This document shows positions 1 through 64,000 of a stretch of DNA of 64,000 nt, piece by piece. The notes under the pieces were generated by a model that was not told where the DNA came from, made no database searches, and saw only the letters and a list, made by a program, of their open reading frames with translations. The stretch comes from an uncultured Chloroflexia bacterium. GTDB taxonomy: Bacteria; Chloroflexota; Anaerolineae; CG2-30-64-16. The position numbers were made by a program, and so were the translations under genes. The stretch covers positions 704,001 to 768,000 of the forward strand of contig CAVZDU010000001.1 in assembly GCA_963774265.1 (NCBI GenBank), written 5' to 3'. Within the stretch, counting starts at the first letter, position 1, and every line of letters starts with the position of its first letter.

Positions 1-485
1 GGCTCCGCTACCAGGCCAGGCGCCGCGGAGAGTCGCTCGACCTCGAAATGAAAATGCGAGCCGAGCCGATCGCGTTCTTGAACTGGTCGCCGGGCAGCCT
101 CGACTGGAACGTACGCCTCAACCCGGGCGTGCCGTTGAGCCTGAAGTGTGAGACGGGCGCGAGCGAGAGTGTGCTCGATTTGCGTGACCTGAAGGTGACT
201 GAACTTAAGCTTGAGACCGGCGCCAGTAAGCTCCAGGTGACGCTGCCCGCGAGTGCGGGTTTCACGCGGGTCAAGGTGGAAGCCGGCGCTGCGCGGGTGG
301 ATCTCCGCGTCCCGGGTGGGGTTGCCGGTCGGATCCGGACCAGCGCAGGCCTTTCCTCCGTGACGGTGGACGAGACCCGCTTCCCCGGTTTTGACAACCG
401 CTATCAGTCGCCGGACTACGAGACCGCGGCCAACAAAGTCGACATCGATATCGAAACCGGTGTCGGTTCGGTGTCGGTGAGCTGA
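1..485 (+). CDS. LiaF/toastrack (DUF2154/DUF4097-like) beta-solenoid envelope protein, 5'-truncated by window edge
   Basis: Repeating 'LxxExGAS..LDL' beta-strand motifs, ending 'IDIETGVGSVSVS'. Confidence 0.65.
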   Translation, partial: LRYQARRRGESLDLEMKMRAEPIAFLNWSPGSLDWNVRLNPGVPLSLKCETGASESVLDLRDLKVTELKLETGASKLQVTLPASAGFTRVKVEAGAARVDLRVPGGVAGRIRTSAGLSSVTVDETRFPGFDNRYQSPDYETAANKVDIDIETGVGSVSVS

Positions 486-497
486 ACGAGTGCAGAA

Positions 498-557
498 GCA
501 GAGCATCCTGAGCGAAGGTCGGCACTGTTTGCCGACCGGAGTCGAAGGACGCTCTGC
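498..557. repeat. REP-like palindromic element (CCTGAGC...GTCGAAGG class)
   Basis: Outer stem GCAGAGCATCC/GGACGCTCTGC, inner stem GGTCGGCA/TGCCGACC; intergenic. Confidence 0.55.
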
Positions 558-620
558 GCTTCGTTGACGGATCCATTACGATTAAAGTATACTTCTCCCA
601 CATTCAGGGAGGAGACGTCA

Positions 621-1674
621 ATGAAGACCTCAACCAGATGCTCCGTCCTCGCTCTCGTCCTTGCGATGGTTCTCGCCATCCTCTCAACCGCGGCCCGCCC
701 CACAGAAGCAGTGTCGACCACTATCGTGATAAGTCAGGTGTATGGCGGCGGTGGCAACGTGGGCGCCACCTACACGCATGACTTTGTCGAGTTGTTCAAC
801 CGTGGCACGGCCACCGAGTCGCTGGATGGCTGGTCGATTCAGTACGCCAGCTCGACCGGCTCCAGTAACTTCGGCGCAAGCGCCACCCAGATCACGCCGC
901 TCAGCGGCTCCCTGGACCCGGGCCATTATCTGCTCGTTCAAGGCGCGTCGACGGCCGCGGTCGGTGCACCGCTGCCCATGCCCGATATCACGGATGAGAA
1001 TCCGATCACGTTGTCGGGAACGACGGGGAAGGTGGCCCTGGCGACCACTGCTGAGTCTCTCGGCTGCAACGGCGGATCCACGCCCTGCACGCCTGCGCAG
1101 CTTGCCTTGATCGTGGACCTGGTGGGCTATGGTACGGCGAACTTCTTCGAGGGAAGTGTTGCGCCTGCGCCGAGTAACACCACCTCGATCTCGCGGTGTG
1201 ACGAATGGCTGCACCGACACCGACGACAACGGTGCCGACTTCGCGACAGGTGCGCCCGCACCGCGCAGCACCGCGTCGCCGATCACGAGCTGCTCCGTTG
1301 TGGACGCGGGTCCGACAGTCATCTCCACCGTTCCCGCTGATAGCGCCGTTGGCGTGGCGCCCGACGCCGACATTTCCGTCACCTTCAGCGAACCCGTGGA
1401 CGTGACCGGCGCCTGGTTCGACCTGGCCTGCAGCCTCAGCGGTTCGCATACGGCGGGCGTCAGCGGCGGCCCGCTGGTCTTCGTTCTCGATCCCCCTGCG
1501 AGCTTCGTGGACGGCGATGCGTGCACCCTGACAATCTTGGCAGCCATGGTCATAGACCAGGACTCGAATGACCCGCCGGACAACATGGAGGCGAATTTCG
1601 TGGCCGGATTCAGCGTGAGCGCTCCGCACCTGATGAAGTTTGCCTTCATCCCCTACGTTATCGCGTCTCAGTAA
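621..1674 (+). CDS. Secreted lamin-tail-domain protein with Ig-like (Big_5) domain; one frameshift near 1200
   Basis: RBS GGAGG and ATG 621; signal peptide; '[10 protein letters not shown]...DFVELFN' LTD motif; '[10 protein letters not shown]...ISVTFSEPV' Ig-like motif in the second frame. Confidence 0.8.
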
Positions 1675-2713
1675 TCTTATGCAGCGCTCGCGGCCGGTCG
1701 GGGTCCAGGTCGCGCGAGTTGGCAAGGTGCATGGCGAGCAACTGGCCCGGCACGATTGCACAAAGGGGTGAAAGCCATTCGGGGACACCGCGGGGCAGCG
1801 TAAGGGCCACCCGGCCGAGCGCAAGCGCCTCGTCATCATCGCTGATCACAATCAGTTCGGCCCCTCGCTCTTTGGCCGTCCCCATGAAGCTCTTCAGCTC
1901 GGGCAGCATTGTCCCGGAAGGGGCAATGACGATGACCGGAAAACCCGGTGCGATCACTGCCAGCGGACCGTGCAGGAAATCGGCGCTGGAGTACGGCTCG
2001 ACGACGGTGTAGGTCATCTCCTTTAGTTTCAGCGCGAGCTCGAAGGCGGTGGAATAGTTATAACCCCGACCGATGGTGACACACGACTGCATGTAGCGGT
2101 AGCGCTCCGCAATGCCATCGAGCGCGCTGTTCATCATCAATGCCTGGCGCACCTGTCCTGAAATGGCCTCCAGGGCCTCGCTCTGCCGCCGATCGCCGCT
2201 CAGTGCGACGCTCAGCAGCGCGATCGCTCCCAGCTCTGCCGTGTAGGTCTTGGTGGCCGCCACGGCTTTTTCTTCGCCGGCGTGCAGGTCGATCCCGAAT
2301 TCGGCCGCCTGGCCCAGATCGGACCCCGAGAAGTTCGTGATCGCTGCGGTCAAAGCTCCCTGGCGTCTCGCCTCGCTCACCACCGAAACGATATCCGGGC
2401 TCTTGCCGCTCTGGCTGATCCCCAGCACCAGCGCATGGGGTCCGAAGTTCGGCGGCGCGTCGTAGATCGTGAACAGGCTGGGTGTGGCCAGTCCGACGTA
2501 CAGCCGGTTGACCGACCCCAGCAGATACTGGGCATAGCGACCTGCGTTGTCGCTCGTGCCGCGCGCAGCGATCACAACGTATTGGATCTCACGCCGCTTC
2601 ATCTCGGACGCCAGCGCTTCCGCTGCATCGCGTTCGGCTTGGTAGAGTCGAGCCAGCACGTCCGGCTGCTCGTGGATCTCCTGGTGCACGTAGGTGGTTT
2701 GTAGTTCAATCAT
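1658..2713 (-). CDS. SIS-domain sugar isomerase/deaminase (GlmS C-terminal-like)
   Basis: 'EIHEQP', 'ARGTS', 'SQSG', 'AVAATKTY', 'ALKLKE', 'HGP', C-terminal '[11 protein letters not shown]'; no glutaminase domain. Confidence 0.85.
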
Positions 2714-2738
2714 GGGTGCCTCGCTGCCTGTCTGTAGC

Positions 2739-4130
2739 CTATGCTCGTCGTAAGGGCGGCAGGCTGGCCGCCGCGATCGATTGCCCGACGCGACGGCTCT
2801 TCTCGTCTGGCAACTGGATGTTGATGGCCGCGGCAATCTCGGGAAACTCGGCTGCCCATACCGCCTTAGCGCCGTCCAGGATCAGGTTGCCGCCACGACC
2901 CGAGGTGACCCTGCCCAGGATCAATACGTGCTTGAGGTCGTAGAAACTGGCGTAGTGGGCCAGCCCGTACCCGAGATAGATGCCGATGCTCTCCCAGATC
3001 TGTTGCGCGCCGGCATGACCCGCTTCGAGGTAGTTCTGGACATGCTTCAGCTTCTCGGCCTTGGTGGCGCCCTCGGGCAAATCAATGCCCACGCGGGGCG
3101 CCAGGCGGAAGACGCACTGCTGCGAGAAGTATTGCGATCCCACGCCGATGTCGCCCGACCATTCGTCCGCGGGTGCGGCCGGGTTGTAGTCGACGGGCGC
3201 GAAGGCGAGTTCGTTCAGCCAGCCGGTGATTGATCCGTGCAGGTCCACGTACCCCGCGGCCTCGCTGGAGCCCAGCGCCATGCCCAACACGCCATCATCT
3301 TCCAGCGACATGGCGCCGGCCAGCGCAGTCACGTCGCCGTCATTGATCACTTCGAGCGGCGCCCCGAACTCGTCCCGGAGCCGCAGGAACATGGTGCGGA
3401 TTTCACCGTAGCGCTCGGCAGGCACGCCGCGAAAAAGCGAGGCCACCATGGGCTGGTTGTCCACGTAGATGCCCGCGGAGCTGCCGCCGATGGCATCGAG
3501 CCGTGTCAGTTTCGACTGGGCCAACTGTAACGCAGCGCGGATTCGGGAATAGTGATAGTTTGGATCCGCCTGTTCGACAGGTTCCCAGACGATCTCCTCG
3601 CTGAAGATCGGTTCACCGTCGACCACGGCCGACACTTTCAGATCGGATGCACCCAGATCGAAACCGATGCGGCAGCCGTCGAGATGACGGCCCAACGCCT
3701 GGCCGCCCTCCCGGGCCGGAGGAACCTCGTCGGCTGTGCACGGGACCACCGTGAATGGCCGTTGGTAGACCTGTTCGCCCAGGAAGCGGTAGTCGAACTG
3801 CCGTACGCCGTTTGGGGCGTAGACCCCGGTGATATGCTCGCCGATCGCCTGTGGGCCGCCGACAAAGAGCTGCCACCCTCCGCGTGCCCAGAGCAAGAAC
3901 TTGACCAGGCGCTCGACATGCTGCAGGTTGGCAGTGAAACGCGGGTGTCCTTGGGGGAAGACCCGCGTCGCAAAGCGTGACAGTTCGCCGTTAGCTCGTT
4001 CTAACCCCAGCACCAGGGGAGCGCCCCCGCCAGCCGCCGCGACCTCCGCGTTGAACGCGCGAATCGCCAGGACTGCCGGCCGGAAATCGGGGTCCAATGG
4101 TGGGGTGAAGCGCGGTTGGGGAAGAATCAT
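2739..4130 (-). CDS. ROK-family sugar kinase-like protein with long N-terminal extension
   Basis: 'IGFDLGAS', '[11 protein letters not shown]', 'LGSSEAAG', 'NELAF' motifs; start may be 4169. Confidence 0.75.
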
Positions 4131-4226
4131 GGATGTCAACTCTGCAACTCCGTCATCAGCTTCCAGCATATCCCTAAACAGTGGCTATCCGGGCCGTTTG
4201 TTCGCTGGCCGCCCGCCGCCGGAATC

Positions 4227-4252
4227 AAAAAGCCCCCTATCTCAGAGGGCTT
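4227..4252 (-). terminator. Intrinsic terminator after nadD
   Basis: Minus strand AAGCCCTCT-gagat-AGGGGGCTT followed by a T-run. Confidence 0.6.
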
Positions 4253-4272
4253 CGCTTTCGGACCAGTGATCT

Positions 4273-4911
4273 CTAGGCCCTGGCGCTCGACCGGTACAAT
4301 CTGCGTTCCTCGATGTACATACGCACCGGCTCCGTCACCATATACCGGATGCTGCGGCCCTTGCCCACTCGCTCGCGTAGGTCGTGCGATGCGATCTCAA
4401 GCTCCGGCATATCCAACAGCGTCACCCGCTGGCGGACTCCGGGCAGCTTCTCCTCCAGGGTGTCCCAATGGATCGGGATGTCGGGCCGGGTGAGCGCCAC
4501 CAGGTGCGCGGTGCGGATGAGTTGTGCGGGCTCGCGCCACTTTGGCAGATCGCGCAGGCTGTCGAAGCCCATCAGGAAGAATAGCTCCGCATCGGGCGGC
4601 AACTGGTCCCGCACGAGCTTCACCAGGTCGATCGTGTAGTGGGGACCGGGCCGGTCCGCATCGACGCGGGAGAGTCGGAAGCACGGGTTGTCGGCGATGG
4701 CCAGCTCGGTCATGCGCACGCGATCCGCCACCGGCGTCATCGCCAGGTCGAGCTTGTGCGGCGGCTGGCCGGCGGGCGCCAGATGCACCTCCGACAGCCC
4801 AAGCTGATCGCGTGCTTCCTCGGCCAACAGCAGATGGCCTATGTGTGGCGGATCGAAGCTGCCGCCCAGCAGTCCCACGCGCAACGTGCGCGACGCGGGC
4901 CGTGCGCTCAT
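4273..4911 (-). CDS. nadD: Nicotinate-nucleotide adenylyltransferase
   Basis: 'GGSFDPPHIGH' HxGH motif, 'PPHK', 'FLMGFDS'. Confidence 0.95.
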   Translation of the reverse strand: MSARPASRTLRVGLLGGSFDPPHIGHLLLAEEARDQLGLSEVHLAPAGQPPHKLDLAMTPVADRVRMTELAIADNPCFRLSRVDADRPGPHYTIDLVKLVRDQLPPDAELFFLMGFDSLRDLPKWREPAQLIRTAHLVALTRPDIPIHWDTLEEKLPGVRQRVTLLDMPELEIASHDLRERVGKGRSIRYMVTEPVRMYIEERRLYRSSARA

Positions 4912-4912
4912 C

Positions 4913-6181
4913 TCAGTCGCTCCACTCGAGCTCCTTGTCTCCGATGCGCACCGTGTCGCCGACCTCGACCCCGCGTTGTACTAGTGCATCCGTGATTCCG
5001 AGCGCCTTCATGATCCGTTGGAACCGCATCACGGCATCGTAGTACTCCCAGCGCGTCATCTTCACGATGCGCTCGATGCGCCGGCCGCGGACGCGCCACG
5101 TGCCGTCCATGTCGTGCTCGATGGAGAAGCTCATGTCCTCTTCGCGCGTCGGCGGCGACAGTGGCTGCACATCTCCCAACTTGGGTGGTGGGGGCAGCTC
5201 AGCAAGGGTGTCGGCTGCGCGGCGCAACAACGCCTGCACCCCCTCGCCCGATACCGCCGAGATCGCCATTGGTTCGGGCACGCCTCTCTGTTTCAGCCCA
5301 GCCGCCAGCGTCGGCCAGCGCACCTGAACGTCTGACAGATCCATCTTGTTCACCACGACGATCTGAGGTTTCTCGGCCAGCAGCGTGTTGAACAACTGGA
5401 GTTCCTGGTTGATGACTCCATAATCCCCCAGGGGGTCGGGGCTCATGCCATCCAGTAGATGGACAACCAGCCGCGTGCGCTCGATGTGGCGTAGAAATTT
5501 CAGGCCGAGCCCTACACCGTCGTGCGCGCCCTCAATCAGCCCGGGGATATCGGCCCACACCATATCGCGGTTGTCGATCAGCACCGTGCCCAAACTTGGC
5601 TCCAGCGTGGTGAAGGGGTAATCCGCGATCTTCGGCCGCGCAGCGCTGATCCGGCTCAGCAGCGTCGATTTCCCTGCATTCGGGATGCCCACGATTCCGA
5701 CGTCGGCCAGCAACTTCAACTCCAGCCGTAAGGCGCGCTCCTCGCCCGGCTCACCGTTTTCCGCAATGCGCGGGGCCTGTTGGACAGGCGAGCGGAACGT
5801 CCAGTTGCCGCGGCCGCCGCGACCTGCGCTCGCCACCAGCACGCGTTGGCCTGGTTCGGTGAGGTCAGCCACCAGCATGCCGCTTTCGGTCTCATAGGCC
5901 ACTGTGCCCACGGGGACCTTGATGATCAGGTCCTCGCCGCTCGCGCCGGTTTGGTTTTTCCCGCTGCCGTGACTGCCGTCTGTAGCCTTGAAGTACATCT
6001 TGTGGGTGAACGCAATAAGGGTGTTCGCCTGCGTGTCCGCCTCCAGATACACGTCCCCGCCTTTTCCGCCGTTGCCCCCACTGGGACCGCCGCGCGGGAC
6101 GTGTGCCTCGCGCCGAAATGCGACCGCGCCATTTCCGCCGTCGCCTGCTTTAACGTTGATCCTGGCTTCATCGATAAACAT
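4913..6181 (-). CDS. obgE: GTPase ObgE/CgtA
   Basis: Gly-rich Obg fold, 'GIPNAGKS', 'DYPFTT', 'DIPG', 'NKMD', C-terminal DUF1967-type tail. Confidence 0.97.
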   Translation of the reverse strand: MFIDEARINVKAGDGGNGAVAFRREAHVPRGGPSGGNGGKGGDVYLEADTQANTLIAFTHKMYFKATDGSHGSGKNQTGASGEDLIIKVPVGTVAYETESGMLVADLTEPGQRVLVASAGRGGRGNWTFRSPVQQAPRIAENGEPGEERALRLELKLLADVGIVGIPNAGKSTLLSRISAARPKIADYPFTTLEPSLGTVLIDNRDMVWADIPGLIEGAHDGVGLGLKFLRHIERTRLVVHLLDGMSPDPLGDYGVINQELQLFNTLLAEKPQIVVVNKMDLSDVQVRWPTLAAGLKQRGVPEPMAISAVSGEGVQALLRRAADTLAELPPPPKLGDVQPLSPPTREEDMSFSIEHDMDGTWRVRGRRIERIVKMTRWEYYDAVMRFQRIMKALGITDALVQRGVEVGDTVRIGDKELEWSD

Positions 6182-6187
6182 GATGAG

Positions 6188-6216
6188 AGAATACACGCGT
6201 TGACAAGCCCTGTCAA
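6188..6216 (-). promoter_or_regulatory. Sigma70 promoter of obgE (probably leaderless)
   Basis: TTGACA-17 nt-TATTCT, then 6 nt to ATG 6181. Confidence 0.65.
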
Positions 6217-6225
6217 AGCATCGCG

Positions 6226-6279
6226 CTTACACACTTCTAACATTTGTCCAATGCGGTTCTAACGTCCGTCTCCTATCAT
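6226..6279 (+). promoter_or_regulatory. 11-bp-period direct repeats and -10 box upstream of hsp20 pair
   Basis: CTTAC 6226, CTAAC 6237, CCAAT 6248, CTAAC 6259; TATCAT 6274-6279. Confidence 0.45.
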
Positions 6280-6328
6280 GGTGAATGTAAGCAATGTATT
6301 GAATTGAAAGCGATAGGAGGGATATCGT

Positions 6329-6784
6329 ATGGCAAATCTAGTGCGTTTGGAGCCGGCTCGCGAAATGTTGAGCCTGCGCGAAGCCATGGATCGGCTTTTT
6401 GAGGAGAGCTTCCTGCGACCCGGTTCGTTCGGCGTTGGCGATTCTGCCGCCGCCGTGCTGCCGCTGGACATGTACGAGACCGAAAACGACGTCGTCGTCA
6501 AGGCGGCCATTCCGGGTGTCCAGCCGGAAGACATCGAAGTCACCGTGACGGGCGATCTGCTCAGCATCAAGGGCGAGTTCCGGTCCGAAACCGAGCAGAA
6601 AGACGAGAAGCGCAATTACCATCGGCAAGAGCGCCGCTACGGGAGCTTCTCCCGGCAGGTTACCTTGCCGTCGGGGGTCAACGCGGATGCGTGCGCCGCT
6701 GACTTTGAGAACGGGGTCCTGACCCTGAAGCTGCCCAAGGTCGAAGAGGCCAGGGTTAAGAAAGTTCAGATTCAGAGCAAGTAA
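6329..6784 (+). CDS. Hsp20/alpha-crystallin small heat-shock protein
   Basis: 'LDMYET', 'IPGV', 'ERRYGSFSR', 'NGVLTLKLPK'. Confidence 0.95.
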   Translation: MANLVRLEPAREMLSLREAMDRLFEESFLRPGSFGVGDSAAAVLPLDMYETENDVVVKAAIPGVQPEDIEVTVTGDLLSIKGEFRSETEQKDEKRNYHRQERRYGSFSRQVTLPSGVNADACAADFENGVLTLKLPKVEEARVKKVQIQSK

Positions 6785-6799
6785 CGGAGGATTGAAGAG

Positions 6800-7261
6800 A
6801 TGGCTGAGATGACACGTTGGGATCCATTCCGCGAGGCAGTGACGTTGCGTGAGGCGATGGATCGCCTTTTTGAGGATAGCTATACACCCGCGCGTCGCAG
6901 CGATCAGGCGGCTGCGCAAGTCTGGCGGCTGCCGCTAGACGCCTATGTAACGGCTGAGGAAATCATCGTTCTGGCCAACATGCCAGGCGTCAAGCCGGAA
7001 GAGGTCGAGATCACGATCGAGGGCGACACCCTCACCATTCGCGGCGAGCGTCCGATGCCCATCGAAAATGTCAACTATGTGATGCAGGAGCGCACGTTCG
7101 GAAAGTTCCAGCGCACGCTCAACATCAATATCCCAGTAGACGCTAACCGGGCCGAAGCTCGTTACGACAACGGGCTGTTGACCCTGGTCATTCCGAAGGC
7201 CGAAGCTGCCAAGCCGAAAGTGATTCAGGTAGCGACAAAGCAAGCACAGCCGGCAGCGTAA
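6800..7261 (+). CDS. Hsp20/alpha-crystallin small heat-shock protein (paralogue)
   Basis: 'RWDPFRE', 'ERTFGKFQR', 'NGLLTLVIPK'. Confidence 0.95.
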   Translation: MAEMTRWDPFREAVTLREAMDRLFEDSYTPARRSDQAAAQVWRLPLDAYVTAEEIIVLANMPGVKPEEVEITIEGDTLTIRGERPMPIENVNYVMQERTFGKFQRTLNINIPVDANRAEARYDNGLLTLVIPKAEAAKPKVIQVATKQAQPAA

Positions 7262-7304
7262 GTGGATAGACAGTAGTGATCAGAGGTTGAGTTGACTACA
7301 CAGT

Positions 7305-7341
7305 AAGACGAGGGCCGTTCAGACCCTCGTCTTGCTATTTT
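7305..7341 (+). terminator. Terminator hairpin between convergent hsp20 and thioesterase
   Basis: AAGACGAGGG/CCCTCGTCTT stem followed by gctatttt. Confidence 0.6.
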
Positions 7342-7798
7342 ACGGCCGTTCGATCCGTATTCCTTGTTTCGCTTCTATCATCTTAATGATCTCCTCCGGC
7401 ACTATCTGGCTTACGCCTGTTCGATAGTCATACCACACCTGCGTGCTGCATCCGTCGGCGAGCAGCCGGCCCGTCTTTTCATCTAGCATCCGGTACTCAA
7501 ATACGAAGCTCTTGCGCCCCACCTGCGACACCCAGGTCTCCACCACAGGTGTATCCTCCAGCGTCACCGGTGAGCGATAGTGACACGTGACTTCGGCCAG
7601 GATGAACTGAAAATCTACCGGCAGCATCGTTTGGCGATCGATCGGTGCGTCCGGTCCCAGTAGCTCCCGGATATAGGCCAGACGCGCGTGCTCGAAATAG
7701 GTGATGAAGACCGCATTGTTGACGTGGCCCAGCGCGTCCAGATCGCGCCAACGAATCTGCACGCGCACCCGAATTGGTGTGGGAACGACTTCAACCAT
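7340..7798 (-). CDS. Acyl-CoA thioesterase (4HBT/YbgC hotdog family)
   Basis: 'RWRDLDALGHVNNAVFITYFEHAR'. Confidence 0.9.
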   Translation of the reverse strand: MVEVVPTPIRVRVQIRWRDLDALGHVNNAVFITYFEHARLAYIRELLGPDAPIDRQTMLPVDFQFILAEVTCHYRSPVTLEDTPVVETWVSQVGRKSFVFEYRMLDEKTGRLLADGCSTQVWYDYRTGVSQIVPEEIIKMIEAKQGIRIERP

Positions 7799-7924
7799 AA
7801 CAGCGTCTCCAAGCGTGAGGCGATAACGATAGCACGTTATCGCACGTTACTCGGCGCCTGTCAAAACCGGCGATTGTTTGGTAATTCACCCGGCCGCGTG
7901 ATAAAATGACTTGAAGGAGTCTGC

Positions 7925-8591
7925 ATGGATTTACGCGCCTATCTCAATATTCTGAAGCGTCGTGGCTGGATTATTCTTGTCACCGCAGTCCTTGCCATGG
8001 TCCTTGCCGGTGGCCTCAGCCTGATCCAAACCAAAACATACCGCGCCACCGCGCGGCATCAGCGCAGTCCCCGCGCGACCTGATTGGGGCCTGGGTTCCA
8101 GCGCTAAGGACCTTCTTCGCAACTTCGTGCTCAACATCAACACGCACGAAATGGCCAACGAAGTGATTTCGACCGCGCGGCTCGACATGAGTTCTTATGA
8201 CCTATTGGCCAAGCTCACCGTCAGCGCGGAGCCGGATAACTTCGCGATTCGCATCGACGCGGTGGATGAGGACCCCCAGGTGGCGACGAAGATTGTGCTC
8301 ACCCTGGGCGAATTGTTCGTCCGCGAGCGGACAGCGTACTACAACACGCAGGACAAGGCCAATCGTATCGAGGTTGTGCTCGTGGACACCGTCATCGATG
8401 CCCCGCTCTACCGCCCGAACATCAAGATGAACCTGATTGCGGGTTTCGCGCTCGGCGTGCTGATCGGCGCATTGATTGTCCTGGCTCTCGAATGGATGGC
8501 CGGTGACATCCTGGCCACCCCTGAGCATGTCCAACGGCTAACCGGTTTACCCGTGCTCGGCGTCATTCCGTCGAGCGGCAAACGTAACTGA
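7925..8591 (+). CDS. Wzz/CapA-like polysaccharide chain-length/co-polymerase protein; frameshift near 8055
   Basis: 'MDLRAYLNILKRRGWII...' N-terminal TM; C-terminal 'P..P...NL', TM, 'LPVLGVIP'. Confidence 0.8.
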
Positions 8592-8608
8592 GGTGTGAAG
8601 GAAACTCC

Positions 8609-9265
8609 ATGACTCTGAATCTGGCAACCCTGACCGCGCCCACCTCCCCTGTGGCTGAGGCCTATCGCCGTCTGCGAGTCAACCTGATGTCCGCCGGCAA
8701 AGGCGCGCCGCTTTGCACGATCCTGGTCGTCGCGGCCAGCGAATCCAAGGATAAGGCACTTGTGGTCGCCAACCTGGCCGTTGCCTTTGCCAAGGTCGGC
8801 AAGCGGGTCATTGTGGTTGATTGTGACCTGCGCCACCCCGCCCAGCACACGCTCTTCGGCCTCGGCACGAGTGCGGGCGTCACCACCGCGGTCAATGCCG
8901 AGCAGGCTCCCCTGCCCCTGCAAGCCACCGAGGTGGAGAACCTCTTCCTGCTCGCCGGTGGACCGAACGTGGAGGTGCCGTCCGATTTGCTCGCATCCCC
9001 GGCGATGGGCCGACTGGTGCATCGCCTGGAGGGCGAAGCAGACATCGTGCTATTTGATGCGCCACCTGTCACTGTGGCCACCGATGCTGCCGAGCTGGCG
9101 GTCCAGGTCGACGGCGTGCTTCTGACCGTGACCGCTGGCGTAACCAAGCGTGATGATGCCCAGCGAGCGAAGGAACTACTGGCCCAGGTGGGCGCTCGCG
9201 TGGTCGGTGTCGCCCTGGTGAACGCCGCGGCTGAGGCGGCGGTGCGCGACTACTTGGCCGCATAG
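8609..9265 (+). CDS. CpsD/CapB BY-kinase family protein with degenerate Walker A
   Basis: 'SPVAEAYRRLRVNL', 'VDCDLRHP', 'FDAPP'; P-loop reads 'AASESKDKA'. Confidence 0.8.
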   Translation: MTLNLATLTAPTSPVAEAYRRLRVNLMSAGKGAPLCTILVVAASESKDKALVVANLAVAFAKVGKRVIVVDCDLRHPAQHTLFGLGTSAGVTTAVNAEQAPLPLQATEVENLFLLAGGPNVEVPSDLLASPAMGRLVHRLEGEADIVLFDAPPVTVATDAAELAVQVDGVLLTVTAGVTKRDDAQRAKELLAQVGARVVGVALVNAAAEAAVRDYLAA

Positions 9266-9310
9266 TTGGTGTAAGGCAGATGCGCTGTCCACGGGGCGAT
9301 TCCCAGTCTG

Positions 9311-9343
9311 AGGGCGGGTTGGCATCAACTCGCCCTTTGCTTT
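9311..9343 (+). terminator. Terminator-like hairpin upstream of rfbB
   Basis: AGGGCGGGTTG-gcat-CAACTCGCCCT followed by TTGCTTT. Confidence 0.45.
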
Positions 9344-9360
9344 GAGAGGTGATGCGACTT

Positions 9361-10410
9361 ATGAAGAACATCATGGTAACCGGCGGCGCTGGCTTTATCG
9401 GCTCGAACTTCGTCCGCTATATGCTGGAACAGCACCCGGACTATAAGATTCTCGTTTACGACAAACTGACCTACGCTGGCAACCCCGATAACCTGCTCGA
9501 TGTCAACGATAACCCTCGGTTCAGATTCGTCAAGGCCGACATCTGTGACGCGCAGGCGGTAGCTGACGCCATCACCGCGCATGGGATCGACACGATCGTC
9601 AATTTCGCCGCTGAAACCCATGTCGACCGTTCCATTATGGACCCCGATGCCTTCATCCAGACCGACGTCTACGGCACCTATGTCCTGTTGGAGGCCGCGC
9701 GCAAATTCGGGCTGGAGCGCTATCATCAGATTTCCACCGACGAGGTCTACGGCCACATCCACGGTGAGCACCGGTCGCTGGAGACCGACTCCGTGGCCCC
9801 TCGCAGCCCCTATGCGGCAAGCAAGACGAGTGGTGATCTGATGGCCATTGCCTATCATGTCACCTACGACCTGCCCGTGACCATCACCCGTGGTGCTAAC
9901 AACATCGGCCCGTACCAATACCCGGAGAAGGTCATCCCACTGTTTGTAACGAACGCTATTGATAACCTGTCCCTTCCGGTATACGGTGACGGGAAGCAGC
10001 GCCGCGACTACCAGTATGTTATGGATCACTGTGAGGGCATCGACGTGGTGCTGCATCGGGGTGCGCTGGGCGAGACTTACAACGTCGGCACCGGGGGCGA
10101 GATGGAGAACCTTCGCATGGTGGAGATCCTGCTCGATGAGTTGGGCAAGCCGGACTCACTGATTCAGCACGTGGAGGACCGGCCTGGCCACGACCGGCGC
10201 TATTGCCTGAACGTGGATAAGCTCAAGGCACTTGGTTGGGCTCCGCGCCACACCCATGAGGAGGCCATCCGCATCACCGTGCGGTGGTACGTTCAAAACG
10301 AATGGTGGTGGCGCAAGATCAAGTCAGGGGAATTCAAGGAGTACTACAAGCGGCTCTACGGCGATCGCAAAGTCATCCATCCATCATCCCAAAGAGACGG
10401 TGCCCAATAA
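9361..10410 (+). CDS. rfbB: dTDP-glucose 4,6-dehydratase
   Basis: 'VTGGAGFIGSN', 'DKLTYAGN', 'AAETHVDRSI', 'STDEVYG', 'YAASK', 'DRPGHD'. Confidence 0.95.
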   Translation: MKNIMVTGGAGFIGSNFVRYMLEQHPDYKILVYDKLTYAGNPDNLLDVNDNPRFRFVKADICDAQAVADAITAHGIDTIVNFAAETHVDRSIMDPDAFIQTDVYGTYVLLEAARKFGLERYHQISTDEVYGHIHGEHRSLETDSVAPRSPYAASKTSGDLMAIAYHVTYDLPVTITRGANNIGPYQYPEKVIPLFVTNAIDNLSLPVYGDGKQRRDYQYVMDHCEGIDVVLHRGALGETYNVGTGGEMENLRMVEILLDELGKPDSLIQHVEDRPGHDRRYCLNVDKLKALGWAPRHTHEEAIRITVRWYVQNEWWWRKIKSGEFKEYYKRLYGDRKVIHPSSQRDGAQ

Positions 10411-10435
10411 TCGTCAGGGGAGGCGTGCCTTGTCT

Positions 10436-11395
10436 ATGAAGATGTATGGCGATCTGATGGTCTTCAGTGGCACCGCGAACGCGCACCTGGCGCACGCGGC
10501 TGCGGCGCGCCTTGGGGCCTCGCTGGGTGGGGCCGATATCGTGCAATTTCCCAACAGCAACACCTTCGTGCGGCTGCATCAAAGCGTGCGCGCCAAAGAC
10601 GTTTTTATCATTCAACCCACGGCTGCGCCTACCAATGAAAACCTGATGGAGTTGTTGATCTTCATCGACACACTACGCCGCGACTCTGCAGGCCGGATTA
10701 CAGCGGTCGTACCCTACTACGGATATGGCCGGACTGACAAGAAAGATCAACCACGCGTGCCCATCACGGCGCGTCTGGTGGCTGACTTGATCGCCGTAGC
10801 GGGCGCGGATCGCTTCGTCACTATAGATTTGCACGCCAAGCAGATCCAGGGCTTTTTCTCGATTCCGTGCGATGAGTTGCCGGCGTTGAGCCTGTTCGTA
10901 GAGCACTTTCGCAATCACCCGGTGCCAAATGCCGTCGTTGTCTCACCCGACATCGGCGCGTTGCGCCGGGCGCGCAACTTCGCGGAGCAGCTGGAATTAC
11001 CTCTCGCGGTCATCGAGAAGCGGCGTTCGCTCGACGGCAACCGAACCGAAACGCTCAATATCATCGGCGACATTGAAGATAAACACGTCATTCTGGTCGA
11101 TGATGAGATCGATACAGCGGGCACCCTGGTGCGTGCCGCCAGCTACATTCGGGATCAGGGCGCGCTTGACATCGTCGCCTGCGCCACCCATCCCGTGCTT
11201 TCTGAGCCGGCTGTCGACCGGATTCGCGAGAGCGTACTGAGCGAGGTCATATTCTGCGACACCATCGCCATTTCCCAAGACAAATGCCGGCGCAGTGGGG
11301 GTAAGATATCTATACTCCCCGTCGCCCCGCTCCTCGCCGATGTCATGCAGCGTATCCATGAGGGGCGCTCGGTCGGCGAGCTATTCGACGAATAA
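10436..11395 (+). CDS. prs: Ribose-phosphate pyrophosphokinase
   Basis: '[11 protein letters not shown]', '[11 protein letters not shown]', '[10 protein letters not shown]'. Confidence 0.95.
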
Positions 11396-11447
11396 CGTAC
11401 TCAAGGGCGGGCAAGACCGCTCTGGCCCTAGAAACGGAACAACAACT

Positions 11448-14417
11448 GTGTTTAAGAACCTGGTCAAGAAAGTCTTTGGTGATCCCAACGACAAAGAAGT
11501 TCGGCGCATGAGTCCGGTTGTCGAGCAAATCAACGCACTCGAGCCCGAATTCGAGCGTATGAGTGACGACGAACTGCGCGAGCAGACTGAGATGTTCCGC
11601 GCTACCATCGCGCAACGTGTCGGATCGCTGCCCGAGGAGTTGGCTGTTGCGCGCGAAGCGCTGCTCCAGGAAACCGACGCAAACGACCGCATCCAGAATC
11701 AGATCGAGGTTGACCGGGTACAGAAGGAGTTGCGTCAGGCCGAAGCCGATGCGATGGATGAGATCACCCCGCGCGCGTTCGCCGCGGTGCGGGAGGCGGC
11801 CAAACGCAGTATCGGGCTGCGCCACTACGATGTCCAGATGATCGGCGGGATGGTGCTGCATCAGGGCAAGATCGCCGAAATGAAGACCGGCGAAGGCAAG
11901 ACCCTCGTTGCCACACTGCCGCTGTATCTCAACGCTCTCACCGGTCGCGGTGCGCACCTGGTCACGCCCAACGATTACCTGTCCAAGTATGGCGTGCAGT
12001 GGATGGGCCCGATCTACCACATGCTCGGCGTCAGCGTCGGCGTCATCCAGTCAGCAGCGGCCAATCCCGAGCTCGGCTCGTTCGTCTTCGATCCTGACTT
12101 CCCTGACTGCGGACGACCGCTACCGCAACCTGCGCCCGGTCAGTCGCCGTGAGGCCTATCACGCGGACATCACCTACGGCACGAATAACGAGTTTGGTTT
12201 TGACTATCTGCGCGACAACATGGTCTCGGACCTGGCCGAATGCGTCCAGCGCGACCTGCACTATGCCATTGTCGACGAGGTCGACAACATCCTTATCGAT
12301 GAGGCGCGCACTCCGCTCATTATCTCCGGACAGGCGCAGGAATCGTCCGACCTGTACTCGAAGTTCGCCCAGTTGGTGCGCCGGCTCTCGCCCGAGCGTG
12401 ACTACAAGGTCGATGAGAAGGATCGGCTCGTCACCCTCACCGACGAGGGCATCGCGCGTGTCGAGAACCTGATGGGTCTTTCTGCGGGACAGAGTCTCTA
12501 CGACCCCGAGAACTATGAGATGACTCCCTACCTGGATAATGCACTGCGCGCTAACGTCCTCTATCACCTGGACCGCGATTACATCGTCAAGGATGGTGAG
12601 GTCATCATCGTGGACGAGTTCACCGGTCGCCTGATGTACGGCCGGCGCTTCTCCGAGGGTCTCCACCAGGCCATCGAGGCCAAGGAGGGCGTGCGGGTGC
12701 AGCGCGAATCGCTGACCCTGGCTACCATCACCTTCCAGAACTACTTCCGCATGTATGAGAAGCTCGCCGGCATGACCGGCACCGCGATGACCGAGGCGGA
12801 GGAGTTCGGCAAGATCTACAACCTGGACGTGATTGCGATCCCGACTCAACGAAGCCGTCGTCCGCGAAGACTACTCCGATCAGGTTTACAAGTCGCAGCG
12901 CGCCAAGTTTCGCGCGGTGGTGAATGAAATCGAGCAGCTACATCAGAAGGGCCAGCCCGTACTCGTCGGCACCGTGGCCATCGAGACGTCCGAGATGCTC
13001 TCCGACCTGCTCAAACGCAAGGGTGTGCCGCACAACGTGCTCAACGCAAAGCAGCATGAGCGCGAGGCTGGCATCATCGCACAGGCCGGACGCCCGGGCA
13101 CCGTGACCATCGCCACTAACATGGCCGGCCGTGGCGTCGATATCTTGCTGGGCGGCAACGCGGACGGCATCGCGCGCGAGCGGCTGCGCAAGAATGGCGT
13201 CAACCTTGCCGAGCTTTCCGAGGACGACCCGGTCTGGCTGGAGGCCCTGGCCGAGGGCAAAGCTGAGGTCGAGGTCGACCGGGCGCGCGTCATCGCGGCG
13301 GGCGGCCTTCACGTCTTGGGCACCGAACGCCACGAGGCGCGGCGCATCGATAACCAGCTCCGCGGCCGTTCGGGCCGCCAGGGTGATCCGGGATCCTCGC
13401 GCTTTTTCGTCAGCCTTGATGACGACCTGATGCGCCGGTTTGGTGGTCAGAGTGTCGCGAACATCATGGATCGGTTCGGCCTGGAAGAGGACGTGCCTAT
13501 CGAACATAACATCGTCAGCAAGGCCATCGAGAACGCCCAGGTGCGTGTCGAGGGCTATAACTTCGACATCCGTAAGCACGTGCTTGAATATGATGATGTT
13601 GTTAACAAGCAACGCGAGGTCATCTACAACCAGCGCCGCCAGATCCTGAGTGAGCCGACCATGCGACCCACCATCATGGGCATGATCGAGGACGAGCTGC
13701 GCAAGTTGGTGATGCTAGTCACGTCCGATCAGGAGAATGAGCGGAACCAGCCCTTGGAACGCAGCGAGTGGGACCTGGAGTCTCTCGCCGGTGAGGTGCA
13801 TAAGATTTTGCCCCTTCCGGAGGGCGAAGACCCTGAGGCCTGGCGCAGTTTCACCGCCAATGATTTGGCAGATCATTTGGTTGCCTTGGCTGAAGCAGCC
13901 TACGACGCGCGGCGAACAGTCGATGGGCGAGGCCGACATGCGCCGGCTCGAACGCCTCGTCATGCTGCGACTCGTAGATAACCGCTGGATTCGCCACTTG
14001 ACTGATTTGGATGAATTGCGCGAAGGCATCGGATTGCGCGCGTTCGCCCAACTGGACCCGCTGGTCGCTTACAAACGCGAGGCCAGTGAGATGTATGCGG
14101 ACTTGGTCGCGTCGATTTCGCACGACATCGCCTATACGATCTTCCACATGCAGCTCATGACGAGACCCGTCGCTCCGCCGGTTCGCCAAATTCAAACCAA
14201 CCGTAGCGATGGCGCCGCCCAACCCGTGCGTGCCACCAGCAAACAGCAGCTCGGCCGTAACGACCCGTGCTGGTGCGGCAGCGGCAAGAAGTACAAACAG
14301 TGCCACATGCGCGAAGATATGGGCCGCGCACCGGCGACTGCCGCGACGGGGACGGGGGGCGGCGCCGCGGCGCCTTCCGCCTCCCGTCGGCCGGCAAAAC
14401 CGGGTAAACGCCGCTAG
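11448..14417 (+). CDS. secA: Preprotein translocase SecA (three apparent frameshifts near 12100, 12845, 13910)
   Basis: 'EMKTGEGKT', '[15 protein letters not shown]', 'TNMAGRG', '[11 protein letters not shown]', SEC-C '[18 protein letters not shown]' across consecutive frames. Confidence 0.95.
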
Positions 14418-14428
14418 CATCAAACCGT

Positions 14429-14469
14429 GTTGTAGAGACGATTGCCGATACGTGCAACGTCTCTACAAC
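14429..14469. repeat. GTAG-type REP palindrome (GTAGAGACG...CGTCTCTAC)
   Basis: Inverted repeat after secA stop; related copy at 49569-49612. Confidence 0.75.
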
Positions 14470-14493
14470 GTCTCTTTGAGATGGGATCGCACA

Positions 14494-15870
14494 ATGCCGC
14501 CAAAGCCACGCGAATGGATCTACCTTCCGCGTCACACCGACCTGACGCGCATCTTCGACGCTGCGTGCAGTATGGACTGCCTTTCCGTGGTCGGCGTGAG
14601 CAACCTCGGCAAGTCGGCCACCCTGCGCGCCCTGTGCGATCCGGCCGTGCAGACTCAGCACCTATCCGTCGATGCGCGCGATTACCTGTTTGTCTACATT
14701 GACTTCAATCAGATGCTAGTCATGAGCGACCAGGCGTTTTATGAGCTGATCCTTCGCGCATCCATCGAAGCCATTCGCAGCCAGAACATTAATGGCGATG
14801 TGCTGCGCAAGGTGGAGGCCGCTTACACCAGCCTGGTTGCGCCGGGGAGCCCGTTCGAGGTCCCTCTGGGGTTCACCCAAGGCATGGCAGCCATCGGCGA
14901 TCAACTCGAGCAGAAGGTCGTTTTTCTCTTTGACGAGGTCGATGGGCCGGTGGCCGGGATCGATGGCCGCGTTTTTCTCAATCTGCGCGGGCTGCGCGAT
15001 CGCCACCGCAATGGTCTGACCTATGTCACCGCAACCAACCGCCGGCTGGATCAAATTCGACGCGACTCGGATGTGTTGGAGTTCGCCGAGATGTTCGAGC
15101 ACAGCACGCTGTATATCTCGATGCTGCAGGAGGCCGAGATTCGCCAGCTCGCCATGCGCTATGCGGAGGAAGAAGGCCTCACTTTCAGTGAGGACGACTT
15201 CGCATATATCCGCCTGTGGAGCGGGGGACATCCAGCCCTGCTCGAAACCACGTGTCGCATCCTTGGCATGCTGACCGGCCGGCCCATGCGCGATTCTGCG
15301 CAGGACTGGATCATCCACCGCCGAGCGACTGAAGTGCTGACTCAGGATCTCAACGTGATCGGCGAGTGCCGCAAGATTTGGAACGATCTGGACGACGTTG
15401 AGCAGGAGGCGCTGTTGGCAGTCTCAGCCGGCAGTGAGAACGCCCTCGCCGGAGGGCTCGATAGCCTGATGGCGAAGCACCTGGTTACGCTCAATGGCGC
15501 AGAGTACAAGATTTTTTCGCGCTGCTTCGGGGAGTTCGTTGGTCGACAGAGTTTCTCGCGGCGGCCCGGCCCCCAGGCGTTTCGTGTCGATCCTGAAAGT
15601 GGCGATGTGTGGGTCAACGGCGAAAAGATCCCAACCCTCACGAACCTGGAGTATCGCCTCTTACTGCTCTTGTACGGCCGCATCGGCAAGATCGTTACCA
15701 AGTACGAGGTGGTGGAGGCGGTCTGGGGCGAGGATTATATCGACGACGTAGACGATGCGCGCATCGAAAAACTCGTCAGCCGTCTGCGTCAGAAGGTCGA
15801 GCCGGATCCTGCCAACCCTAAGCACCTGCAAACCGTGCGTGGACGTGGATACAAGCTCGCAGACAGCTAA
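14494..15870 (+). CDS. P-loop ATPase (STAND/AAA-like) fused to OmpR/PhoB-type winged-helix DNA-binding domain
   Basis: Walker A 'GVSNLGKS', Walker B 'VVFLFDE'; C-terminal 'LTNLEYRLL...VWG...VSRLRQKVEPDPANP..LQTVRGRGY'. Confidence 0.85.
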   Translation: MPPKPREWIYLPRHTDLTRIFDAACSMDCLSVVGVSNLGKSATLRALCDPAVQTQHLSVDARDYLFVYIDFNQMLVMSDQAFYELILRASIEAIRSQNINGDVLRKVEAAYTSLVAPGSPFEVPLGFTQGMAAIGDQLEQKVVFLFDEVDGPVAGIDGRVFLNLRGLRDRHRNGLTYVTATNRRLDQIRRDSDVLEFAEMFEHSTLYISMLQEAEIRQLAMRYAEEEGLTFSEDDFAYIRLWSGGHPALLETTCRILGMLTGRPMRDSAQDWIIHRRATEVLTQDLNVIGECRKIWNDLDDVEQEALLAVSAGSENALAGGLDSLMAKHLVTLNGAEYKIFSRCFGEFVGRQSFSRRPGPQAFRVDPESGDVWVNGEKIPTLTNLEYRLLLLLYGRIGKIVTKYEVVEAVWGEDYIDDVDDARIEKLVSRLRQKVEPDPANPKHLQTVRGRGYKLADS

Positions 15871-15933
15871 TGCGAGGATGATAAAATAACGGCAGGTCCT
15901 GCAACCCATCGGTGTTTGTTTACGTGCAGACCT

Positions 15934-15988
15934 TGTCAGAATCCTGTCCGCCGCGGGTCATGCGAAGCCCGGCTGGTTGAATTATGAT
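15934..15988 (+). promoter_or_regulatory. Pho-box-like 11-bp direct repeats and -10 box for the pspA operon
   Basis: TGTCA 15934, TGTCC 15945, GGTCA 15956; TATGAT 15983-15988. Confidence 0.55.
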
Positions 15989-16038
15989 ACTGACAGCAAG
16001 TATCTGAAATCCCATTTCTTGTTCAGGAGGCGTACGCC

Positions 16039-16725
16039 ATGGCAACCCTTCTCGAGAAGGTCCAAACGCTCATCTCGGCCAACCTGCACTACCTGGTCGA
16101 TCAGTCGCTTAAGCAGAACTCGATCGCGGTCATCAATCAATACATCCGCGAGGTAGAGAATAACCTCGATGACCTGTCGGAGGCGACCGCGACCGTCGGG
16201 GGCAATGTAAAGACCATCCGGCGTAAGTACGAGGAGTTTCAGGCCAAGGCCGCGGAACTGGATCGCAACATCGATCTGTTTCTGCGCGAGGGTCGTGATG
16301 ACCTGGCCCGAGCCGCCCAGAGCAAATACAACTCGACTCAGCGTCTGGTGGAAACCTACGCGCAGCAAATGGAACAGATGCAGCGCGAGTATCAGAACCT
16401 GATCGACGCGCGGCTCAAGTTGGAAGCCAAGCTGACCACCATCAAGCAGGAGCGCGAGGAGTTGGAGGCCCTGCTCGAGCTGGCCAAGTCCAAGGAAATC
16501 ACTGCGAAGACCATCAGGTCTCTGGACGATTTGGCCGGCGTGGGCGATGCGGACGTGGCGCGCATTGCCGACTCCATTCGCCAACGTCTGGATCGCGCCT
16601 CTGCAGAGAGCGAGATGCGCGCGGCAAGCCTGGACAAGCAGATGGACGACTTGCTGGATCGCGGCGAGCTCGACAACCAATTGACTGCCCGCAAGGCGCG
16701 GTTGGGGCTGCAGAAGGGCGGCTGA
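16039..16725 (+). CDS. PspA/IM30 (ESCRT-III-like) protein 1
   Basis: N-terminal amphipathic helix 'MATLLEKVQTLISANL', long coiled coils, 'GRDDLARAA', C-terminal 'LTARKARLG'. Confidence 0.85.
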   Translation: MATLLEKVQTLISANLHYLVDQSLKQNSIAVINQYIREVENNLDDLSEATATVGGNVKTIRRKYEEFQAKAAELDRNIDLFLREGRDDLARAAQSKYNSTQRLVETYAQQMEQMQREYQNLIDARLKLEAKLTTIKQEREELEALLELAKSKEITAKTIRSLDDLAGVGDADVARIADSIRQRLDRASAESEMRAASLDKQMDDLLDRGELDNQLTARKARLGLQKGG

Positions 16726-16782
16726 TTCGTACCCTGGAAGCCAGGTTTCTGTACGGAGACCTGGCTCCCGTAGGAGCATCCT

Positions 16783-17466
16783 ATGGCAACTCTTCTCGAC
16801 AAAATTCAAACCCTGGTCTCTGCTGATATCAACCGGCTGGTTGACCGTGGACTGGGCGCGACCAACCAGGAGGCCATGTACCGGCATCACGTCCGCGAGT
16901 TGCAGACCATGCAGGAGCAGCTGAACAGCCAGATGGTCAGCCTGCGGGCTGAAATCACCCAGATGCACCGCCGGGCGGAAGAACAGCTAGCCGTGGTCGC
17001 GCAGCAAGACGCGGAAGTGGATCGGCTGCTCCAAGAGGGTCTCCAGGAAGATGCGTTGGCCGCGCAGGACAGGCTGAACCAGAATCGCCTGAACGCCGGG
17101 ATGCTGACCGAGCGGGTGGAACGGCTCGAGTCCGAGTATGCCCAGCTGGCTGAAGCTAAGGCCCAACTCGACACTCGTATCGACACCCTGGTGCGCAGCG
17201 AGCCGGAGGTCCGCAGCATGTTGGGCTTGTCCCGTGCCAAACAGCTCACAGCCGCGGCGCGCGAGTCGTTGGACGACCTGGAGGGTGTAGGTGACCCGGA
17301 CGCCGCCCGCGTGGTCGGCGACATCCGCACCCGGCTGGCCGAAGCTGAGGCGCAGCTCCAGGAGTTGGAGCAGCGGGGCCTTGCCCGGGGCGAAACCCCA
17401 GAAGTTCTGAAACGTAAAGAGTTAGAGGCGCAGTTGGAAGCGCGCAAGGCGCGGCTGGGCCTGTAG
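16783..17466 (+). CDS. PspA/IM30 (ESCRT-III-like) protein 2
   Basis: Paralogue of the upstream gene: 'MATLLDKIQTLVSADI', 'SLDDLEGVGD', 'LEARKARLGL'. Confidence 0.8.
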   Translation: MATLLDKIQTLVSADINRLVDRGLGATNQEAMYRHHVRELQTMQEQLNSQMVSLRAEITQMHRRAEEQLAVVAQQDAEVDRLLQEGLQEDALAAQDRLNQNRLNAGMLTERVERLESEYAQLAEAKAQLDTRIDTLVRSEPEVRSMLGLSRAKQLTAAARESLDDLEGVGDPDAARVVGDIRTRLAEAEAQLQELEQRGLARGETPEVLKRKELEAQLEARKARLGL

Positions 17467-17483
17467 GCATAGAAGGAGACCCC

Positions 17484-18827
17484 ATGTCCCTGGCACCGAT
17501 CATCGGAGCGCTGGCCGTTGGCCTGATCGCGCTCGTCCTGGCAATTTACTTCTTTGCCGCGCGTAGCGGACAGCGCACGCAGGCCATCTTCTTTCTGATC
17601 GTCGGCCTGGTACTGTTGGTGGTCGGTGGCGCGCTGGGTTGGCAACGATTCAGCGCGACCAACCCGGGCGGTTCTGCACCGCTGGTCGCCACCCCCAAGG
17701 GGCCGATCCAGATCCGCATTCTCACTGCGCTCCCCATCGAACCGTGGGTGCGCGAGGCTGCCAAACAGTTCAACGAGGGCATCTTCACCCAGGACGGTCA
17801 ACCGGTCGAAGTCCAGGTGACGGCCATGGACGGGCTGACCGCGTTGGGCAAGTTCGACCGCGACGACTTTGGGTCGCTCGGCGATCGTACGCGTGATCAG
17901 CTCACCCCCGAAGAACTTACCCGTCTGGAAAGCACCTTCCCGACGGTGTGGATTCCCGACAGCCGCTATCTTGTCGAGCTGGCGAATGCGTCTTACAAGG
18001 AGCGCATCGGCCGCGATGTCTTCCTGACCGACGGCGAGTATCGCGCGCGGCCCATCGCCATCTCCCTGTTTGTATGGGGTATCTACCAAAGCCGCTCTGC
18101 CGTACTGGAGCGAAAGTTCGGCGAGATCACATGGGCAACGATTCATGATGCCGCCATCGCCAAGGGCGGCTGGCCCGAACTGGGTGGTGAAAAGAGTTGG
18201 CAATTCTTCAAGCTTGTTGTGCCCAACCCCCGGCGCAATGTCGGCGGTCTGGCCGCAATGATCGCCGCGGCCGGCGAGTATTACGACCGAACGAACATCT
18301 CGGTCGACGATGTGATGGCTCCCGAATTTCAGAAGTGGCTCGGTGAGTTGATGAGTTCACTGACGGATGTCAGCGGCGCGAGCGCGAACACGGCGGAGGA
18401 CTTCGCCCTGTTTGGCTATTCGGCCGGCGACGGCGGACAACTTCTGGAAAGCGATCTGCTCAATAACATGGAAGGTATACGCACGCGCTGGTCCGACCCG
18501 CTGGTGATCCGTTATCCCAAATACGTCACGTGGTTTGACTTCCCGTATACCGTCTGGGTCGGCCCCGAAACCACGGCGGCCGAGAAGAACGCCGCGCTTC
18601 AATTCCAGCAGTTCCTGCTGACGCCTGACATGCAACGTCTGGCCGTGCAGGCCGGCCTGCGGCCCGTGATCAACGAGGTGAACGTCACCGAGGGTCAAAA
18701 CCTCTTCACGCAGTGGCAGGCGCAGGGCGTCGAGGCGGTTGTGCCGCGCACCACGCGTATGGCCTCGCCTAGCCGCGATGTTTTGCTTGCGCTCCTGCGC
18801 TGGTTTGATCTGAACGTGGGGAAGTAA
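17484..18827 (+). CDS. Membrane-anchored solute-binding-fold protein (SBP_bac_11-like)
   Basis: Two N-terminal TM segments; 'PTVWIPDS', 'ESDL', 'FQQFLLTPDMQRLAVQAGLRP'. Confidence 0.7.
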   Translation: MSLAPIIGALAVGLIALVLAIYFFAARSGQRTQAIFFLIVGLVLLVVGGALGWQRFSATNPGGSAPLVATPKGPIQIRILTALPIEPWVREAAKQFNEGIFTQDGQPVEVQVTAMDGLTALGKFDRDDFGSLGDRTRDQLTPEELTRLESTFPTVWIPDSRYLVELANASYKERIGRDVFLTDGEYRARPIAISLFVWGIYQSRSAVLERKFGEITWATIHDAAIAKGGWPELGGEKSWQFFKLVVPNPRRNVGGLAAMIAAAGEYYDRTNISVDDVMAPEFQKWLGELMSSLTDVSGASANTAEDFALFGYSAGDGGQLLESDLLNNMEGIRTRWSDPLVIRYPKYVTWFDFPYTVWVGPETTAAEKNAALQFQQFLLTPDMQRLAVQAGLRPVINEVNVTEGQNLFTQWQAQGVEAVVPRTTRMASPSRDVLLALLRWFDLNVGK

Positions 18828-18828
18828 C

Positions 18829-20559
18829 ATGAAGAAGACGCGGAACGATCAGCGTACCGTTGTCATCGCCCTCGTCGCGGCCTTGGCGGTCTTTCTCCTC
18901 CTATGTGTGGTGCTGGCGCTGATCTTCATCCCCGCTCGCCGGACGACAACTGTGGAGCCGGGTGTTGCGACGCAGTCCGACCCGCGCTCGGCCACCCTGG
19001 TCATTGCCCATTCGCCGGAGAAAGCTACGCTCGTTCAGTCCCTGGTGGAGCGCTTCAACCGAGAGAAGCAGCGCACAGCCGACGGGCAAACCATGCGCAT
19101 CGAGCTGCTGGAGTTGACATCCGAGGAGATGGTTAACCAGGCGCTGGCCGGCCTGAACACCTACCAGGCCATCACACCGGATTCTTCCTTGTGGCTCGAT
19201 CAGCTCAATAGGCGGTGGGCGCAAAGCCAATCCGACCAGTCGGAGCCGGGCGCAATCACATCCAGCCTGACCGGCGAGCCGGTGCGTTACGCCATCAGCC
19301 CGATCGTCATTGCAGCCTGGGAGGATCTCGCCCGATCGCTGGGTTGGCCTGACCAGCCGGTGAGTTGGAGCACTTTGCAGAGCCGTGCGCAGGGGGACGC
19401 CAACTTCCGCTGGAGCCACCCGAGCACCGCGTACGCCAGCGGCCTGCTAGCTACACTGGCCGAGTTTTACGCGGGTGCTGGCGTCCAGCGTGGGCTTACT
19501 GCCGAAATGGCTCAGGACCCGAAGACGGTCGAGTATGTCTCAGCGATTGAGAAATCGGTGAAATACTACGGCGAAGCCGAGCTGGCCGTCATCCAGCGCG
19601 TGGCGCAAGATCGCACCGCCCTTGACGCGTTTGTGGTCTCGGAACAACTTGTCATCGCCTTCAATACCGGCAAGTTCGGAAATGCTTCGCCGTCAAACAA
19701 ACTCGTCGCCCTCTATCCCGCGGAAGGCTCCTTCTGGGCTGACCATCCGCTGGCATTGCTTGAGACGCCCGCATTGACCGACAACCAGCGGCGCACCTTC
19801 CAGGCGTTTCGCGAATTCCTGGGCGGGGCCGAAACGCAAAAATCCATCATGGAAGCAGGTTATCGGCCAACGGATCTGAGCCTGTCGCTCACCGGCGAGG
19901 GCTCTCCCTTCTCCGCGACAAACGGCGTCGATCCTAAACAGCCGCAGACCACGCTCCAACTGCCCACGGCCGACGTTGTGCAGGTGGTCCAGAACGTGTG
20001 GGCTTTGACGAAGCGAAAGACGAACGTGTTTTTAGTTGTTGACACGTCCGGTTCCATGCAGGGCGACAAGCTGCGCAGCGCTAAAGCCGCACTCCGCACC
20101 TTCCTTGCGCAAATCCCGAGCGACCAGGAAAAGGTGGGACTTGTTGAATTCAATACGGCTGTGGCGAACATCATCGAATTGGACATGCTGGCCAATAACC
20201 GGGCAGTTTTGAACAGTGCCGTGGATGGGTTGACCGCAAACGGCAATACGGCTCTCCTCGACGGAGTGCGCGTGGCGTATGCACGCCTCCAACAGAATGC
20301 GGAACCCGAGCGCATCAACGCGATCGTGGCGATGACTGACGGTCGCGAGAATGCATCGATGGTCAGCCTGCGCCAACTCGTCGGCGAAATTCAAGCGAAC
20401 AACCCCAACTTGCCTGTCGTCATCTTCTGCATCGCATATGGCAGTGACGCCGACTATGCCGTACTCCAGGCTATTGCAGACGCAAGCAGCGGTCAGGTGC
20501 GCGAAGGCAACGAGGAGACGATTCGTGACTTGTACAAGATCCTGTCGAGCTATTTCTGA
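18829..20559 (+). CDS. Membrane-anchored solute-binding-fold and von Willebrand A domain protein
   Basis: N-terminal TM; SBP motifs 'TPDSS', 'SPIVIA', 'DHPL', 'GYRP'; vWA MIDAS 'DTSGS...T...MTDG'. Confidence 0.85.
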   Translation: MKKTRNDQRTVVIALVAALAVFLLLCVVLALIFIPARRTTTVEPGVATQSDPRSATLVIAHSPEKATLVQSLVERFNREKQRTADGQTMRIELLELTSEEMVNQALAGLNTYQAITPDSSLWLDQLNRRWAQSQSDQSEPGAITSSLTGEPVRYAISPIVIAAWEDLARSLGWPDQPVSWSTLQSRAQGDANFRWSHPSTAYASGLLATLAEFYAGAGVQRGLTAEMAQDPKTVEYVSAIEKSVKYYGEAELAVIQRVAQDRTALDAFVVSEQLVIAFNTGKFGNASPSNKLVALYPAEGSFWADHPLALLETPALTDNQRRTFQAFREFLGGAETQKSIMEAGYRPTDLSLSLTGEGSPFSATNGVDPKQPQTTLQLPTADVVQVVQNVWALTKRKTNVFLVVDTSGSMQGDKLRSAKAALRTFLAQIPSDQEKVGLVEFNTAVANIIELDMLANNRAVLNSAVDGLTANGNTALLDGVRVAYARLQQNAEPERINAIVAMTDGRENASMVSLRQLVGEIQANNPNLPVVIFCIAYGSDADYAVLQAIADASSGQVREGNEETIRDLYKILSSYF

Positions 20560-21440
20560 TGTCTGAATCGATCCGCGATCAACTGGAACAGGACGTCGGC
20601 AAGGCGCTGCTGCGCAATGCAATTTTCCGGGTGGAGAGTGCATTGATGGTAGGTGGCACCCTTCTGGCGACGGTATTCCTGCCAAACGTGATTCCGTGGA
20701 TCCCGTGGTTCGCCTGGCCTATCGTGGGCATCATCGGCGAGGTTGCCATCATCGTCTCCACGCTCACCGACAAGGCCGAGCAGCAGAAGGCGATCGAGGC
20801 GCTGTTCCGGGAGAAATACACCTTTTCCGGCATTCACGACCGCGCGCTCCTGTCCAAACTGAACGAGGCCGAACAGTACCGCCAGCGGATTCAGGCGCTG
20901 ATCGAGCAACATCGCGAGGGCCTGCTTCGCGATCGCATGAAAAGCACCACCGACCAGGTCTACGACTGGATTGCGAACATGGTGGCTTTGGCTCGTCGTC
21001 TGGACACGTATCGGTCCGACCGGATCCTCCGGCGGGACCTGGAGAATGTGCCGAAGGACATGGAGCGGCTCAAGGCGCGCCTTCAGATGGAGCGCGACCC
21101 ACACGTGCGCGATCAGATGAGCGAGACCCTGGAGTCGAGTCGCGAACAAGCTGCGTCGCTGAACGAACTCCGGGCGCGCATGGATCGCGCTGACCTGCAG
21201 CTTGATCACTCATTGGCTGCTTTGGGCACGGTTTACTCACAACTTCTGCTCATCGGGACGAAAGATGTCGATTCGGATCGCGCCGAGCGTCTACGTGATG
21301 ACATTCGGGGCGAAGTGCTCGCGTTGAAGGATATCGTCGATTCGCTCAACGAAGTTTACACGTCAACCTCGACAGAGCTATCTTCCGAAGAGGCCGAGGC
21401 TGCGCGCCAGCTACAGAGGACCGAACGCGCGGGTAGATAG
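20559..21440 (+). CDS. Two-TM coiled-coil membrane protein of unknown function
   Basis: Start overlaps upstream stop (TGATG); two hydrophobic helices then a long helical region. Confidence 0.7.
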   Translation: MSESIRDQLEQDVGKALLRNAIFRVESALMVGGTLLATVFLPNVIPWIPWFAWPIVGIIGEVAIIVSTLTDKAEQQKAIEALFREKYTFSGIHDRALLSKLNEAEQYRQRIQALIEQHREGLLRDRMKSTTDQVYDWIANMVALARRLDTYRSDRILRRDLENVPKDMERLKARLQMERDPHVRDQMSETLESSREQAASLNELRARMDRADLQLDHSLAALGTVYSQLLLIGTKDVDSDRAERLRDDIRGEVLALKDIVDSLNEVYTSTSTELSSEEAEAARQLQRTERAGR

Positions 21441-21449
21441 AGTGTTGGT

Positions 21450-21524
21450 AACCACCACTAAGTCTCCAGGTAACAAAGAGCACAAAGTCTTCGTGCACCT
21501 TGGTGACTAGGTGTCTTCGTGGTT
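21450..21524. repeat. Imperfect palindromic element with ~9-bp internal periodicity (AACCAC...GTGGTT)
   Basis: Left arm CAC..AAG/CAAAG units, right arm CTT(C/G)GTG units. Confidence 0.55.
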
Positions 21525-21536
21525 TGAGGAGCCTGT

Positions 21537-22682
21537 ATGAAGCATATGCGTCTTGGGATAGTTCTTCTGGTCTTGGCCATTCTCGTTTCTGCGTGTAATG
21601 GCGGGGGGGCAGTGCCGACGAAAGGCGAGGTGACTGTCTACGTGGCCGGGCCGCTCTCAGGCTTCCAGGCCAACACGGGACAGACCGTCGCTGGGGGCGT
21701 GCGCCTCATGGCTGAGCAACTGAATCGTGCCGGTGGTCTGCTGGGTTACAAGGTAATGGTTGTCGCGCTCGACGACGAGGCCGACTCGGGTGTGGCCGTG
21801 AGCGTGGCGGAGCAGATCAAAGAGGCTGTCAACCGCGGTGAGAAGGTTGTGGGTGTGATCGGTCATCCGAACTCGGGCCCAACAGCGGCCGCGATGGGTG
21901 TCTACAAGGACCTGGACCTGGTGGTCATCACACCGACCGCCTCCGAGGTTGCGCTCACGCAGCAGGGGTATCGTAATTTCTTCCGCGTTAATGCCGCGAA
22001 CGACCTTCAGGCGCAGACTGGCGCGGAGTACCTGGTCAACAAGCTAGGCGCAAAGAAGGTCGCGGTCCTGTACAACGATGATGCGTATGGCATTGACCTG
22101 GGCAGGCTCGTCGCAGAAGACTTGCGCACGCTGGGCGCCGTGGTGCCCGTGTCACTCCAGGTGAAGGTCGAGCAGAACCGATTCGGGGATGAAGTCGCCA
22201 AGGTCAAACAGGCGGGCGTCGATGCGATTTACTACGCTGGCTACGAAGTGGAGTGCCCTTACTTGCGGGCGGATTTGCGCGATGCCGGGTTGGACAAATT
22301 GACCTTCATGGCTTCGGACGGTTGCTTCCTGTCTACCACCATTGATAGCGCAGACGGCGCGGCAGAGGGTATATACGTCACCGGCTTTGCCCCCAGTCCA
22401 AAGACCTCGGTCGATCAACAGTGGGTGTCCGCCTATCAGGCTGTCGAATTTCGCAATCCAGATACCTATTCGGTCAACGGGTATAGCGCGATGCAGGTGT
22501 TGGCTGAGGGTGTGAAAAAGGCCGGCAGCCTGACCGGATCGAAGGTGGAGGCTGCGATCCGCAGCCTCGATATTAAGACCCCGCTCGGCCAGGTCCAGTT
22601 TCAGGATAACGGCGACCTGCGCAAGGCCCAGATCTACATCTTCCAGGTGAAAGACGGTCAGTTCGCGCAGGTGGCCCCTTGA
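21537..22682 (+). CDS. Branched-chain amino-acid ABC substrate-binding lipoprotein (LivK-like), no permeases adjacent
   Basis: Lipobox 'LVSAC'; 'AGPLSG', 'NRAGGLLG', 'LDDEAD', 'FFRVNA', 'DDAYG'. Confidence 0.85.
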   Translation: MKHMRLGIVLLVLAILVSACNGGGAVPTKGEVTVYVAGPLSGFQANTGQTVAGGVRLMAEQLNRAGGLLGYKVMVVALDDEADSGVAVSVAEQIKEAVNRGEKVVGVIGHPNSGPTAAAMGVYKDLDLVVITPTASEVALTQQGYRNFFRVNAANDLQAQTGAEYLVNKLGAKKVAVLYNDDAYGIDLGRLVAEDLRTLGAVVPVSLQVKVEQNRFGDEVAKVKQAGVDAIYYAGYEVECPYLRADLRDAGLDKLTFMASDGCFLSTTIDSADGAAEGIYVTGFAPSPKTSVDQQWVSAYQAVEFRNPDTYSVNGYSAMQVLAEGVKKAGSLTGSKVEAAIRSLDIKTPLGQVQFQDNGDLRKAQIYIFQVKDGQFAQVAP

Positions 22683-23980
22683 GCGAGCACAATTACACGA
22701 TCCTGGCGGTCTTTGCCCATCCCGATGATGAAATCGGCGCGGGATCAACCCTCGCCCACTACAGCGATGCAGGCGTTCGTATCGTCCTGGCCTGCGCCAC
22801 GCGCGGCGAAGCCGCGACGATTTACTGTGCAGATTGCGCATCGCCGGAGACGCTTGCTGAAGTGCGCACGCAGGAGCTAGCCTGCGCTTGCGAACACCTG
22901 GGCATCGATGATCTGCGTTGGCTGGACTGGCCCGATGGAAAGGTCAAAGACGTGCCGCGTCGGGATGCGATCGGCCAGGTCGTCGAGTTGATCCGCGATG
23001 TCCATCCTACCGTCGTTATCACGCACCCTGAAAACGGCCTCTACCCTCATCCGGACCATCTGGCGATCTGGGAGATCGTGCGCGCTGCCTTCAATGCCGC
23101 CGGAGATGAGGCGCAATATCCCGAGGCCGGCCCGGCCTGGCCGGTCGCTCGTTTGTTTGCCCGCGCAATGCCTCAAGGTTTCTTTGAGCGTTCACCGGGA
23201 CTCACCGATTTCCGCGTTGAGCTGAACGGTGAACTCCTGCCGTTTATGGGTACGCCTGACGCGGAAATCGACGTGGTGATGCATGTGGAGCCGTGGGTGT
23301 CGCGCCGCATGGCGGCCTGGGGTTGCCACCGCTCACAGCACAACCCGAAGGGGTTTTCCTCCGTCATGCCCGATGGGCTGCGCCAAGAGATGGCTGCCAA
23401 CGAGCACTTTCTGCTGGCCGCGGGCGAGCCGCTGCCGTCTGGCGTGCAAGATGATTTGTTTGCCGGTATTGAAGAAGGGGACACGTTTATGGTTCAGCGA
23501 CCATCATCCCGCGGGGACGGTTTCCAGGGGGGCAATGAGGGTGCGCCCGCAGAACCGCCAGCGGCAGAAGAGCCCGTCGTTTCCACCGAGTACGTACGGC
23601 TCTTGCTTGCCGAACTAACGCGCCACGTGACCCTGGCCGAAGTCCTTCGCATCTATCAGCACGATCCCCGCGAAACGAAACAGATCAACCTGTATCACGA
23701 GCTTGGTGCCGGCGAGCAAGAGATCCTCTACCGGTTGGCGCGCATACTGCGCCGGCTGGATGCCGGCGCAGGCAAAACCGAATCCGACGTGGCGGTTATC
23801 CGGGAGGCCCGCCGCCGCGAGCGCCCCGAGCCGCGCCGCGAGTTTCTCCTCAACCGTATGGAAGTTGCCTACGGCCGTCTGCAAGACAACGCTCGCAGCG
23901 CCACGATTGTGGACGAGCGAGAGACCTGGGAAGAACTGGCTGTGCTTGCGAGATCGGCCGTCGAGCTGTTGAAAGAGTAG
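22679..23980 (+). CDS. PIG-L/LmbE deacetylase (MshB/BshB-like) with extra C-terminal helical domain
   Basis: 'FAHPDDE', 'TRGE', 'HPDH', 'HRSQ'; linker then about 130-aa helical tail. Confidence 0.85.
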   Translation: MSEHNYTILAVFAHPDDEIGAGSTLAHYSDAGVRIVLACATRGEAATIYCADCASPETLAEVRTQELACACEHLGIDDLRWLDWPDGKVKDVPRRDAIGQVVELIRDVHPTVVITHPENGLYPHPDHLAIWEIVRAAFNAAGDEAQYPEAGPAWPVARLFARAMPQGFFERSPGLTDFRVELNGELLPFMGTPDAEIDVVMHVEPWVSRRMAAWGCHRSQHNPKGFSSVMPDGLRQEMAANEHFLLAAGEPLPSGVQDDLFAGIEEGDTFMVQRPSSRGDGFQGGNEGAPAEPPAAEEPVVSTEYVRLLLAELTRHVTLAEVLRIYQHDPRETKQINLYHELGAGEQEILYRLARILRRLDAGAGKTESDVAVIREARRRERPEPRREFLLNRMEVAYGRLQDNARSATIVDERETWEELAVLARSAVELLKE

Positions 23981-24023
23981 CAGGACCGACGAAGGCACTG
24001 CTGGTTTACCCAGCGGTGCTCTG

Positions 24024-25320
24024 TCACGGACACTGGATGACCCCTTGCGCCCACAGGCAGCCGCCGCACGCAGGCGCGGTGTTGCCCAGGCAATCCTCCA
24101 GGTTCGCCTCGGCCAGCTCGCACCCGCCGCAGAAGGTGCACGGCGCAAAGGCAAAGTCCTGGATGCGCTGGCGATAGGCCACGTATTCCGGGTCCAGCCA
24201 GAGGTCGCGCAGGCTGCGTTCGCCGCACGTTGCCCACCACATGGCGATGATTCACCCGCGGCTTGCCGTGCAGGTAGCTGATGTGGGTGTGCATCAGCGG
24301 CCAGCACGGGCTGACGTCGCCGGTCCACGCCACCGACATGGAGCCGCCCTCGATGTAGTTGCAGACGTTGCTCGCCCCGGCCCAGTTGTGGCCGGCGTAG
24401 CTGATGTTGTAGCCGGCCTGGAACGCCTCGAAAGAGCGCCGTCTCGCGTGGCATCGTCGAAGTCCATCTTGGGCAGGTTCAGGCTCGGCACGGCCGCCGA
24501 ATTGATGTAGGCCAGGTCATTCCGGGCGCGCGCGTACAGCACCTCCTCCTGCAGCTCCGGCGTGACGGGCAGGACGTTGCTGACCGAGAACTGTTTGGCG
24601 CCCAGTTCGAGCCCCAACCGCAGCACGTCGGGCAGATCGGCGATGTTGCGCTTCATGGCCACGAACGCGATGCCGAGCTCAGGCCGGGGGTGATGGCCGC
24701 CCTTGCGCATCTTGCTGAAGCGCGCCACGTTGGCGAGGACGTGCGCCAGCTCGGCGCCCAGCCGCACGTCGGCGTAGCTCTCCGGGCTCGCGCCGTCGAT
24801 GGACACCCACAGCAGATCCAACCCGGCGTCGATCAGATCGCGCGCCATCGCGCTCGTTGAGCAGCATCCCGTTGGTGATCAGCTCGGTGCGTGCGCCCAG
24901 CGCGTGCGCCCTGGCCACCCAGGCGATCGTCTGCCGGTGCGACAGCGGTTCCCCGATCCCGCCGAAGTAGACGGTGGGCAGTTCATCCAGCGCGGCCAGG
25001 CCCGTCCAGGATCGCGCAAAGGAGGCGTCGCTCATGCGACCGATCGGCTCGTCCCAGCCGTGGCGGAAGCAGGTGGCGCACTCCAGGTTGCAGGCGTTGG
25101 TCGGCTCGATGTAGAGCTTGGCCAGATGCGTCACGGGCCGGTGCAGGCGCAGGCCGTTGCGCGTCGGCTCCAGCCGCACCTGTGCGCCCGGCGCCAGGCC
25201 CAATTGGGCCGCGGCCTCCGGCGGCAGCACCAGGCGGCCTTGCTCGTCAACGTGCGCCCACGCCGTCTTTGGGGTTGGCGCGGGGGTGCCCGTGAAAAAC
25301 GCGTGGGCATCAATGGTCAT
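24024..25320 (-). CDS. Radical SAM/SPASM tungsten-cofactor oxidoreductase maturase with AbrB-like N-terminus (several frameshifts)
   Basis: 'IEPTNACNLECATC', 'GGIGEPL', 'WVSIDG', C-terminal 'CTFCGGC...DCLGNTAPACGGCLWAQGVIQCP'; next to aor. Confidence 0.85.
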
Positions 25321-25377
25321 GCTCTGCTCCTGATCGGATTCGTGGGCGCCGGCAGCGTCTCTGCAGGAGATGGCCGT

Positions 25378-25406
25378 AGTATAAGTCACAGAACGAAATG
25401 GGTCAA
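25378..25406 (-). promoter_or_regulatory. Sigma70 promoter for the radical SAM gene
   Basis: TTGACC-17 nt-TATACT. Confidence 0.6.
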
Positions 25407-25415
25407 CTCGGTCAG

Positions 25416-25454
25416 AAAAAGCAGGCGGTGGAAGGCACACCTCCCACCGCCTGC
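25416..25454 (-). terminator. Intrinsic terminator after aor
   Basis: GCAGGCGGTGGGAGG/CCTTCCACCGCCTGC stem followed by TTTTT. Confidence 0.75.
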
Positions 25455-25531
25455 AGCATGAACTAGACTCGTCCTGAGAACTCCTGATTTGCTCTGAGAG
25501 ACTCAGGGTTCTCGCTCGTTACCTCGGACTG

Positions 25532-27368
25532 CTAGATGATCTCCAGCTCCTTCAGCTTCGCCTCCGGCACCACGCCGTCCACCCAGCCGCGCAGCCGGTA
25601 GTACTCCTCCAGCATCTTGTCCAGCTCGCAGACCTGGCCCTTGGAGCCCTGCATCGTTGGAGGGCTCCTCCAGGAAGCGCTTCGGCAGGGTGTCGCTGCC
25701 TTCGCGGAAGCCGTTCAGGTTGTTGTAGTGGCGCTCCAGGTTGTAGACCCGCTCGCCCACCGTCAGCAGGTCGCCGGCGGTGCATGGCGCGCCGGTGATC
25801 GCCGCGAACTGCGCCGCAAAGCCATCCAGCGACTCGGCAGAAGGTGGAGAACTTGCACACGTCCAGGCAGTCGGTGATGGCGTGGACGTTCTGGAAGATC
25901 ATGATCAGGTTGCCCTTGCCTTCCCAGGCCAGCGGGTCAACCACCGTCGGCGGGGCCGAGCACGTTGCCGACAACCTCGGCGGCCGGCGTGTAGCCGCGC
26001 AGGTGGCACGCGCCGCGGTTCTGGTGGCGTAGCCGATGCCCATGCCCTTGATGCCGCGCGGGTCGTAGGCCGGGATGCCCTGATCCTTGCACGCCATGGC
26101 AAGCTCGGGATGGCCCAGCTTCTCCGCCGCCTTGCCGGTGCCTTCGGCCAGGATGTCGCCGATGCCCTCGCGGAACGCGATCTTGCGGGCCATCTCCACC
26201 ATGCCGTGGGTGTCGCCCCAGGCCAGGCCGTCGCCGTTGGCGTAGCCGCTTCTGGGTGTACTCCATGTACATCGCCAGCACGGTGCCGATCTCGATGGCG
26301 TCGAAGCCGTAGTCGTTGGCGCGATCGATCATGTAGGCGACCGCGGCGATGTCGTCGTTGCCGCAGATGGCGCCCACCGACCAGGCCGGCTCGTACTCGA
26401 CGCTCTCCATGTGGACCTTGAACGGCCCTTCCTTGACCTCGACCTCTTTCTTGCAGGCCACCGGGCAGGCATGGCAGGTGGGATCGTTGACCAGGATCGT
26501 GTCCTTGACGTACTCGCCGCTGAGCAGCTCGGCGCGCTCGCCGAAAGCAGGTCTCCTGGCCGTTGCGCACCGGCAGCGCGCCGATGTTGCTGGTGATGTT
26601 CATCAGCACGTTGGTGCCGTAGACCGACAGCCCGCCCTTGCGCGGCGAGGTCAGGACCCGCTCGTCCGATGAGCTGCGCCAGGGCGACCTTCTGCGCCGC
26701 CTTGAACGCCTCTTTGTCGGCCGGCCGCGGCCGGTTGGCGTGCTCGCCCTTGATCACGATCGCCTTCAGGTTCTTGCTGCCGCCCACGCAGCCGGTGCCG
26801 CCGCGGCCCGAGGAGCGATCGTTCTCGTTCATCCAGCAGGCGAACTTCACCAGGTTCTCGCCGGCCGGGCCGATGGCGATGACGCTGAGGTCCTTGGCGC
26901 CGCCGTGGCGCTCCTGCAGGATCTTGATCGTCTCATGGACGTGCTTGCCCCACAGATCGCTGGCATCGTGCAGCGTCACCTTGCCGTCCTCGACGTAGGC
27001 GTAGACCGGCTTCTCGGCCTTGCCCTTGAAGACCAGCCCGTCGAACCCGGCCCACTTGAGCCGCGCCGCCGACCAGCCGCCGTGGTGCGAGTCGGTCACG
27101 GTGCCGGTGAGCGGCGACTTGGTGCACGACGGCCATGCGGCCGCTCAGGTTCACGTCGGTGCCGGTCAGCGGCCCGTTCATGAAGCAGAGGATGTTGTCC
27201 GGCGAGAGCGGATCCACCGGCGGGCCGTTGTCGAAGACGTACTTCACTCCCAGGCCGCGCGCGCCGATGTACTTGCGCGCATCTTCGTCCGCGATCGGCT
27301 TGTACTCGATCTGGCCCTGTGGTCAGATCGATCCAAGCCACCCGATTGGTATAACCACCAAGTTCCAT
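25532..27368 (-). CDS. aor: Tungsten-containing aldehyde:ferredoxin oxidoreductase (multiple frameshifts)
   Basis: 'DPLSPDN..GPLTG', 'DSHHGG', 'IGPAGENLV', 'GRGG.G.V.GSKNLKAI', 'EYE', 'DYGFDAI', 'IAFREGIGDILAEG', 'AYDPR', 'DTLPKRF'. Confidence 0.9.
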
Positions 27369-27439
27369 TGATCCACCTCCTCGTGTGTGTGGGTGTAGTG
27401 AAGGGCTGGTTCTCAGTCGAAGCCCTGGCAGAAGGTAAC

Positions 27440-27485
27440 AAAAAGCCGGGGGGCGCTATGTAAAGCTGTCATAGCGTCCCCCGGC
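27440..27485 (-). terminator. Intrinsic terminator inside the aor 5' leader
   Basis: GCCGGGGGACGCTATG-loop-CATAGCGCCCCCCGGC followed by TTTTT, about 70 nt upstream of the aor start. Confidence 0.8.
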
Positions 27486-27568
27486 GCTTTCAACGACCTG
27501 AGGATCAAATTGGATTTGCATCCCCGGGCCCCGCTCGCTCAAAGGCAGGAGTAGGTCTCGGAGTTTCA
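27486..27568 (-). ncRNA. Candidate Moco/Wco (molybdenum/tungsten cofactor) riboswitch aptamer
   Basis: Begins ACTCCGAG; ACCT/AGGT helix; ends CGTTGAAAG directly before the leader terminator; upstream of a W-enzyme. Confidence 0.45.
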
Positions 27569-27682
27569 TCTTTGAAAATTCGCAGAACGCTCAAAAGCGT
27601 AGAGTATCTTACACTTTGCATCTTACACCGCTCTTGCCCGTCGCGCAAATTCCATCAGACAGCCACTGCCCCACATGGCCGA

Positions 27683-28042
27683 TCAAAGACCCTGGAAATG
27701 ATGCTGAAACTCGTCGCCGACCGCGGCTTCCACGGCGATCGCAAACGCGTTGAAGCGCGCAATGAGGTTGCGTCCAACAGGGGTAACAGTTGCTCCCCCG
27801 CCGCCTGCGCCGCCGACGTGTCGCTCCACCAGGCGCATGCCCAATCCCTCTTCCATCTCTTCGAGTCGTTCCCATGCGAGGCGATACTGCACTCCCATTC
27901 GTTCGGCTGCAGCGCTGATCGATCCGGTTGCCTCAACCGCTTCCAATAGCTGCACTCGCCAGTGGCTGAGCGCAACGCGGCCGCCACGCTCGATCCATAA
28001 ATTGACATGTGGGGCAAGATCGACAGGTATCTCTATGTTCAC
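27683..28042 (-). CDS. ModE-family winged-helix regulator (N-terminal domain only)
   Basis: 'LLEAVEATGSISAAAERMGVQYRLAW', 'LVERHVGGAGGGGATVTP.G'; GTG start with GAGG RBS. Confidence 0.85.
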   Translation of the reverse strand: MNIEIPVDLAPHVNLWIERGGRVALSHWRVQLLEAVEATGSISAAAERMGVQYRLAWERLEEMEEGLGMRLVERHVGGAGGGGATVTPVGRNLIARFNAFAIAVEAAVGDEFQHHFQGL

Positions 28043-28224
28043 AGCGGGCACCTCACAAATTTGAAATCGTTGACGCAGTTGTAACGCCATGCTACAATTT
28101 TCGCAACTCGCTCGACCGTTGGTTGCATCTCTGTTAAATAGTTCCGCTGTCATTGTGTAACCCACCGGATGGATATCGTATCTAATCGGAAGGTGTACTT
28201 ATATCAAGAGGAGGAACTCGGGAC

Positions 28225-28866
28225 ATGGCGTTATTGAACGCGCAGATCCGCAAGGATGTGCAACAGGCGCTTGCCGATGTGAAGACCCCGGTGGTTTTCA
28301 AAGTCTTCACCCAGGAGATCGAGTGCCAGTACTGCAAGGAGACCCGTGAACTGGTGGAGGAAGTTGCTTCGCTGTCCGACAAGCTCTCCATCGAGGTCTA
28401 CGATCTGGTCAAGGATCAGGCCATCGCGGAAGAACTCGGCGTCGACAAGGTTCCGGCCGTTGCAGTCATTGGCAAGAAGGACTACGGGATCCGCATGTTC
28501 GGCGTCCCATCGGGCTATGAGTTTGGCAGCCTGATCGAGAGCATCAAGCTCGTCTCTGAAGGCGAGTCGGGTCTCTCACCCGAAACCAAGAAGCAGGTAG
28601 CCAAGCTAACCAAGCCGGTGAAGATCCAGGTCTTCATCACCCCTACCTGACCCTACTGCCCGCGAGCCGTGTTGCTCGCGTACCAGCTGGCCATGGAGAG
28701 CGACCTCATTCAGGCGCATATGGTCGAGGTCATCGAGTTCCCCTTCCTTGGCAACAAGTATGATGTCATGGGCGTTCCCCGCACCGTGATCGATGAAACC
28801 ATCCACATCGAGGGTGCAGTGCCCGAACCGATGTTGATGCATGAGTTCGAGAAGCTGTTGAAGTAG
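28225..28866 (+). CDS. Protein-disulfide oxidoreductase (AhpF-NTD/GlrX-arch-like) selenoprotein, Sec at TGA 28648-28650
   Basis: First 'CQYC'; second site 'FITPT-TGA-PYC' continues in frame to 'VMGVPRTVI...EGAVPE'; SECIS-like hairpin follows. Confidence 0.88.
28661..28680 (+). promoter_or_regulatory. Putative bacterial SECIS element
   Basis: CGCGAGC-cgtgtt-GCTCGCG perfect stem 10 nt after the in-frame UGA, with G in the loop. Confidence 0.7.
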
Positions 28867-29039
28867 ATTTTTGAGGCCGCGCCAGCCTGTCGACAGGCCG
28901 GCGCGGCCTTGCTTGGCAGGTATTGTAAGCAAGTTTCTTGACGCGTTCTATCGCCCTGCTCTATATTTGTACAATCAACTGACGAGATTCGCCCCACGCA
29001 AGACGACGTGGCGCAAGCATAACCAGTAGGAGGGGCACT

Positions 29040-30209
29040 GTGACTACGACAGCAGAGGCGACGAAGCCCGCAGCCACCAAGGGCGGCGGGCTCGCCGGCA
29101 TGGTGGTGGCTGACAGCAGCATTGGTTTCGTGGACGGCACGAACGGCATCCTCGAGTATCGTGGTTACGATATCCGGGTGTTGGCCGAGCACAGTACATT
29201 CGATGAAGTCGCTTATCTGCTGTGGAACGGCCATCTGCCTACAGCCCAGGAATTGGATGAGATGAAGCGGCAAGAACGCGCCTGCCGGTTCATGCCGCCC
29301 GAGATATTCATGGCTCTACGCAACATGCCGCGTAATGCAGATCCCATGGCCGTCATGCGCACCGCGACTTCCATGCTCGCCCACTACGATCCGGAATCCG
29401 AGGACAACGCGGCCGTAGCGCATCAGCACAAGGCGTGTCGTCTGTTGGGTCAGATTTCAGGTGTGCTGGCGGCTTACGAGCGCATGCGTCGCGGTGAAGA
29501 CCCAGTCAAACCGCGTATGGATCTGGATCATGCCGCCAATTTTCTTTGGATGTTGACGGGAGAGGATCCCGATCCGCAGGCAGCGAAGGCGCTAGACCAG
29601 TATCTGTTACTTCTGGCCGAACACGAACTTAACGCGTCGACCTTCACAGCTCGTGTCATTGCTTCGACCGGGTCCGATCTGCATTCGGCCATCACCGGCG
29701 CGATGGGCGCCCTTAAGGGTCCCGCACACGGTGCAGCAGTGCAGGAGGCGATGGAGCAGTTCCTTGAAGTGGGCACGCTGGAGAATGTCGAACCATGGTT
29801 CGAGAGCTTGCAGGGCACCGGTCGTCGCGTCATGGGCATCGGGCATCGCGTCTATAAAGTGCGTGATCCCCGTGCCGAGCCGTTGATGAAGAACGTGCTT
29901 GCCATGGTTGAGGCAACAGGCGAGCGTCAGTGGTTTGATATCGCACACAAGCTGGAAGCGTTGGCAATGGAAGACGAATACTTTCGCTCCCGCAACCTCA
30001 GTGCCAACGTCGACTTTTACTCTGCGCCGCTGCTCTACTCCATCGGAATTCCGGTGGATGCATTCACCTGCATGTTTGCGATGAGTCGTATTGTGGGCTG
30101 GACTGCGCACGTCTACGAGCAACAGGCCAACAACCGCCTGATCCGCCCGCTCTCGAATTGGGTTGGCGAGCACCAGCTCCCGTGGATCCCTATCGGGCAG
30201 CGCGGCTAA
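29040..30209 (+). CDS. Citrate (or 2-methylcitrate) synthase
   Basis: 'LEYRGY', 'EHELNASTF', 'LKGPAHG', 'MGIGHRVYK..DPR', 'NVDFYS', 'NRLIRP'. Confidence 0.92.
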   Translation: MTTTAEATKPAATKGGGLAGMVVADSSIGFVDGTNGILEYRGYDIRVLAEHSTFDEVAYLLWNGHLPTAQELDEMKRQERACRFMPPEIFMALRNMPRNADPMAVMRTATSMLAHYDPESEDNAAVAHQHKACRLLGQISGVLAAYERMRRGEDPVKPRMDLDHAANFLWMLTGEDPDPQAAKALDQYLLLLAEHELNASTFTARVIASTGSDLHSAITGAMGALKGPAHGAAVQEAMEQFLEVGTLENVEPWFESLQGTGRRVMGIGHRVYKVRDPRAEPLMKNVLAMVEATGERQWFDIAHKLEALAMEDEYFRSRNLSANVDFYSAPLLYSIGIPVDAFTCMFAMSRIVGWTAHVYEQQANNRLIRPLSNWVGEHQLPWIPIGQRG

Positions 30210-30216
30210 AGCGCGT

Positions 30217-30249
30217 ACGTGCCGGGCACCACGGAAGCGCCCGGCACGT
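30217..30249. terminator. Hairpin between convergent genes
   Basis: ACGTGCCGGGC/GCCCGGCACGT inverted repeat. Confidence 0.5.
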
Positions 30250-30265
30250 GGTGCCTGACCGCTTG

Positions 30266-31561
30266 CTAGGTCCAGTGTTGCTGTTTAGCGAAGTGCAGTA
30301 GTTCATCTCGGAACTGCGGCGCAGCGATCTTCACGAGCGCATGGACGCGCTCGCGTACGCTCCGTGCAAACAAGTCCGCTACACCATATTCTGTCACGAT
30401 GTAGCGCACATGATTGCGCGTGGTCACCACACCCGCGCCCGGTTTCAGCATCGGCACGATCCGGCTGATTGTTCCATCCTTCGCAGTTGCGGGCAGCGCG
30501 ATGATGGGCATCCCACCCGGTGAGCGCAGCGCACCGTACATGAAGTCCATCTGACCTCCCACGCCGCTATAGAACAGTGTCCCGATCGAATCAGCGCATA
30601 CCTGTCCCGTTAGATCCACTTCCAACGCCGAGTTGATAGCGACTTGCTTGTTGTTCTGAGCGATCACGAAGGGATCATTTACATAATCCTGTGGATGGAA
30701 CTCGAACAATGGGTTGTTATCCATATAGTCGTATAGCCGCTGTGAGCCCAGGGCAAACCCGGCAACGCATTTCCCCTTGTGGATTGTCTTCGCTGCGTTG
30801 GTCAGCACGCCGGTCTCGATCAGCTCGATGACTCCGTCGGAGAAGAGCTCCGTGTGAACGCCCAGGTCCTTCTTATCCTTCAGGTATAACAGCACTGCGT
30901 CCGGGATTTCGCCGATGCCCATCTGCATGGTCGCGCCATTCGGGATCAAATCGGCGATGTTGGCCGCGATCTGTTTCTGCAGCTCACCCGGCGAGCCCAT
31001 CGGGACTTCGACAATGGGATAGCTGACCGGCACGATGTGCGTCAGCCGGCTGACGTGGATGAAGCTATCACCCAGCGCGCGCGGCATCTGGTCGTTTACT
31101 TCAGCGATCACGATGTCGGCTGACTCAGCAGCCGGCTTGGTCAGACCCACTTCGACGCCAAATGTGCAATAGCCATGCTCGTCCGGCGGAGAACAGTGGA
31201 TCATCGCGACCTTTGGTTTCAGCAGGCTGGGGTCGCGAAGCGCACGCGGGATCTGGCTCAGGAAGATCGGCGTGAAATCCGCTCGTCCGTCATTGACTGC
31301 CTTGCGCACGTTGTGGCTGATGAATAAGGAATTGACGCGTAGGTGCCCTTCCATCTCCGGCGCGACATACTCGGCGGGGCCGATCGTCAGCACCTGGACG
31401 ATCTCGACATCTTCCAGCTCGGTCGCGCGGCGGACGAGCGCACCTAACAATTCCTTGGGCACACTGCAATTGCCGGTCATAAAAATGCGATCGTGCGACT
31501 TGATCTCCTGGACCGCCATGTCGGCGGAACACAACTTGTTATGGTAGGAGGGCGCTCTCAT
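30266..31561 (-). CDS. Acetyl-CoA hydrolase/transferase (4-hydroxybutyrate CoA-transferase family)
   Basis: 'QMGIGEIP', 'LGVHTE', 'EVDLTGQ', 'SGVGGQMDF', 'VTEYGVA'. Confidence 0.92.
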   Translation of the reverse strand: MRAPSYHNKLCSADMAVQEIKSHDRIFMTGNCSVPKELLGALVRRATELEDVEIVQVLTIGPAEYVAPEMEGHLRVNSLFISHNVRKAVNDGRADFTPIFLSQIPRALRDPSLLKPKVAMIHCSPPDEHGYCTFGVEVGLTKPAAESADIVIAEVNDQMPRALGDSFIHVSRLTHIVPVSYPIVEVPMGSPGELQKQIAANIADLIPNGATMQMGIGEIPDAVLLYLKDKKDLGVHTELFSDGVIELIETGVLTNAAKTIHKGKCVAGFALGSQRLYDYMDNNPLFEFHPQDYVNDPFVIAQNNKQVAINSALEVDLTGQVCADSIGTLFYSGVGGQMDFMYGALRSPGGMPIIALPATAKDGTISRIVPMLKPGAGVVTTRNHVRYIVTEYGVADLFARSVRERVHALVKIAAPQFRDELLHFAKQQHWT

Positions 31562-32649
31562 CCAATACCTCCGAGCGACTCGCGCAAGGCCGGGTGCACG
31601 ATTTTGCCGTCATAGGTGTTCAGCCCGTGGCGCAGGGCCCGGTCGCTGGTAAGCGCCTGGTTCAAACCTTTATTGGCGATCTCTTGGATGTAGGGCCAGG
31701 CGGCGTTGTTGACCGCGTGGGTGGTGGTGCGAGCAATCACGCCGGTCATATTTGGCACACAGTAGTGGATAACCCCTTCCTCAATGTAGGTGGGATTCTG
31801 ATAGGTGGTGGGATGGCTTGTCTCCACGCAACCGCCCTGATCGATAGAGATGTCCATGATGACAGAGCGGGGCTTCATCGTGCGCACCATCTCGCGCGTC
31901 ACGACGTGGGGCGTCCGGGCGCCGGGGATGAGCACCGCGCCCACCAGGACATCCGCTCGCTTGACCGCGCGCGCCACGTTGAAGTCATAGGCCACGATGG
32001 TGTCCACGAGGCAACCGCGATCCTCAAGTTCCTGCAGTCGGCGCACGTCCGCATCCAGGATGGTGACATGCGCTCCCGCAGCCTTAAACATGCGGGCCGC
32101 GTTTGCGCCCACGATGCCTGCGCCGAGGATGATCACTCTCGCGGGCGGAACACCGGGCACACCTCCCAGCAAGATGCCATGGCCGCCCTCATTATTTTGA
32201 AGCAATTGGGCTGCGATTGAGGCGATCATGCGGCCGGCAATCTGGCTGGCCGCGGCCAGAACGGGCAGATGCCCTTGCCCATCCTGAATGGTCTCGTAAG
32301 CAATCGCCGTGATCTTGCGCTCAAGCAACAATTCGACCTTGCGGGGGTGAGCGACTGCGAGGTGCAAAAATCCGCACAGCGTTTGTCCCGGGTGCAGCAG
32401 CTCAAATTCGGGCAGCAGGGGGCGCGAGACAATAAGGATCATATCGGAGCGGCCGTACACCTCCTCGACAGAGTAGACGATTTGCGCGCCGGCGTTGCGG
32501 TAACGCTCGTCGTCGAATCCGCTGCCTTGCCCGGCGTCGCGCTCGACATAGACGCGGTGGCCCTGGTGCGTCAGAATTTCCACCCCCATAGGCGTCAATC
32601 CCGCGCGATAGTCAAAAGGTCGTTTTTGCTTGGGGATTCCGATGTCCAT
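31558..32649 (-). CDS. ald: Alanine dehydrogenase
   Basis: 'IGIPK', 'FLHLA', 'IAYET', 'IAGR', 'GAGIVG', 'IDQGGC.ETS.PTT', 'HYCVPNM'. Confidence 0.9.
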   Translation of the reverse strand: MDIGIPKQKRPFDYRAGLTPMGVEILTHQGHRVYVERDAGQGSGFDDERYRNAGAQIVYSVEEVYGRSDMILIVSRPLLPEFELLHPGQTLCGFLHLAVAHPRKVELLLERKITAIAYETIQDGQGHLPVLAAASQIAGRMIASIAAQLLQNNEGGHGILLGGVPGVPPARVIILGAGIVGANAARMFKAAGAHVTILDADVRRLQELEDRGCLVDTIVAYDFNVARAVKRADVLVGAVLIPGARTPHVVTREMVRTMKPRSVIMDISIDQGGCVETSHPTTYQNPTYIEEGVIHYCVPNMTGVIARTTTHAVNNAAWPYIQEIANKGLNQALTSDRALRHGLNTYDGKIVHPALRESLGGIG

Positions 32650-32708
32650 GAAGTGCCTCCTCTTTGAGGTGAGCGTCCTGTGGACCGGCCTTCAATTCGG
32701 GGCCGGCA

Positions 32709-34046
32709 TCACCCATCCAGCCAGCGGCGGATCGCGTCTTTTACGGTTGTAGCTTCGGCGGGCAGTTCCACCGGTGGGTTGCGCTGCCGTGAAACGATGT
32801 CAGCGAGCGTTCCTTCGTGGTAGCCTACTTTGAATTCGCTGAACTTCAGGCCGTGTGCTGTGGAGATGACCACCACGCGTTGTCCCGGTTCAATTACGCC
32901 TTGCGCGGCGAGCTTGCGCGCGACCGCCAGAGCCACACCCGTGTGCGGATCGGCGAACAGTCCACGCCGGTCGGCCAGGGCGCAGGCGTCCGCCAGCTCG
33001 TCCTCGCTGGCCTGCTCCACGACGCCGCCGAAATCGCGTAAAGCGAGGACTGCCTTCTCATAACTGACAGGATTGCCGATCCGAATGGCAGATGCGGCGG
33101 TCGAGCCTGCCGTTATGGGTTCCAGCCGGTCAAACCCTCGCCGATACGCCAGATACAAGGGATTGGCGCGCTGCGCCTGCGCTGCAGCTAAGCGCGGCAA
33201 CCGGTCGATCAGGCCGAGCGCCTTCGCCATCGCCAGCCCCTTAGCCAGCGCTGAGATGTTGCCCAGGTTTCCGGACGGAAGGACGATCCAGTCGGGCGCG
33301 GACCAGTCGAGCTGTTGGATGATCTCAATGCCGACCGTCTTCTGGCCCTCGACGCGAAGCGAGTTCATCGAGTTAGCCAGGTAGATCGAATCGTCCTGCG
33401 TGACCTCCTGGACAATTCGCATGCAGCCATCGAAGTCCGTGTCCAGCGCCAGGACGCGCGCGCCGTGTGCGATGGGCTGGATGAGCTGCGCCGTGGTGAT
33501 CTTGCCCTTCGGCAGAAAAACAATGGTGGGGATGCCGGCCGCTGCGCCGTAGGCGGCCAGCGCGGCCGAGGTGTCGCCGGTCGATGCGCAGGCTACGGCG
33601 CGCACAGCCGTGTTTCCGGTCGCCATGATATGGTTGACCGCGCTGACCAGCACGGTCATGCCCAGGTCTTTGAACGAACCGGTATGGCTGATGCCGCACT
33701 GTTTGACCCACAGCTCGTCCAGTCCAAGATCGCCGGCCAGGCGCGGCACGGGCAGGAGCGGCGTCCACCCTTCGCCCAGCGTGACGATGCGATCCGTCTT
33801 GATCTGCGGCAGCACCCACTCCTGTTTCGCCCAGACGCCCGAAGCCCCGTGCCGCAAGTTGAACAGGGTGCGCCAAGCGCCACCATCGCGAGCGCTGGCC
33901 AGGGCGGCCTCATCGTGTGCTACTTCCAGAAGCCCGCCGCACTTGGGGCAGCGGTAGATCACGCTGAATACATCATAGTGGCCTGTGCAGCCGCGTACGC
34001 AGCGGTAGGAGGCCGTGAGTGGGCAGTGGTGTTCTGGCACGTTCAC
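32709..34046 (-). CDS. thrC: Threonine synthase
   Basis: 'TLGEGWTPL', 'HTGSFKDLG', 'CASTGDTSA', '[13 protein letters not shown]', 'STAHGLKF'; start approximate. Confidence 0.92.
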
Positions 34047-34068
34047 ATCCAACGATTGTTTGACGCTG

Positions 34069-34097
34069 AGTGTAGCACTAGCGGTCCGTTTGGGCAA
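34069..34097 (-). promoter_or_regulatory. Sigma70 promoter of thrC
   Basis: TTGCCC-17 nt-TACACT with extended TG. Confidence 0.55.
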
Positions 34098-34170
34098 AGC
34101 CCGTCCGTTCTTGTTAGCACAAATGAAATGGACTAGAATGATCCTGAGGAGTTGCGAAAGGCTACCCACC

Positions 34171-34659
34171 ATGGTCGATCCCCAACAGTCGCTACTGACA
34201 CCCACTGATCTGGCGCGGTTTATTGCCGAGCACCGGATCGATGCGCAGATTGTGCCCGTAGGGATGGAGACTCCTACCGTGCCCGCGGCCGCCGCGGCGC
34301 TCGGCGTCCAGGCAGCGCAGATCATCAAAACGCTCCTCTTCCTGGTCAAGGACGAGGCGGTCGTGGTGATTGCGAGCGGCGACACGATCGTGGATCGGCG
34401 GCCGCTGGCCGGCCGGTTCGGCGTGGGCAAGAAGCAGGTGAAGCTGGCCGATTCGCAAACCGTGATGCGCGTTACCGGCTATCCGGTCGGCGGCGTGCCC
34501 CCCTTCGGACACGCGATGTCAGCACCCGTGTTCCTGGATGAGCAGATCCGCATTTGGGGAGTGGTCTACGGCGGCGGCGGCGACGATCATACGCTGCTGC
34601 GGGTCCCGACCTCCGAATTGGCGCGCATCACGCTTGGGGAATGGATCGCATTATCATGA
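34171..34659 (+). CDS. YbaK/EbsC aminoacyl-tRNA deacylase family protein
   Basis: 'AAAALGV..AQIIKTL', '[12 protein letters not shown]', 'YGGGG'. Confidence 0.9.
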
Positions 34660-34660
34660 T

Positions 34661-35867
34661 TCAGAACTGCCCCTGCATCGAACCAGCGTATCCGGTCAGT
34701 TCGACATAGCCATCGCCAGACACTGCCCGCGCACCCAGGGTTCCCGTGACCCGGACAGCACCCTCCCAGTACGAGTAGGACACATTCATTTCCTGGTCCT
34801 GAAGGTGCGGTGTGATTGTCAGGCTCAGCTCCGCAGAAGGGATATCCAGCCGCCAACCCGACGGATATTCTGCGTCGGTGTGTGGGCTGCGCCAGCGCCC
34901 CGTGGTTTGAAGTGAGAAGTAGGGGCGGCCCTCGCGGCCGCCCTCCTCCGTCGTCAGAGTCAGTGTCGCTCCGCTTGCGGCAATAAGCGTCCCGCTCGAG
35001 AAAGCATCGACGCTGCCATCATTGCGGCGCAATTGGAATACCATCAATTCAGTGTCGTTATCGAGCTGGATGCTAAACCAGTCCCACCCCACCTGCTCGC
35101 GACCCAGAGCGCTTGTGCTGTATTCGTGATCCATCCATCCCAGGCCGCTCACGGTGAGGGTCTTGCCCTGCACCGTCACCGTGCCCTCCGCCGCCATGCG
35201 CGTCAGGCTGTAGTAGATGGAGGCGTTGGTCGTCTCCTCTCCCTTTTGCGAGTACCCCTGGTCGCCCTGCAGGACGGGGCCCTTCATGTCCGTTAGCTCG
35301 AGATTGAGCTGGATATCACCCGCGGCCGCGGTCAGCCTTTGGGGCGCCATGCGATAGGGTAAACTCCGGCTTCCCAGGACTGCTTCGCCCGTCACCGACC
35401 AATCTTCCAGCCAGACGCGAAACGGCTCGGCCTGCGCGCCGGCAACGCCGCCTGCGCCCCGCGCCAACTTCTCAAAGGCGGTGTGCCTGCCACCCGCTAC
35501 GTCGGTGATTGCGAAGTGCGCCATATAGACCTGGTCTGCCGCCCAGTCAGAGGTGCGCGCCGCGCGTTGGTCCGGCGGTGTGAGCGCACGGCGAAAGAAC
35601 GTGAGTTGATACCCGAAGTGCTCGCCGTTTTCGCTCTGGAGATTGCCTGTGTAGTACCACCACTCGGTCTGGTAATCCTCGTGCGGCCCGTGATCCTGCG
35701 GGAACTGGGGTACGATTCCGGGCTGCGCCTGCGCAAACCCAGCCGTGTCCGCCGGAGCGGCCTCGGCCACCAGGCTCGCGCGCACCTCGCGTCCGTTCGC
35801 GCGGCCACACCGCCCAAGTCGCAGCCGCGACGGCCACTACCACCATTACAATCCAGATCCGTTTCAT
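34661..35867 (-). CDS. AttH/CrtC-like lipocalin-fold secreted protein (frameshift near N-terminus)
   Basis: 'FPQDHGPH...EWWYYTGNL', 'WMDHE', 'GWDWF', 'YWEG', 'GYVELTGY'. Confidence 0.88.
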
Positions 35868-38437
35868 TCGCCCCTCAATGCCTCGGCCGCAGCCATTCGG
35901 CCCAGCCGGAGCGCTGGATACGCGCCGGCTAACAACGCGGCCACTACTGCCAGGGCCAGCGCCTGGGCAAAGACCTTGGGATCCGCAAAGAGCTGCATCG
36001 TCCACCCGAACGAGCGCCGGTTGATGATGAAGATCAGCACGACCGCCAGGGCTAAGCCGGTCGGCATTGCCAGCAGCCCTGCCACTGTCCCCATCAGTCC
36101 GGTCTCCAGGAACACCAGCCCGCGCAACTGCCCTACGGTCAGCCCCACCGCGCGCAGCAGTCCCAGCTCGCGCGCCCGTTCGAGTTGCAGCGAAAGCAGC
36201 GCGGCCAGCACGCCGATGAACGCCACTACGGCGGCAAGCAACTGCAGCGCGCCCGTGATGGCGAACGCTCGATCAAACACGGCCAGCGCCTCGTCACGCA
36301 GCACCGCATTCGGCCGAACGATGACATCCTGCACGCCCGTCAGCGCACCGCGCAGGCCGTCCACCGTGCGATCAATATCCTCGCCGGGTTCCAGAACCAT
36401 GAAGCACCGCGGTGACCGCCGTGTCATTCCAGTTCGTCCGGTACAGATCGAGCCCCATCATGACGGTGCCCTGGCTGCTGGAATAGTCGCGATAGATGCC
36501 CGCGACAGGAAAGTCCTTGGGGCCGTGGTCGGTGAATAGGGTGACCCTCGCATCGCGGGCCGGCAAGTTGAGACGGTTGGCCAAAGGCTCGCTCGCCAGC
36601 ACTGCACCGTTCTTAACGGCCTGGCGCACATTTTCACGCGTTCCATCGGTCGATACGAAGATCCTTGGCGCCGTGAAGTCCTCATCGGATACGGCCGCAA
36701 TGCCGATCGGCCCTTCGGGCGACGACACATCCGTCGATCGCAGGACGTCCCACCGCGTGACGCCAGGCCATGTGCTCACCACTTCGCTGACGCGCGGGTC
36801 CAGCGGCGCCGGCGAGCGCGTGGCCGTCAGCGCGGGGGCTGACACGTATATGTCGCCCCACAGGGTTTGCCCCAGCCAGGCCTCGACCGTGGTGCGGAAG
36901 CTGCCGACCATCAAACCCACGCCGATTGTCACCGAAACCGCCACCATCAGGGCCGCCACCGCGACAGCGGTTCGGCTCAGCGCACCCGTCACGCTGCGTG
37001 GGGCCATCCGCCCTGTCACGCCGAAGAGCGCGTTGGTCAGCGGCAACACTCGGAGATTGAACACGAGCGTCGCCAGGGGCGCCAGGAACGCGAAACCGAT
37101 GGTGAGCAGGAAGATGCCGCCGAAACTCACAACGAGCGAGCGGGTCGGCAGCAGAAGCAGTACCGCGCCAAGGGCGATCGCCCCCAATCCGGCCAGGGAG
37201 ATGACCGGGATCAGCCGCCGTGCTTTGTCCTCCAGCCCCGAGCGGGTCAACGCCATGCGCGGTGGGACAGTCGATGCCTCCCACGCAGGCAGCGCTGCGG
37301 ATACCACCGTGGCGGTCACCCCCGCGAGCGCACCCTTAATGAGACTTTCCGGTGGGATGACAATACCGCGCACCGTTACCACGAAATAGAGGTCGTTGAT
37401 CGTTTGGGTGACCAACCGCACTGCACCCTGGCCGAGCAGGACGCCCAGTCCCAGGCCCAACGCAGAACCCAGCAACCCCACCAGGGCGGCCTCGCCCAGC
37501 ACCAGCCATGCCACCTCCTGCCGCGTGACGCCCAGGCAGCGCAAGGCGCCGAACAGCGGCCGCCGCTGCACGACCGAAAAGGTCATGGTGTTGTAGATGA
37601 GGAACATGCCGACCACCAGGGCCAGCAAGCTTAAGGCTGTCAGGTTGGTGCGGAATGCAGTCGTCATCTGTTCAACCGCGCCGGTGCGCGCGCGGAGACG
37701 GGGATGATGCGTGCATCGTCGGGCAACAGCGCACGGATCGCATCGAGGCTGGAAGCGTCACCGGGAGGGACGATGAGATCGATGTGGCTCAGCCTGCCCA
37801 CCTGCCCCAGCGTTTCCTGCGCGGTAGCGATATCCGCCAATACGATGCCTTCGAGCGCGCGGCGCGCCAGCCGGTCCTCGGGGCGCAGCAGTCCGGCGAT
37901 GAACCCCGTGGAGGGCCGACCGGCCGCGCTGAATTCGACTGTGTCGCCAAGGCCGAGATTGTAGTCCTCAGCCAGCCCCTCGGAGACAAGCAGCGCGCCG
38001 GGCCGCGTCAAAAATGTGACGAGCTGGCCGATCTCGGCCGGGCTGTTTGCCGAGCCAGCGCTCTCTGCCGCAAGATACGAGCGAAACGGGTCCTCTGCGA
38101 AGGGGTCTATGCCCAGCAATTGGATCGGCCGGTTGCCGAGCTGGGGGGAGATGATGTAATCCGTCACGACCGGCGCACTGGCGATGCCCGTGCCGGTGGT
38201 TCGCAGGCGGGCATAGATCGACTCGTCCAGCCCGGCCGGCCCGCCGATAATCTGGTGTGTCGCCTTGCCCGCGATCGTTTCGGTGCTCAGGTCGAACGCG
38301 CGGCTGGCTGCGCTGTTTGCAAGATCGATCGCCACCATGACGGCTACGCCCAGCGTGATGCCGATGATCATCAGCACAGTCTGCCAGGGATGACGCAGGA
38401 GATAACGCCATCCGACGTTGAAGAGCGCCTGGCTCAC
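35864..38437 (-). CDS. FtsX-like ABC permease, duplicated (AttFG-like); frameshifts near 37685 and 36400
   Basis: 'GITLGVA', '[13 protein letters not shown]', '[13 protein letters not shown]', 'INRRSFGW'. Confidence 0.88.
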
Positions 38438-39360
38438 CGTCCCACTTCGCTCTCGCTTCGCGGATCCTGCCGCGCGGCAGTAGGGGCGGGTCTTGCACCC
38501 GCCCGGCTTGCACCCGCCTGGCTGGCACCCGCCCGGCTTGCACCCGCCCGGCTGGCACCCGCCCGGCTGGCACCCGCCCGGCTGGCACCCGCCCCTACGA
38601 CCGCAGTGGCGAAGCCGGGTTTTGAAGTGGGATCGAATTCCAGCTTTCCATCGCGTAAGTGGTACACACGGTCCGACCAGGCGGCCGATTCGGGGCTGTG
38701 GGTGACCATCAACAGATTTTTGCCCGCCTGCCGCGTCAGCCGGTCCAACAGCGCCAGCACTGACTCCCCGGTGTTCTCATCAAGGTTGCCGGTTGGCTCG
38801 TCGGCCAGCACAAGCTGGGGATCATGGACCAGGGCACGCGCGATGGCGATGCGCTGCTGCTCGCCACCCGAGAGTTTGTCGGGATACGCGCCCGCGCGAT
38901 CCAGCAACCCGACCGCCTGGAGCAATGGTTCGGCCTGTTGGCGCGCGGCTTTCGGCGTCGCGCCGTTTAGTTCGACCGGCAAGGTCACATTTTCAATGAC
39001 CGTCAGGGTGGGAATCAGGTTAAAGAACTGGAACACGAAGCCGATGTGCCGGCGGCGAAACAGGGTGCGATCCCGCTCGCTCATGGCAGTCAGCTCTTGA
39101 CCCCCTATCCACACCTGCCCGCCGTCGGGTCGATCGATCCCGCTTACGACGTTCAACAGCGTGCTTTTGCCGCTCCCGCTCCGGCCGACCAGCGCGACAA
39201 ACTCGCCCCGGCAAAACTCTGCCGATGCGTTCTGGAGCACAACCCGTCGCCGGTCGCCTTCCTGGTAGGCCTTGGAGAGGTTCAGGAGCCGCACGAACGG
39301 GACTCCCGCGTCCGCGGGCTCATTTCCGTTATTTTCGATGGATTTTGGCTGGCGATTCAT
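38434..39360 (-). CDS. ABC transporter ATP-binding protein (LolD/AttE-like) with REP-derived AGASR repeat tail
   Basis: 'GRSGSGKS', 'LSGGEQQR', '[10 protein letters not shown]', 'VTH'. Confidence 0.92.
38480..38598. repeat. GTAG REP palindrome with internal 15-bp tandem expansion (7 cores)
   Basis: GTAGGGGCGGG...CCCGCCCCTAC ends enclosing six GCACCCGCC(C/T)GGCT(T/G) units plus a partial unit. Confidence 0.85.
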
Positions 39361-39528
39361 GGCCCAAGCTTAACCGAATGTGGTCTTGCCGGCAGTAAGC
39401 CCACCACCGATTAGACAAAGCTTATACAAGTTCCTCCAAGGGCAGGAGCAAGATGCGCCCAAACATGAAGCCGCACAGGTGACTCTCACTTGTGCGGCCT
39501 CAATTGGCTGTCCTGAGTCAGCAGACAC

Positions 39529-40149
39529 TCATCCCACTGGCGTCGGCACCACCCTTCGGCCCGCCTCAAATGCCCTCCGGTTCAACTCCACGAATTTCGC
39601 CGGCACGCGTTCGGTGATCACCGCGAGCCACGCATCGGCCGTCAGTCCGGGCGCAAGGCCCTCGTGCTCAACCAGGGCAGACAGCGCGCCGAGCAGCACG
39701 ACGTTGGCGGCTTTGGCATTGCCCAGTTCGGCCGCGATCCGCTCGCCTTCTATGTACACGGCCTTGTCCGTGACCTGGCTGATCGCGTTGCGCACCCGTT
39801 CGTCGTCCGGGTAAGGCTGGCCGCCGGATGTCACGGTGATCGGCTCAATGGCCTGCAGATTGACCACAACCAGCGCGTCCCGGCGAAGCTGCCCCAGGCT
39901 GCGCAGCGCCTCCGCTTTTTCGAATGCCAGGTACACGTCCACCTCGCCCGCGCCCACCAGGGGCGAATAGACGACCTTGCCCCAGCGCACGAAACTCGTC
40001 ACGCTGCCCCCGCGCTGCGACATGCCGTGGACCTCGGCCTGCTTGGCCTGGAAGCCGGCCTGCAACCCGACATTCACCAGCACATCGCTCGCCAGGATCG
40101 TCCCCTGGCCTCCCACACCCGCGAGGAGGAAATTAACCGTATCCCTCAT
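39529..40149 (-). CDS. iorB: Indolepyruvate:ferredoxin oxidoreductase beta subunit
   Basis: 'GVGGQG', 'EVHGMSQRGGSV', 'NVVLLGA'. Confidence 0.92.
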   Translation of the reverse strand: MRDTVNFLLAGVGGQGTILASDVLVNVGLQAGFQAKQAEVHGMSQRGGSVTSFVRWGKVVYSPLVGAGEVDVYLAFEKAEALRSLGQLRRDALVVVNLQAIEPITVTSGGQPYPDDERVRNAISQVTDKAVYIEGERIAAELGNAKAANVVLLGALSALVEHEGLAPGLTADAWLAVITERVPAKFVELNRRAFEAGRRVVPTPVG

Positions 40150-40160
40150 CGTTGACCTCC

Positions 40161-41948
40161 TCAATTCGCCGACGGGCGGAATTTAATGGCGTCGCGCGGG
40201 CAGATCTGCGCACACACTTCGCAGCCGGTGCATGCCGCGGCATCGATCAACGCCTTCGGCCGGCCTGTCTTCTCGTCCAGCTCATCGCTCTTCAAGATCG
40301 CAGGACATCCTATGCGGAAACAAAGCGTGCAGCCGTTGCAGACGTCAGCCAGCACCTCCAGCGGCACCCAGCGTTTGCGTGCGGCGGGCAGCAACGCACA
40401 CTCTTCGCGGGTGATCAGCACGGTCGGCTCGTCGAGTTTCAGATACTCCTTGAGCGTCTTCTCGATCTCCTCGACAGCGTACGCGGGTACGGTTTTGACG
40501 TGCCGGATACCGCATGCGCGCACAAGCGGTTCGATTTCGATGACCGGCGCTTCCTGCCCTTGCAGCGTATGCCCGGTGCCCGGGTTCTCCTGATGGCCGG
40601 TCATGCCCGTCACCCGGTTGTCCATGATGATCGTGACGATCGGCGCCTGGTTGTATGCCGCGTTGATGAGCGCCGGGATGCCGGTGTGGAAGAAGGTCGA
40701 GTCGCCCAGCACGGCCACATGGTGCTCGGGGCTGCCGGCCTTGGCCGCGCCGTGCGCCACGCCGATGCTCGAACCCATTGCACCGCAAGTATGGATGGCG
40801 CTCAGCGGCGGGATCATGCCCAGGGTGTAGCAGCCGATGTCGCCGTTGACGGGCACTTTGAGCTTGTTCAGCACGTAAAATGCCCCGCGGTGCGGGCATC
40901 CGGGACACAGCACTGGCGGCCGAGCCGGCAGCTGGCCGACCTGAACGTCGACGAGGGGCACGTGCGCCCCTGCGGGCAACAGGCCTGCGTCGATCGCCGC
41001 TTCGCGCACCACGCGCGGATCGAACTCGCCGACGATCGGGAAAATGGACTTTCCTTCGCAAGGGATGCCCATGAGCCTGACCGCCTCTTCGATGAACGGG
41101 TCGAGCTCCTCGATGACGATCAACCGGTCCACCGATGCGGCGAAATCACGGATCAGCTTCTCGGGGAGCGGCCACGTCATCCCCAGCTTCAGCACCGAAG
41201 CGCCCGGGAAAACCTCTTTGGCGTACTGGTACGAAACGCCCGCGGTGATGATGCCCAGCGACCGGTCACCCGTCTCGATGCGGTTGAAGGGATAGCTCTC
41301 GGCAAAGAGCGCCACGTCCTTCATGCGCTGCTCGATCACCGGGTGGCGCGCTCGCGCGTGGGCCGGCAGCATGACGTACTTGGACAGGTTGCGGGGAAAC
41401 TTGCTGATAATGGCCGGGCGCTCCTGTCGCTCGCCCAACATCACCGCGCTTGCAGAGTGGCAGATGCGCGTGGTCATCCGGAGGAGCACAGGGGTGTCGA
41501 ACTGCTCGCTCAGATCGAACGCGGCCACCATGATGTCCTTGGCTTCCTGGCTGTCGCTCGGCTCCAGGCAGGGGATGCGCGCAAACTTCGCAAAGGTGCG
41601 GTTGTCCTGCTCGTTCTGGCTGGAGTGCATCGCCGGGTCATCGGCGGAGATGATGATCAGGCCCGCCTCCATGCCGGTCATGGACACGTACATGAACGCG
41701 TCCGCGGCGACGTTAAGTCCCACATGCTTCATGGATGCGAATGCGCGGCGGCCGGCATATGCCGCGCCGATCGCGACATCGAGCGCTACCTTTTCGTTCG
41801 TGGCCCACTCGGCATAGACATTGGGGAACCGGGCAAACTCTTCGAGAATTTCGGTGCTGGGGGTTCCAGGATAAGCGGAGGCGACAGCTACGCCCGCCTC
41901 CCACGCGCCGCGCGCTACGGCTTCATCGCCGGAGAGCAATCGGATCAC
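40161..41948 (-). CDS. iorA: Indolepyruvate:ferredoxin oxidoreductase alpha subunit
   Basis: 'YPGTPSTE', 'MKHVGLNVA', 'LCPGCPHR', 'GDIGCY', 'GDSTF', two C-terminal ferredoxin motifs. Confidence 0.95.
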   Translation of the reverse strand: MIRLLSGDEAVARGAWEAGVAVASAYPGTPSTEILEEFARFPNVYAEWATNEKVALDVAIGAAYAGRRAFASMKHVGLNVAADAFMYVSMTGMEAGLIIISADDPAMHSSQNEQDNRTFAKFARIPCLEPSDSQEAKDIMVAAFDLSEQFDTPVLLRMTTRICHSASAVMLGERQERPAIISKFPRNLSKYVMLPAHARARHPVIEQRMKDVALFAESYPFNRIETGDRSLGIITAGVSYQYAKEVFPGASVLKLGMTWPLPEKLIRDFAASVDRLIVIEELDPFIEEAVRLMGIPCEGKSIFPIVGEFDPRVVREAAIDAGLLPAGAHVPLVDVQVGQLPARPPVLCPGCPHRGAFYVLNKLKVPVNGDIGCYTLGMIPPLSAIHTCGAMGSSIGVAHGAAKAGSPEHHVAVLGDSTFFHTGIPALINAAYNQAPIVTIIMDNRVTGMTGHQENPGTGHTLQGQEAPVIEIEPLVRACGIRHVKTVPAYAVEEIEKTLKEYLKLDEPTVLITREECALLPAARKRWVPLEVLADVCNGCTLCFRIGCPAILKSDELDEKTGRPKALIDAAACTGCEVCAQICPRDAIKFRPSAN

Positions 41949-42052
41949 TTTTCAAACCTCCGTTGGTCATTCAACTGGCGGACTTTAGGATATACCCATT
42001 GGCCGCTTTCGGCCATGATTCTTGTCAGTATCCCGCAGAAAATGCGACAGGG

Positions 42053-43486
42053 TCACGCGATCTCCGTCCCACCAGACGGTTCCACGTGGATCACGACGCG
42101 GCCCAGGTTTGGCACCTGGTTGCGCAGCATGCTTTCAACGCGTTCGGTCATCGTGTGCGCCTCGATAATCGGCAGGGCCGAATCCATCGTGCAGTGGAAG
42201 GTCACCTGCATCTCGCCGCCGACGCGCCGTACGGTCACATCGTGCGGCTTGCAACCCAGGCTGTTTTCGGCGTCCATGTTGAGCAGGATCTCCCGCACCA
42301 GCTCTTCATCCGCCGAGCTGGCGTTCTTGCGCACCAATGCGTCGCCGGTCGGCTCGATATGCGTCATGACTTGATCGATCGCCGGCAGCATCTTGCGAAG
42401 CGCATCCTCGAAGGCCGTCGCCTGTTCGTGCGCCTCTTCCACGGTCAGCGTATCGCTGACCTCCAGGTGCAGCTCCAACAGGTGTCCCCCGCTCTGCAGA
42501 TCGTAAATTCGCACGCCGTGCGCGCCCATGCCGTGCTGCGCGGCCAGCATCCGTACACTGGTGAGCACCCCCTCATGGTCCGACTTGACCGGGTCCACCT
42601 GCACAACAACATCCGCCCCAGGCAGAATTTGGCGCACCGCCGCTTCGGCTGCCACCGCGATCTGATGCGTTCGTTCCAGCGGCGTATCGCGCGCAATCGT
42701 CAGGCGCACATCCGCGAAGCTCTCCGGCCCGCTGCGACGCACCCGCACCTGCTTAACTTCCAACACCCCCGGCACTCGCACGGCCCGCATGACGTCACTG
42801 CGCACCGATGTGGGCACACCATCGATCAGCGCAGCCACCGTGCGTCCACCGAGCTGCATGCTGACGTAGACTACGATACCCGCCACCATGAGTGCGGCCA
42901 TTGCATCGGCTTTCGCCAGCAGCGGGATGCCGAGCCGCGCTGACAGCCACACACAGGCCAGACCCACGATGACCACCGCCGACGACCAGATGTCCGTGGA
43001 GAAATGGAGCGCGTCGGCCTCCAGGGCCTGGCTGTCATATTTCTTGGCGGTCCGGTACAGAATTCGCGACCGCGTCCAGTCGATGGCAATCGCGATGATC
43101 ATAACGATAAATGCCCAGATACTCGCTTGGACGTGAACTTCCTCAAAGAAGAGGCGGCGAATGGCCTCGTAGATGATCCAGACACAGGTGCCGAGGAGCA
43201 GGAGGGTCTCGAATAGAGCGGAAAGGTTTTCGACCTTGCCGTGGCCGTAGTTGTGTTTTTCATCCGCGGGCCTGCCCGACACTCTCACCGCAAGCAGCGT
43301 CACGACGGCCGCGACGAGGTCCAACGCACTGTGGGCAACTTCCGCCAGGATGCCCAAACTGCCGGTCATGATGCCGACGATCAGCTTGAACAGGGTGAGA
43401 AAAATCGCTGCAACGACTGAACTGAGCGCGGCCCCGTGTTTTTCGCGCGTGGCCGTGGCCTCCTTACTCTCATAGACTGCGGTCAT
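42053..43486 (-). CDS. Cation diffusion facilitator with three tandem C-terminal (ZT_dimer-like) domains
   Basis: 'HSALD', 'HNYGHGK.E', 'ADALHFSTD'; three repeats ending 'VQVDP', 'THIEP', 'IHVEP'. Confidence 0.9.
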   Translation of the reverse strand: MTAVYESKEATATREKHGAALSSVVAAIFLTLFKLIVGIMTGSLGILAEVAHSALDLVAAVVTLLAVRVSGRPADEKHNYGHGKVENLSALFETLLLLGTCVWIIYEAIRRLFFEEVHVQASIWAFIVMIIAIAIDWTRSRILYRTAKKYDSQALEADALHFSTDIWSSAVVIVGLACVWLSARLGIPLLAKADAMAALMVAGIVVYVSMQLGGRTVAALIDGVPTSVRSDVMRAVRVPGVLEVKQVRVRRSGPESFADVRLTIARDTPLERTHQIAVAAEAAVRQILPGADVVVQVDPVKSDHEGVLTSVRMLAAQHGMGAHGVRIYDLQSGGHLLELHLEVSDTLTVEEAHEQATAFEDALRKMLPAIDQVMTHIEPTGDALVRKNASSADEELVREILLNMDAENSLGCKPHDVTVRRVGGEMQVTFHCTMDSALPIIEAHTMTERVESMLRNQVPNLGRVVIHVEPSGGTEIA

Positions 43487-43582
43487 ACCTGCCTCAATCG
43501 CGTTTCGGTGAGCTGCAACTCACCCCACTCCGCTGTCGCTTCGAGGATGCGTCGAAGGGCGGCAATTTACACGGCGGTTGTT

Positions 43583-44308
43583 CTATTGCGGTGTGAGCTT
43601 GTCGGTCACGAGGCTGGCCAGGAATGTGCGCACAGAACCGTCCATAAAGCTGACGGTGATGTTCATGTCCTTGCCCTCAGGTGCGATTTCGGTAATCTGC
43701 CCTGGCCCGAACCGTTGGTGGTAAACGTCCATTCCCTGGCGAAACGCCGGCGGCGGCCCGCTCGCTTTTCTCGCGGCCGGCGTCTGAGACGACAGATTCG
43801 CCTGGCGTTCGTACCACATCTCCGCATACACGTTCAACCGCTCCGGCACCGTAAGCTTGGGGGTGAACTCACCCGCCCGGCGCCGCGCCTGGCTGAGCAG
43901 GGGCATCAACACCTGCTTGCGTGTTTGGGGCACTCCGGTATTCTGGGCGAGCTGCGCGGTGGCGCGCGAAAGCGCCGACTCCAAACGACGCAGCGGATTG
44001 CAGGGTTCATCATCCGCATCGATGCTGACCAGGATCACCCCATGCTCCCTGCACACGGTTTCTCTCGCATCCTCGCGCTCTTGCTCCTGCTCCACCTCCA
44101 GGTCACTTTTCCGGCGTTTTTTCTCGCGACCTTCCAGGCCCACGAAGCGGATCGCCACATTGATATCGCGATAGAGGTAATCCAGCTTCAGCTTCCGGTT
44201 GGTGTCAGGGTTGATCAGCCATTCGGGAGAAACATTCAGCTCCGCATCGAAGCCTTCGAAAACCCGCGCCAGAACTTCGCGCCAGCCGTTGACAAGGTTG
44301 GGTTGCAT
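43583..44308 (-). CDS. Hypothetical: Vsr/DUF559-like nuclease fold fused to PcrA/UvrD-type C-terminal Tudor domain
   Basis: 'PEWLINPDTNRKLKLDY...VAIRFVG' and 'FRQGMDVYHQRFGPGQI...ITVSF..G.VRTF'; promoter TTGACA-17-TATTAT upstream. Confidence 0.6.
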   Translation of the reverse strand: MQPNLVNGWREVLARVFEGFDAELNVSPEWLINPDTNRKLKLDYLYRDINVAIRFVGLEGREKKRRKSDLEVEQEQEREDARETVCREHGVILVSIDADDEPCNPLRRLESALSRATAQLAQNTGVPQTRKQVLMPLLSQARRRAGEFTPKLTVPERLNVYAEMWYERQANLSSQTPAARKASGPPPAFRQGMDVYHQRFGPGQITEIAPEGKDMNITVSFMDGSVRTFLASLVTDKLTPQ

Positions 44309-44577
44309 GGTTGACTCACTGTGAATGAAATGAACGTGCGCCCCCCGGAAAGGGTTAGCGCACGTTTTCACCGACATAATATCACGGGAGACAGGCTCTG
44401 TCAAAGCACCCACACGTTCGGGGGCGACGACGGTGGGAGGCGAGTCCGTTTCGCGCTTGGGCCAATGGCGTGAATCGGGCAGCGCTTTGACACGCACGTG
44501 CGGGAGAAGTATCATCAGTGGGGATTAGTGCTCATCTGTTCAAACCTAACTCGCATCGCCACAATAGGAGGCAAAGA

Positions 44578-45003
44578 ATGGGGTTCATCTGGGATCTGCA
44601 CGCAATCTGGCGTTGGGTGATGTTGGCCGCGGGGGTGATTGTTGTTCTCAAGGCGCTGATAGGCTGGTTGGGCAGGCGGCCGTGGACCAGGCTGGATGAT
44701 CAGCTGGGGATGATCTACACGATGGTGGTCGACGTGCAGTTCCTCATTGGTTTGATCTTGTGGTTCGTTGGCCCGTTCAACTTCCGCCAACTTGCGAGCG
44801 CCATGGGCAACCCGTTGCTGCGCTTCTATTTGCTGGAGCACCCGATCCTGATGCTCGTGGCGCTGGCCCTGGCGCACATCGGGCGGGGCCGCTCACGCAC
44901 CGCGGGAGCGGATGTCAGGAAGCATCGCATCGCGTTCATCTTCTACGGATTGAGCTTCCTGGTCATCGCCCTGATCTTTGTCATGCGATTGAGTATCCGT
45001 TAA
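44578..45003 (+). CDS. Four-TM membrane protein with conserved His (cytochrome-b-like family)
   Basis: 'LHAIWRW', 'DVQFLIGL', 'EHP..M..A..LAH.G'. Confidence 0.7.
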   Translation: MGFIWDLHAIWRWVMLAAGVIVVLKALIGWLGRRPWTRLDDQLGMIYTMVVDVQFLIGLILWFVGPFNFRQLASAMGNPLLRFYLLEHPILMLVALALAHIGRGRSRTAGADVRKHRIAFIFYGLSFLVIALIFVMRLSIR

Positions 45004-45013
45004 GGCTTCGGCC

Positions 45014-45922
45014 ATGGCCTTTGAGAATTACTACATCTACTGCGTGGCACTGTGGCTGATCCGCCGCTTGCCACGCGGTTTTGTCTACTATCTCGTCGGC
45101 GCTGCGGCGGAACTCAATTTCCACTTCAACGGCATAGGGCGTCGCGGCATATATGACAACCTGGCCCACGTTCTGCCGCCCGACACGAGCAGCTTTGTAC
45201 GCTGGCGCTGCGCCCGCGCCGCATTCCGCCATTTCGCCTACTCAATCGTCGATATTTTCCTGATCCCCGGCCTGACCCTGGACAACCTGCAGGACTACGT
45301 TGCTGAAGTCAAGGGCTTCGAGCAGTTCAATGCGTGCCGTACGGCGGGTCGAGGCGGCATCATCGTAACCCTACACATGGGAAGCTGGGAGCTTGCAGGC
45401 GTCGCGCTCGGGCTGATGGGCGTGCCCATCACCGCGGCCGTCTTGAAGCACGCGGATCCGCGCATCGACGAGATTTTTTCCGAGGTGCGCGGGCGGGGCG
45501 GAATAGAAGAGGTGTCTCTCGGAGGCGCGCTCGCCAGGCTGGAGGACGCGGTGGCGCGCGGTCGCTTCATCGCGCTGCTGGCCGACCGGGATGTGAAGGG
45601 CACCGGGATGAGGACGGAGTTCTTCGGTGACACGACCACCGTTCCGACAGGCCACGCCAGGATCGCGCTCCGCACCGGTGCGTGGATCTTCCCGGTAGTC
45701 ACTTACCGCGCGCCCGATCACCGGATCATCATCGACATCCGGCCGCCCATCATCCCTGATCCCCAGGTGGACACAGAGGAGAGCCTGGTGGTGCGCTGCC
45801 TGCGCATTCTTGAGGATTTCATCCGCGAGCACCCGGAACAGTGGTCATCGTTCTTTAACCTGTGGAGCAGGACCGAGCTGCCGGTTTGGCAGCGATACAG
45901 GAAGAAAAAACAGAAAGGGTAG
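45014..45922 (+). CDS. Lipid acyltransferase (LpxL/HtrB-PatA family)
   Basis: 'HMGSWE', 'LLADRD', 'FFG', 'IREHPEQW'. Confidence 0.85.
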   Translation: MAFENYYIYCVALWLIRRLPRGFVYYLVGAAAELNFHFNGIGRRGIYDNLAHVLPPDTSSFVRWRCARAAFRHFAYSIVDIFLIPGLTLDNLQDYVAEVKGFEQFNACRTAGRGGIIVTLHMGSWELAGVALGLMGVPITAAVLKHADPRIDEIFSEVRGRGGIEEVSLGGALARLEDAVARGRFIALLADRDVKGTGMRTEFFGDTTTVPTGHARIALRTGAWIFPVVTYRAPDHRIIIDIRPPIIPDPQVDTEESLVVRCLRILEDFIREHPEQWSSFFNLWSRTELPVWQRYRKKKQKG

Positions 45923-45964
45923 GCCGCGCGAGCCGCTGCTCGCGCGAGCCGCGCGACCTGCGCC

Positions 45965-47337
45965 CTATCCGAGGTGTGCGCGCAACATCGCGATCTGGCC
46001 GGAGACGGCGGCTCGCGCCGTGCCGCCTGTCACCGCACGCTGCTCGACTGACTGCTCGAAATTCCACACTTCCCGCGTGCCAGACAGCCGCGCATCGATT
46101 CTGTGTAGTTCGGCTTGGGGCAGATCGCGCAGCGCACAACCCAGCTCTTCGGCGCGCTTGACCACCCGGCCCACGATGTGATGGCTCTCGCGGAACGGCA
46201 CGCCGCGGCGCACCAGCACATCGGCCAGGTCGGTCGCCAGCAGCTCATCGCCCAAAGCAGCGGCCATCCGGTCGGGCCGGATGGCCAGCGTCTGAACCAC
46301 GCCTCTGTGATGGGCAGGGCTAGCTTCAGCGTGTCGACTGCATCGAACAGCGGCTCTTTGTCCTCCTGCAGATCCTTGTCGTACGCGCTGGGCAGCCCCT
46401 TGAGCAACGTCAACATGCCGGTCAGCCCGCCCACCAGCCGGCCGGCCTTCCCGCGCAACAGTTCCAGTGCGTCTGGGTTCTTCTTTTGCGGCATCAGGCT
46501 GGAGCCGGTGCTGTAGGCGTCGGCCAGCATGACAAAACCGAACTCGCGGCTGCTCCACAGGATGAGGTCCTCGGCCAAGCGGCTGAGATGCACGCCGGTC
46601 AGCGCGGCCCAGAAGAGGAACTCAGCGACGAAATCGCGGTCGCTCACTGCGTCGAGGCTGTTAGGGCTGATCGCGGCAAAGCCCAGGTCAACGGCCAGTG
46701 CGGATCGATCGATGGGAAACGGGCAGCCGGCCAACGCACCGGAGCCCAGCGGCATCACGTCGACGCGCTTGAGCAGATCGGTCAGGCGCTCCCGGTCGCG
46801 CTGCCAGGCCCAGGCGTGGCTCAGCAGCCAGTGGCTCCAGCGGACGGGTTGCGCGGGCTGCACGTGGGTGTAGCCGGGCATCAGCACGTCGATCTCAGCT
46901 TCAGCCCGATTCGCGGCGGCAGCGATGAGCGCATCGAGTTCTTCCGCAAGCAATCCGGCTTCTGCCTTCAGCCACAGCCGCACGTCGGTCGCCACCTGGT
47001 CGTTGCGGCTGCGGCCCGTGTGCAGCTTGCCGGCGACGGGGCCGATGGTCTCGGTCAGCCGTCGCTCGACGTAGCTGTGGATGTCCTCGTCCCGGGCGCC
47101 CGCGAAGGCTGCCGAGGGTGCAGCCGCGATCTCCGCGCGGAGATTCGCCAACCCAGCGATGATCCGTTCGCGTTCTTCCTGCGTCAGCAAACCCGCCAGA
47201 TGAATCGCCTTCGCCCAGGCGACCGAGCCGGCGATATCGGCGTCCCACAGGCGCCAGTCGAACGGTAGCGACGCGTTGAAGCGTGTCATGAGCGGGTCGA
47301 TCTGGCCGGTGAAGCGGCCGCCCCAGAGTTGTGCCAC
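45965..47337 (-). CDS. argH: Argininosuccinate lyase (frameshift near 46305)
   Basis: 'LWGGRF', 'HTGRSRNDQ', 'GSSLMPQKKNPD', 'DLQEDKE', 'GVPFRESH'. Confidence 0.95.
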
Positions 47338-47340
47338 GGT

Positions 47341-48300
47341 CTACTCCCACCGCTCGCGTCGTTGAGCGCGTCCATCTCTTCCGCGGAAAGCCGTACGCCT
47401 GCCGCGCCCAGGCTCTCGTTCAGTTGCTCGACTCTGTTTGCGCCGATGATGGGCGACGTGATGACGGGCTGTGAGAGGAGCCAGGCCAGGGCCGTCTGTG
47501 TGGGGGTGAGGTTGCGGTTGCGGGCCACCTCCTCGAGTTCGGCCAGGATTCCCCAGCCACGGTCGTTGAAGTAGCGACTGCGGATGCCTTCCAGGCGCGC
47601 GCCCTGCGTTTCGGCGCCGCGCTCGATACTTGCCGGTGAGGAAACCAGCGGCGAGCGGGCTGTAAGGGATCACGCCGATACCTTGCTCCTCGCACAGCGG
47701 CTTGAGTTCACGCTCGAACTCGGCGCGGTGGGCAAGGTTATAGTGAGGCTGGAGTGAGTCGTGTCGCGTCAAATTGTGCTTATCACTGGCCCATAGGGCG
47801 CTCGTGAGCCGCCAGGCGTGGATGTTGGACGCGCCGATGTAGCGCACCTTGCCTGCATCGATCATATCATCGAGTGCTCGCAGCGTCTCGTCGAGCGGCG
47901 TGTCACGGTCGTCGGAGTGCGTCTGGTACAGGTCGATGGTGTCCGTCTGCAGTCGACGGAGCGAATCCTCGACCGCGCGGATCAGGTGTCCGCGGCTCAA
48001 CCCCTCGCCGTTTGGGCCTTCCCACATGCGGCCGCGGGCCTTAGTCGCCAATACGATGCCTTGCCGGTTGCCGCGCGCCTTCATCCACCGGCCGATGATC
48101 TGCTCTGAGACACCGCCCGGATTGCCTTCGACCCAACGGCTGTACACATCGGCCGTGTCGATGAAGTTGCCACCGGCTTCGACGAATGCGTCCATCACCG
48201 CGAAGCTCATCGCCTCGTCGGCGGTCCAGCCCCACTGCATTGTGCCCAGGCATAATTCAGACACCTTCAGGCCTGTCCGTCCCAACCTTCGATAGTCCAT
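47341..48300 (-). CDS. Aldo/keto reductase (frameshifted near 3' end)
   Basis: '[16 protein letters not shown]', 'DTADVY', '[13 protein letters not shown]', 'PYSPLAAG'. Confidence 0.9.
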
Positions 48301-48340
48301 ACCGACACCCCTCTCAAATCCGTGCGGGTAGCCACCCGAT

Positions 48341-49540
48341 TCATGTACGATAGTGCCCGTTGATATCCACGTACGCATGGCTCAGGTCGCACGTCCATAC
48401 CGTGGCGCAACCTTCGCCGAGACCAAGAACGACTGAAACGGCGATTTCCGGACCGTTGAAGATGGCCGTCGCTTCTTCCTCGGCGTAGGCGAGTGGTCTG
48501 CCTTGGCCGACGAGCTGGACCCGGCCCGCGCTGGCGACCGCATTATCGGTGCCAGCCGCGATCCACAGGTCAGCTCGCATCGGGTCGACGTGCGCGCCGG
48601 AGTAGCCGACCGCGGCCAGGATGCGCCCCCAGTTGGCATCCCCACCGTAGATCGCGGTCTTCACCAGCGGCGAATTGGCCACGGCCTTGGCCGCAGCGCG
48701 TGCGTCCATTGCCGTCTCGGCGCCAGATATCCGGATCGTCACGAACTTCGTGGCGCCCTCGCCGTCACGCACGATCTGCTGGGCCAGGTCGGTGCACAGC
48801 TCAGTCAGCGCGGCAGAGAATACATCACCGTCCACCGTTCCCGCCGCGCCGTTCGCCAGGGCCAGCACGGTATCGTTGGTGCTCATGTCGCCGTCGATGC
48901 TGATGGAATTGAAGCTTCGATCTACGGCTGAGCGCAGCGCGGCATCCAGCGCGTTCGGCGACACGGCGGCATCGGTGACAATGACGCTGAGCATCGTGGC
49001 CATGTTCGGATGGATCATGCCCGCGCCCTTAGCCATGCCCCACAGCCGGGCGGCGCCGGCCTGCCGGTAGGCCACCTTGGGACGCGTGTCTGTGGTCATG
49101 ATCGCGGCTGCCGCAGCGTCAAATCCATCCACCGACAGCGCGCCCGCGGCAGCCCTTGCGCCCGCCGCGATGCGTTCCATCGGGAGTCGCGGCCCAATGA
49201 CGCCAGTGGACATCACTGCCACCGACCGGGCCGGCGTGCCGAACGCGGCCTCCGCAAGGCGCGCCATCTCCGCGGCGTCGGCCAATCCTTCCTCACCCGT
49301 ACATGCATTTGCGCAGCCGGAGTTGATGACCACGCCCTGCAGACCGGTGAGATTCCCGGCGAGCAACGCACGATCATAGAGCACTGGTGCGGCAGGAAAC
49401 GCGTTGCGCGTGAACATGCCCGCGGCCAAGCACGGTCGATCGCTGACGACCACCGCGAAATCGGCGGCACCGGTTCTCTTTATGCCGGCCGCAACACCCG
49501 CGAAGCGGTAACCTTGTGGGATGACGTTGACGTCGTTCAA
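48341..49540 (-). CDS. argJ: Ornithine acetyltransferase
   Basis: '[10 protein letters not shown]', 'STGVIG', 'IMTTDT', '[14 protein letters not shown]', 'DGEGATK', 'TCDLS..YV.ING.YRT'. Confidence 0.95.
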
Positions 49541-49568
49541 ATCAACCTCCGCCGTGCGCCTGACTGTT

Positions 49569-49612
49569 GTAGAGACGTTGCATGCTAGAGACGTTGCATG
49601 CAACGTCTCTAC
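49569..49612. repeat. GTAG REP palindrome with partial internal duplication
   Basis: GTAGAGACGTTGCATGC followed by TAGAGACGTTGCATGCAACGTCTCTAC. Confidence 0.8.
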
Positions 49613-49626
49613 AGGAATGGATGTGC

Positions 49627-50895
49627 CTAATCTCGCTTGAACGCCGAGTAATCCGGGCCAACGTGTTTGCTTCGCCCCGTGCCTTCGACGTCGAGCATGG
49701 CTGCAACCTTCATCGGCAGGCCGAACAGCTTGATGAAGCCCTCGGCATCCTTCTGATTGTACACATCCTCCTCGCCGAACGTGGCGTAATCCTCGCGGTA
49801 CAGGCTGTAGGGCGACTTCCGGCCCACGAGGGTGACGTTGCCCTTGTACAGCTTTAGTCGGGACGTGCCGGTGACATGCTTCTGAGTGACATCGACGAAC
49901 GCGTCCAGTGCTTGCCGAAGCGGGGTAAACCATTGCCCGTTGTACACCAGCTCCGCGTATTTGAGGGCGAACATCTGTTTGTATTGCAGGGTCTGCTTGT
50001 CGAGGCAGATCTGTTCCAGACCATCGTGCGCTTCGTAGAGGATCGTGCCGCCGGGTGTCTCGTAGACGCCGTGCGATTTCATGCCGACCAGCCGGTTCTC
50101 AACGATATCGGTGCGGCCTACCCCGTGGACGCCGCCGATTTGGTTCAGCTTCTCGATCAGCTTGATGGGCCCCATTGCTTCGCCGTTGATGCGCTTGGGG
50201 ACGCCCTCTTCGAAGTATATTTCGACGAACTCGGCCTGATCCGGTGCGCTCTCTGGGCTTTGCGTAAGTTGGAACATCTCCTCTTTCGGCTCGTTCCAGG
50301 GATCTTCCAGTCCACCGCCCTCATGGCTGAGGTGCCAGAGGTTGCGATCGCGGCTGTAGATCGACTTGATGGTGGCTGTTACGGGCACGTTGTGCTCGGC
50401 CGCATACTTGAGCGCGTCCTCACGGCTGCGGATGTGCCATTCGCGCCACGGCGCAATGATCTTCAGCTTGGGGTTCAGCGCCATGACGGTTAGCTCGAAT
50501 CGCACCTGGTCGTTGCCCTTGCCAGTGGCGCCGTGGGAGATTGCATCTGCGCCCTCCATCTCCGCGATTTCGACCATGCGTTTGGCGATCAGGGGACGCG
50601 CGAAGGAGGTGCCCAGCAGGTAATCCCGTTCATAAATCGCGCCCGCCTTGAGGGTGGGGTAGATATACTCGGTGATGAACTCCTCGCGCAGGTCCTCGAT
50701 GTAGAGTTTGCTTGCACCCGAGGCGAGCGCCTTAGCCTCCAGGCCCGAAAGCTCCTCTTCCTGTCCGAGGTTAGCGCAGAAACAGATCACCTCGCAGCCG
50801 TAGTTCTCCACGAGCCACGGCACGATGCACGATGTGTCAAGCCCGCCAGAATAGGCGAGCACGACCTTTGAAGCGGACTTCTTTGCAGCTGACAT
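49627..50895 (-). CDS. argG: Argininosuccinate synthase
   Basis: '[10 protein letters not shown]', '[14 protein letters not shown]', 'YETPGG'. Confidence 0.97.
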
Positions 50896-50924
50896 TGTGT
50901 TTTTAGCTCCTCATGAAAGCGGTT

Positions 50925-51950
50925 TTACCGGGAAAGGTTGATGACGTCGCGCAGCATCGCTCCTGCGGTCGGGATAGGCCCACGCTCATCCACCTTGAGT
51001 TGTTGCAAACCCATGATGTCGGTGTCGAAAACAATGCCCATCTCCCAGCCCGACACGCCGGCGAGAAAATCTCCCATTGGAAGCCACTGCGGCTCAACCG
51101 ACAGCCGGTAGCCGTCCCCGGCTCGCTCAGCCGTCGCCACGAGTTTCACCACTTCCCCCCGGCTCGCCCCTTCCAGGATTTGTTCGGGCGTGATGTCCGT
51201 GATGCCGGTCACCGGGTGGACGTCCCGGAGCGTCGCAGGCATCCCCAAGATGCTGTTGGCGATGATCACCAGCTTGTTGGCCGTGTCCCACCCGCCTACA
51301 TCCAGGGTGGGATCTGCCTCCATGATGCCGTCGAGTTGCGCCTGCCTGAGCGCCTGGCTGTAGCTTCCACCCAGGCCCATGGCCGCGAGAATTGAGTTGC
51401 TGGTCGAATTGAAGATGCCGCGGACACTGCGGATGTCGCAGCCGACCAGGTCGCGCTGACCGATGTTGACGACTGGCAGCGCACCGCAGACGGTCGCGCT
51501 GTAAGCGAAACCAACGCCGGCTGATTGCGCTGCGGCGGTGAGATCGACGTAAGCATGAACCAGCGGCCCCTTGTTTGCCAGGACTACGCCCATACCCCGG
51601 CCAATGGCCGTGCGGACGCAGTCCAACCCGGGCTGGCCGGTCTTGAGATTGACGGGAGAGGCTTCAAGCACCAGATCGGCTGGGGCCCGCGCAATCACGT
51701 CGGGGCCCGATAATCCTGCTTCGCCGCCCTCGAACAGCCCCACGCCGCGGCCGCTCTGCTTGTGGCTGAGCAGCGCCGCGGGGTCAATGCCTGTTCCATC
51801 GATGAGGCCGCCCGAAGAGTCCGCAGCCGCGGTCAGGGCTAGCGATAGTCCGTAGCGCTCCCGCAGCAGCACTTCCTTGTCAATCATCAGCTGCAGAAAC
51901 GCTTTTCCAACATTTCCCAGCCCAATCAGCGCTAATTTCACCTGTCGCAT
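50925..51950 (-). CDS. hom: Homoserine dehydrogenase
   Basis: 'IGLGNVG', 'ANKGP', 'ATVCGALP', 'EADPTLDVGGWDTANK'. Confidence 0.85.
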   Translation of the reverse strand: MRQVKLALIGLGNVGKAFLQLMIDKEVLLRERYGLSLALTAAADSSGGLIDGTGIDPAALLSHKQSGRGVGLFEGGEAGLSGPDVIARAPADLVLEASPVNLKTGQPGLDCVRTAIGRGMGVVLANKGPLVHAYVDLTAAAQSAGVGFAYSATVCGALPVVNIGQRDLVGCDIRSVRGIFNSTSNSILAAMGLGGSYSQALRQAQLDGIMEADPTLDVGGWDTANKLVIIANSILGMPATLRDVHPVTGITDITPEQILEGASRGEVVKLVATAERAGDGYRLSVEPQWLPMGDFLAGVSGWEMGIVFDTDIMGLQQLKVDERGPIPTAGAMLRDVINLSR

Positions 51951-52007
51951 GTATGCCTCACTAGATGCCCAGCACTGAAGCCGCCGGGCGGTGGTTGGAC
52001 GACCGGA

Positions 52008-52550
52008 TTATGAACCCCAGGCATGCCTGGCGAAAGCAGGCCGCAGTGAGATGGCGCCCCGGGTTTCGGTCACCACGGCGGGTTCGCGCAGGTTAAGCAA
52101 CACGGCAATCTCATCGCATGCATCGAACTTCTGGCAGTAGATGCATTCCTGCCAGATCTTCGGGGTGATGGTCCAGCGATCTACGGTGGTGAACCCGCAC
52201 TTGTTGAAGAATTCCTCGCTGAGCGTGAGCGCACAGATGCGATCGTAGCCCGCATCGCGCGCCATCACAACCAGCACTTCGACCAGCCGCCGGCCTAGCC
52301 CCGTGCCGCGCGCCTCAGGTGCGACTGCCAACGAACGCAGCTCGGCGAGGCGGGGGGTCAGGGGCACGTTCGATCCGCACCCCACCACTTTGCTCCCCGC
52401 CTCGGCTACGATGAACCCAGGCAGCGCGCGCTTGATCTGTTCCTCAGTGCGGAAAAGCATCAGATTCTGAGCTGCGTAGCCGTTCACCACGCTGAGAATG
52501 CCGTCGATGTCGCTCTCTTTGGCAGTGCGTATTTTGATGTCCATGTCCAT
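52008..52550 (-). CDS. argA: Short GNAT N-acetylglutamate synthase
   Basis: 'LAELRSLAV', 'GTGLGR', 'KIWQECIYC....CDEIA'; located in the arg operon. Confidence 0.8.
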   Translation of the reverse strand: MDMDIKIRTAKESDIDGILSVVNGYAAQNLMLFRTEEQIKRALPGFIVAEAGSKVVGCGSNVPLTPRLAELRSLAVAPEARGTGLGRRLVEVLVVMARDAGYDRICALTLSEEFFNKCGFTTVDRWTITPKIWQECIYCQKFDACDEIAVLLNLREPAVVTETRGAISLRPAFARHAWGS

Positions 52551-52561
52551 TCCCCGTTGTG

Positions 52562-53749
52562 TCATAGTTCGGCGAGGATCGCTGTCAGCCTCTCGATCAG
52601 CAGATCGATCTCTTCGCGGCTGATGGTCAGTGGCGGCACGAGCCGCAACGTGTTCGGTCCGGCATTGATGAGCAGCAACCCATGCTGGTAGCCCGCCTGA
52701 ATCACGTCGTTGGCTGGGATCGTAAGATCTGCGGCTACCATCAGCCCGACCCCCCGCACGTCGGTGATGCACGGCGAATTGATCTCTTGCAGCCGTTCCA
52801 AGAGGTATGCGCCCTTCTGTGCGACCTCGGTCAGGAATTCCGGTTGATTGACCAACTTCAGCACGGCATTAGCTACCGAGGCGACCAGCGGCGAGGCTGC
52901 GAAGGTGCTGCCGTGGTCGCCCGGATGCATGACATCCGCGACCGCCTGGGTCATCAAGACTGCGGCCATCGGTAGCCCACCGGCCAGCGGCTTTGCGGTG
53001 GTGAGAAGATCGGGCGTCACGCCATATTGCTGGTGCGCCCACAGCGTTCCTGTCCGCCCCAGGCCGCACTGCACCTCGTCGAAAATCAGCAGAGCATTGT
53101 GGGCATCGCAGAGGGCGCGCAGTTCTGCAAGGAAGGCCTGCGTGGCGGGATGGATGCCGCCCTCGCCCTGCACCGGCTCCACGATCACCGCGCACACGTC
53201 GTCATCAATGGCCTGTGCCGCGGCCTGCGGATCGTTGAATTCCGCAAAGCGAACACCGGGTAGGAGCGGCCGGAAGGGCGCCTGGTACTTCTCGCGCGGG
53301 GTGGCTGCCAGCGCACCAAAGGTGCGGCCATGGAACACGTTGGTGAACGCGACAATTGCGTGTTTTTGGGGGCCGAAACGATCGTGCGCCCACTTGCGGC
53401 TGAACTTGAATGCAGCTTCGTTTGCCTCCGCGCCCGAGTTGCAGAAGAAGACGCGCTCGGCGAAGCTGCTCGCGCACAGCGCGGCGGCCAGGTGGGCTTG
53501 CGGCGCGGTGTGATAGAGATTGGAGACGTGCCACAGCTTGCCCGCCTGCTCATTGAGAGCGGCGACGAGATCCGGGTGTGCGTGCCCCAGCGCGTTTACC
53601 GCGATGCCGGCAGCACAATCCAGGTAGCCGTTTCCCTCGGAGTCATACACCCAGGAGCCCTTCCCGTGGTCCAACACAAAGGGGGGGCGGGCATAGGTCT
53701 GGAGGACGAAGTTCTGTTCGAGGTCAATTGCTTCGTTTGTCGTAGTCAT
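52562..53749 (-). CDS. argD: Acetylornithine aminotransferase
   Basis: 'HVSNLY', 'NSGAEANE', 'FHGRT', 'DEVQCGLGRTG', 'AKPLAGG'. Confidence 0.95.
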   Translation of the reverse strand: MTTTNEAIDLEQNFVLQTYARPPFVLDHGKGSWVYDSEGNGYLDCAAGIAVNALGHAHPDLVAALNEQAGKLWHVSNLYHTAPQAHLAAALCASSFAERVFFCNSGAEANEAAFKFSRKWAHDRFGPQKHAIVAFTNVFHGRTFGALAATPREKYQAPFRPLLPGVRFAEFNDPQAAAQAIDDDVCAVIVEPVQGEGGIHPATQAFLAELRALCDAHNALLIFDEVQCGLGRTGTLWAHQQYGVTPDLLTTAKPLAGGLPMAAVLMTQAVADVMHPGDHGSTFAASPLVASVANAVLKLVNQPEFLTEVAQKGAYLLERLQEINSPCITDVRGVGLMVAADLTIPANDVIQAGYQHGLLLINAGPNTLRLVPPLTISREEIDLLIERLTAILAEL

Positions 53750-53756
53750 CAGTATT

Positions 53757-54521
53757 CTATCCTTTGATGATAGCCGTGCCGCCGTCGTTCGCCAGCCCGG
53801 CCAGGTCCGTAATGACAGCCTGGTACACGCCGCTCAGCACTGCTTCGGTTGCAGAGCGCACTTTCGGGATCATGCCGCCGGTGATGTGACCGTCCGCGAT
53901 CAAGCCCTCGATCTGCTTGACGGTCAGCGCGCGCATCGTCCTGCCGGTTACCTGCACACCCGGTACGTTGCTGACGAACACCAGCCGCGCCGCCTCGACG
54001 GCTTTTGCGACCCCGGCGGCCACGTGGTCCGCATTGACGTTATATGCCAACCCATCCTCACCCAGCGAGACGGGCGAAATGACCGGGGTCACGCCGAGGT
54101 CGAGCACTTGCAGGAGCGCCTCGCCGTTCACATGTTGCACCGCACCCACCCGGCCCAGGCTGCGGCCGTTGACCGACAACGGCGTGACGCGCACCAGGCC
54201 CATGTCCACTCCTGAAAGGCCCACCGCATCCACACCACCGTTCACCAGGGAGCGCACCAGTCGCGTGTTGACGACCCCGTTCAGCACCATCTCCACTAGC
54301 CGCAGGCTTTCCTCCGACGTGGCGCGCAGCCCCTCGACGGTCTCGAAGCTCACTCCGAGCTGATCGTGAAGCGCCGCAATCTCCTTGCCCCCGCCGTGGA
54401 CGATGATGACAGCGTGGTCGACGAAGAGTCCCTTGACCGCCTGGACAAAGCCGAAGAGAAAGTCCTCATCCTCGACCTGGTTGCCGCCGATCTTGAGCAC
54501 CAGCACGCTCTTCTCGTTCAT
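53757..54521 (-). CDS. argB: Acetylglutamate kinase
   Basis: 'LKIGG', 'VHGGG', 'GLRAT', 'NVNAD', 'GGMIPK'. Confidence 0.93.
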   Translation of the reverse strand: MNEKSVLVLKIGGNQVEDEDFLFGFVQAVKGLFVDHAVIIVHGGGKEIAALHDQLGVSFETVEGLRATSEESLRLVEMVLNGVVNTRLVRSLVNGGVDAVGLSGVDMGLVRVTPLSVNGRSLGRVGAVQHVNGEALLQVLDLGVTPVISPVSLGEDGLAYNVNADHVAAGVAKAVEAARLVFVSNVPGVQVTGRTMRALTVKQIEGLIADGHITGGMIPKVRSATEAVLSGVYQAVITDLAGLANDGGTAIIKG

Positions 54522-55555
54522 CAGAGCAGCCCCATCCTCTCGTCCAGGCCCAACATGATGTTCATGTTCTGCACTGCCTGGCCGGATGCACCCTTGATCA
54601 GGTTGTCGAGGGTGGCGGTCACGATCAGCAGATCGGTCCCCGGCACGAAGGTCAAACCGAGCGCACAGAAATTGGTGTAGACCGTATGCGCCAGGGTGGC
54701 AACCTGGCCCGGCTTCAGCAGGTGGATGAACGGCTCGTTCGCGTAGGCTTCCTCGTAAGACGCTCTGACGACGGCTTCGCTGATGCCGGACGGGAGTGTC
54801 ACGTAGAGGGTCGAGAGAATGCCGCGGTTCGTAGGGAGAAGGTGGGGCGAGAAGATCAGTTGGAGCGGGGCCTGGCCGTTGGTGAGTTGGCTGAGGGCGT
54901 GTAATTCCTGCTCCATCTCGACCAGGTGCCGGTGTGTCCGGCCGATGCTGTACGGGCTCATGTTCTCATTCGTTTCGACAAAGTGCGTCTTGAGGGAGAG
55001 ACCCCGGCCCGCGCCTGATACGCCCGACTTGCTGTCCGCGATGACTGCGCCCTGGAGCCAACCGGCGCTGGCCAGCGGCGCCAGGCCCAGGATGATGCTG
55101 GTCGCGTAGCAGCCTGGGTTGGCGACGAGGTGTGTCGCTTTGATCTCCGCGCGATGGAGCTCGGGCAGCCCGTAAACGGCTTCAGCCAGCCAGGTCGGTT
55201 CGTTGTGTGGGTGACCGTACCAGGTTTCGTAGGCTGCGGCGTCATGAATCCGGTAATCCGCACTGAGATCGACAACCCGTGCGCCGGCCCGCCGCGCGGC
55301 GGCCACCGGCGCCTGCGCCGTTGCGTGCGGAAGGCAGCAGAACACTACGTCCGCCGTTGCCAAGTCCGCATCAGCTGCTTTGACCAGGACCGTGTCGCCG
55401 ATGAAGGGCGGAACTGGGAAGACATCGCCGAACCGTTGGCCTGCCGAGTTCTCCGATGTCAGCCAGGCGATCTCCGCCAGGGGATGCCGCGCCAGGATCT
55501 TGAGCAACTCCAACCCGGTGTATCCGGTTGCGCCGATAATGCCGATTTTGATCAT
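54521..55555 (-). CDS. argC: N-acetyl-gamma-glutamyl-phosphate reductase
   Basis: 'GATGYTG', 'DLSADYR', 'ANPGCY', 'SGVSGAG', 'DNLIKGASGQA'. Confidence 0.96.
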   Translation of the reverse strand: MIKIGIIGATGYTGLELLKILARHPLAEIAWLTSENSAGQRFGDVFPVPPFIGDTVLVKAADADLATADVVFCCLPHATAQAPVAAARRAGARVVDLSADYRIHDAAAYETWYGHPHNEPTWLAEAVYGLPELHRAEIKATHLVANPGCYATSIILGLAPLASAGWLQGAVIADSKSGVSGAGRGLSLKTHFVETNENMSPYSIGRTHRHLVEMEQELHALSQLTNGQAPLQLIFSPHLLPTNRGILSTLYVTLPSGISEAVVRASYEEAYANEPFIHLLKPGQVATLAHTVYTNFCALGLTFVPGTDLLIVTATLDNLIKGASGQAVQNMNIMLGLDERMGLL

Positions 55556-55590
55556 TCTTCACCCCATGCTTCTGCATGCACTGGACCAAC

Positions 55591-55623
55591 AAAAAAACCA
55601 GCACCCGGGTCTGGGTGCTGGTT
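55591..55623 (-). terminator. Attenuator terminator in the arg leader
   Basis: AACCAGCACCC-agaccc-GGGTGCTGGTT followed by TTTTT, about 35 nt before the argC start. Confidence 0.85.
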
Positions 55624-55676
55624 CGCCACGTTTCTGTCTTAGACGTTCGGCTCGCGCGAGCTCCTGCGACCGGGTG

Positions 55677-55787
55677 CTAACCCGTTCTCCTGGTGCTACG
55701 ACGACGAGGGAAGCGAAGGCTAAAAGCCAATGTATCTCCGAACGTTGGGATATGCTTCTGGTGCAACAACTCTCTGCTGCTGCCCAT
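55677..55787 (-). CDS. Putative Arg-rich leader peptide (36 aa) of the arg operon
   Basis: MGSSRELLHQKHIPTFGDTLAFSLRFPRRRSTRRTG*; lies between promoter and terminator; too short for the ORF track. Confidence 0.75.
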   Translation of the reverse strand: MGSSRELLHQKHIPTFGDTLAFSLRFPRRRSTRRTG

Positions 55788-55802
55788 CTTTTGACGGGCG
55801 AG

Positions 55803-55831
55803 AGTGTAGCACAGGTCTCAGATGGTGTCAA
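55803..55831 (-). promoter_or_regulatory. Sigma70 promoter of the arg operon
   Basis: TTGACA-17 nt-TACACT with extended TG. Confidence 0.75.
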
Positions 55832-55931
55832 ACTACCGGACCCCGCGGCTTGCGAGGCGCCGGGCACTTCAACGATCCGCAGGATCGCAAGTGCAGGGCG
55901 CCTGAGCCTCGATGCGCTTCTCTGGACAGCC

Positions 55932-56006
55932 ATGAAAACGTACAAGAACCTGTATCCACGGATTTGTGATTTCGCCAACCTGTACGCGGCGTATCGTCGG
56001 GCCGCT
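55932..56006 (+). pseudogene. N-terminal remnant of a reverse transcriptase (DGR/group II-like)
   Basis: MKTYKNLYPRICDFANLYAAYRRA, after which similarity is lost; large hairpin at 55855-55903. Confidence 0.6.
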
Positions 56007-56149
56007 GGCGCTGCTGCCTCTTGGGGTGATCATGTTGTTGTTGCCCGTGTTTCCGCCCTTGACTGCGCACTGAATCGGTTTCTGGCGGGCCCGCGCGAGT
56101 TGTGGCATACTTGTGTCATGGCCCGTTGCCGTGCACATGGAGGACTCGG

Positions 56150-56602
56150 ATGGTTGGCCTTGAAGCGCTACGGAAAAGCGACCTCTTTGAGGGTCTGAGC
56201 GACGACGAGCTGGCCGCCATCGCGAAAATGGCGCGCGAGGAGACCTACGATGTGGGAGCGATTATTTTTCGCGAAAACGACCCCGCGAAAAGCGTCTACA
56301 TCGTCCGTGAGGGCCGGGTCGCGATCCTGATCGACATCGGCCGGGGCAAGCAGACCGTGATCGACACGATATGTCGCAACGGCTCCTTCGGCTGGTCCGC
56401 GATGGTGCCGCCGTACATCCTGACCGGCACCGCCAAGACGATGGAGCGGACTCGGGTCATCGTCCTTACCGGCCAGGACTTGCGCGAGCTGTGCCGGATG
56501 AGCTGCAGCACCTGCTACACCATCATGGAAAAGCTGGCGACCATCATCTCCAGCCGGCTCAAGGACACCCGTTTGCAGTTGATCAGCCTGGTGTACGGTT
56601 GA
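56150..56602 (+). CDS. Stand-alone cyclic-nucleotide-binding (Crp-like) domain protein, no HTH
   Basis: 'LFEGLSDDEL', 'IFRENDP...YIVREGRV', 'FGWSA'. Confidence 0.85.
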   Translation: MVGLEALRKSDLFEGLSDDELAAIAKMAREETYDVGAIIFRENDPAKSVYIVREGRVAILIDIGRGKQTVIDTICRNGSFGWSAMVPPYILTGTAKTMERTRVIVLTGQDLRELCRMSCSTCYTIMEKLATIISSRLKDTRLQLISLVYG

Positions 56603-56656
56603 TCCAAGACCGGACCTAGTGGCCGGCGTTGGCATTCCAGGCATGATAACCCACTG

Positions 56657-56690
56657 AAAACCTGCTTTCCTGGTGAACGCAGGTTTTTTT
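56657..56690 (+). terminator. Intrinsic terminator
   Basis: AAAACCTGC...GCAGGTTTTTTT. Confidence 0.55.
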
Positions 56691-56824
56691 ATGGTGTTTT
56701 TGGGTACGTCTTTGTTTACGAATTTCGTTTGTTTGCAGCGTATTTGTCACGAAAATAGGTAGCTTTTTGCTTGTCTGTTGACACTTGTCTGCGAACGTTA
56801 GATAATTCACAACTGGAGGGACTC

Positions 56825-57364
56825 ATGGTTCACACCCTGGACGAGTGCGATCGCCAGATCATCAGCCTGCTGCAAAAGGATGGACGCGCATCGAATGTCG
56901 AGATCGCCCGGTCCTTGGGTCTGGCTGAGGGTACGGTCCGCAAGCGCCTGGAACGGCTGTTTGACCAGGGGATCATCCGCATGATGGCCGTGGCAGATCC
57001 AGCCAGGCTGGGGCTGACCGCGTCGGTTTTCATCGGCATCCAGGCCGAACTGGGCCAGTTGAACGAGGTCGCGCAAAGGTTGGCAGCTATCCCTGAGGTG
57101 CGTTGCGTCAACATCGTGACCGGCGCGTATGACATGATGATCGAAGCCGTCTTGCCCTCGGGTGAACATCTGCTTTCCTTCCTGATTGACAAGGTCTCGA
57201 CCATTCCGGGCATCAAACGGACGGAGACGAGCCATGTGATGCAGGTGGTCAAGCAGGCGTGCGATTGGGCTGTGCCGGAATTGACTACTGCACCCGCCAG
57301 CTCCGGTCGCGGTGCGACGCCGTCGGCCACTCAGGTCATGCCCGGCGCAATCGTGGTTTCCTGA
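56825..57364 (+). CDS. Lrp/AsnC family transcriptional regulator
   Basis: 'LDECDRQIISLLQKDGRAS...LGLAEGTVRKR', 'VTGAYD'. Confidence 0.92.
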   Translation: MVHTLDECDRQIISLLQKDGRASNVEIARSLGLAEGTVRKRLERLFDQGIIRMMAVADPARLGLTASVFIGIQAELGQLNEVAQRLAAIPEVRCVNIVTGAYDMMIEAVLPSGEHLLSFLIDKVSTIPGIKRTETSHVMQVVKQACDWAVPELTTAPASSGRGATPSATQVMPGAIVVS

Positions 57365-57377
57365 GGGGATACGAGCC

Positions 57378-57719
57378 ATGAACACATCTGAACGCGCCAG
57401 GCAGATCGCCACGGCGATCGAGCAGGCCAGGCACGGGTGGCCCATCGGCGCCGCGTTCACGGTGATCGTGCGCGGCGGCTGCGCCGCCTGTGACCCCGGC
57501 GCATGCCGCGAGTGCGGCCATCTGTTCACCGGCGAGATCTATACGATCGAGCACCTGACGCGGGGCAAACGAGTGCTCTGCGATAGAACTGTGCATTACC
57601 TGACCCACGGTGTCACCCGCTATGAAACCGGCTACGTCGTTCATGGCGAGGTGGTGGCCGTAGAGATTGATGTGGAGGAATTAGCGGCCTACCTGGATTT
57701 GCAGGTTGGCGTTATGTGA
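57378..57719 (+). CDS. Small Cys/His-rich hypothetical protein
   Basis: RBS GAGG; 'CAACDPGACRECGH...CDRTVHYLTH'. Confidence 0.55.
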   Translation: MNTSERARQIATAIEQARHGWPIGAAFTVIVRGGCAACDPGACRECGHLFTGEIYTIEHLTRGKRVLCDRTVHYLTHGVTRYETGYVVHGEVVAVEIDVEELAAYLDLQVGVM

Positions 57720-57759
57720 TGTGTCATCGTGCGCTTTTGGATGCACGAAGAGGTGTGCC

Positions 57760-58368
57760 ATGCCGGAAAAAGCGTTCAACCTCACCCGTGAGATGCTCGA
57801 CCACTCCTTCGCCGAGACGGTCGCACCCGACCGGGAAAAACTGCTGACCTGCATCCAGTGCGGCACCTGCACCGCCTCGTGCCCCACGGCCTACGCCATG
57901 GACTACACCCCCCGCCAGTTATGGCGCCTGGTGCAGGTGGGCCTGCGCGATGAGGCGCTTCACAGCCGCACCTTCTGGCTCTGCACCAACTGTTATTCCT
58001 GTACCATCCGTTGTCCCCGCGGCATCGCCCTCACCGAGACGATGGCGGCCCTCAAACGCCTGGCTATCGCCGAGAACGTGGAGCGGCAAGGAGAAGGAGC
58101 ACGTCTCCCGCTTCTACCGGGCCTTCATGGACACCGTGCGCCGTCACGGGCGCAACTACGAACCCGAGCTGCTGCTCCGCTACTTCTTCAGCACCAATCC
58201 CCTGAGCCTGGTCGGTCAGGCGCCCCTGGGTCTGACCATGTGGCGCCACGGGCGCCTCTCGCTCGACGCCGAAGCCGAATCGGGCCCAGACCGACGTGGA
58301 GGCTATCTTCCGCAAGGCTCTTGAGGTAGATGCCCGCGCAACGCGGAGAGGAGGAGGCGCACGCATGA
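57760..58368 (+). CDS. hdrC: Heterodisulfide reductase subunit C-like (frameshifted; 3' end approximate)
   Basis: 'CIQCGTCTASCP', 'WLCTNCYSCTIRCPRG'. Confidence 0.88.
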
Positions 58369-59245
58369 AGTACACCTATTTCCCCGGCTGTTCCCTGGAA
58401 AGCACCGCTCACGACTACGACGTCTCGGCCCGCGCGGTCATGAAGCGCGCTGGACAACGAGCTGGTCGAGCTGCCCGATTGGAACTGCTGCGGCGCGACC
58501 GGCGCCGAGGTGCTCAGCCATCTGCTCTCCGTGGCCCTGCCGGCGCGCAACCTGGCCAAGGCGCAGGCGCTGGGCGATCAGATCGTCACCACGTGCAGCT
58601 CGTGCTATTTCAACCTCTTCCGGGTCAACGCGCTCCTGGCCGCCGACCCTAACTTGCAGCACGACCTGGACGTCGTGCTCGGCGAGGTGGGTCTGCACTA
58701 CGACGGCAAGCTGCGGGTGCGCCATCTGCTCGAGCTGCTGGTGACGGACGTCGGGGTGAAGGCCATCGCCCGGCGGGCGCAGCGGCGGCTCGGCGGCATC
58801 CGCGTGGCGCCCTACTACGGCTGCCTGGTCGTCCGCCCCTACGCCGAGTTCGACGGCCCTGACCTGCCGATCTCGATGGATCGCCTGCTGACCGCGCTGG
58901 GCGCGTCGGTCGTTCCCTACGCCATGAAGACCCGCTGCTGCGGCGGCGTGCTGATGACCACACAGCCGGATATAGCCCTGAAGCTGGTGGGCGATCTGCT
59001 CGCGCCGATTCGCGACGTGGACTGCGTCGTGACCGTGTGCCCGCTGTGCCAGCTCAATCTGGAGGCCTACCAGCGCGAGGTGGCGAGATCGGCTCGGCAC
59101 GTCCGTTCACGTGCCGATCCTTTACTTCACCCAACTGCTTGGCCTGGCGTTCGCCCTGCCGGAGGAAGACTTGGAACTGAAGGCCAATCTGGGTGGAGCG
59201 GAGAAGCTGATGAAGCGGTTGGCGCAGTTAAGCGTGTGGGTCTGA
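58365..59245 (+). CDS. hdrB: Heterodisulfide reductase subunit B-like (frameshifted)
   Basis: 'YFPGCSL', 'WNCCG', 'YYGC', 'CCGG', 'CPLCQLNL'. Confidence 0.9.
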
Positions 59246-59257
59246 GGAAGGTGCCGC

Positions 59258-62200
59258 ATGAGTAAAGACACTCCTGTCCGTATCGGCGTCTACGTCTGCC
59301 ACTGCGGCTCCAACATCGCCGGCACGGTGGATGTCTTCGACGCGGCCGCGTACGCGGCCACGCTGCCGAACGTTGTCGTTGCGCGCGAGTACAAATACAT
59401 GTGCTCCTCCACCGGCCAGGACGTGATCAAGCGCGACATCGCGGAGTTCGGCCTGAACCGGGTAGTCGTGGCCTCGTGTTCCCCGCGCATGCACGAGCCG
59501 ACATTCCGCGCTGCGCTGGCAGAGGCCGGCCTCAACCCCTACTTGCTGGCGATGGCCAACATCCGCGAGCACTGCTCCTGGATCACCAAGAACAAGGCGG
59601 TAGGCACGGCCAAGGCCAAGACTCTGATCTCCGGCGCGGTGCACCGCGTGGCCTGGCAGGAGCCGCTGACCGAGCGCGAGGTGCCTGTGACGCCGGTTTC
59701 GCTGGTCGTGGGCGGCGGCATCGCCGGCATCCAGGCCGCGCTGACCATTGCCGACGCTGGCTACCACGTCTTCCTGGTGGAGAAAGATACGTCCATCGGC
59801 GGGCGCATGGCCCAATTGGATAAGACCTTCCCCACCCTGGACTGCTCGGCCTGCATCTTGACGCCCAAGATGGTGCAGGTGGCCCGCCATCCCAACATCA
59901 CCCTGCTGACCAACGCTGAGGTGACGGATGTGTCGGGCTACGTCGGCAATTTCCAGGTCAAGGTGAAGCAGAAGCCGCGCTACGTGGACGTGAGCAAGTG
60001 CTCCGGCTGCGGCGAGTGCACGGTCGTCTGCCCGGTGTCAGTGCCCCACGAGTTCGACCAGCTCCTCTCCCGCCGCAAGGCGATCTACCGGCTCTTCCCG
60101 CAGGCGGTGCCGGGCGCGTTCGCCATCGACAAGCGGGGCGTCCCGCCCTGCCGCGCGGCCTGCCCGGCCGGCGTCAACGTCCAGGGCTACGTGGCGCTGA
60201 TCGGCGCCGGCAAGTACGCCGAGGCGTTGGAGCTGATCCGGCGCGAGCTGCCCTTTCCCGGCATCTGCGGCCGCGGTCTGTCCGCACCCGTGCGAGGCCG
60301 CGTGCAGTCGGGCGCAGGCCGAAGGGGCCGTGTCCATCATGGCGCTGAAGCGGTTCGTCGCCGACTGGGAACGTGAGGAGAGGCGGAGAGGTGAAGCCCC
60401 TGCAGGGGAGCAGGGGGGCGCTTCGCGCGGGCAGAGGCGCACAGGAACGAAGGGGTTATGGAGCGGGTCGCGGTGGTCGGGGCTGGACCGGCCGGGCTGG
60501 CCTGCGCCTACCAGCTTGCCAAGAAGGGCTACGGCGTCACCGTCTTTGAGGCAATGCCGGTGGCCGGCGGCATGATGGCGGTGGGCATTCCGGAATACCG
60601 CCTGCCACGCGACGTGTTGGAGTACGAGATCGAGGGCATCCGGAGGCTGAGCGTCGATATCGTCACGAACAGCGCCCTGGGCCGGAACTTCACGCTGGAC
60701 GATCTGTTCCGCCAAGGCTTCCGCGCCGTTTCCTGGGCATCGGCGCCCACCGGGGGCAGAAGCTGAAGGTGCCGGGCGAGGATCTGCCGGGCGTGGTCGA
60801 CGGGATCACTTTCCTGCGCGAGATCAGCCTGGGCCGCCAGCGCAACGGTGGGCAACGCTTGGCCAAGGTGGCCGTCATCGGTGGCGGCAACACGGCTGTG
60901 GATGCGGCCCGCTCCGCGCTACGGCTGGGCGCTGAGAAAGTGACCGTCATCTACCGGCGCAGCCGGGCCGAGATGCCCGTCAGCCCGTGGGAGCTGGCAG
61001 ATGCGGAGGCTGAAGGGGTCAAGATCGAGTACCTGGCTGCCCCGGCCCGCATCATTGGAGGCACGGGCGTCCGGGCGCTTGAGTGCATCCGCATGGAGTT
61101 AGGCGAACCGGATGAGACCGGCCGCCGCCGGCCAATGCCGATCCTCGGCAGTGAGTTCACGATCCTGGTTGACACTGTGATCACCGCAATCGGCCAGTTG
61201 CCAGAGACGAGCGCCATCGGTGGCGTGGAGCTAACCCCCTGGGGCACCATCGCAGCCGATGCAGAGACTGGTGAGACTTCCCAGCCCGGCGTCTTCGCGG
61301 GCGGTGATGCTGTGGGCGGCGCGCCAGCGACGGTCATTGATGCGGTTGCCGCGGGCAACCGGGCGGCCGAGTCCATCAGCCGCTATCTCAATGGGATGGA
61401 CTTGCGTGAGGGTCGGGTCTTTGGCGTCCAGCCGGAGCGGATCGCCAAGAAGGAAGTCAGCGAGGAGATGGCCTTCTGCCTGCGTTCCGAGATGCCGGCC
61501 GCTGCCGCCGGTTGACCGCGTACGGCAGCTTCGCCGAGGTCGAGCTGGGCCTGGACGAGGCCAGCGCGCGCCGCGAGGCCGAGCGCTGCCTGGACTGCGC
61601 CGTCTGCTCGGAGTGCCTGGAGTGCGTCAAGGCGTGCAGCCCCGCGGCCATCAATCATCGGATGCAAGAGGAGACGCTCGAGCTGGATGTTGGCACGATC
61701 ATCCTGGCGACCGGACACAAGTTCTTCGACCCTGCCGCGGTTGCAGCAGTATCACTACGGCCGCTTCCCGAACATCCTTGACAGCATGGAGTTCGAGCGC
61801 ATGTGCAATGCTTCGGGCCCCACCGGCGGCGAGATCCTGACGACCGACGGCCGGACGCCGGAGAGCATGGTCTTCATCCACTGCGTCGGCTCGCGCGACT
61901 CGCACGCCAACACCTACTGCTCACGGCTGTGCTGCATGCACGCCATGAAGCAGGCCCACCTGGCCAAGGAGCGCACTGGCGCCGATGTATATGAGCTGTA
62001 CATCGACATCCGCGCCGCAGGCAAGGGCTACGAAGAGTTCTACGAGCGGGTGCAGCGCGAGGGGGTGATCTTCATCCGCGGCCGCGGGGCCGAGGTAATC
62101 CCCATGGAAGGCAAGCTGGTGGTAAAGGCCGAGGATACCGGCCTCGGGCGTCCCATCATCTTGCCGGTGGACATCGTGGTGCTGGTGACCGGCATGGAGC

Positions 62201-62664
62201 CGCAGGCCGATACCGACCAGGTCGCGAAGACATTCCACGTGACACGGGACAAAGACGGCTTCTTTCTGGAAGCGCACCCCAAGTTGCGACCGTTCAACAC
62301 CAACACCGACGGCATCTTTCTGGCTGGCACCTGTCAGGCCCCGCGCGATATCCCCGACACCGTGGCACACGCTAACGCGGCCGCGGCCGAGGCGATGTCG
62401 CTGATGGGCCGGGGCAGGGTGGTCATCGAGCCGACCATCGCCGTGATCGACGCCGAGCTGTGCAGCGGCTGCCGCATCTGCAACAACCTGTGCGCCTACG
62501 CGGCCATCTCGTTCGACCCGGTGCGTGGCGTCAGCGAGATCAACCCCGCACTATGCAAGGGCTGCGGCACCTGCGTCGCTGCCTGCCCCTCCGGCGCGGC
62601 CCAGGCGTGTCACTACAACGATCAGCAGATCTTTGCAGAGATCGAGGGCATTCTGGCGGGATAG
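59258..62664 (+). CDS. hdrA: HdrA-like flavoprotein with inserted GltD/NfnB-type NAD(P)-binding module (HdrL-type); frameshifted
   Basis: 'IGVYVCHCG', 'NIREHCSW', 'GGGIAG', 'DKTFPTLDC'; insert 'CRAACP', 'GAGPAG', 'GIPEYRLP', 'GGGNTAVD'; then 'CVGSRD...CSRLCC', 'EAHPKL', ferredoxin end. Confidence 0.9.
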
Positions 62665-62673
62665 GGGGCAACC

Positions 62674-63123
62674 ATGTCCAAGGACGGCTTCGAGCCTTGC
62701 ATCGTGGGCTTTCTCTGCAACTGGTGCAGCTATCAGGGGGCCGATATGGCCGGCACAGCGCGGGTGCAGTATCCGACCAACGTGCACGTCATCCGGGTGA
62801 ACTGCTCCGGCCGAGTGGACCCCAGCTTCATCCTCAAAGCGTTCCGCGAGGGCGCCGATGGGGTGCTAGTGGCCGGATGCCACCCCGGCGATTGCCACTA
62901 TACATCCGGCAACTACAAGGCCATGCGCCGCATGCCGCTCCTGGAACGCCTCCTGATCGACTTCGGCATCGAGCCGGCCCGCTTCCGGTTGGAGTGGGTT
63001 TCGGCCGCTGAAGGCGCTCGGTGGGCGCGAGTCGTGAGTGAGATGACGGATCAGGTGCGGCAGCTCGGCCCGCTGGGCTGGACGGTGGACGGATTGTCAA
63101 GCAAACAAGGAGAAAGACCGTGA
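62674..63123 (+). CDS. mvhD: MvhD/FlpD [2Fe-2S] subunit
   Basis: 'FLCNWCSY.GAD.AG', 'CSGRVDP', 'GCHPGDCHY..GN', 'WVSAAEG'. Confidence 0.93.
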   Translation: MSKDGFEPCIVGFLCNWCSYQGADMAGTARVQYPTNVHVIRVNCSGRVDPSFILKAFREGADGVLVAGCHPGDCHYTSGNYKAMRRMPLLERLLIDFGIEPARFRLEWVSAAEGARWARVVSEMTDQVRQLGPLGWTVDGLSSKQGERP

Positions 63124-63317
63124 ACAGGCCTGCTCATCTCCTGTGCCGCGTGCACATCGATTCCCCCGGCCGCGTTCCGACGCCAGCACCGACGACGGCG
63201 AAAATGATCAACACCAGGTGAAATCACCGTCCATGATTTCGGGAAACTGGGAGACGATTCCTTTGATGAAATCAGTACCTATACATTCGACACCATTTCA
63301 GAGTAGGAGGGATTAAG

Positions 63318-63545
63318 ATGCGTGCCTATGTCCTGGTCCACGTGCGTTCGGGTGAGGAGCGCGAGGTTGTGACGCTGTTGAAGGGCGTGCCGGGCATCCT
63401 GCGCGCCGATTTCACGTTCGGCCCGTACGATGTGATCTCGGAGATCGAGGTGGCGGATCTAAAGTCAGTCGGCAACCTGGTCTCTGGGACGATCCGCGCC
63501 GCGCCGGGCGTCGTCGACACGTTGACCTGCCTGGCCGTGGAGTAG
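63318..63545 (+). CDS. Stand-alone Lrp/AsnC ligand-binding (RAM) domain protein
   Basis: 'AYVLV', 'GPYDVI', 'IRAAPGVVDTLT'; strong RBS. Confidence 0.85.
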   Translation: MRAYVLVHVRSGEEREVVTLLKGVPGILRADFTFGPYDVISEIEVADLKSVGNLVSGTIRAAPGVVDTLTCLAVE

Positions 63546-63597
63546 CCGACCGGGTCTGGAGACAAGACCGTCGATAGCAGTGAGCCATGCGCAGACC

Positions 63598-63632
63598 CTA
63601 TACCCTAAGGGCCTCAGGCCCTTAGGGTATAG
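63598..63632. repeat. Perfect 35-bp palindrome upstream of the second hdr promoter
   Basis: CTATACCCTAAGGGCCT-C-AGGCCCTTAGGGTATAG. Confidence 0.8.
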
Positions 63633-63764
63633 CTGTTCGGGGAGTAGGGAGTATTGACAATCGCTATCTTTTGCGTAATGATTTATGATATAGTAGCTGT
63701 TTATATTCCTTACAATACGATCACCCACTGTGGGGATGCCTGACCTGCACGAAGGAGTTGCGCC

Positions 63765-64000
63765 ATGGCAGAAACCCCGACGCCTGCGCCTGAATCGTTC
63801 ACTTTCCTGGACGAAGTTGAAGCCCTGACACCGGGTGGGTCACGGCTACTGATGTGCATCCAGTGCGGCACGTGCGGCGGCTCGTGTCCCTCCGGCGCCG
63901 ACATGCAGCATACGCCCCGTCACATCTTCGCCATGATCCGCGCCGATATGCGCGAGGAGGTCCTCAGCAGCAACACCCCCTGGTACTGCGTGTCGTGCTA
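63765..64000 (+). CDS. hdrC: Second HdrC-like subunit, truncated by window edge
   Basis: RBS AAGGAG; 'CIQCGTCGGSCP', 'PWYCVSC'. Confidence 0.85.
   Translation, partial: MAETPTPAPESFTFLDEVEALTPGGSRLLMCIQCGTCGGSCPSGADMQHTPRHIFAMIRADMREEVLSSNTPWYCVSC

Follow-up and report, generated by a model that had tools for sequence, protein, structure and literature searches.

A conserved PspA gene cluster of Chloroflexota that also encodes a two-TM helical protein and membrane-anchored binding proteins

The PspA proteins studied to date act mainly in repair. In the E. coli PspFABC and B. subtilis LiaIH-GFSR systems a PspA effector is accompanied by one or more small membrane partners and by a dedicated activator at the pspA promoter. 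In the ClgR-PspA-PspM-PspN system of M. tuberculosis, which also has a dedicated transcription factor, pspA is followed by the gene for a two-TM protein. The XpaC-TelA (YaaN) pair of Firmicutes joins a cytoplasmic helical stress protein to an adjoining 2-TM protein with a cytoplasmic helical domain. A study of E. faecium (PMC6811118) reports that deletion of xpaC shifts the daptomycin MIC 8-fold only when telA is intact; a 2-TM partner can therefore control a helical stress protein. Ravi et al. 2024 (PMC11237479) describe operons of the type PspA/Snf7 - AAA+ - ABC ATPase/permease - PBPB+OmpA, in which the gene for a PspA-family protein is joined by that for an extracytoplasmic solute-binding protein (SBP), and they report that PspM has no homologues beyond Actinobacteria.

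The cluster considered here lies in a window of 64,000 nucleotides from a 5.5-Mb Chloroflexota genome (84% complete). Between positions 14494 and 21440 of the forward strand it encodes, co-directionally, an ATPase-wHTH regulator (14494-15870), two PspA paralogues (PspA1, 16039-16725; PspA2, 16783-17466), a 2-TM SBP (SBP1, 17484-18827), a TM-SBP-vWA protein (SBP-vWA, 18829-20559) and a 2-TM helical protein (CC2TM, 20559-21440). These ORFs, the gaps of 57, 17 and 1 nt from pspA1 through SBP-vWA and the 1-nt overlap of SBP-vWA with CC2TM reproduce the compact operon described in an earlier note on this DNA, and a TM scan agrees with its counts of two, one and two TM helices for SBP1, SBP-vWA and CC2TM. 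The gene set that it named stands, but its span was one gene too short: a LivJ-type lipoprotein gene at 21537-22682 also belongs to the conserved unit. The best 80 of 310 hits include 73 loci with enough flank, and 72 of these have it directly 3' of CC2TM. A SecA gene is located just upstream in the window and in the relatives L014, L021, L025, L026, L048 and L074.

Unlike the E. coli and B. subtilis systems, the cluster encodes none of PspB, PspC, LiaI/F or PspF, as judged by Pfam, and its putative activator is an ORC/STAND-like ATPase with an OmpR-type winged helix instead of a sigma-54 enhancer-binding protein or a response regulator. It is without the ClgR and PspN of M. tuberculosis and has three extra binding proteins on the outside. 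Its stress protein is PspA, not TelA, and a search of the 84%-complete genome for TelA and PF10112 gave no match at E <= 0.1. Whereas an AAA+ ATPase, an ABC transporter and an OmpA wall anchor are part of the operons of Ravi et al., the present cluster has no ABC or AAA+ gene; its SBPs are TM- or lipid-anchored, one has a vWA domain fused to it, and the cluster adds a 2-TM helical protein. The suggestion that such a system was possibly undescribed holds as far as the main text of two PSP surveys goes, where this architecture is not mentioned.

PspA1 is a PspA/IM30 protein of the ESCRT-III superfamily (PF04012, 72 bits, full length). PspA2 is a fast-evolving paralogue, 36% identical to PspA1 over the full length, whose PF04012 match of 31 bits lies below the cut-off of 33.9. 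Common to both are an N-terminal helix and a C-terminal QLxARKARLGL tail, and a joint profile matches solved Vipp1/PspA structures (6zvr at E 1.9e-18), which supports their assignment, as first proposed, to the ESCRT-III-fold PspA/Vipp1 family. At a threshold of E 1e-5 they are the only two PspA matches in the 84%-complete genome. Among the best 80 of 310 hits, 19 of 54 loci carry PspA2, all of one family, and the PspA2 clade in the tree is monophyletic (20 tips, support 0.97) on a long stem (1.08 vs 0.10). PspA2 is a duplication confined to one family, and the hetero-polymeric PspA1/PspA2 pairing that had been envisaged does not hold as a general feature; the lineage-specific copy could be specialised or could co-polymerise. 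In the spacer between the two genes, a short GC hairpin followed by TTTCTGT (16733-16745, forward strand), listed by a consensus scan whose yield was not above chance (11 sites vs 8.1 expected), may be a partial terminator.

The order pspA-SBP-SBPvWA-2TM-LivJ is co-directional in 40 of 43 species-level loci that have at least 6 kb of upstream and at least 2.5 kb of downstream flank, so that these genes form one conserved unit; the loci counted are from the best 80 of 310 hits, i.e. the closest relatives, and the counts overstate independence because kin inherit gene order by descent. Among the same best 80 hits, wherever flank suffices, PspA is found in 56 of 58 loci, SBP1 in 64 of 66 and SBP-vWA in 70 of 73. 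All 12 orthologous loci of relatives retain the order pspA1-SBP1-SBPvWA-CC2TM, gene order is kept in several classes down to 37-50% protein identity, and the identical gene set is also found in other Chloroflexota classes. This synteny is far beyond chance, and the cluster is real, strongly conserved and unstudied in Chloroflexota. Of 301 genomes sampled evenly across the phylum, 9 encode a member of the CC2TM family, the window's own included; in seven of the other eight a co-directional pspA lies no more than 6 kb upstream, and three of these seven (G071, G289, G084) have CC2TM and pspA with the SBP genes absent there. The loci at which CC2TM follows pspA with no SBP number four (L032, L037, L038, L118). 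PspA and CC2TM form the most constant pair and are the core of the cluster, since dyads exist free of SBP genes (G071, G289, G084, L118). Two loci speak against a strict pairing: at L112, CC2TM and LivJ occur while the 10 kb upstream hold no PspA or SBP gene, and at L035 (genome G055) CC2TM occurs with SBPs, PspA being absent from the 10-kb contig.

CC2TM comprises a TM hairpin (residues 27-45 and 51-69) and a cytoplasmic helical bundle (about residues 95-292). Its predicted fold is all-helical (pLDDT 77), structure comparison gave no specific PDB match, and its family numbers 811 representatives at E <= 0.001. PF10112 has no significant match to the window's protein and matches 1 of 103 family representatives at E <= 0.001; some orthologues give weak matches of 24-26 bits, and one gives 31.4 summed bits. 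PF25587 (PspM) does not match the window's protein at E <= 1, nor any of the 103 representatives at E <= 0.001. In the ESM Atlas the nearest named neighbours are clusters of Rv2743c (PspM), with 21 of 30 named matches and a score of 0.92, a likeness to the M. tuberculosis system that serves as a lead only. An hhalign comparison with TelA-adjacent 2-TM proteins of four other Chloroflexota gave nothing (probability 0.4%). With both profile searches negative on the window's protein, CC2TM resembles XpaC and PspM but is not identifiable as either. The association of SBP-vWA with TelA mentioned in the earlier note is real in one relative, L024, where a TelA-like gene lies beside three SBP-vWA genes; none of 10 TelA loci of the phylum has a match to CC2TM, SBP1 or full SBP-vWA, and one carries a vWA gene. 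CC2TM is likely the membrane partner of PspA, because the pair also occurs at the four loci that have no SBP. Since the PF10112, PF25587 and hhalign comparisons were negative, the adaptor role first proposed for it is read from position and architecture, with which it fits, CC2TM being the gene most tightly linked to pspA.

SBP1 has two N-terminal TM helices (residues 6-24 and 34-52) and an extracytoplasmic type-II binding-protein fold; its Pfam matches to SBP_bac_8/SBP_bac_11 are weak (E about 0.01), and it aligns with the SBP half of SBP-vWA genes and with an SBP_bac_11-positive paralogue. SBP-vWA consists of one TM helix (11-29), an SBP fold (SBP_bac_11, 44.5 bits) and a vWA domain (63.7 bits) whose MIDAS is intact, as reported earlier: none of the 66 orthologues departs from D405-x-S407-x-S409, and conservation at T474 and D504 is at least 97%. 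The solved structures closest to this domain are the extracellular vWA domains of ITIH and alpha2-delta. The LivJ-type protein (Peripla_BP_6, PF13458, 187.5 bits) is a lipoprotein with a signal and the lipobox LVSAC in its sequence. From positive-inside N-termini and TM counts, the SBP, vWA and LivJ parts are predicted outside and the helical domain of CC2TM inside; all three binding proteins are predicted to be anchored by TM or lipid, none with an adjoining transporter.

In agreement with the earlier note, ABC transporter genes were not found from 1658 to 35785 of the window (the nearest exception is an FtsX fragment at 35864-36427) or in 39 ORFs flanking 10 related loci. The SBPs might nevertheless be orphan transport receptors or chemoreceptor-like binding proteins for ABC or other transporters encoded elsewhere, placed near pspA by shared regulation or inherited order. 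Transporter receptors classically belong to families such as SBP_bac_11 and Peripla_BP_6, and shared descent inflates the independence of the locus counts. The idea is very unlikely in view of the order maintained at 37-50% identity in several classes, the lack of ABC genes in the window out to about 12 kb and in the flanking ORFs of the 10 loci, the near contiguity of the genes, and the fusion of an SBP with vWA and TM anchors, which is not a transporter-receptor design.

On balance, the cluster is probably a PSP-type membrane-maintenance system of its host and of many Anaerolineae/Caldilineae-type Chloroflexota, in which PspA is coupled through CC2TM to outside binding proteins. CC2TM would hold PspA at the membrane or release it, like PspB/C, LiaI, PspM or XpaC, the E. 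faecium result providing the analogy, and its TM hairpin would contact the SBP proteins at their TM anchors. In this way the cytoplasmic domain of CC2TM would register how the outside complex stands, as set by ligand or by metal-dependent contacts of vWA to the wall or to one another, and would relay this to PspA polymerisation on the inner leaflet. Ligand sensing by an outside complex and recruitment of ESCRT-III are, as in the earlier note, what we infer from sequence.

The regulator (start at 14494 in agreement with orthologues) is a soluble ORC/Cdc6- or STAND-like P-loop ATPase with a C-terminal OmpR/PhoB-type winged helix (Trans_reg_C, 69 bits) and no receiver domain. Walker A (GVSNLGKS) lies at residues 34-41, and the AAA_16 match of 17.8 bits is below cut-off. 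Its predicted fold (pLDDT 87) retrieved with Foldseek ORC2 1w5t (E 3.7e-7), the archaeal ATPases 2qen/2fna, CED-4 2a5y and VicR/YycF wHTH domains. It is present in 31 of 49 loci with enough flank among the best 80 of 310 hits and missing in 18; multi-GAF histidine kinases take its place in other lineages. An alignment of regulator-pspA1 spacers from 7 genomes has invariant columns that define a candidate operator, TGTCAG-N6-GTCCGC-N5-GTCATG (15934-15962, forward strand), whose GTC triplets begin at 15935, 15946 and 15957 with a period of 11 bp; a search of the 5.5-Mb genome with this pattern gave a single hit, and the reversed control gave 0. This triple direct repeat occupies the -35 position of a candidate pspA1 promoter, with a candidate -10 box TATGAT (15983-15988) 20 nt past the third repeat, of which T, A and T are invariant in 7 of 7 spacers; AGGAGG (16025-16030) precedes pspA1 on the same strand. 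Bound in the manner of PhoB to the three repeats spaced 11 bp apart, the regulator would activate the operon; in other lineages regulation would pass to a multi-GAF histidine kinase. Given a soluble regulator whose place is taken elsewhere by GAF kinases, the outside proteins need not be the transcriptional sensor and may be clients, and transcription may respond to a cytoplasmic signal.

A regulator that need not sense the outside also suits an alternative in which the outside proteins are cargo: PspA, as an ESCRT-III-type polymer bending the membrane away from the cytoplasm, and CC2TM would build or maintain a membrane patch or outward vesicle displaying SBP, vWA and LivJ for adhesion and nutrient capture. 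All three binding proteins are membrane-tethered and free of a transporter, the solved vWA domains nearest to this one are of extracellular adhesion or matrix type, and in PMC10936438 archaeal ESCRT loci that include a ProX binding protein are interpreted in terms of cargo binding. Cargo is, however, not needed for the core, because PspA-CC2TM dyads occur without SBP, and the repair role of characterised PspA proteins likewise makes this alternative unlikely.

The membrane-maintenance reading is also to be set against a secretion or wall-assembly stress module, in which the vWA/SBP proteins assemble a wall- or sheath-attached structure while PspA buffers the membrane during export. Such a module would account for the recurrent upstream SecA, and the conservation of the MIDAS suggests metal-dependent contacts with proteins or polymers. 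It has a low probability, since numerous loci have GAF kinases or unrelated genes upstream and no adjacent SecA, and a wall-binding domain is absent from the window's proteins. The variant at L035 carries an OmpA-like domain.

The cluster opens with a regulator gene (14494-15870, Trans_reg_C by Pfam) and continues on the same plus strand with pspA1 (16039-16725), pspA2 (16783-17466), SBP1 (17484-18827; 447 aa, two N-terminal TM helices and weak Pfam matches to solute-binding proteins, SBPs), SBP-vWA (18829-20559; 576 aa, one TM helix, SBP_bac_11 and VWA by Pfam), CC2TM (20559-21440; 293 aa, a TM hairpin and no Pfam match) and a LivJ-type lipoprotein gene (21537-22682; lipobox LVSAC, Peripla_BP_6 by Pfam). 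Spacers from pspA1 through CC2TM measure 57, 17 and 1 nt, followed by a one-base overlap. The gene set, order and spacing described in the earlier note are borne out by ORF positions, TM counts, Pfam matches, conservation of the MIDAS and surroundings free of ABC transporter genes; its span is right for the genes that it listed but ends too early, as the LivJ-type gene is also part of the unit. In its combination of PspA, a membrane partner and a regulator the cluster belongs to a known kind, and it is a real, conserved and apparently undescribed variant of the phage-shock-type (PSP) systems.

Conservation of the unit is evident at several depths. In relatives belonging to the window's family and class, 12 of 12 orthologous loci have the order pspA1-SBP1-SBPvWA-CC2TM, with LivJ next in 11, the regulator in 9, and pspA2 in 6, all from the window's own family. 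HMMs made from this first set were used to score the loci of a one-genome-per-species scan that turned up CC2TM relatives in 310 genomes; the best 80 of the 310 loci, which are the closest relatives, are all labelled Chloroflexota (Anaerolineae, Anaerolineales, Caldilineales, Ardenticatenia) except one, a 3-kb contig binned as Gammaproteobacteria. Among these 80, pspA1, SBP1, SBP-vWA, CC2TM and LivJ lie on one strand in 40 of the 43 loci having at least 6 kb upstream and at least 2.5 kb downstream; the exceptions are L044, without LivJ, L072, with its genes in frameshifted pieces, and L112, with CC2TM and LivJ only. Gene by gene, the best 80 give PspA in 56/58, SBP1 in 64/66, SBP-vWA in 70/73 and LivJ in 72/73, and the regulator in 31/49. 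Kin among the 80 loci share gene order by descent; even so, the order is kept down to 37-50% identity.

An even sample of the phylum has the CC2TM family in 9 of 301 genomes, that of the window included. The full pspA-SBP1-SBPvWA-CC2TM-LivJ set recurs in other classes (G052, G101, G250 and G274, their PspAs recognized through Pfam or HMM), while G071, G289 and G084 have pspA and then CC2TM only, with a TPR gene intervening in G289, and an Ardenticatenia locus (L118) has pspA and CC2TM without SBPs. Such dyads without SBPs make PspA plus CC2TM the constant core of the system, to which the outside proteins are a frequent addition. G055 encodes CC2TM, an NMT1/OmpA-type SBP and SBP-vWA, and PspA is absent from its 10-kb contig. 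The full array on that contig (L035, G055:C463, 315-9764) comprises genes for an Orn/Arg-decarboxylase-like protein, CC2TM, the NMT1/OmpA-type SBP, SBP-vWA, a second CC2TM-like protein and an amine oxidase; this variant cluster may be connected to polyamine metabolism, which passages of Ravi et al. 2024 (PMC11237479) tie to PspA. Another variant (L015, from a relative in a different family) has, inserted within the cluster at 3905-4433, a stretch of tandem repeats and additional small genes that encode a 2-TM protein of 172 aa and a lipoprotein of 222 aa.

Within the ESCRT-III superfamily, PspA/Vipp1 proteins make up the bacterial branch. PspA1 matches PspA_IM30 (PF04012) at 72 bits over residues 4-221, above the curated cut-off of 33.9, and PspA2, 36% identical to PspA1 over its full length, by itself reaches 31 bits, below the cut-off. 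The two share the N-terminal helix and end in a conserved tail, QLxARKARLGL, and their joint profile matches the Vipp1/PspA structure 6zvr over 4-222 (E 1.9e-18) and also reaches Snf7 (E 6e-4); with this end-to-end match the PspA-like ORFs stand as members of the ESCRT-III superfamily, as had been supposed. The basic tail, more generally QL-x-(A/E)R-K/R-x-RLGL, closes PspA1 (16690-16725) and PspA2 (17431-17466), as it does the PspAs encoded at dyad loci, and is a candidate partner-binding motif. In the window's genome, which is 84% complete, pspA1 and pspA2 are the only two PspA matches better than E 1e-5, and TelA and PF10112 are without a match at E <= 0.1, so that the cluster is taken to be the PSP system of this organism.

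The earlier note had inferred a hetero-polymer from the two divergent PspA paralogues, and this pairing does not generalize: PspA2 is found in 19 of 54 loci among the best 80 of 310, in one family. In the tree PspA2 forms one clade (20 tips, support 0.97) on a stem of 1.08 substitutions per site, compared with 0.10 for the cognate PspA1 clade, and it is confined to loci whose PspA1 sequences make up a single clade. Having two PspAs is thus a trait of one family and no part of the general system. Placement of PspA2 outside all PspA1 may reflect long-branch attraction, and the tree is compatible with either a recent duplication followed by fast divergence or an older PspA2 copy that was lost elsewhere.

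The CC2TM protein, proposed as the membrane partner of PspA, has TM helices at residues 27-45 and 51-69, and its all-helical model (pLDDT 77) runs from a short cytoplasmic helix through the TM hairpin into a long helical bundle at residues 95-292. Foldseek returned no match in the PDB at E <= 0.001, the CC2TM profile had no match among PDB sequences, and in a wide VIA structure search the best hits were BAR-like and other helical bundles at Z 11.6, below the ~13 expected for helical proteins; since this Z lies in the noise range for such proteins, no specific fold is assigned. A search of 1.84 billion proteins gives the family 811 representatives at E <= 0.001, a sizeable number. Its C-terminal domain is fused to Ser/Thr kinases in 4 of 103 family representatives, and also to TCAD9, BTAD and pentapeptide+2TM modules, which suggests, from domain composition, a portable signalling or interaction domain without a Pfam model. 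The fusion proteins are P0178, P0215, P0238, P0256, P0141 and P0249. Elsewhere in the window's genome (L036, 8190-9416) a 408-aa protein consists of the CC2TM C-terminal helical domain only (E 9e-43); its gene lies between those for a UbiD-like decarboxylase and LigT, without a nearby PspA. A predicted complex of PspA1 with CC2TM residues 70-293 scored 0.15 (mark 0.32), a value that reads neither way.

Two known families resemble CC2TM. XpaC (PF10112) likewise has two N-terminal TM helices and a cytoplasmic helical domain, but it adjoins telA, whereas the neighbour of CC2TM is pspA and the 84%-complete genome holds no TelA match at E <= 0.1. PF10112 does not match the window's CC2TM at E <= 10; three homologues of ~70% identity score 24-26 bits, and among orthologues one sums to 31.4 bits and three give 17-19 bits (cut-off 29.8), with a match at E <= 0.001 in 1 of 103 family representatives. 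PspM (Rv2743c, PF25587) is also a two-TM protein encoded beside pspA, as CC2TM is (pspA lies upstream in 56 of 58 loci, and in the dyads). PF25587 has no match on CC2TM at E <= 1, its one match in the window's genome being of 10.5 bits elsewhere, and none was seen among the 103 representatives; in the ESM Atlas the Rv2743c clusters are the nearest of the named clusters (21 of 30, score 0.92), which is a lead only. Kinship by hhalign with the TelA-adjacent 2-TM proteins of four other Chloroflexota was negative, as it was with a 265-aa neighbour of TelA in L024. Given the weak links to PF10112, the failure of PF25587 to match and the negative hhalign results, CC2TM is on sequence grounds assigned to neither family, and its shared architecture and position are probably a pointer, by analogy, to how it works.

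L024 (G007:C6, 3407-15210), from a relative of the same genus, is a second cluster that encodes, besides a BTAD regulator and a 1-TM protein, a TelA-like protein scoring 28 bits and a tandem of three SBP-vWA paralogues, with multi-TM proteins alternating between them. Substitution of TelA for PspA within Chloroflexota was sought beyond L024 without success: 10 TelA loci from other classes lack CC2TM, SBP1 and a full SBP-vWA. TelA is present in 32 of the 301 sampled genomes, a count that takes in G078, G266 and G311, flagged unpublished and used for no other result, and it does not overlap with the 9 genomes having CC2TM; as the expected overlap is only ~1, the non-overlap is uninformative.

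The outward-facing proteins are recognizable binding proteins. SBP-vWA matches SBP_bac_11 at 44.5 bits and VWA (PF00092) at 63.7 bits; of its MIDAS residues, D405, S407 and S409 do not vary in any of 66 orthologues, and conservation of T474 and D504 is 97% or higher. The LivJ-like protein scores 187.5 bits against Peripla_BP_6 (PF13458), and a binding-protein fold (PF13531 or PF13458) is found in both of these proteins. SBP1 is weak by Pfam (16 bits) and can be aligned with the SBP portion of SBP-vWA genes and with a paralogue scoring 58 bits on SBP_bac_11. Homologue searches with SBP-vWA recovered close orthologues alone, named in one source "Ca-activated chloride channel homolog". One lesser alternative would make the outside proteins orphan transport receptors; the observation that no ABC permease or ATPase lies nearby is sustained, with none in window positions 1658-35785 and no ABC transporter gene among 39 flanking ORFs of 10 related loci.

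The regulator model (pLDDT 87) has an ORC/Cdc6/STAND-like ATPase fold in its N-terminal 360 residues, with Walker A GVSNLGKS, followed by an OmpR-type winged helix. Foldseek matches at E 4e-7 to 4e-5 are to ORC2, Cdc6, 2qen, 2fna, CED-4 and Roq1, and AAA_16 is weak at 17.8 bits (cut-off 32.6), so the ATPase may be called ORC/Cdc6-, archaeal-ATPase- or STAND-like. The C-terminus scores 69 bits on Trans_reg_C (PF00486) and matches VicR/YycF in structure (rmsd 1.4-1.7). The winged helix is thus common to this protein and the OmpR/PhoB response regulators, but their receiver domain is here replaced by the ATPase fold, Pfam giving no Response_reg match. Upstream of pspA1, a candidate operator, TGTCAG-N6-GTCCGC-N5-GTCATG (15934-15962, +), is invariant in the regulator-pspA1 spacers of seven genomes; TATGAT follows 20 nt after it (15983-15988, +), and T, A and T of this hexamer are invariant as well. 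The operator's GTC triplets are spaced by exactly 11 bp, as tandem OmpR/PhoB-type sites standing in for a -35 box would be. The pattern occurs 1 time in the 5.5-Mb genome and its reversed control 0 times; a scan for promoter and terminator consensus sequences did not rise above shuffled sequences. Caldilineales-type loci and L053 carry, upstream of the cluster and co-directional with it, a gene for a large multi-GAF histidine kinase, and transcriptional input therefore differs between lineages.

What the data show directly is the gene content with its topology, how far it is conserved, the core pair and the sequence of the operator. A working scheme can be proposed in which CC2TM would keep PspA at the membrane or free it from there, its hairpin would touch the SBP anchors such that an outside SBP/vWA/LivJ complex tunes PspA locally, and the ATPase-wHTH protein would switch the operon on. 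Counting against the scheme, the regulator is soluble and replaceable, and CC2TM loci without PspA exist (L112, L035). In its main rival, PspA would shape a membrane domain or vesicle and have the outside proteins as clients or cargo. A lesser rival ties the cluster to secretion stress, in favor of which SecA is a recurrent neighbor. Beyond the working scheme lies a more ambitious and rather improbable reading, that PspA and TelA would stand in for each other as the cytoplasmic effector of a single type of trans-envelope device, widespread and undescribed, made of tethered binding/vWA proteins, a 2-TM helical adaptor and an inner helical polymer; the Chloroflexota form would be based on ESCRT-III, with outside ligand- or metal-dependent contacts gating the site of PspA polymerization, or with surface proteins picked for outward vesicles, much as ESCRT sorts cargo, but in bacteria.

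Chloroflexota abound in soil, sediment and wastewater; their cell biology is poorly studied. The targeting and control of PspA/Vipp1 have been described chiefly in Proteobacteria, Firmicutes and mycobacteria. For Chloroflexota the cluster supplies a defined, widely conserved set of PspA partners: a candidate adaptor family without a Pfam model, a transporter-free SBP/vWA/LivJ trio, a new kind of candidate ATPase-wHTH activator and a precise candidate operator. Classical Psp and Lia systems have PspB/PspC, LiaI/LiaF and PspF, none of which is among the Pfam matches of 8 cluster proteins here. Should the outside proteins prove to gate PspA, the cluster would be the first PSP system whose input comes from ligand binding outside the cytoplasm, and TelA/XpaC cassettes would be tied to the PSP field.

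Related arrangements have been reported. In passages of PMC11237479, PspA/Snf7 is accompanied by an AAA+ ATPase, an ABC transporter and a binding protein of PBPB+OmpA type, and PspM is said to lack homologues outside Actinobacteria; the paper's main text has no mention of von Willebrand/vWA, TelA, XpaC/PF10112 or toxic anion, and its supplementary tables and web app may list this neighborhood. The main text of PMC9239133 has no mention of XpaC, Chloroflex, TelA, VWA, substrate-binding or solute. Portions of a 2026 preprint place TerD and VWA genes close to phage pspA, and a part of PMC10936438 includes the ProX binding protein in archaeal ESCRT loci. For XpaC-TelA, PMC6811118 gives genetic support for a functional pair in E. 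faecium, and passages of PMC12791056 report stress induction in Listeria. Literature searches found no paper on the PspA-SBP-vWA cluster; the candidate adaptor family is new, and the extracytoplasmic module and its parallel with TelA cassettes stand out.

Several neighboring genes and variant loci are disrupted. The SecA gene of the window (11295-14417, +) lies in four overlapping frames (11295-12152, 11908-12927, 12833-13981 and 13737-14417), while in relatives SecA is a single ORF of 972-1003 aa, implying at least three frameshifts; these are most likely assembly indels in a genome of 10 contigs and 84% completeness. An aldehyde:ferredoxin oxidoreductase gene (25552-27099, -) is also broken up, with AFOR_C and AFOR_N on separate ORFs, which fits the same indel problem. 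SBP-vWA or other cluster genes are frameshifted in L025 (G007, 7419-9177), L041 and L072, where errors of long-read-style assemblies are a more likely cause than decay.

Follow-up and report, generated by a model that had tools for sequence, protein, structure and literature searches.

A conserved Arg-codon leader upstream of argC as a probable arginine attenuator in uncultured Chloroflexota

Arginine synthesis is a textbook example of control by a repressor, ArgR, and leader-peptide attenuation is the textbook mode of control for the His, Trp, Leu, Thr, Phe, and Ile/Val operons. A 64,000-nucleotide stretch of a contig from an uncultured Chloroflexota bacterium, referred to here as the window, raises the question of whether an arginine operon can be controlled in the second manner as well. 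A first-pass annotation of this window had noticed, on the minus strand ahead of argC, a consensus promoter, a short open reading frame (ORF) crowded with Arg codons, and an intrinsic terminator, and had proposed that an arginine biosynthesis operon is governed here by ribosome-mediated attenuation. After comparing the leader with its counterparts in related genomes, we conclude that it is probably a ribosome-mediated (leader-peptide) transcription attenuator keyed to arginine and placed before the argC operon. The proposal finds its support, at the level of sequence, in an ORF conserved among relatives, in a covarying hairpin that includes Arg codons, and in our having found neither ArgR in the source genome nor a T-box in the leader region. 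The source organism itself is known from assembled genomes only.

A conserved leader is linked to argC

The locus opens with a sigma-70-type promoter at 55831-55803 of the minus strand, just as had been described, in which the -35 box TTGACA (55831-55826) is separated by 17 nt from the -10 box TACACT (55808-55803), the latter with a TG ahead of it (TG-n-TACACT). A promoter scan around the leader returned two promoter-like sites in 3 kb against 0.8 expected, and the layout TTGACA, 17-18 nt, G[CTA]TAnn[CT]T is common to 28/28 loci of the family to which the organism belongs. Roughly 200 nt of leader RNA lie between the promoter and an intrinsic terminator at 55624-55591, which likewise stands where the first-pass annotation had placed it, just ahead of argC. 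Its stem (55624-55595) comprises 12 pairs with a loop of 6, the 5' arm being CCAGCACCC (55621-55613), the loop AGACCC, and the 3' arm GGGTGCTGG (55606-55598), and the T-run occupies 55597-55591. No second terminator-like site was found within 54500-57500. Across 52 distinct aligned rows, the terminator arms are (near-)invariant and the stem is retained in every row, with 98.5% of cells paired. argC starts at 55555, 35 nt past the terminator, and heads an operon (55555-46030, minus strand) that, according to NCBIfam matches, consists of argC, argB, argD, a GNAT N-acetyltransferase gene, hom, argG, argJ, an aldo-keto reductase gene, and argH. The argF gene, located elsewhere in the same genome, is without such a leader. 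A gene encoding an Lrp/AsnC-family regulator is found ~1 kb upstream.

The leader ORF differs from the one originally described. The first-pass annotation had reported a 36-codon ORF with six Arg codons in a 10-codon stretch, and an ATG ORF of this length does exist (55787-55677, ending RFPRRRSTRRTG*), with all six codons present (CGC at 55715-55713, three CGT at 55706-55698, AGG at 55691-55689, and AGA at 55688-55686). However, the ATG at 55787 is not conserved as a start, being out of frame in loci L002 and L005 and interrupted by a stop codon in L006 and L007, while the distal AGG and AGA codons are not conserved among the 35 family leaders. What is conserved is a 17-codon ORF encoding LAFSLRFPRRRSTRRTG (55730-55677), which begins at TTG 55730-55728, 5 nt past the Shine-Dalgarno (SD) sequence GGAG at 55739-55736, and ends at the stop codon TAG 55679-55677. 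A GGAG followed by a 5-10 nt spacer and ATG, GTG, or TTG is present in 28/28 family loci, and in the argC flanks of 60 relatives, 28 of the 30 best loci, all belonging to the organism's own family, encode the peptide (M)AFSLRFPRRR plus 4-11 further residues. In the full set of 35 aligned leaders (34 genomes), the SD, the start codon, the frame, and an RFPR.R core are kept without exception, and the ORF measures 14-30 codons; RFPRRR, with four Arg in six codons, is found in 31 leaders, and RFPRPR or RFPRAR in the other 4. A conserved Arg-rich short ORF upstream of argC in relatives, which the first-pass annotation had named among the checks on its own proposal, is present in all 35 family leaders.

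The regulatory codons CGC-TTC-CCT-CGT-CGT-CGT (R F P R R R) occupy 55715-55698 of the minus strand. Among the 35 leaders, the first Arg of the core is encoded by CGC in 16, CGA in 10, CGT in 7, and CGG in 2 and is never replaced by another residue, the Phe codon is TTC in 21 and TTT in 14, and the Pro codon is CCT in 24, CCC in 8, and CCG in 3. Thus, R, F, and P undergo synonymous change only, and insertions between AFSL and the core consist of 1, 5, 10, or 15 whole codons, a combination of synonymous change and frame-keeping insertion that is the pattern of a translated ORF. The three codons after Pro are CGT in 31, 31, and 34 of the 35 leaders. CGT is a minor Arg codon in the source genome, with a genome-wide share of 13% that drops to 5% within the arg genes. 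In this 84%-complete genome, ARAGORN detected tRNA-Arg with the anticodons GCG, TCG, CCG, CCT (two), and TCT and none with ACG, so it is only a hint that CGU may be read by wobble via tRNA-Arg GCG, the sole one found for CGY codons.

A covariance model built from 28 leaders (R1) detected one copy of the element in the source genome and 35 copies in 34/37 genomes of its family, all uncultured Anaerolineae, and every family copy shares the strand of argC and precedes that gene by 13-190 nt. In the three family genomes in which R1 detected nothing (63-76% complete), no argC orthologue was found either; leader and argC are linked in 34/34 family genomes having the orthologue. When applied to a sample of 151 genomes of the class, R1 gave strong matches only in the source genome and in 3/3 family members. 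Weak matches in three other families do not represent the same element: two proved to be ordinary terminators, and the third is a Pro-rich leader that stands, together with a terminator, ahead of a prolyl-tRNA-synthetase-like gene. At least 27 further leader copies are present on metagenome contigs. Loci from pattern scans were kept only if confirmed by R1, which applied to 9 of 100, 23 of 100, and 4 more of 19 among the matches listed, most of these matches being G+C-rich unrelated DNA; the confirmed members among the matches listed all come from metagenome assemblies, with assignments to Anaerolineae, Anaerolineales, Chloroflexota, or uncultured Chloroflexia. Because the leader sequences are related by descent, counts across leaders overstate their independence.

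A similar arrangement recurs in other families of the class with different sequences. An Arg-rich short ORF and a terminator are present at 7 of 12 argC loci from other families, with the terminators within 25-99 nt of argC, and the peptides read MQRPARDRRRN..., MTVAFIRFPRIRRLE..., MMTVFAHVLRRREASH, ...SRRFPE...GRRPRPE..., ...GRRFSRPSRRPYPGSG, ...VRLPRAIRSRPDR, and ...SPRSPRRLL.... Among the remaining loci, argC is inside an operon in three and one is cut by a contig end, while L030, also from another family, has a terminator and the related peptide MMYSCFPKPRPDNTPP, in which Arg occurs once. Different families use different Arg codons in their leaders (CGT, CGA, AGG, CGC, CGG), an indication that it is arginine, and not any single codon, that is being read. 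Short ORFs of this kind do arise by chance, as 4 of 102 strict terminator-like sites in the source genome have a short ORF with RRR ending ≤80 nt upstream. At such a rate, the single genome is weak evidence, and it is conservation that lifts the case above chance. The source genome also has a second candidate of this style, an ORF encoding FYYYF in a leader with a terminator before a chorismate mutase/prephenate dehydratase fusion gene, which suggests that leader-peptide control is in use in this genome.

We also searched for the regulators more commonly associated with arginine genes. The first-pass annotation had noted the lack of an argR gene in the window, and this extends to the source genome as a whole (84% complete), in which neither ArgR domain (PF01316 and PF02863) has a match. 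ArgR_C (PF02863) was matched in 0/61 relatives, which span 25 families and include 38 genomes of high quality, whereas 8/14 control genomes matched. A T-box, whose presence would offer a different explanation of the leader, was sought by scanning 55400-56000 against all Rfam families at E values up to 10, and none was matched. The same search returned no match to the Rfam His, Leu, Thr, Trp, or Phe leader families at E up to 10. Its sole match was a chance miRNA match on the terminator stem.

Covariation of a long hairpin and helix P1

Between the SD and the terminator, the leader folds into a long hairpin whose 5' strand, region 1 (55709-55680, minus strand), carries the Pro-Arg-Arg-Arg codons plus the next six codons. 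Its 3' strand, region 2 or X (55680-55651), consists of TTAGCACCCGGTC (55680-55668), which holds the stop codon and the competitor segment noticed in the first-pass annotation, followed by GCAGGAGCTCGCGCGAG (55667-55651); within the hairpin this strand runs ACCCGGTC...CGCGCGAG, and the stop codon falls at the hairpin tip. The base of the hairpin is closed by a helix, P1, between GTTCGG (55743-55738) and CCGAAC (55650-55645), the 5' strand of which overlaps the first two bases of the SD GGAG (55739-55736). The alignment columns of P1 covary, with compensatory, both-sided changes at 4 of its 6 pairs. In minimum free energy (MFE) folds, the long hairpin forms at -20.7 to -30.0 kcal/mol in 28/28 leaders.

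For hairpin 1:2 and P1 together, 94.4% of cells are paired in the 35 aligned rows and 94.8% in the 52 distinct rows, and sliding the 3' partner by 1-3 columns reduces the paired cells to 32-46%. Changes on both sides of a pair were found in 26 cells versus a mean of 7.5 after shuffling, with 0/500 shuffles reaching 26. The alignment used for these counts was fitted to the hairpin 1:2/P1 structure, which favours that structure; our argument that both helices are real draws on the controls, slid and shuffled, and on the MFE folds, which are independent of that alignment. The pairing extends to the regulatory codons themselves. The third position of the Pro codon and its partner in region 2 form UA in 28, CG in 10, UG in 6, AU in 1, and other combinations in 7 of the 52 distinct rows, which places part of the conservation at the RNA level, and leaders with an RPR peptide have GCGCGGGG in region 2 where RRR leaders have GCGCGCGAG. 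In MAFFT alignments the variable parts of the long hairpin are misaligned, which is why RNAalifold, when run on them, missed it; the program did report the terminator along with a 4-bp TCGG:CCGG helix and a GCC:GGC helix.

Two further elements complete the leader. Downstream of P1 is a small hairpin, TCTAAGACAGA (55643-55633), within a segment at 55643-55624 that also contains a GGC able to pair with GCC 55652-55650, and this GCC:GGC helix shows one compensatory change, to GCT:AGC in L010. Upstream of the ORF is a conserved 5' module (55792-55751, minus strand) composed of AAAAGATGG (55792-55784), a variable hairpin, and CCAGAAGCATA (55761-55751). A search of the leader alignment for a conserved pairing partner of this module found none. 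Pairing of the module with the terminator was considered and rejected, as it amounted to just A-tract/U-tract or lineage-specific matches.

A candidate antiterminator strand

In a classical attenuator, hairpin 1:2 has a counterpart that competes with the terminator. The first-pass annotation had proposed such a competitor in the segment spanning the stop codon, and the complementarity it described is real, with AGCACCCGG (55678-55670) being exactly complementary to CCGGGTGCT (55608-55600) over 9 bases of the minus strand and extending to 12 pairs in the leader of the window. The 9-bp form is not kept across the family, however, and only 4-5 bp of the helix remain in leaders that have CCA at the end of the terminator loop. 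When the terminator pairs are forbidden, many leaders instead fold X (55680-55651) onto the whole terminator strand, with the AGCACCCGGTC part of X pairing with the terminator loop and 3' arm and the G-rich part pairing with the 5' arm. The helix originally reported is accordingly the outer part of a longer complementarity between X and the whole terminator, and the unusual geometry attributed to a competitor on the 3' arm disappears.

The X:terminator duplex is stronger than that of random genomic segments in 35/35 leaders (mean z -1.9), reaching p<0.05 in 19 of them, with p=0.025 for the leader of the window, and it is stronger than the duplex with shuffled X at p<0.05 in 12/35 leaders. By alignment columns, 81.5% of cells are paired versus 29-51% when slid, and no covariation beyond shuffles was found in these columns, as 112/500 shuffles reach the observed value. 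In one leader, L025, a change in X from GGTC to GATC is accompanied by a change in the terminator loop from GACC to GATC. A simpler antiterminator, confined to pairing between the 5' arm and the G-rich part of region 2, did not outperform shuffled versions of region 2 (mean z +0.3) and exceeded random genomic segments by very little (mean z -0.66), and it was rejected as a sufficient explanation.

We also modelled the cost of a non-terminator fold for different ribosome positions. Its mean was 6.0 kcal/mol when the ribosome occupied the Arg run versus 11.8 kcal/mol when it stood at the stop codon, a gap that partly reflects the longer free RNA of the stalled state. The fold was cheaper for the stall than for the stop in 31/35 leaders, and the same energy comparison gave an identical direction in all 7 Arg-rich leaders of other families. 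A shuffle control of the stalled state in 13 leaders yielded values <0.05 in three, 0.06-0.085 in three (0.06 for the window), and >0.2 in seven. The terminator wins at equilibrium in nearly all of the modelled ribosome states, its probability exceeding 0.8 with a stalled ribosome in 24/28 leaders. Attenuators are thought to act kinetically, and dominance of the terminator at equilibrium is not unusual among them. The stop codon falls within X in 35/35 leaders, which means that a terminating ribosome would cover X, as the classical model requires. Overall, X:terminator pairing is a plausible candidate for the antiterminator, on the strength of compatible folds and modest statistics.

A proposed mechanism and its alternatives

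Four of five sequence-level features of a classical attenuator are found in this leader, namely an ORF with a ribosome binding site, Arg codons, a terminator, and hairpin 1:2; for the fifth, the antiterminator, X is a candidate. We infer that the ORF is translated, that ribosomes stall on it, that X is the antiterminator, and that the leader responds to arginine, in the following manner. Transcription would begin a few bases past the -10 box, and the 17-codon leader ORF would be translated while RNA polymerase advances. If the ribosome is absent or has departed, region 1 would pair with region 2 (X), P1 would close the base and include part of the SD, and the terminator would fold, ending transcription ahead of argC. 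Under a shortage of charged tRNA-Arg, the ribosome would stall on the CGT run and occupy region 1, and X, once freed, could pair with the terminator strand as it emerges, the G-rich part of X binding the 5' arm and AGCACCCGGTC binding the loop and 3' arm. The terminator would be blocked by X and the operon read through. If arginine is plentiful, the ribosome would reach the stop codon inside X, cover X, and leave, such that the terminator forms.

The classical attenuator model has no need of the strictly conserved F and P of the core or of the conserved 5' module, and these have a place in a different one. RFPRRR might be an exit-tunnel arrest-peptide sensor coupled to the intrinsic terminator, with the 5' module as a second input; for instance, the Pro immediately ahead of the Arg run may be a slow peptidyl donor, or arginine or ornithine may be sensed directly. 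We regard this version as unlikely. Decidedly unlikely, in our assessment, is the related reading that RFPRRR is a nascent-peptide sensor that stalls the ribosome via the exit tunnel on free arginine or a pathway intermediate, in the manner of fungal arginine attenuator peptides or SpeFL, with the RNA switch reading the stall rather than tRNA charging. Conservation of the peptide is consistent with such a sensor, given that R, F, and P are kept in 35/35 leaders with freely variable third positions, but the third position of the Pro codon also covaries with region 2, so that the RNA accounts for part of the conservation. Similarly, the related peptide VAFIRFPRIRR occurs in another family without an R1 match and L030 retains FP.P with one Arg, whereas leaders of other families share the Arg run only and not the F-P (MQRPARDRRRN, VLRRRE). 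A precedent for the participation of a short bacterial leader with paired Arg codons in sensing is provided by SpeFL/orf34 in the parts of that report considered here (PMC6386406), although RFPRRR is dissimilar to the HIRR core of orf34 given there. The direction of the response is a further difficulty, as a biosynthetic operon needs high arginine to mean off, while a stall at Arg codons would give on.

Distinctly improbable is the possibility that termination is decided by a trans-acting protein or small ligand bound to the long hairpin or the 5' module, with the ORF being accessory and, for example, setting the basal level only. In favor of such a factor, the 5' module (55792-55751) is conserved and is not explained by pairing, an Lrp/AsnC-family regulator is encoded ~1 kb upstream, and the evidence for the antiterminator is weak in the shuffle, random-segment, and column tests. 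Against it, the SD, the start codon, the frame, and the Arg run are conserved, the leader matches no Rfam family (55400-56000, E up to 10), and the unrelated leaders of other families share only the Arg-rich ORF and the terminator. Finally, we consider it very improbable that the leader senses nothing specific, as a constitutive or general translation-coupled attenuator or with an Arg run that is a by-product of a G+C-rich hairpin, because despite the 4/102 frequency of RRR short ORFs at terminator-like sites under the chance-level criteria, the commonness of CGN codons at 62.6% G+C, and the equilibrium dominance of the terminator, the element is linked to argC in 34/34 family genomes with the orthologue, Arg-rich leaders of different sequence precede argC at 7/12 loci of other families, and the first Arg of the core uses four codons yet stays Arg.

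The arginine-keyed attenuator that we favor resembles trpL, hisL, leuL, thrL, pheL, and ilvL in having a short ORF with codons for the amino acid of its own operon, a hairpin into which the regulatory codons fall, an intrinsic terminator that precedes the first structural gene, a stop codon at a point where a terminating ribosome covers the alternative strand, and a position upstream of a biosynthetic operon. Unlike the classical attenuators, its amino acid is arginine and it has no Rfam leader-family match (E up to 10), its candidate antiterminator strand would pair with the terminator loop as well as with the two arms, P1 connects the region of the SD with the opposite side of the hairpin, and there are an extra conserved 5' module and the conserved F and P. 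ArgR with its ARG boxes and the Arg T-box leaders serve the same pathway and respond to arginine supply, whereas here the sensing element would be a translated ORF. The arginine attenuator peptide of fungi (the arg-2/CPA1 upstream ORF) is eukaryotic and translational and consists of a peptide that senses free arginine; it is similar in that an upstream ORF governs an arginine-pathway gene.

A full-text search of the main text of accessible articles found no report of leader-peptide attenuation for bacterial arginine synthesis. In the portions consulted of Seliverstov et al. 2005 (PMC1262725), T-boxes are the sole RNA-level control named for arginine genes, and the authors looked ahead of the arginine operons of Actinobacteria and found no conserved regulatory RNA structure there. 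A term search of the accessible text of Naville and Gautheret 2010 (PMC2965389) returned no mention of arginine. The nearest Arg-codon case in the literature we found is the speF leader orf34 (SpeFL) of Salmonella and E. coli, in which, according to the sections consulted, low arginine causes ribosome pausing at consecutive Arg codons and alters the mRNA fold; there the target is ornithine decarboxylase, the outcome involves Rho-dependent termination and RNase G decay, and the peptide has the HIRR core (PMC6386406). By comparison with that partial account, the present leader has an intrinsic terminator, belongs to an arginine-synthesis operon, and encodes a peptide without similarity.

The case also serves as a warning that neither gene callers nor Rfam pick up short leader ORFs of this type. 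The anatomy of the present leader is unusually clear, in that two of its helices covary and its stop codon lies within the strand that is the candidate antiterminator, and the leader would offer a compact and testable arginine-responsive switch. If our reading is true, a conserved arginine attenuator would fill a gap in the catalogue of attenuators, in a class in which no ArgR was found among the 61 genomes searched, and it would explain how the arginine pathway is regulated in these uncultured Chloroflexota.

The arg leader and its flanking region

The predicted Arg-codon leader-peptide attenuator located directly 5' of argC includes a conserved 5' module (window 55751-55792, minus strand), which is composed of AAAAGATGG, a variable hairpin, and CCAGAAGCATA. 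Neither a pairing partner nor a known family was found for this module by leader comparisons and an Rfam scan. A G-A motif could be formed by the purine-rich strands on either side of the base of this hairpin. An argC locus from another family of Anaerolineae (L030, G057:C250) similarly has a leader ORF, MMYSCFPKPRPDNTPP, and a terminator 5' of argC. This peptide resembles the RFPRPR variants of the RFPR.R core conserved in the family of the window but contains only a single Arg codon. The strand opposite the arg leader carries, roughly 1 kb upstream of it, a gene encoding an Lrp/AsnC-family regulator (window 56771-57364, plus strand), whose top NCBIfam match is LysM-type and under its cut-off. 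A promoter-like site, TTGACA-17-GATAAT, is present at the 5' end of this gene (window 56778-56806).

Arginine biosynthesis genes and tRNA genes

Interspersed among the arg genes of the operon are minus-strand genes encoding homoserine dehydrogenase (window 50925-51950), a GNAT N-acetyltransferase (window 52008-52772; top match PRK07757, slightly below cut-off), and an aldo-keto reductase (window 47341-48378). The longest ArgJ frame (window 48341-49933, minus strand) encodes 530 aa and overlaps argG, but it matches the family only from residue 138 onward. The real ArgJ start probably lies further downstream. Elsewhere in the same genome (G000), an ornithine carbamoyltransferase match (G000:C2:20836-21742, plus strand) is split into two frames near 21096/21098, pointing to a frameshift or a misassembly; no Arg-codon leader of the arg-leader kind was found at this gene. 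ARAGORN detected 50 tRNAs in this 84%-complete genome, among which tRNA-Arg(ACG) is absent. Those found include tRNA-Arg(GCG) (G000:C2:3216-3291), tRNA-SeC (G000:C2:93922-94017), and a tRNA with a CUA anticodon (DNA CTA) that ARAGORN labels Pyl (G000:C1:1112899-1112990).

Candidate leaders at other genes

In a family of the class other than that of the window, locus L156 (G137:C11, around 60310-60455, minus strand) contains the short ORF MPAIRPPSLPAPEHRT, with 5 Pro among 16 residues, together with a terminator. The product of the gene 3' of these elements resembles prolyl-tRNA synthetase as judged by eye, and the leader is possibly a proline attenuator. G000 itself contains locus L209 (G000:C7:436300-438150), in which the promoter TTGACA-17-TATGAT is combined with a minus-strand leader ORF of 33 codons with an internal F-Y-Y-Y-F stretch (L209:1563-1664), accompanied by a strong terminator with a T-run (about L209:1505-1545, minus strand). 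The gene 3' of this leader (L209:220-1470, minus strand) matches a fusion of AroH-type chorismate mutase with prephenate dehydratase. L209 is a candidate second leader-peptide attenuator in this genome beside the arg leader.
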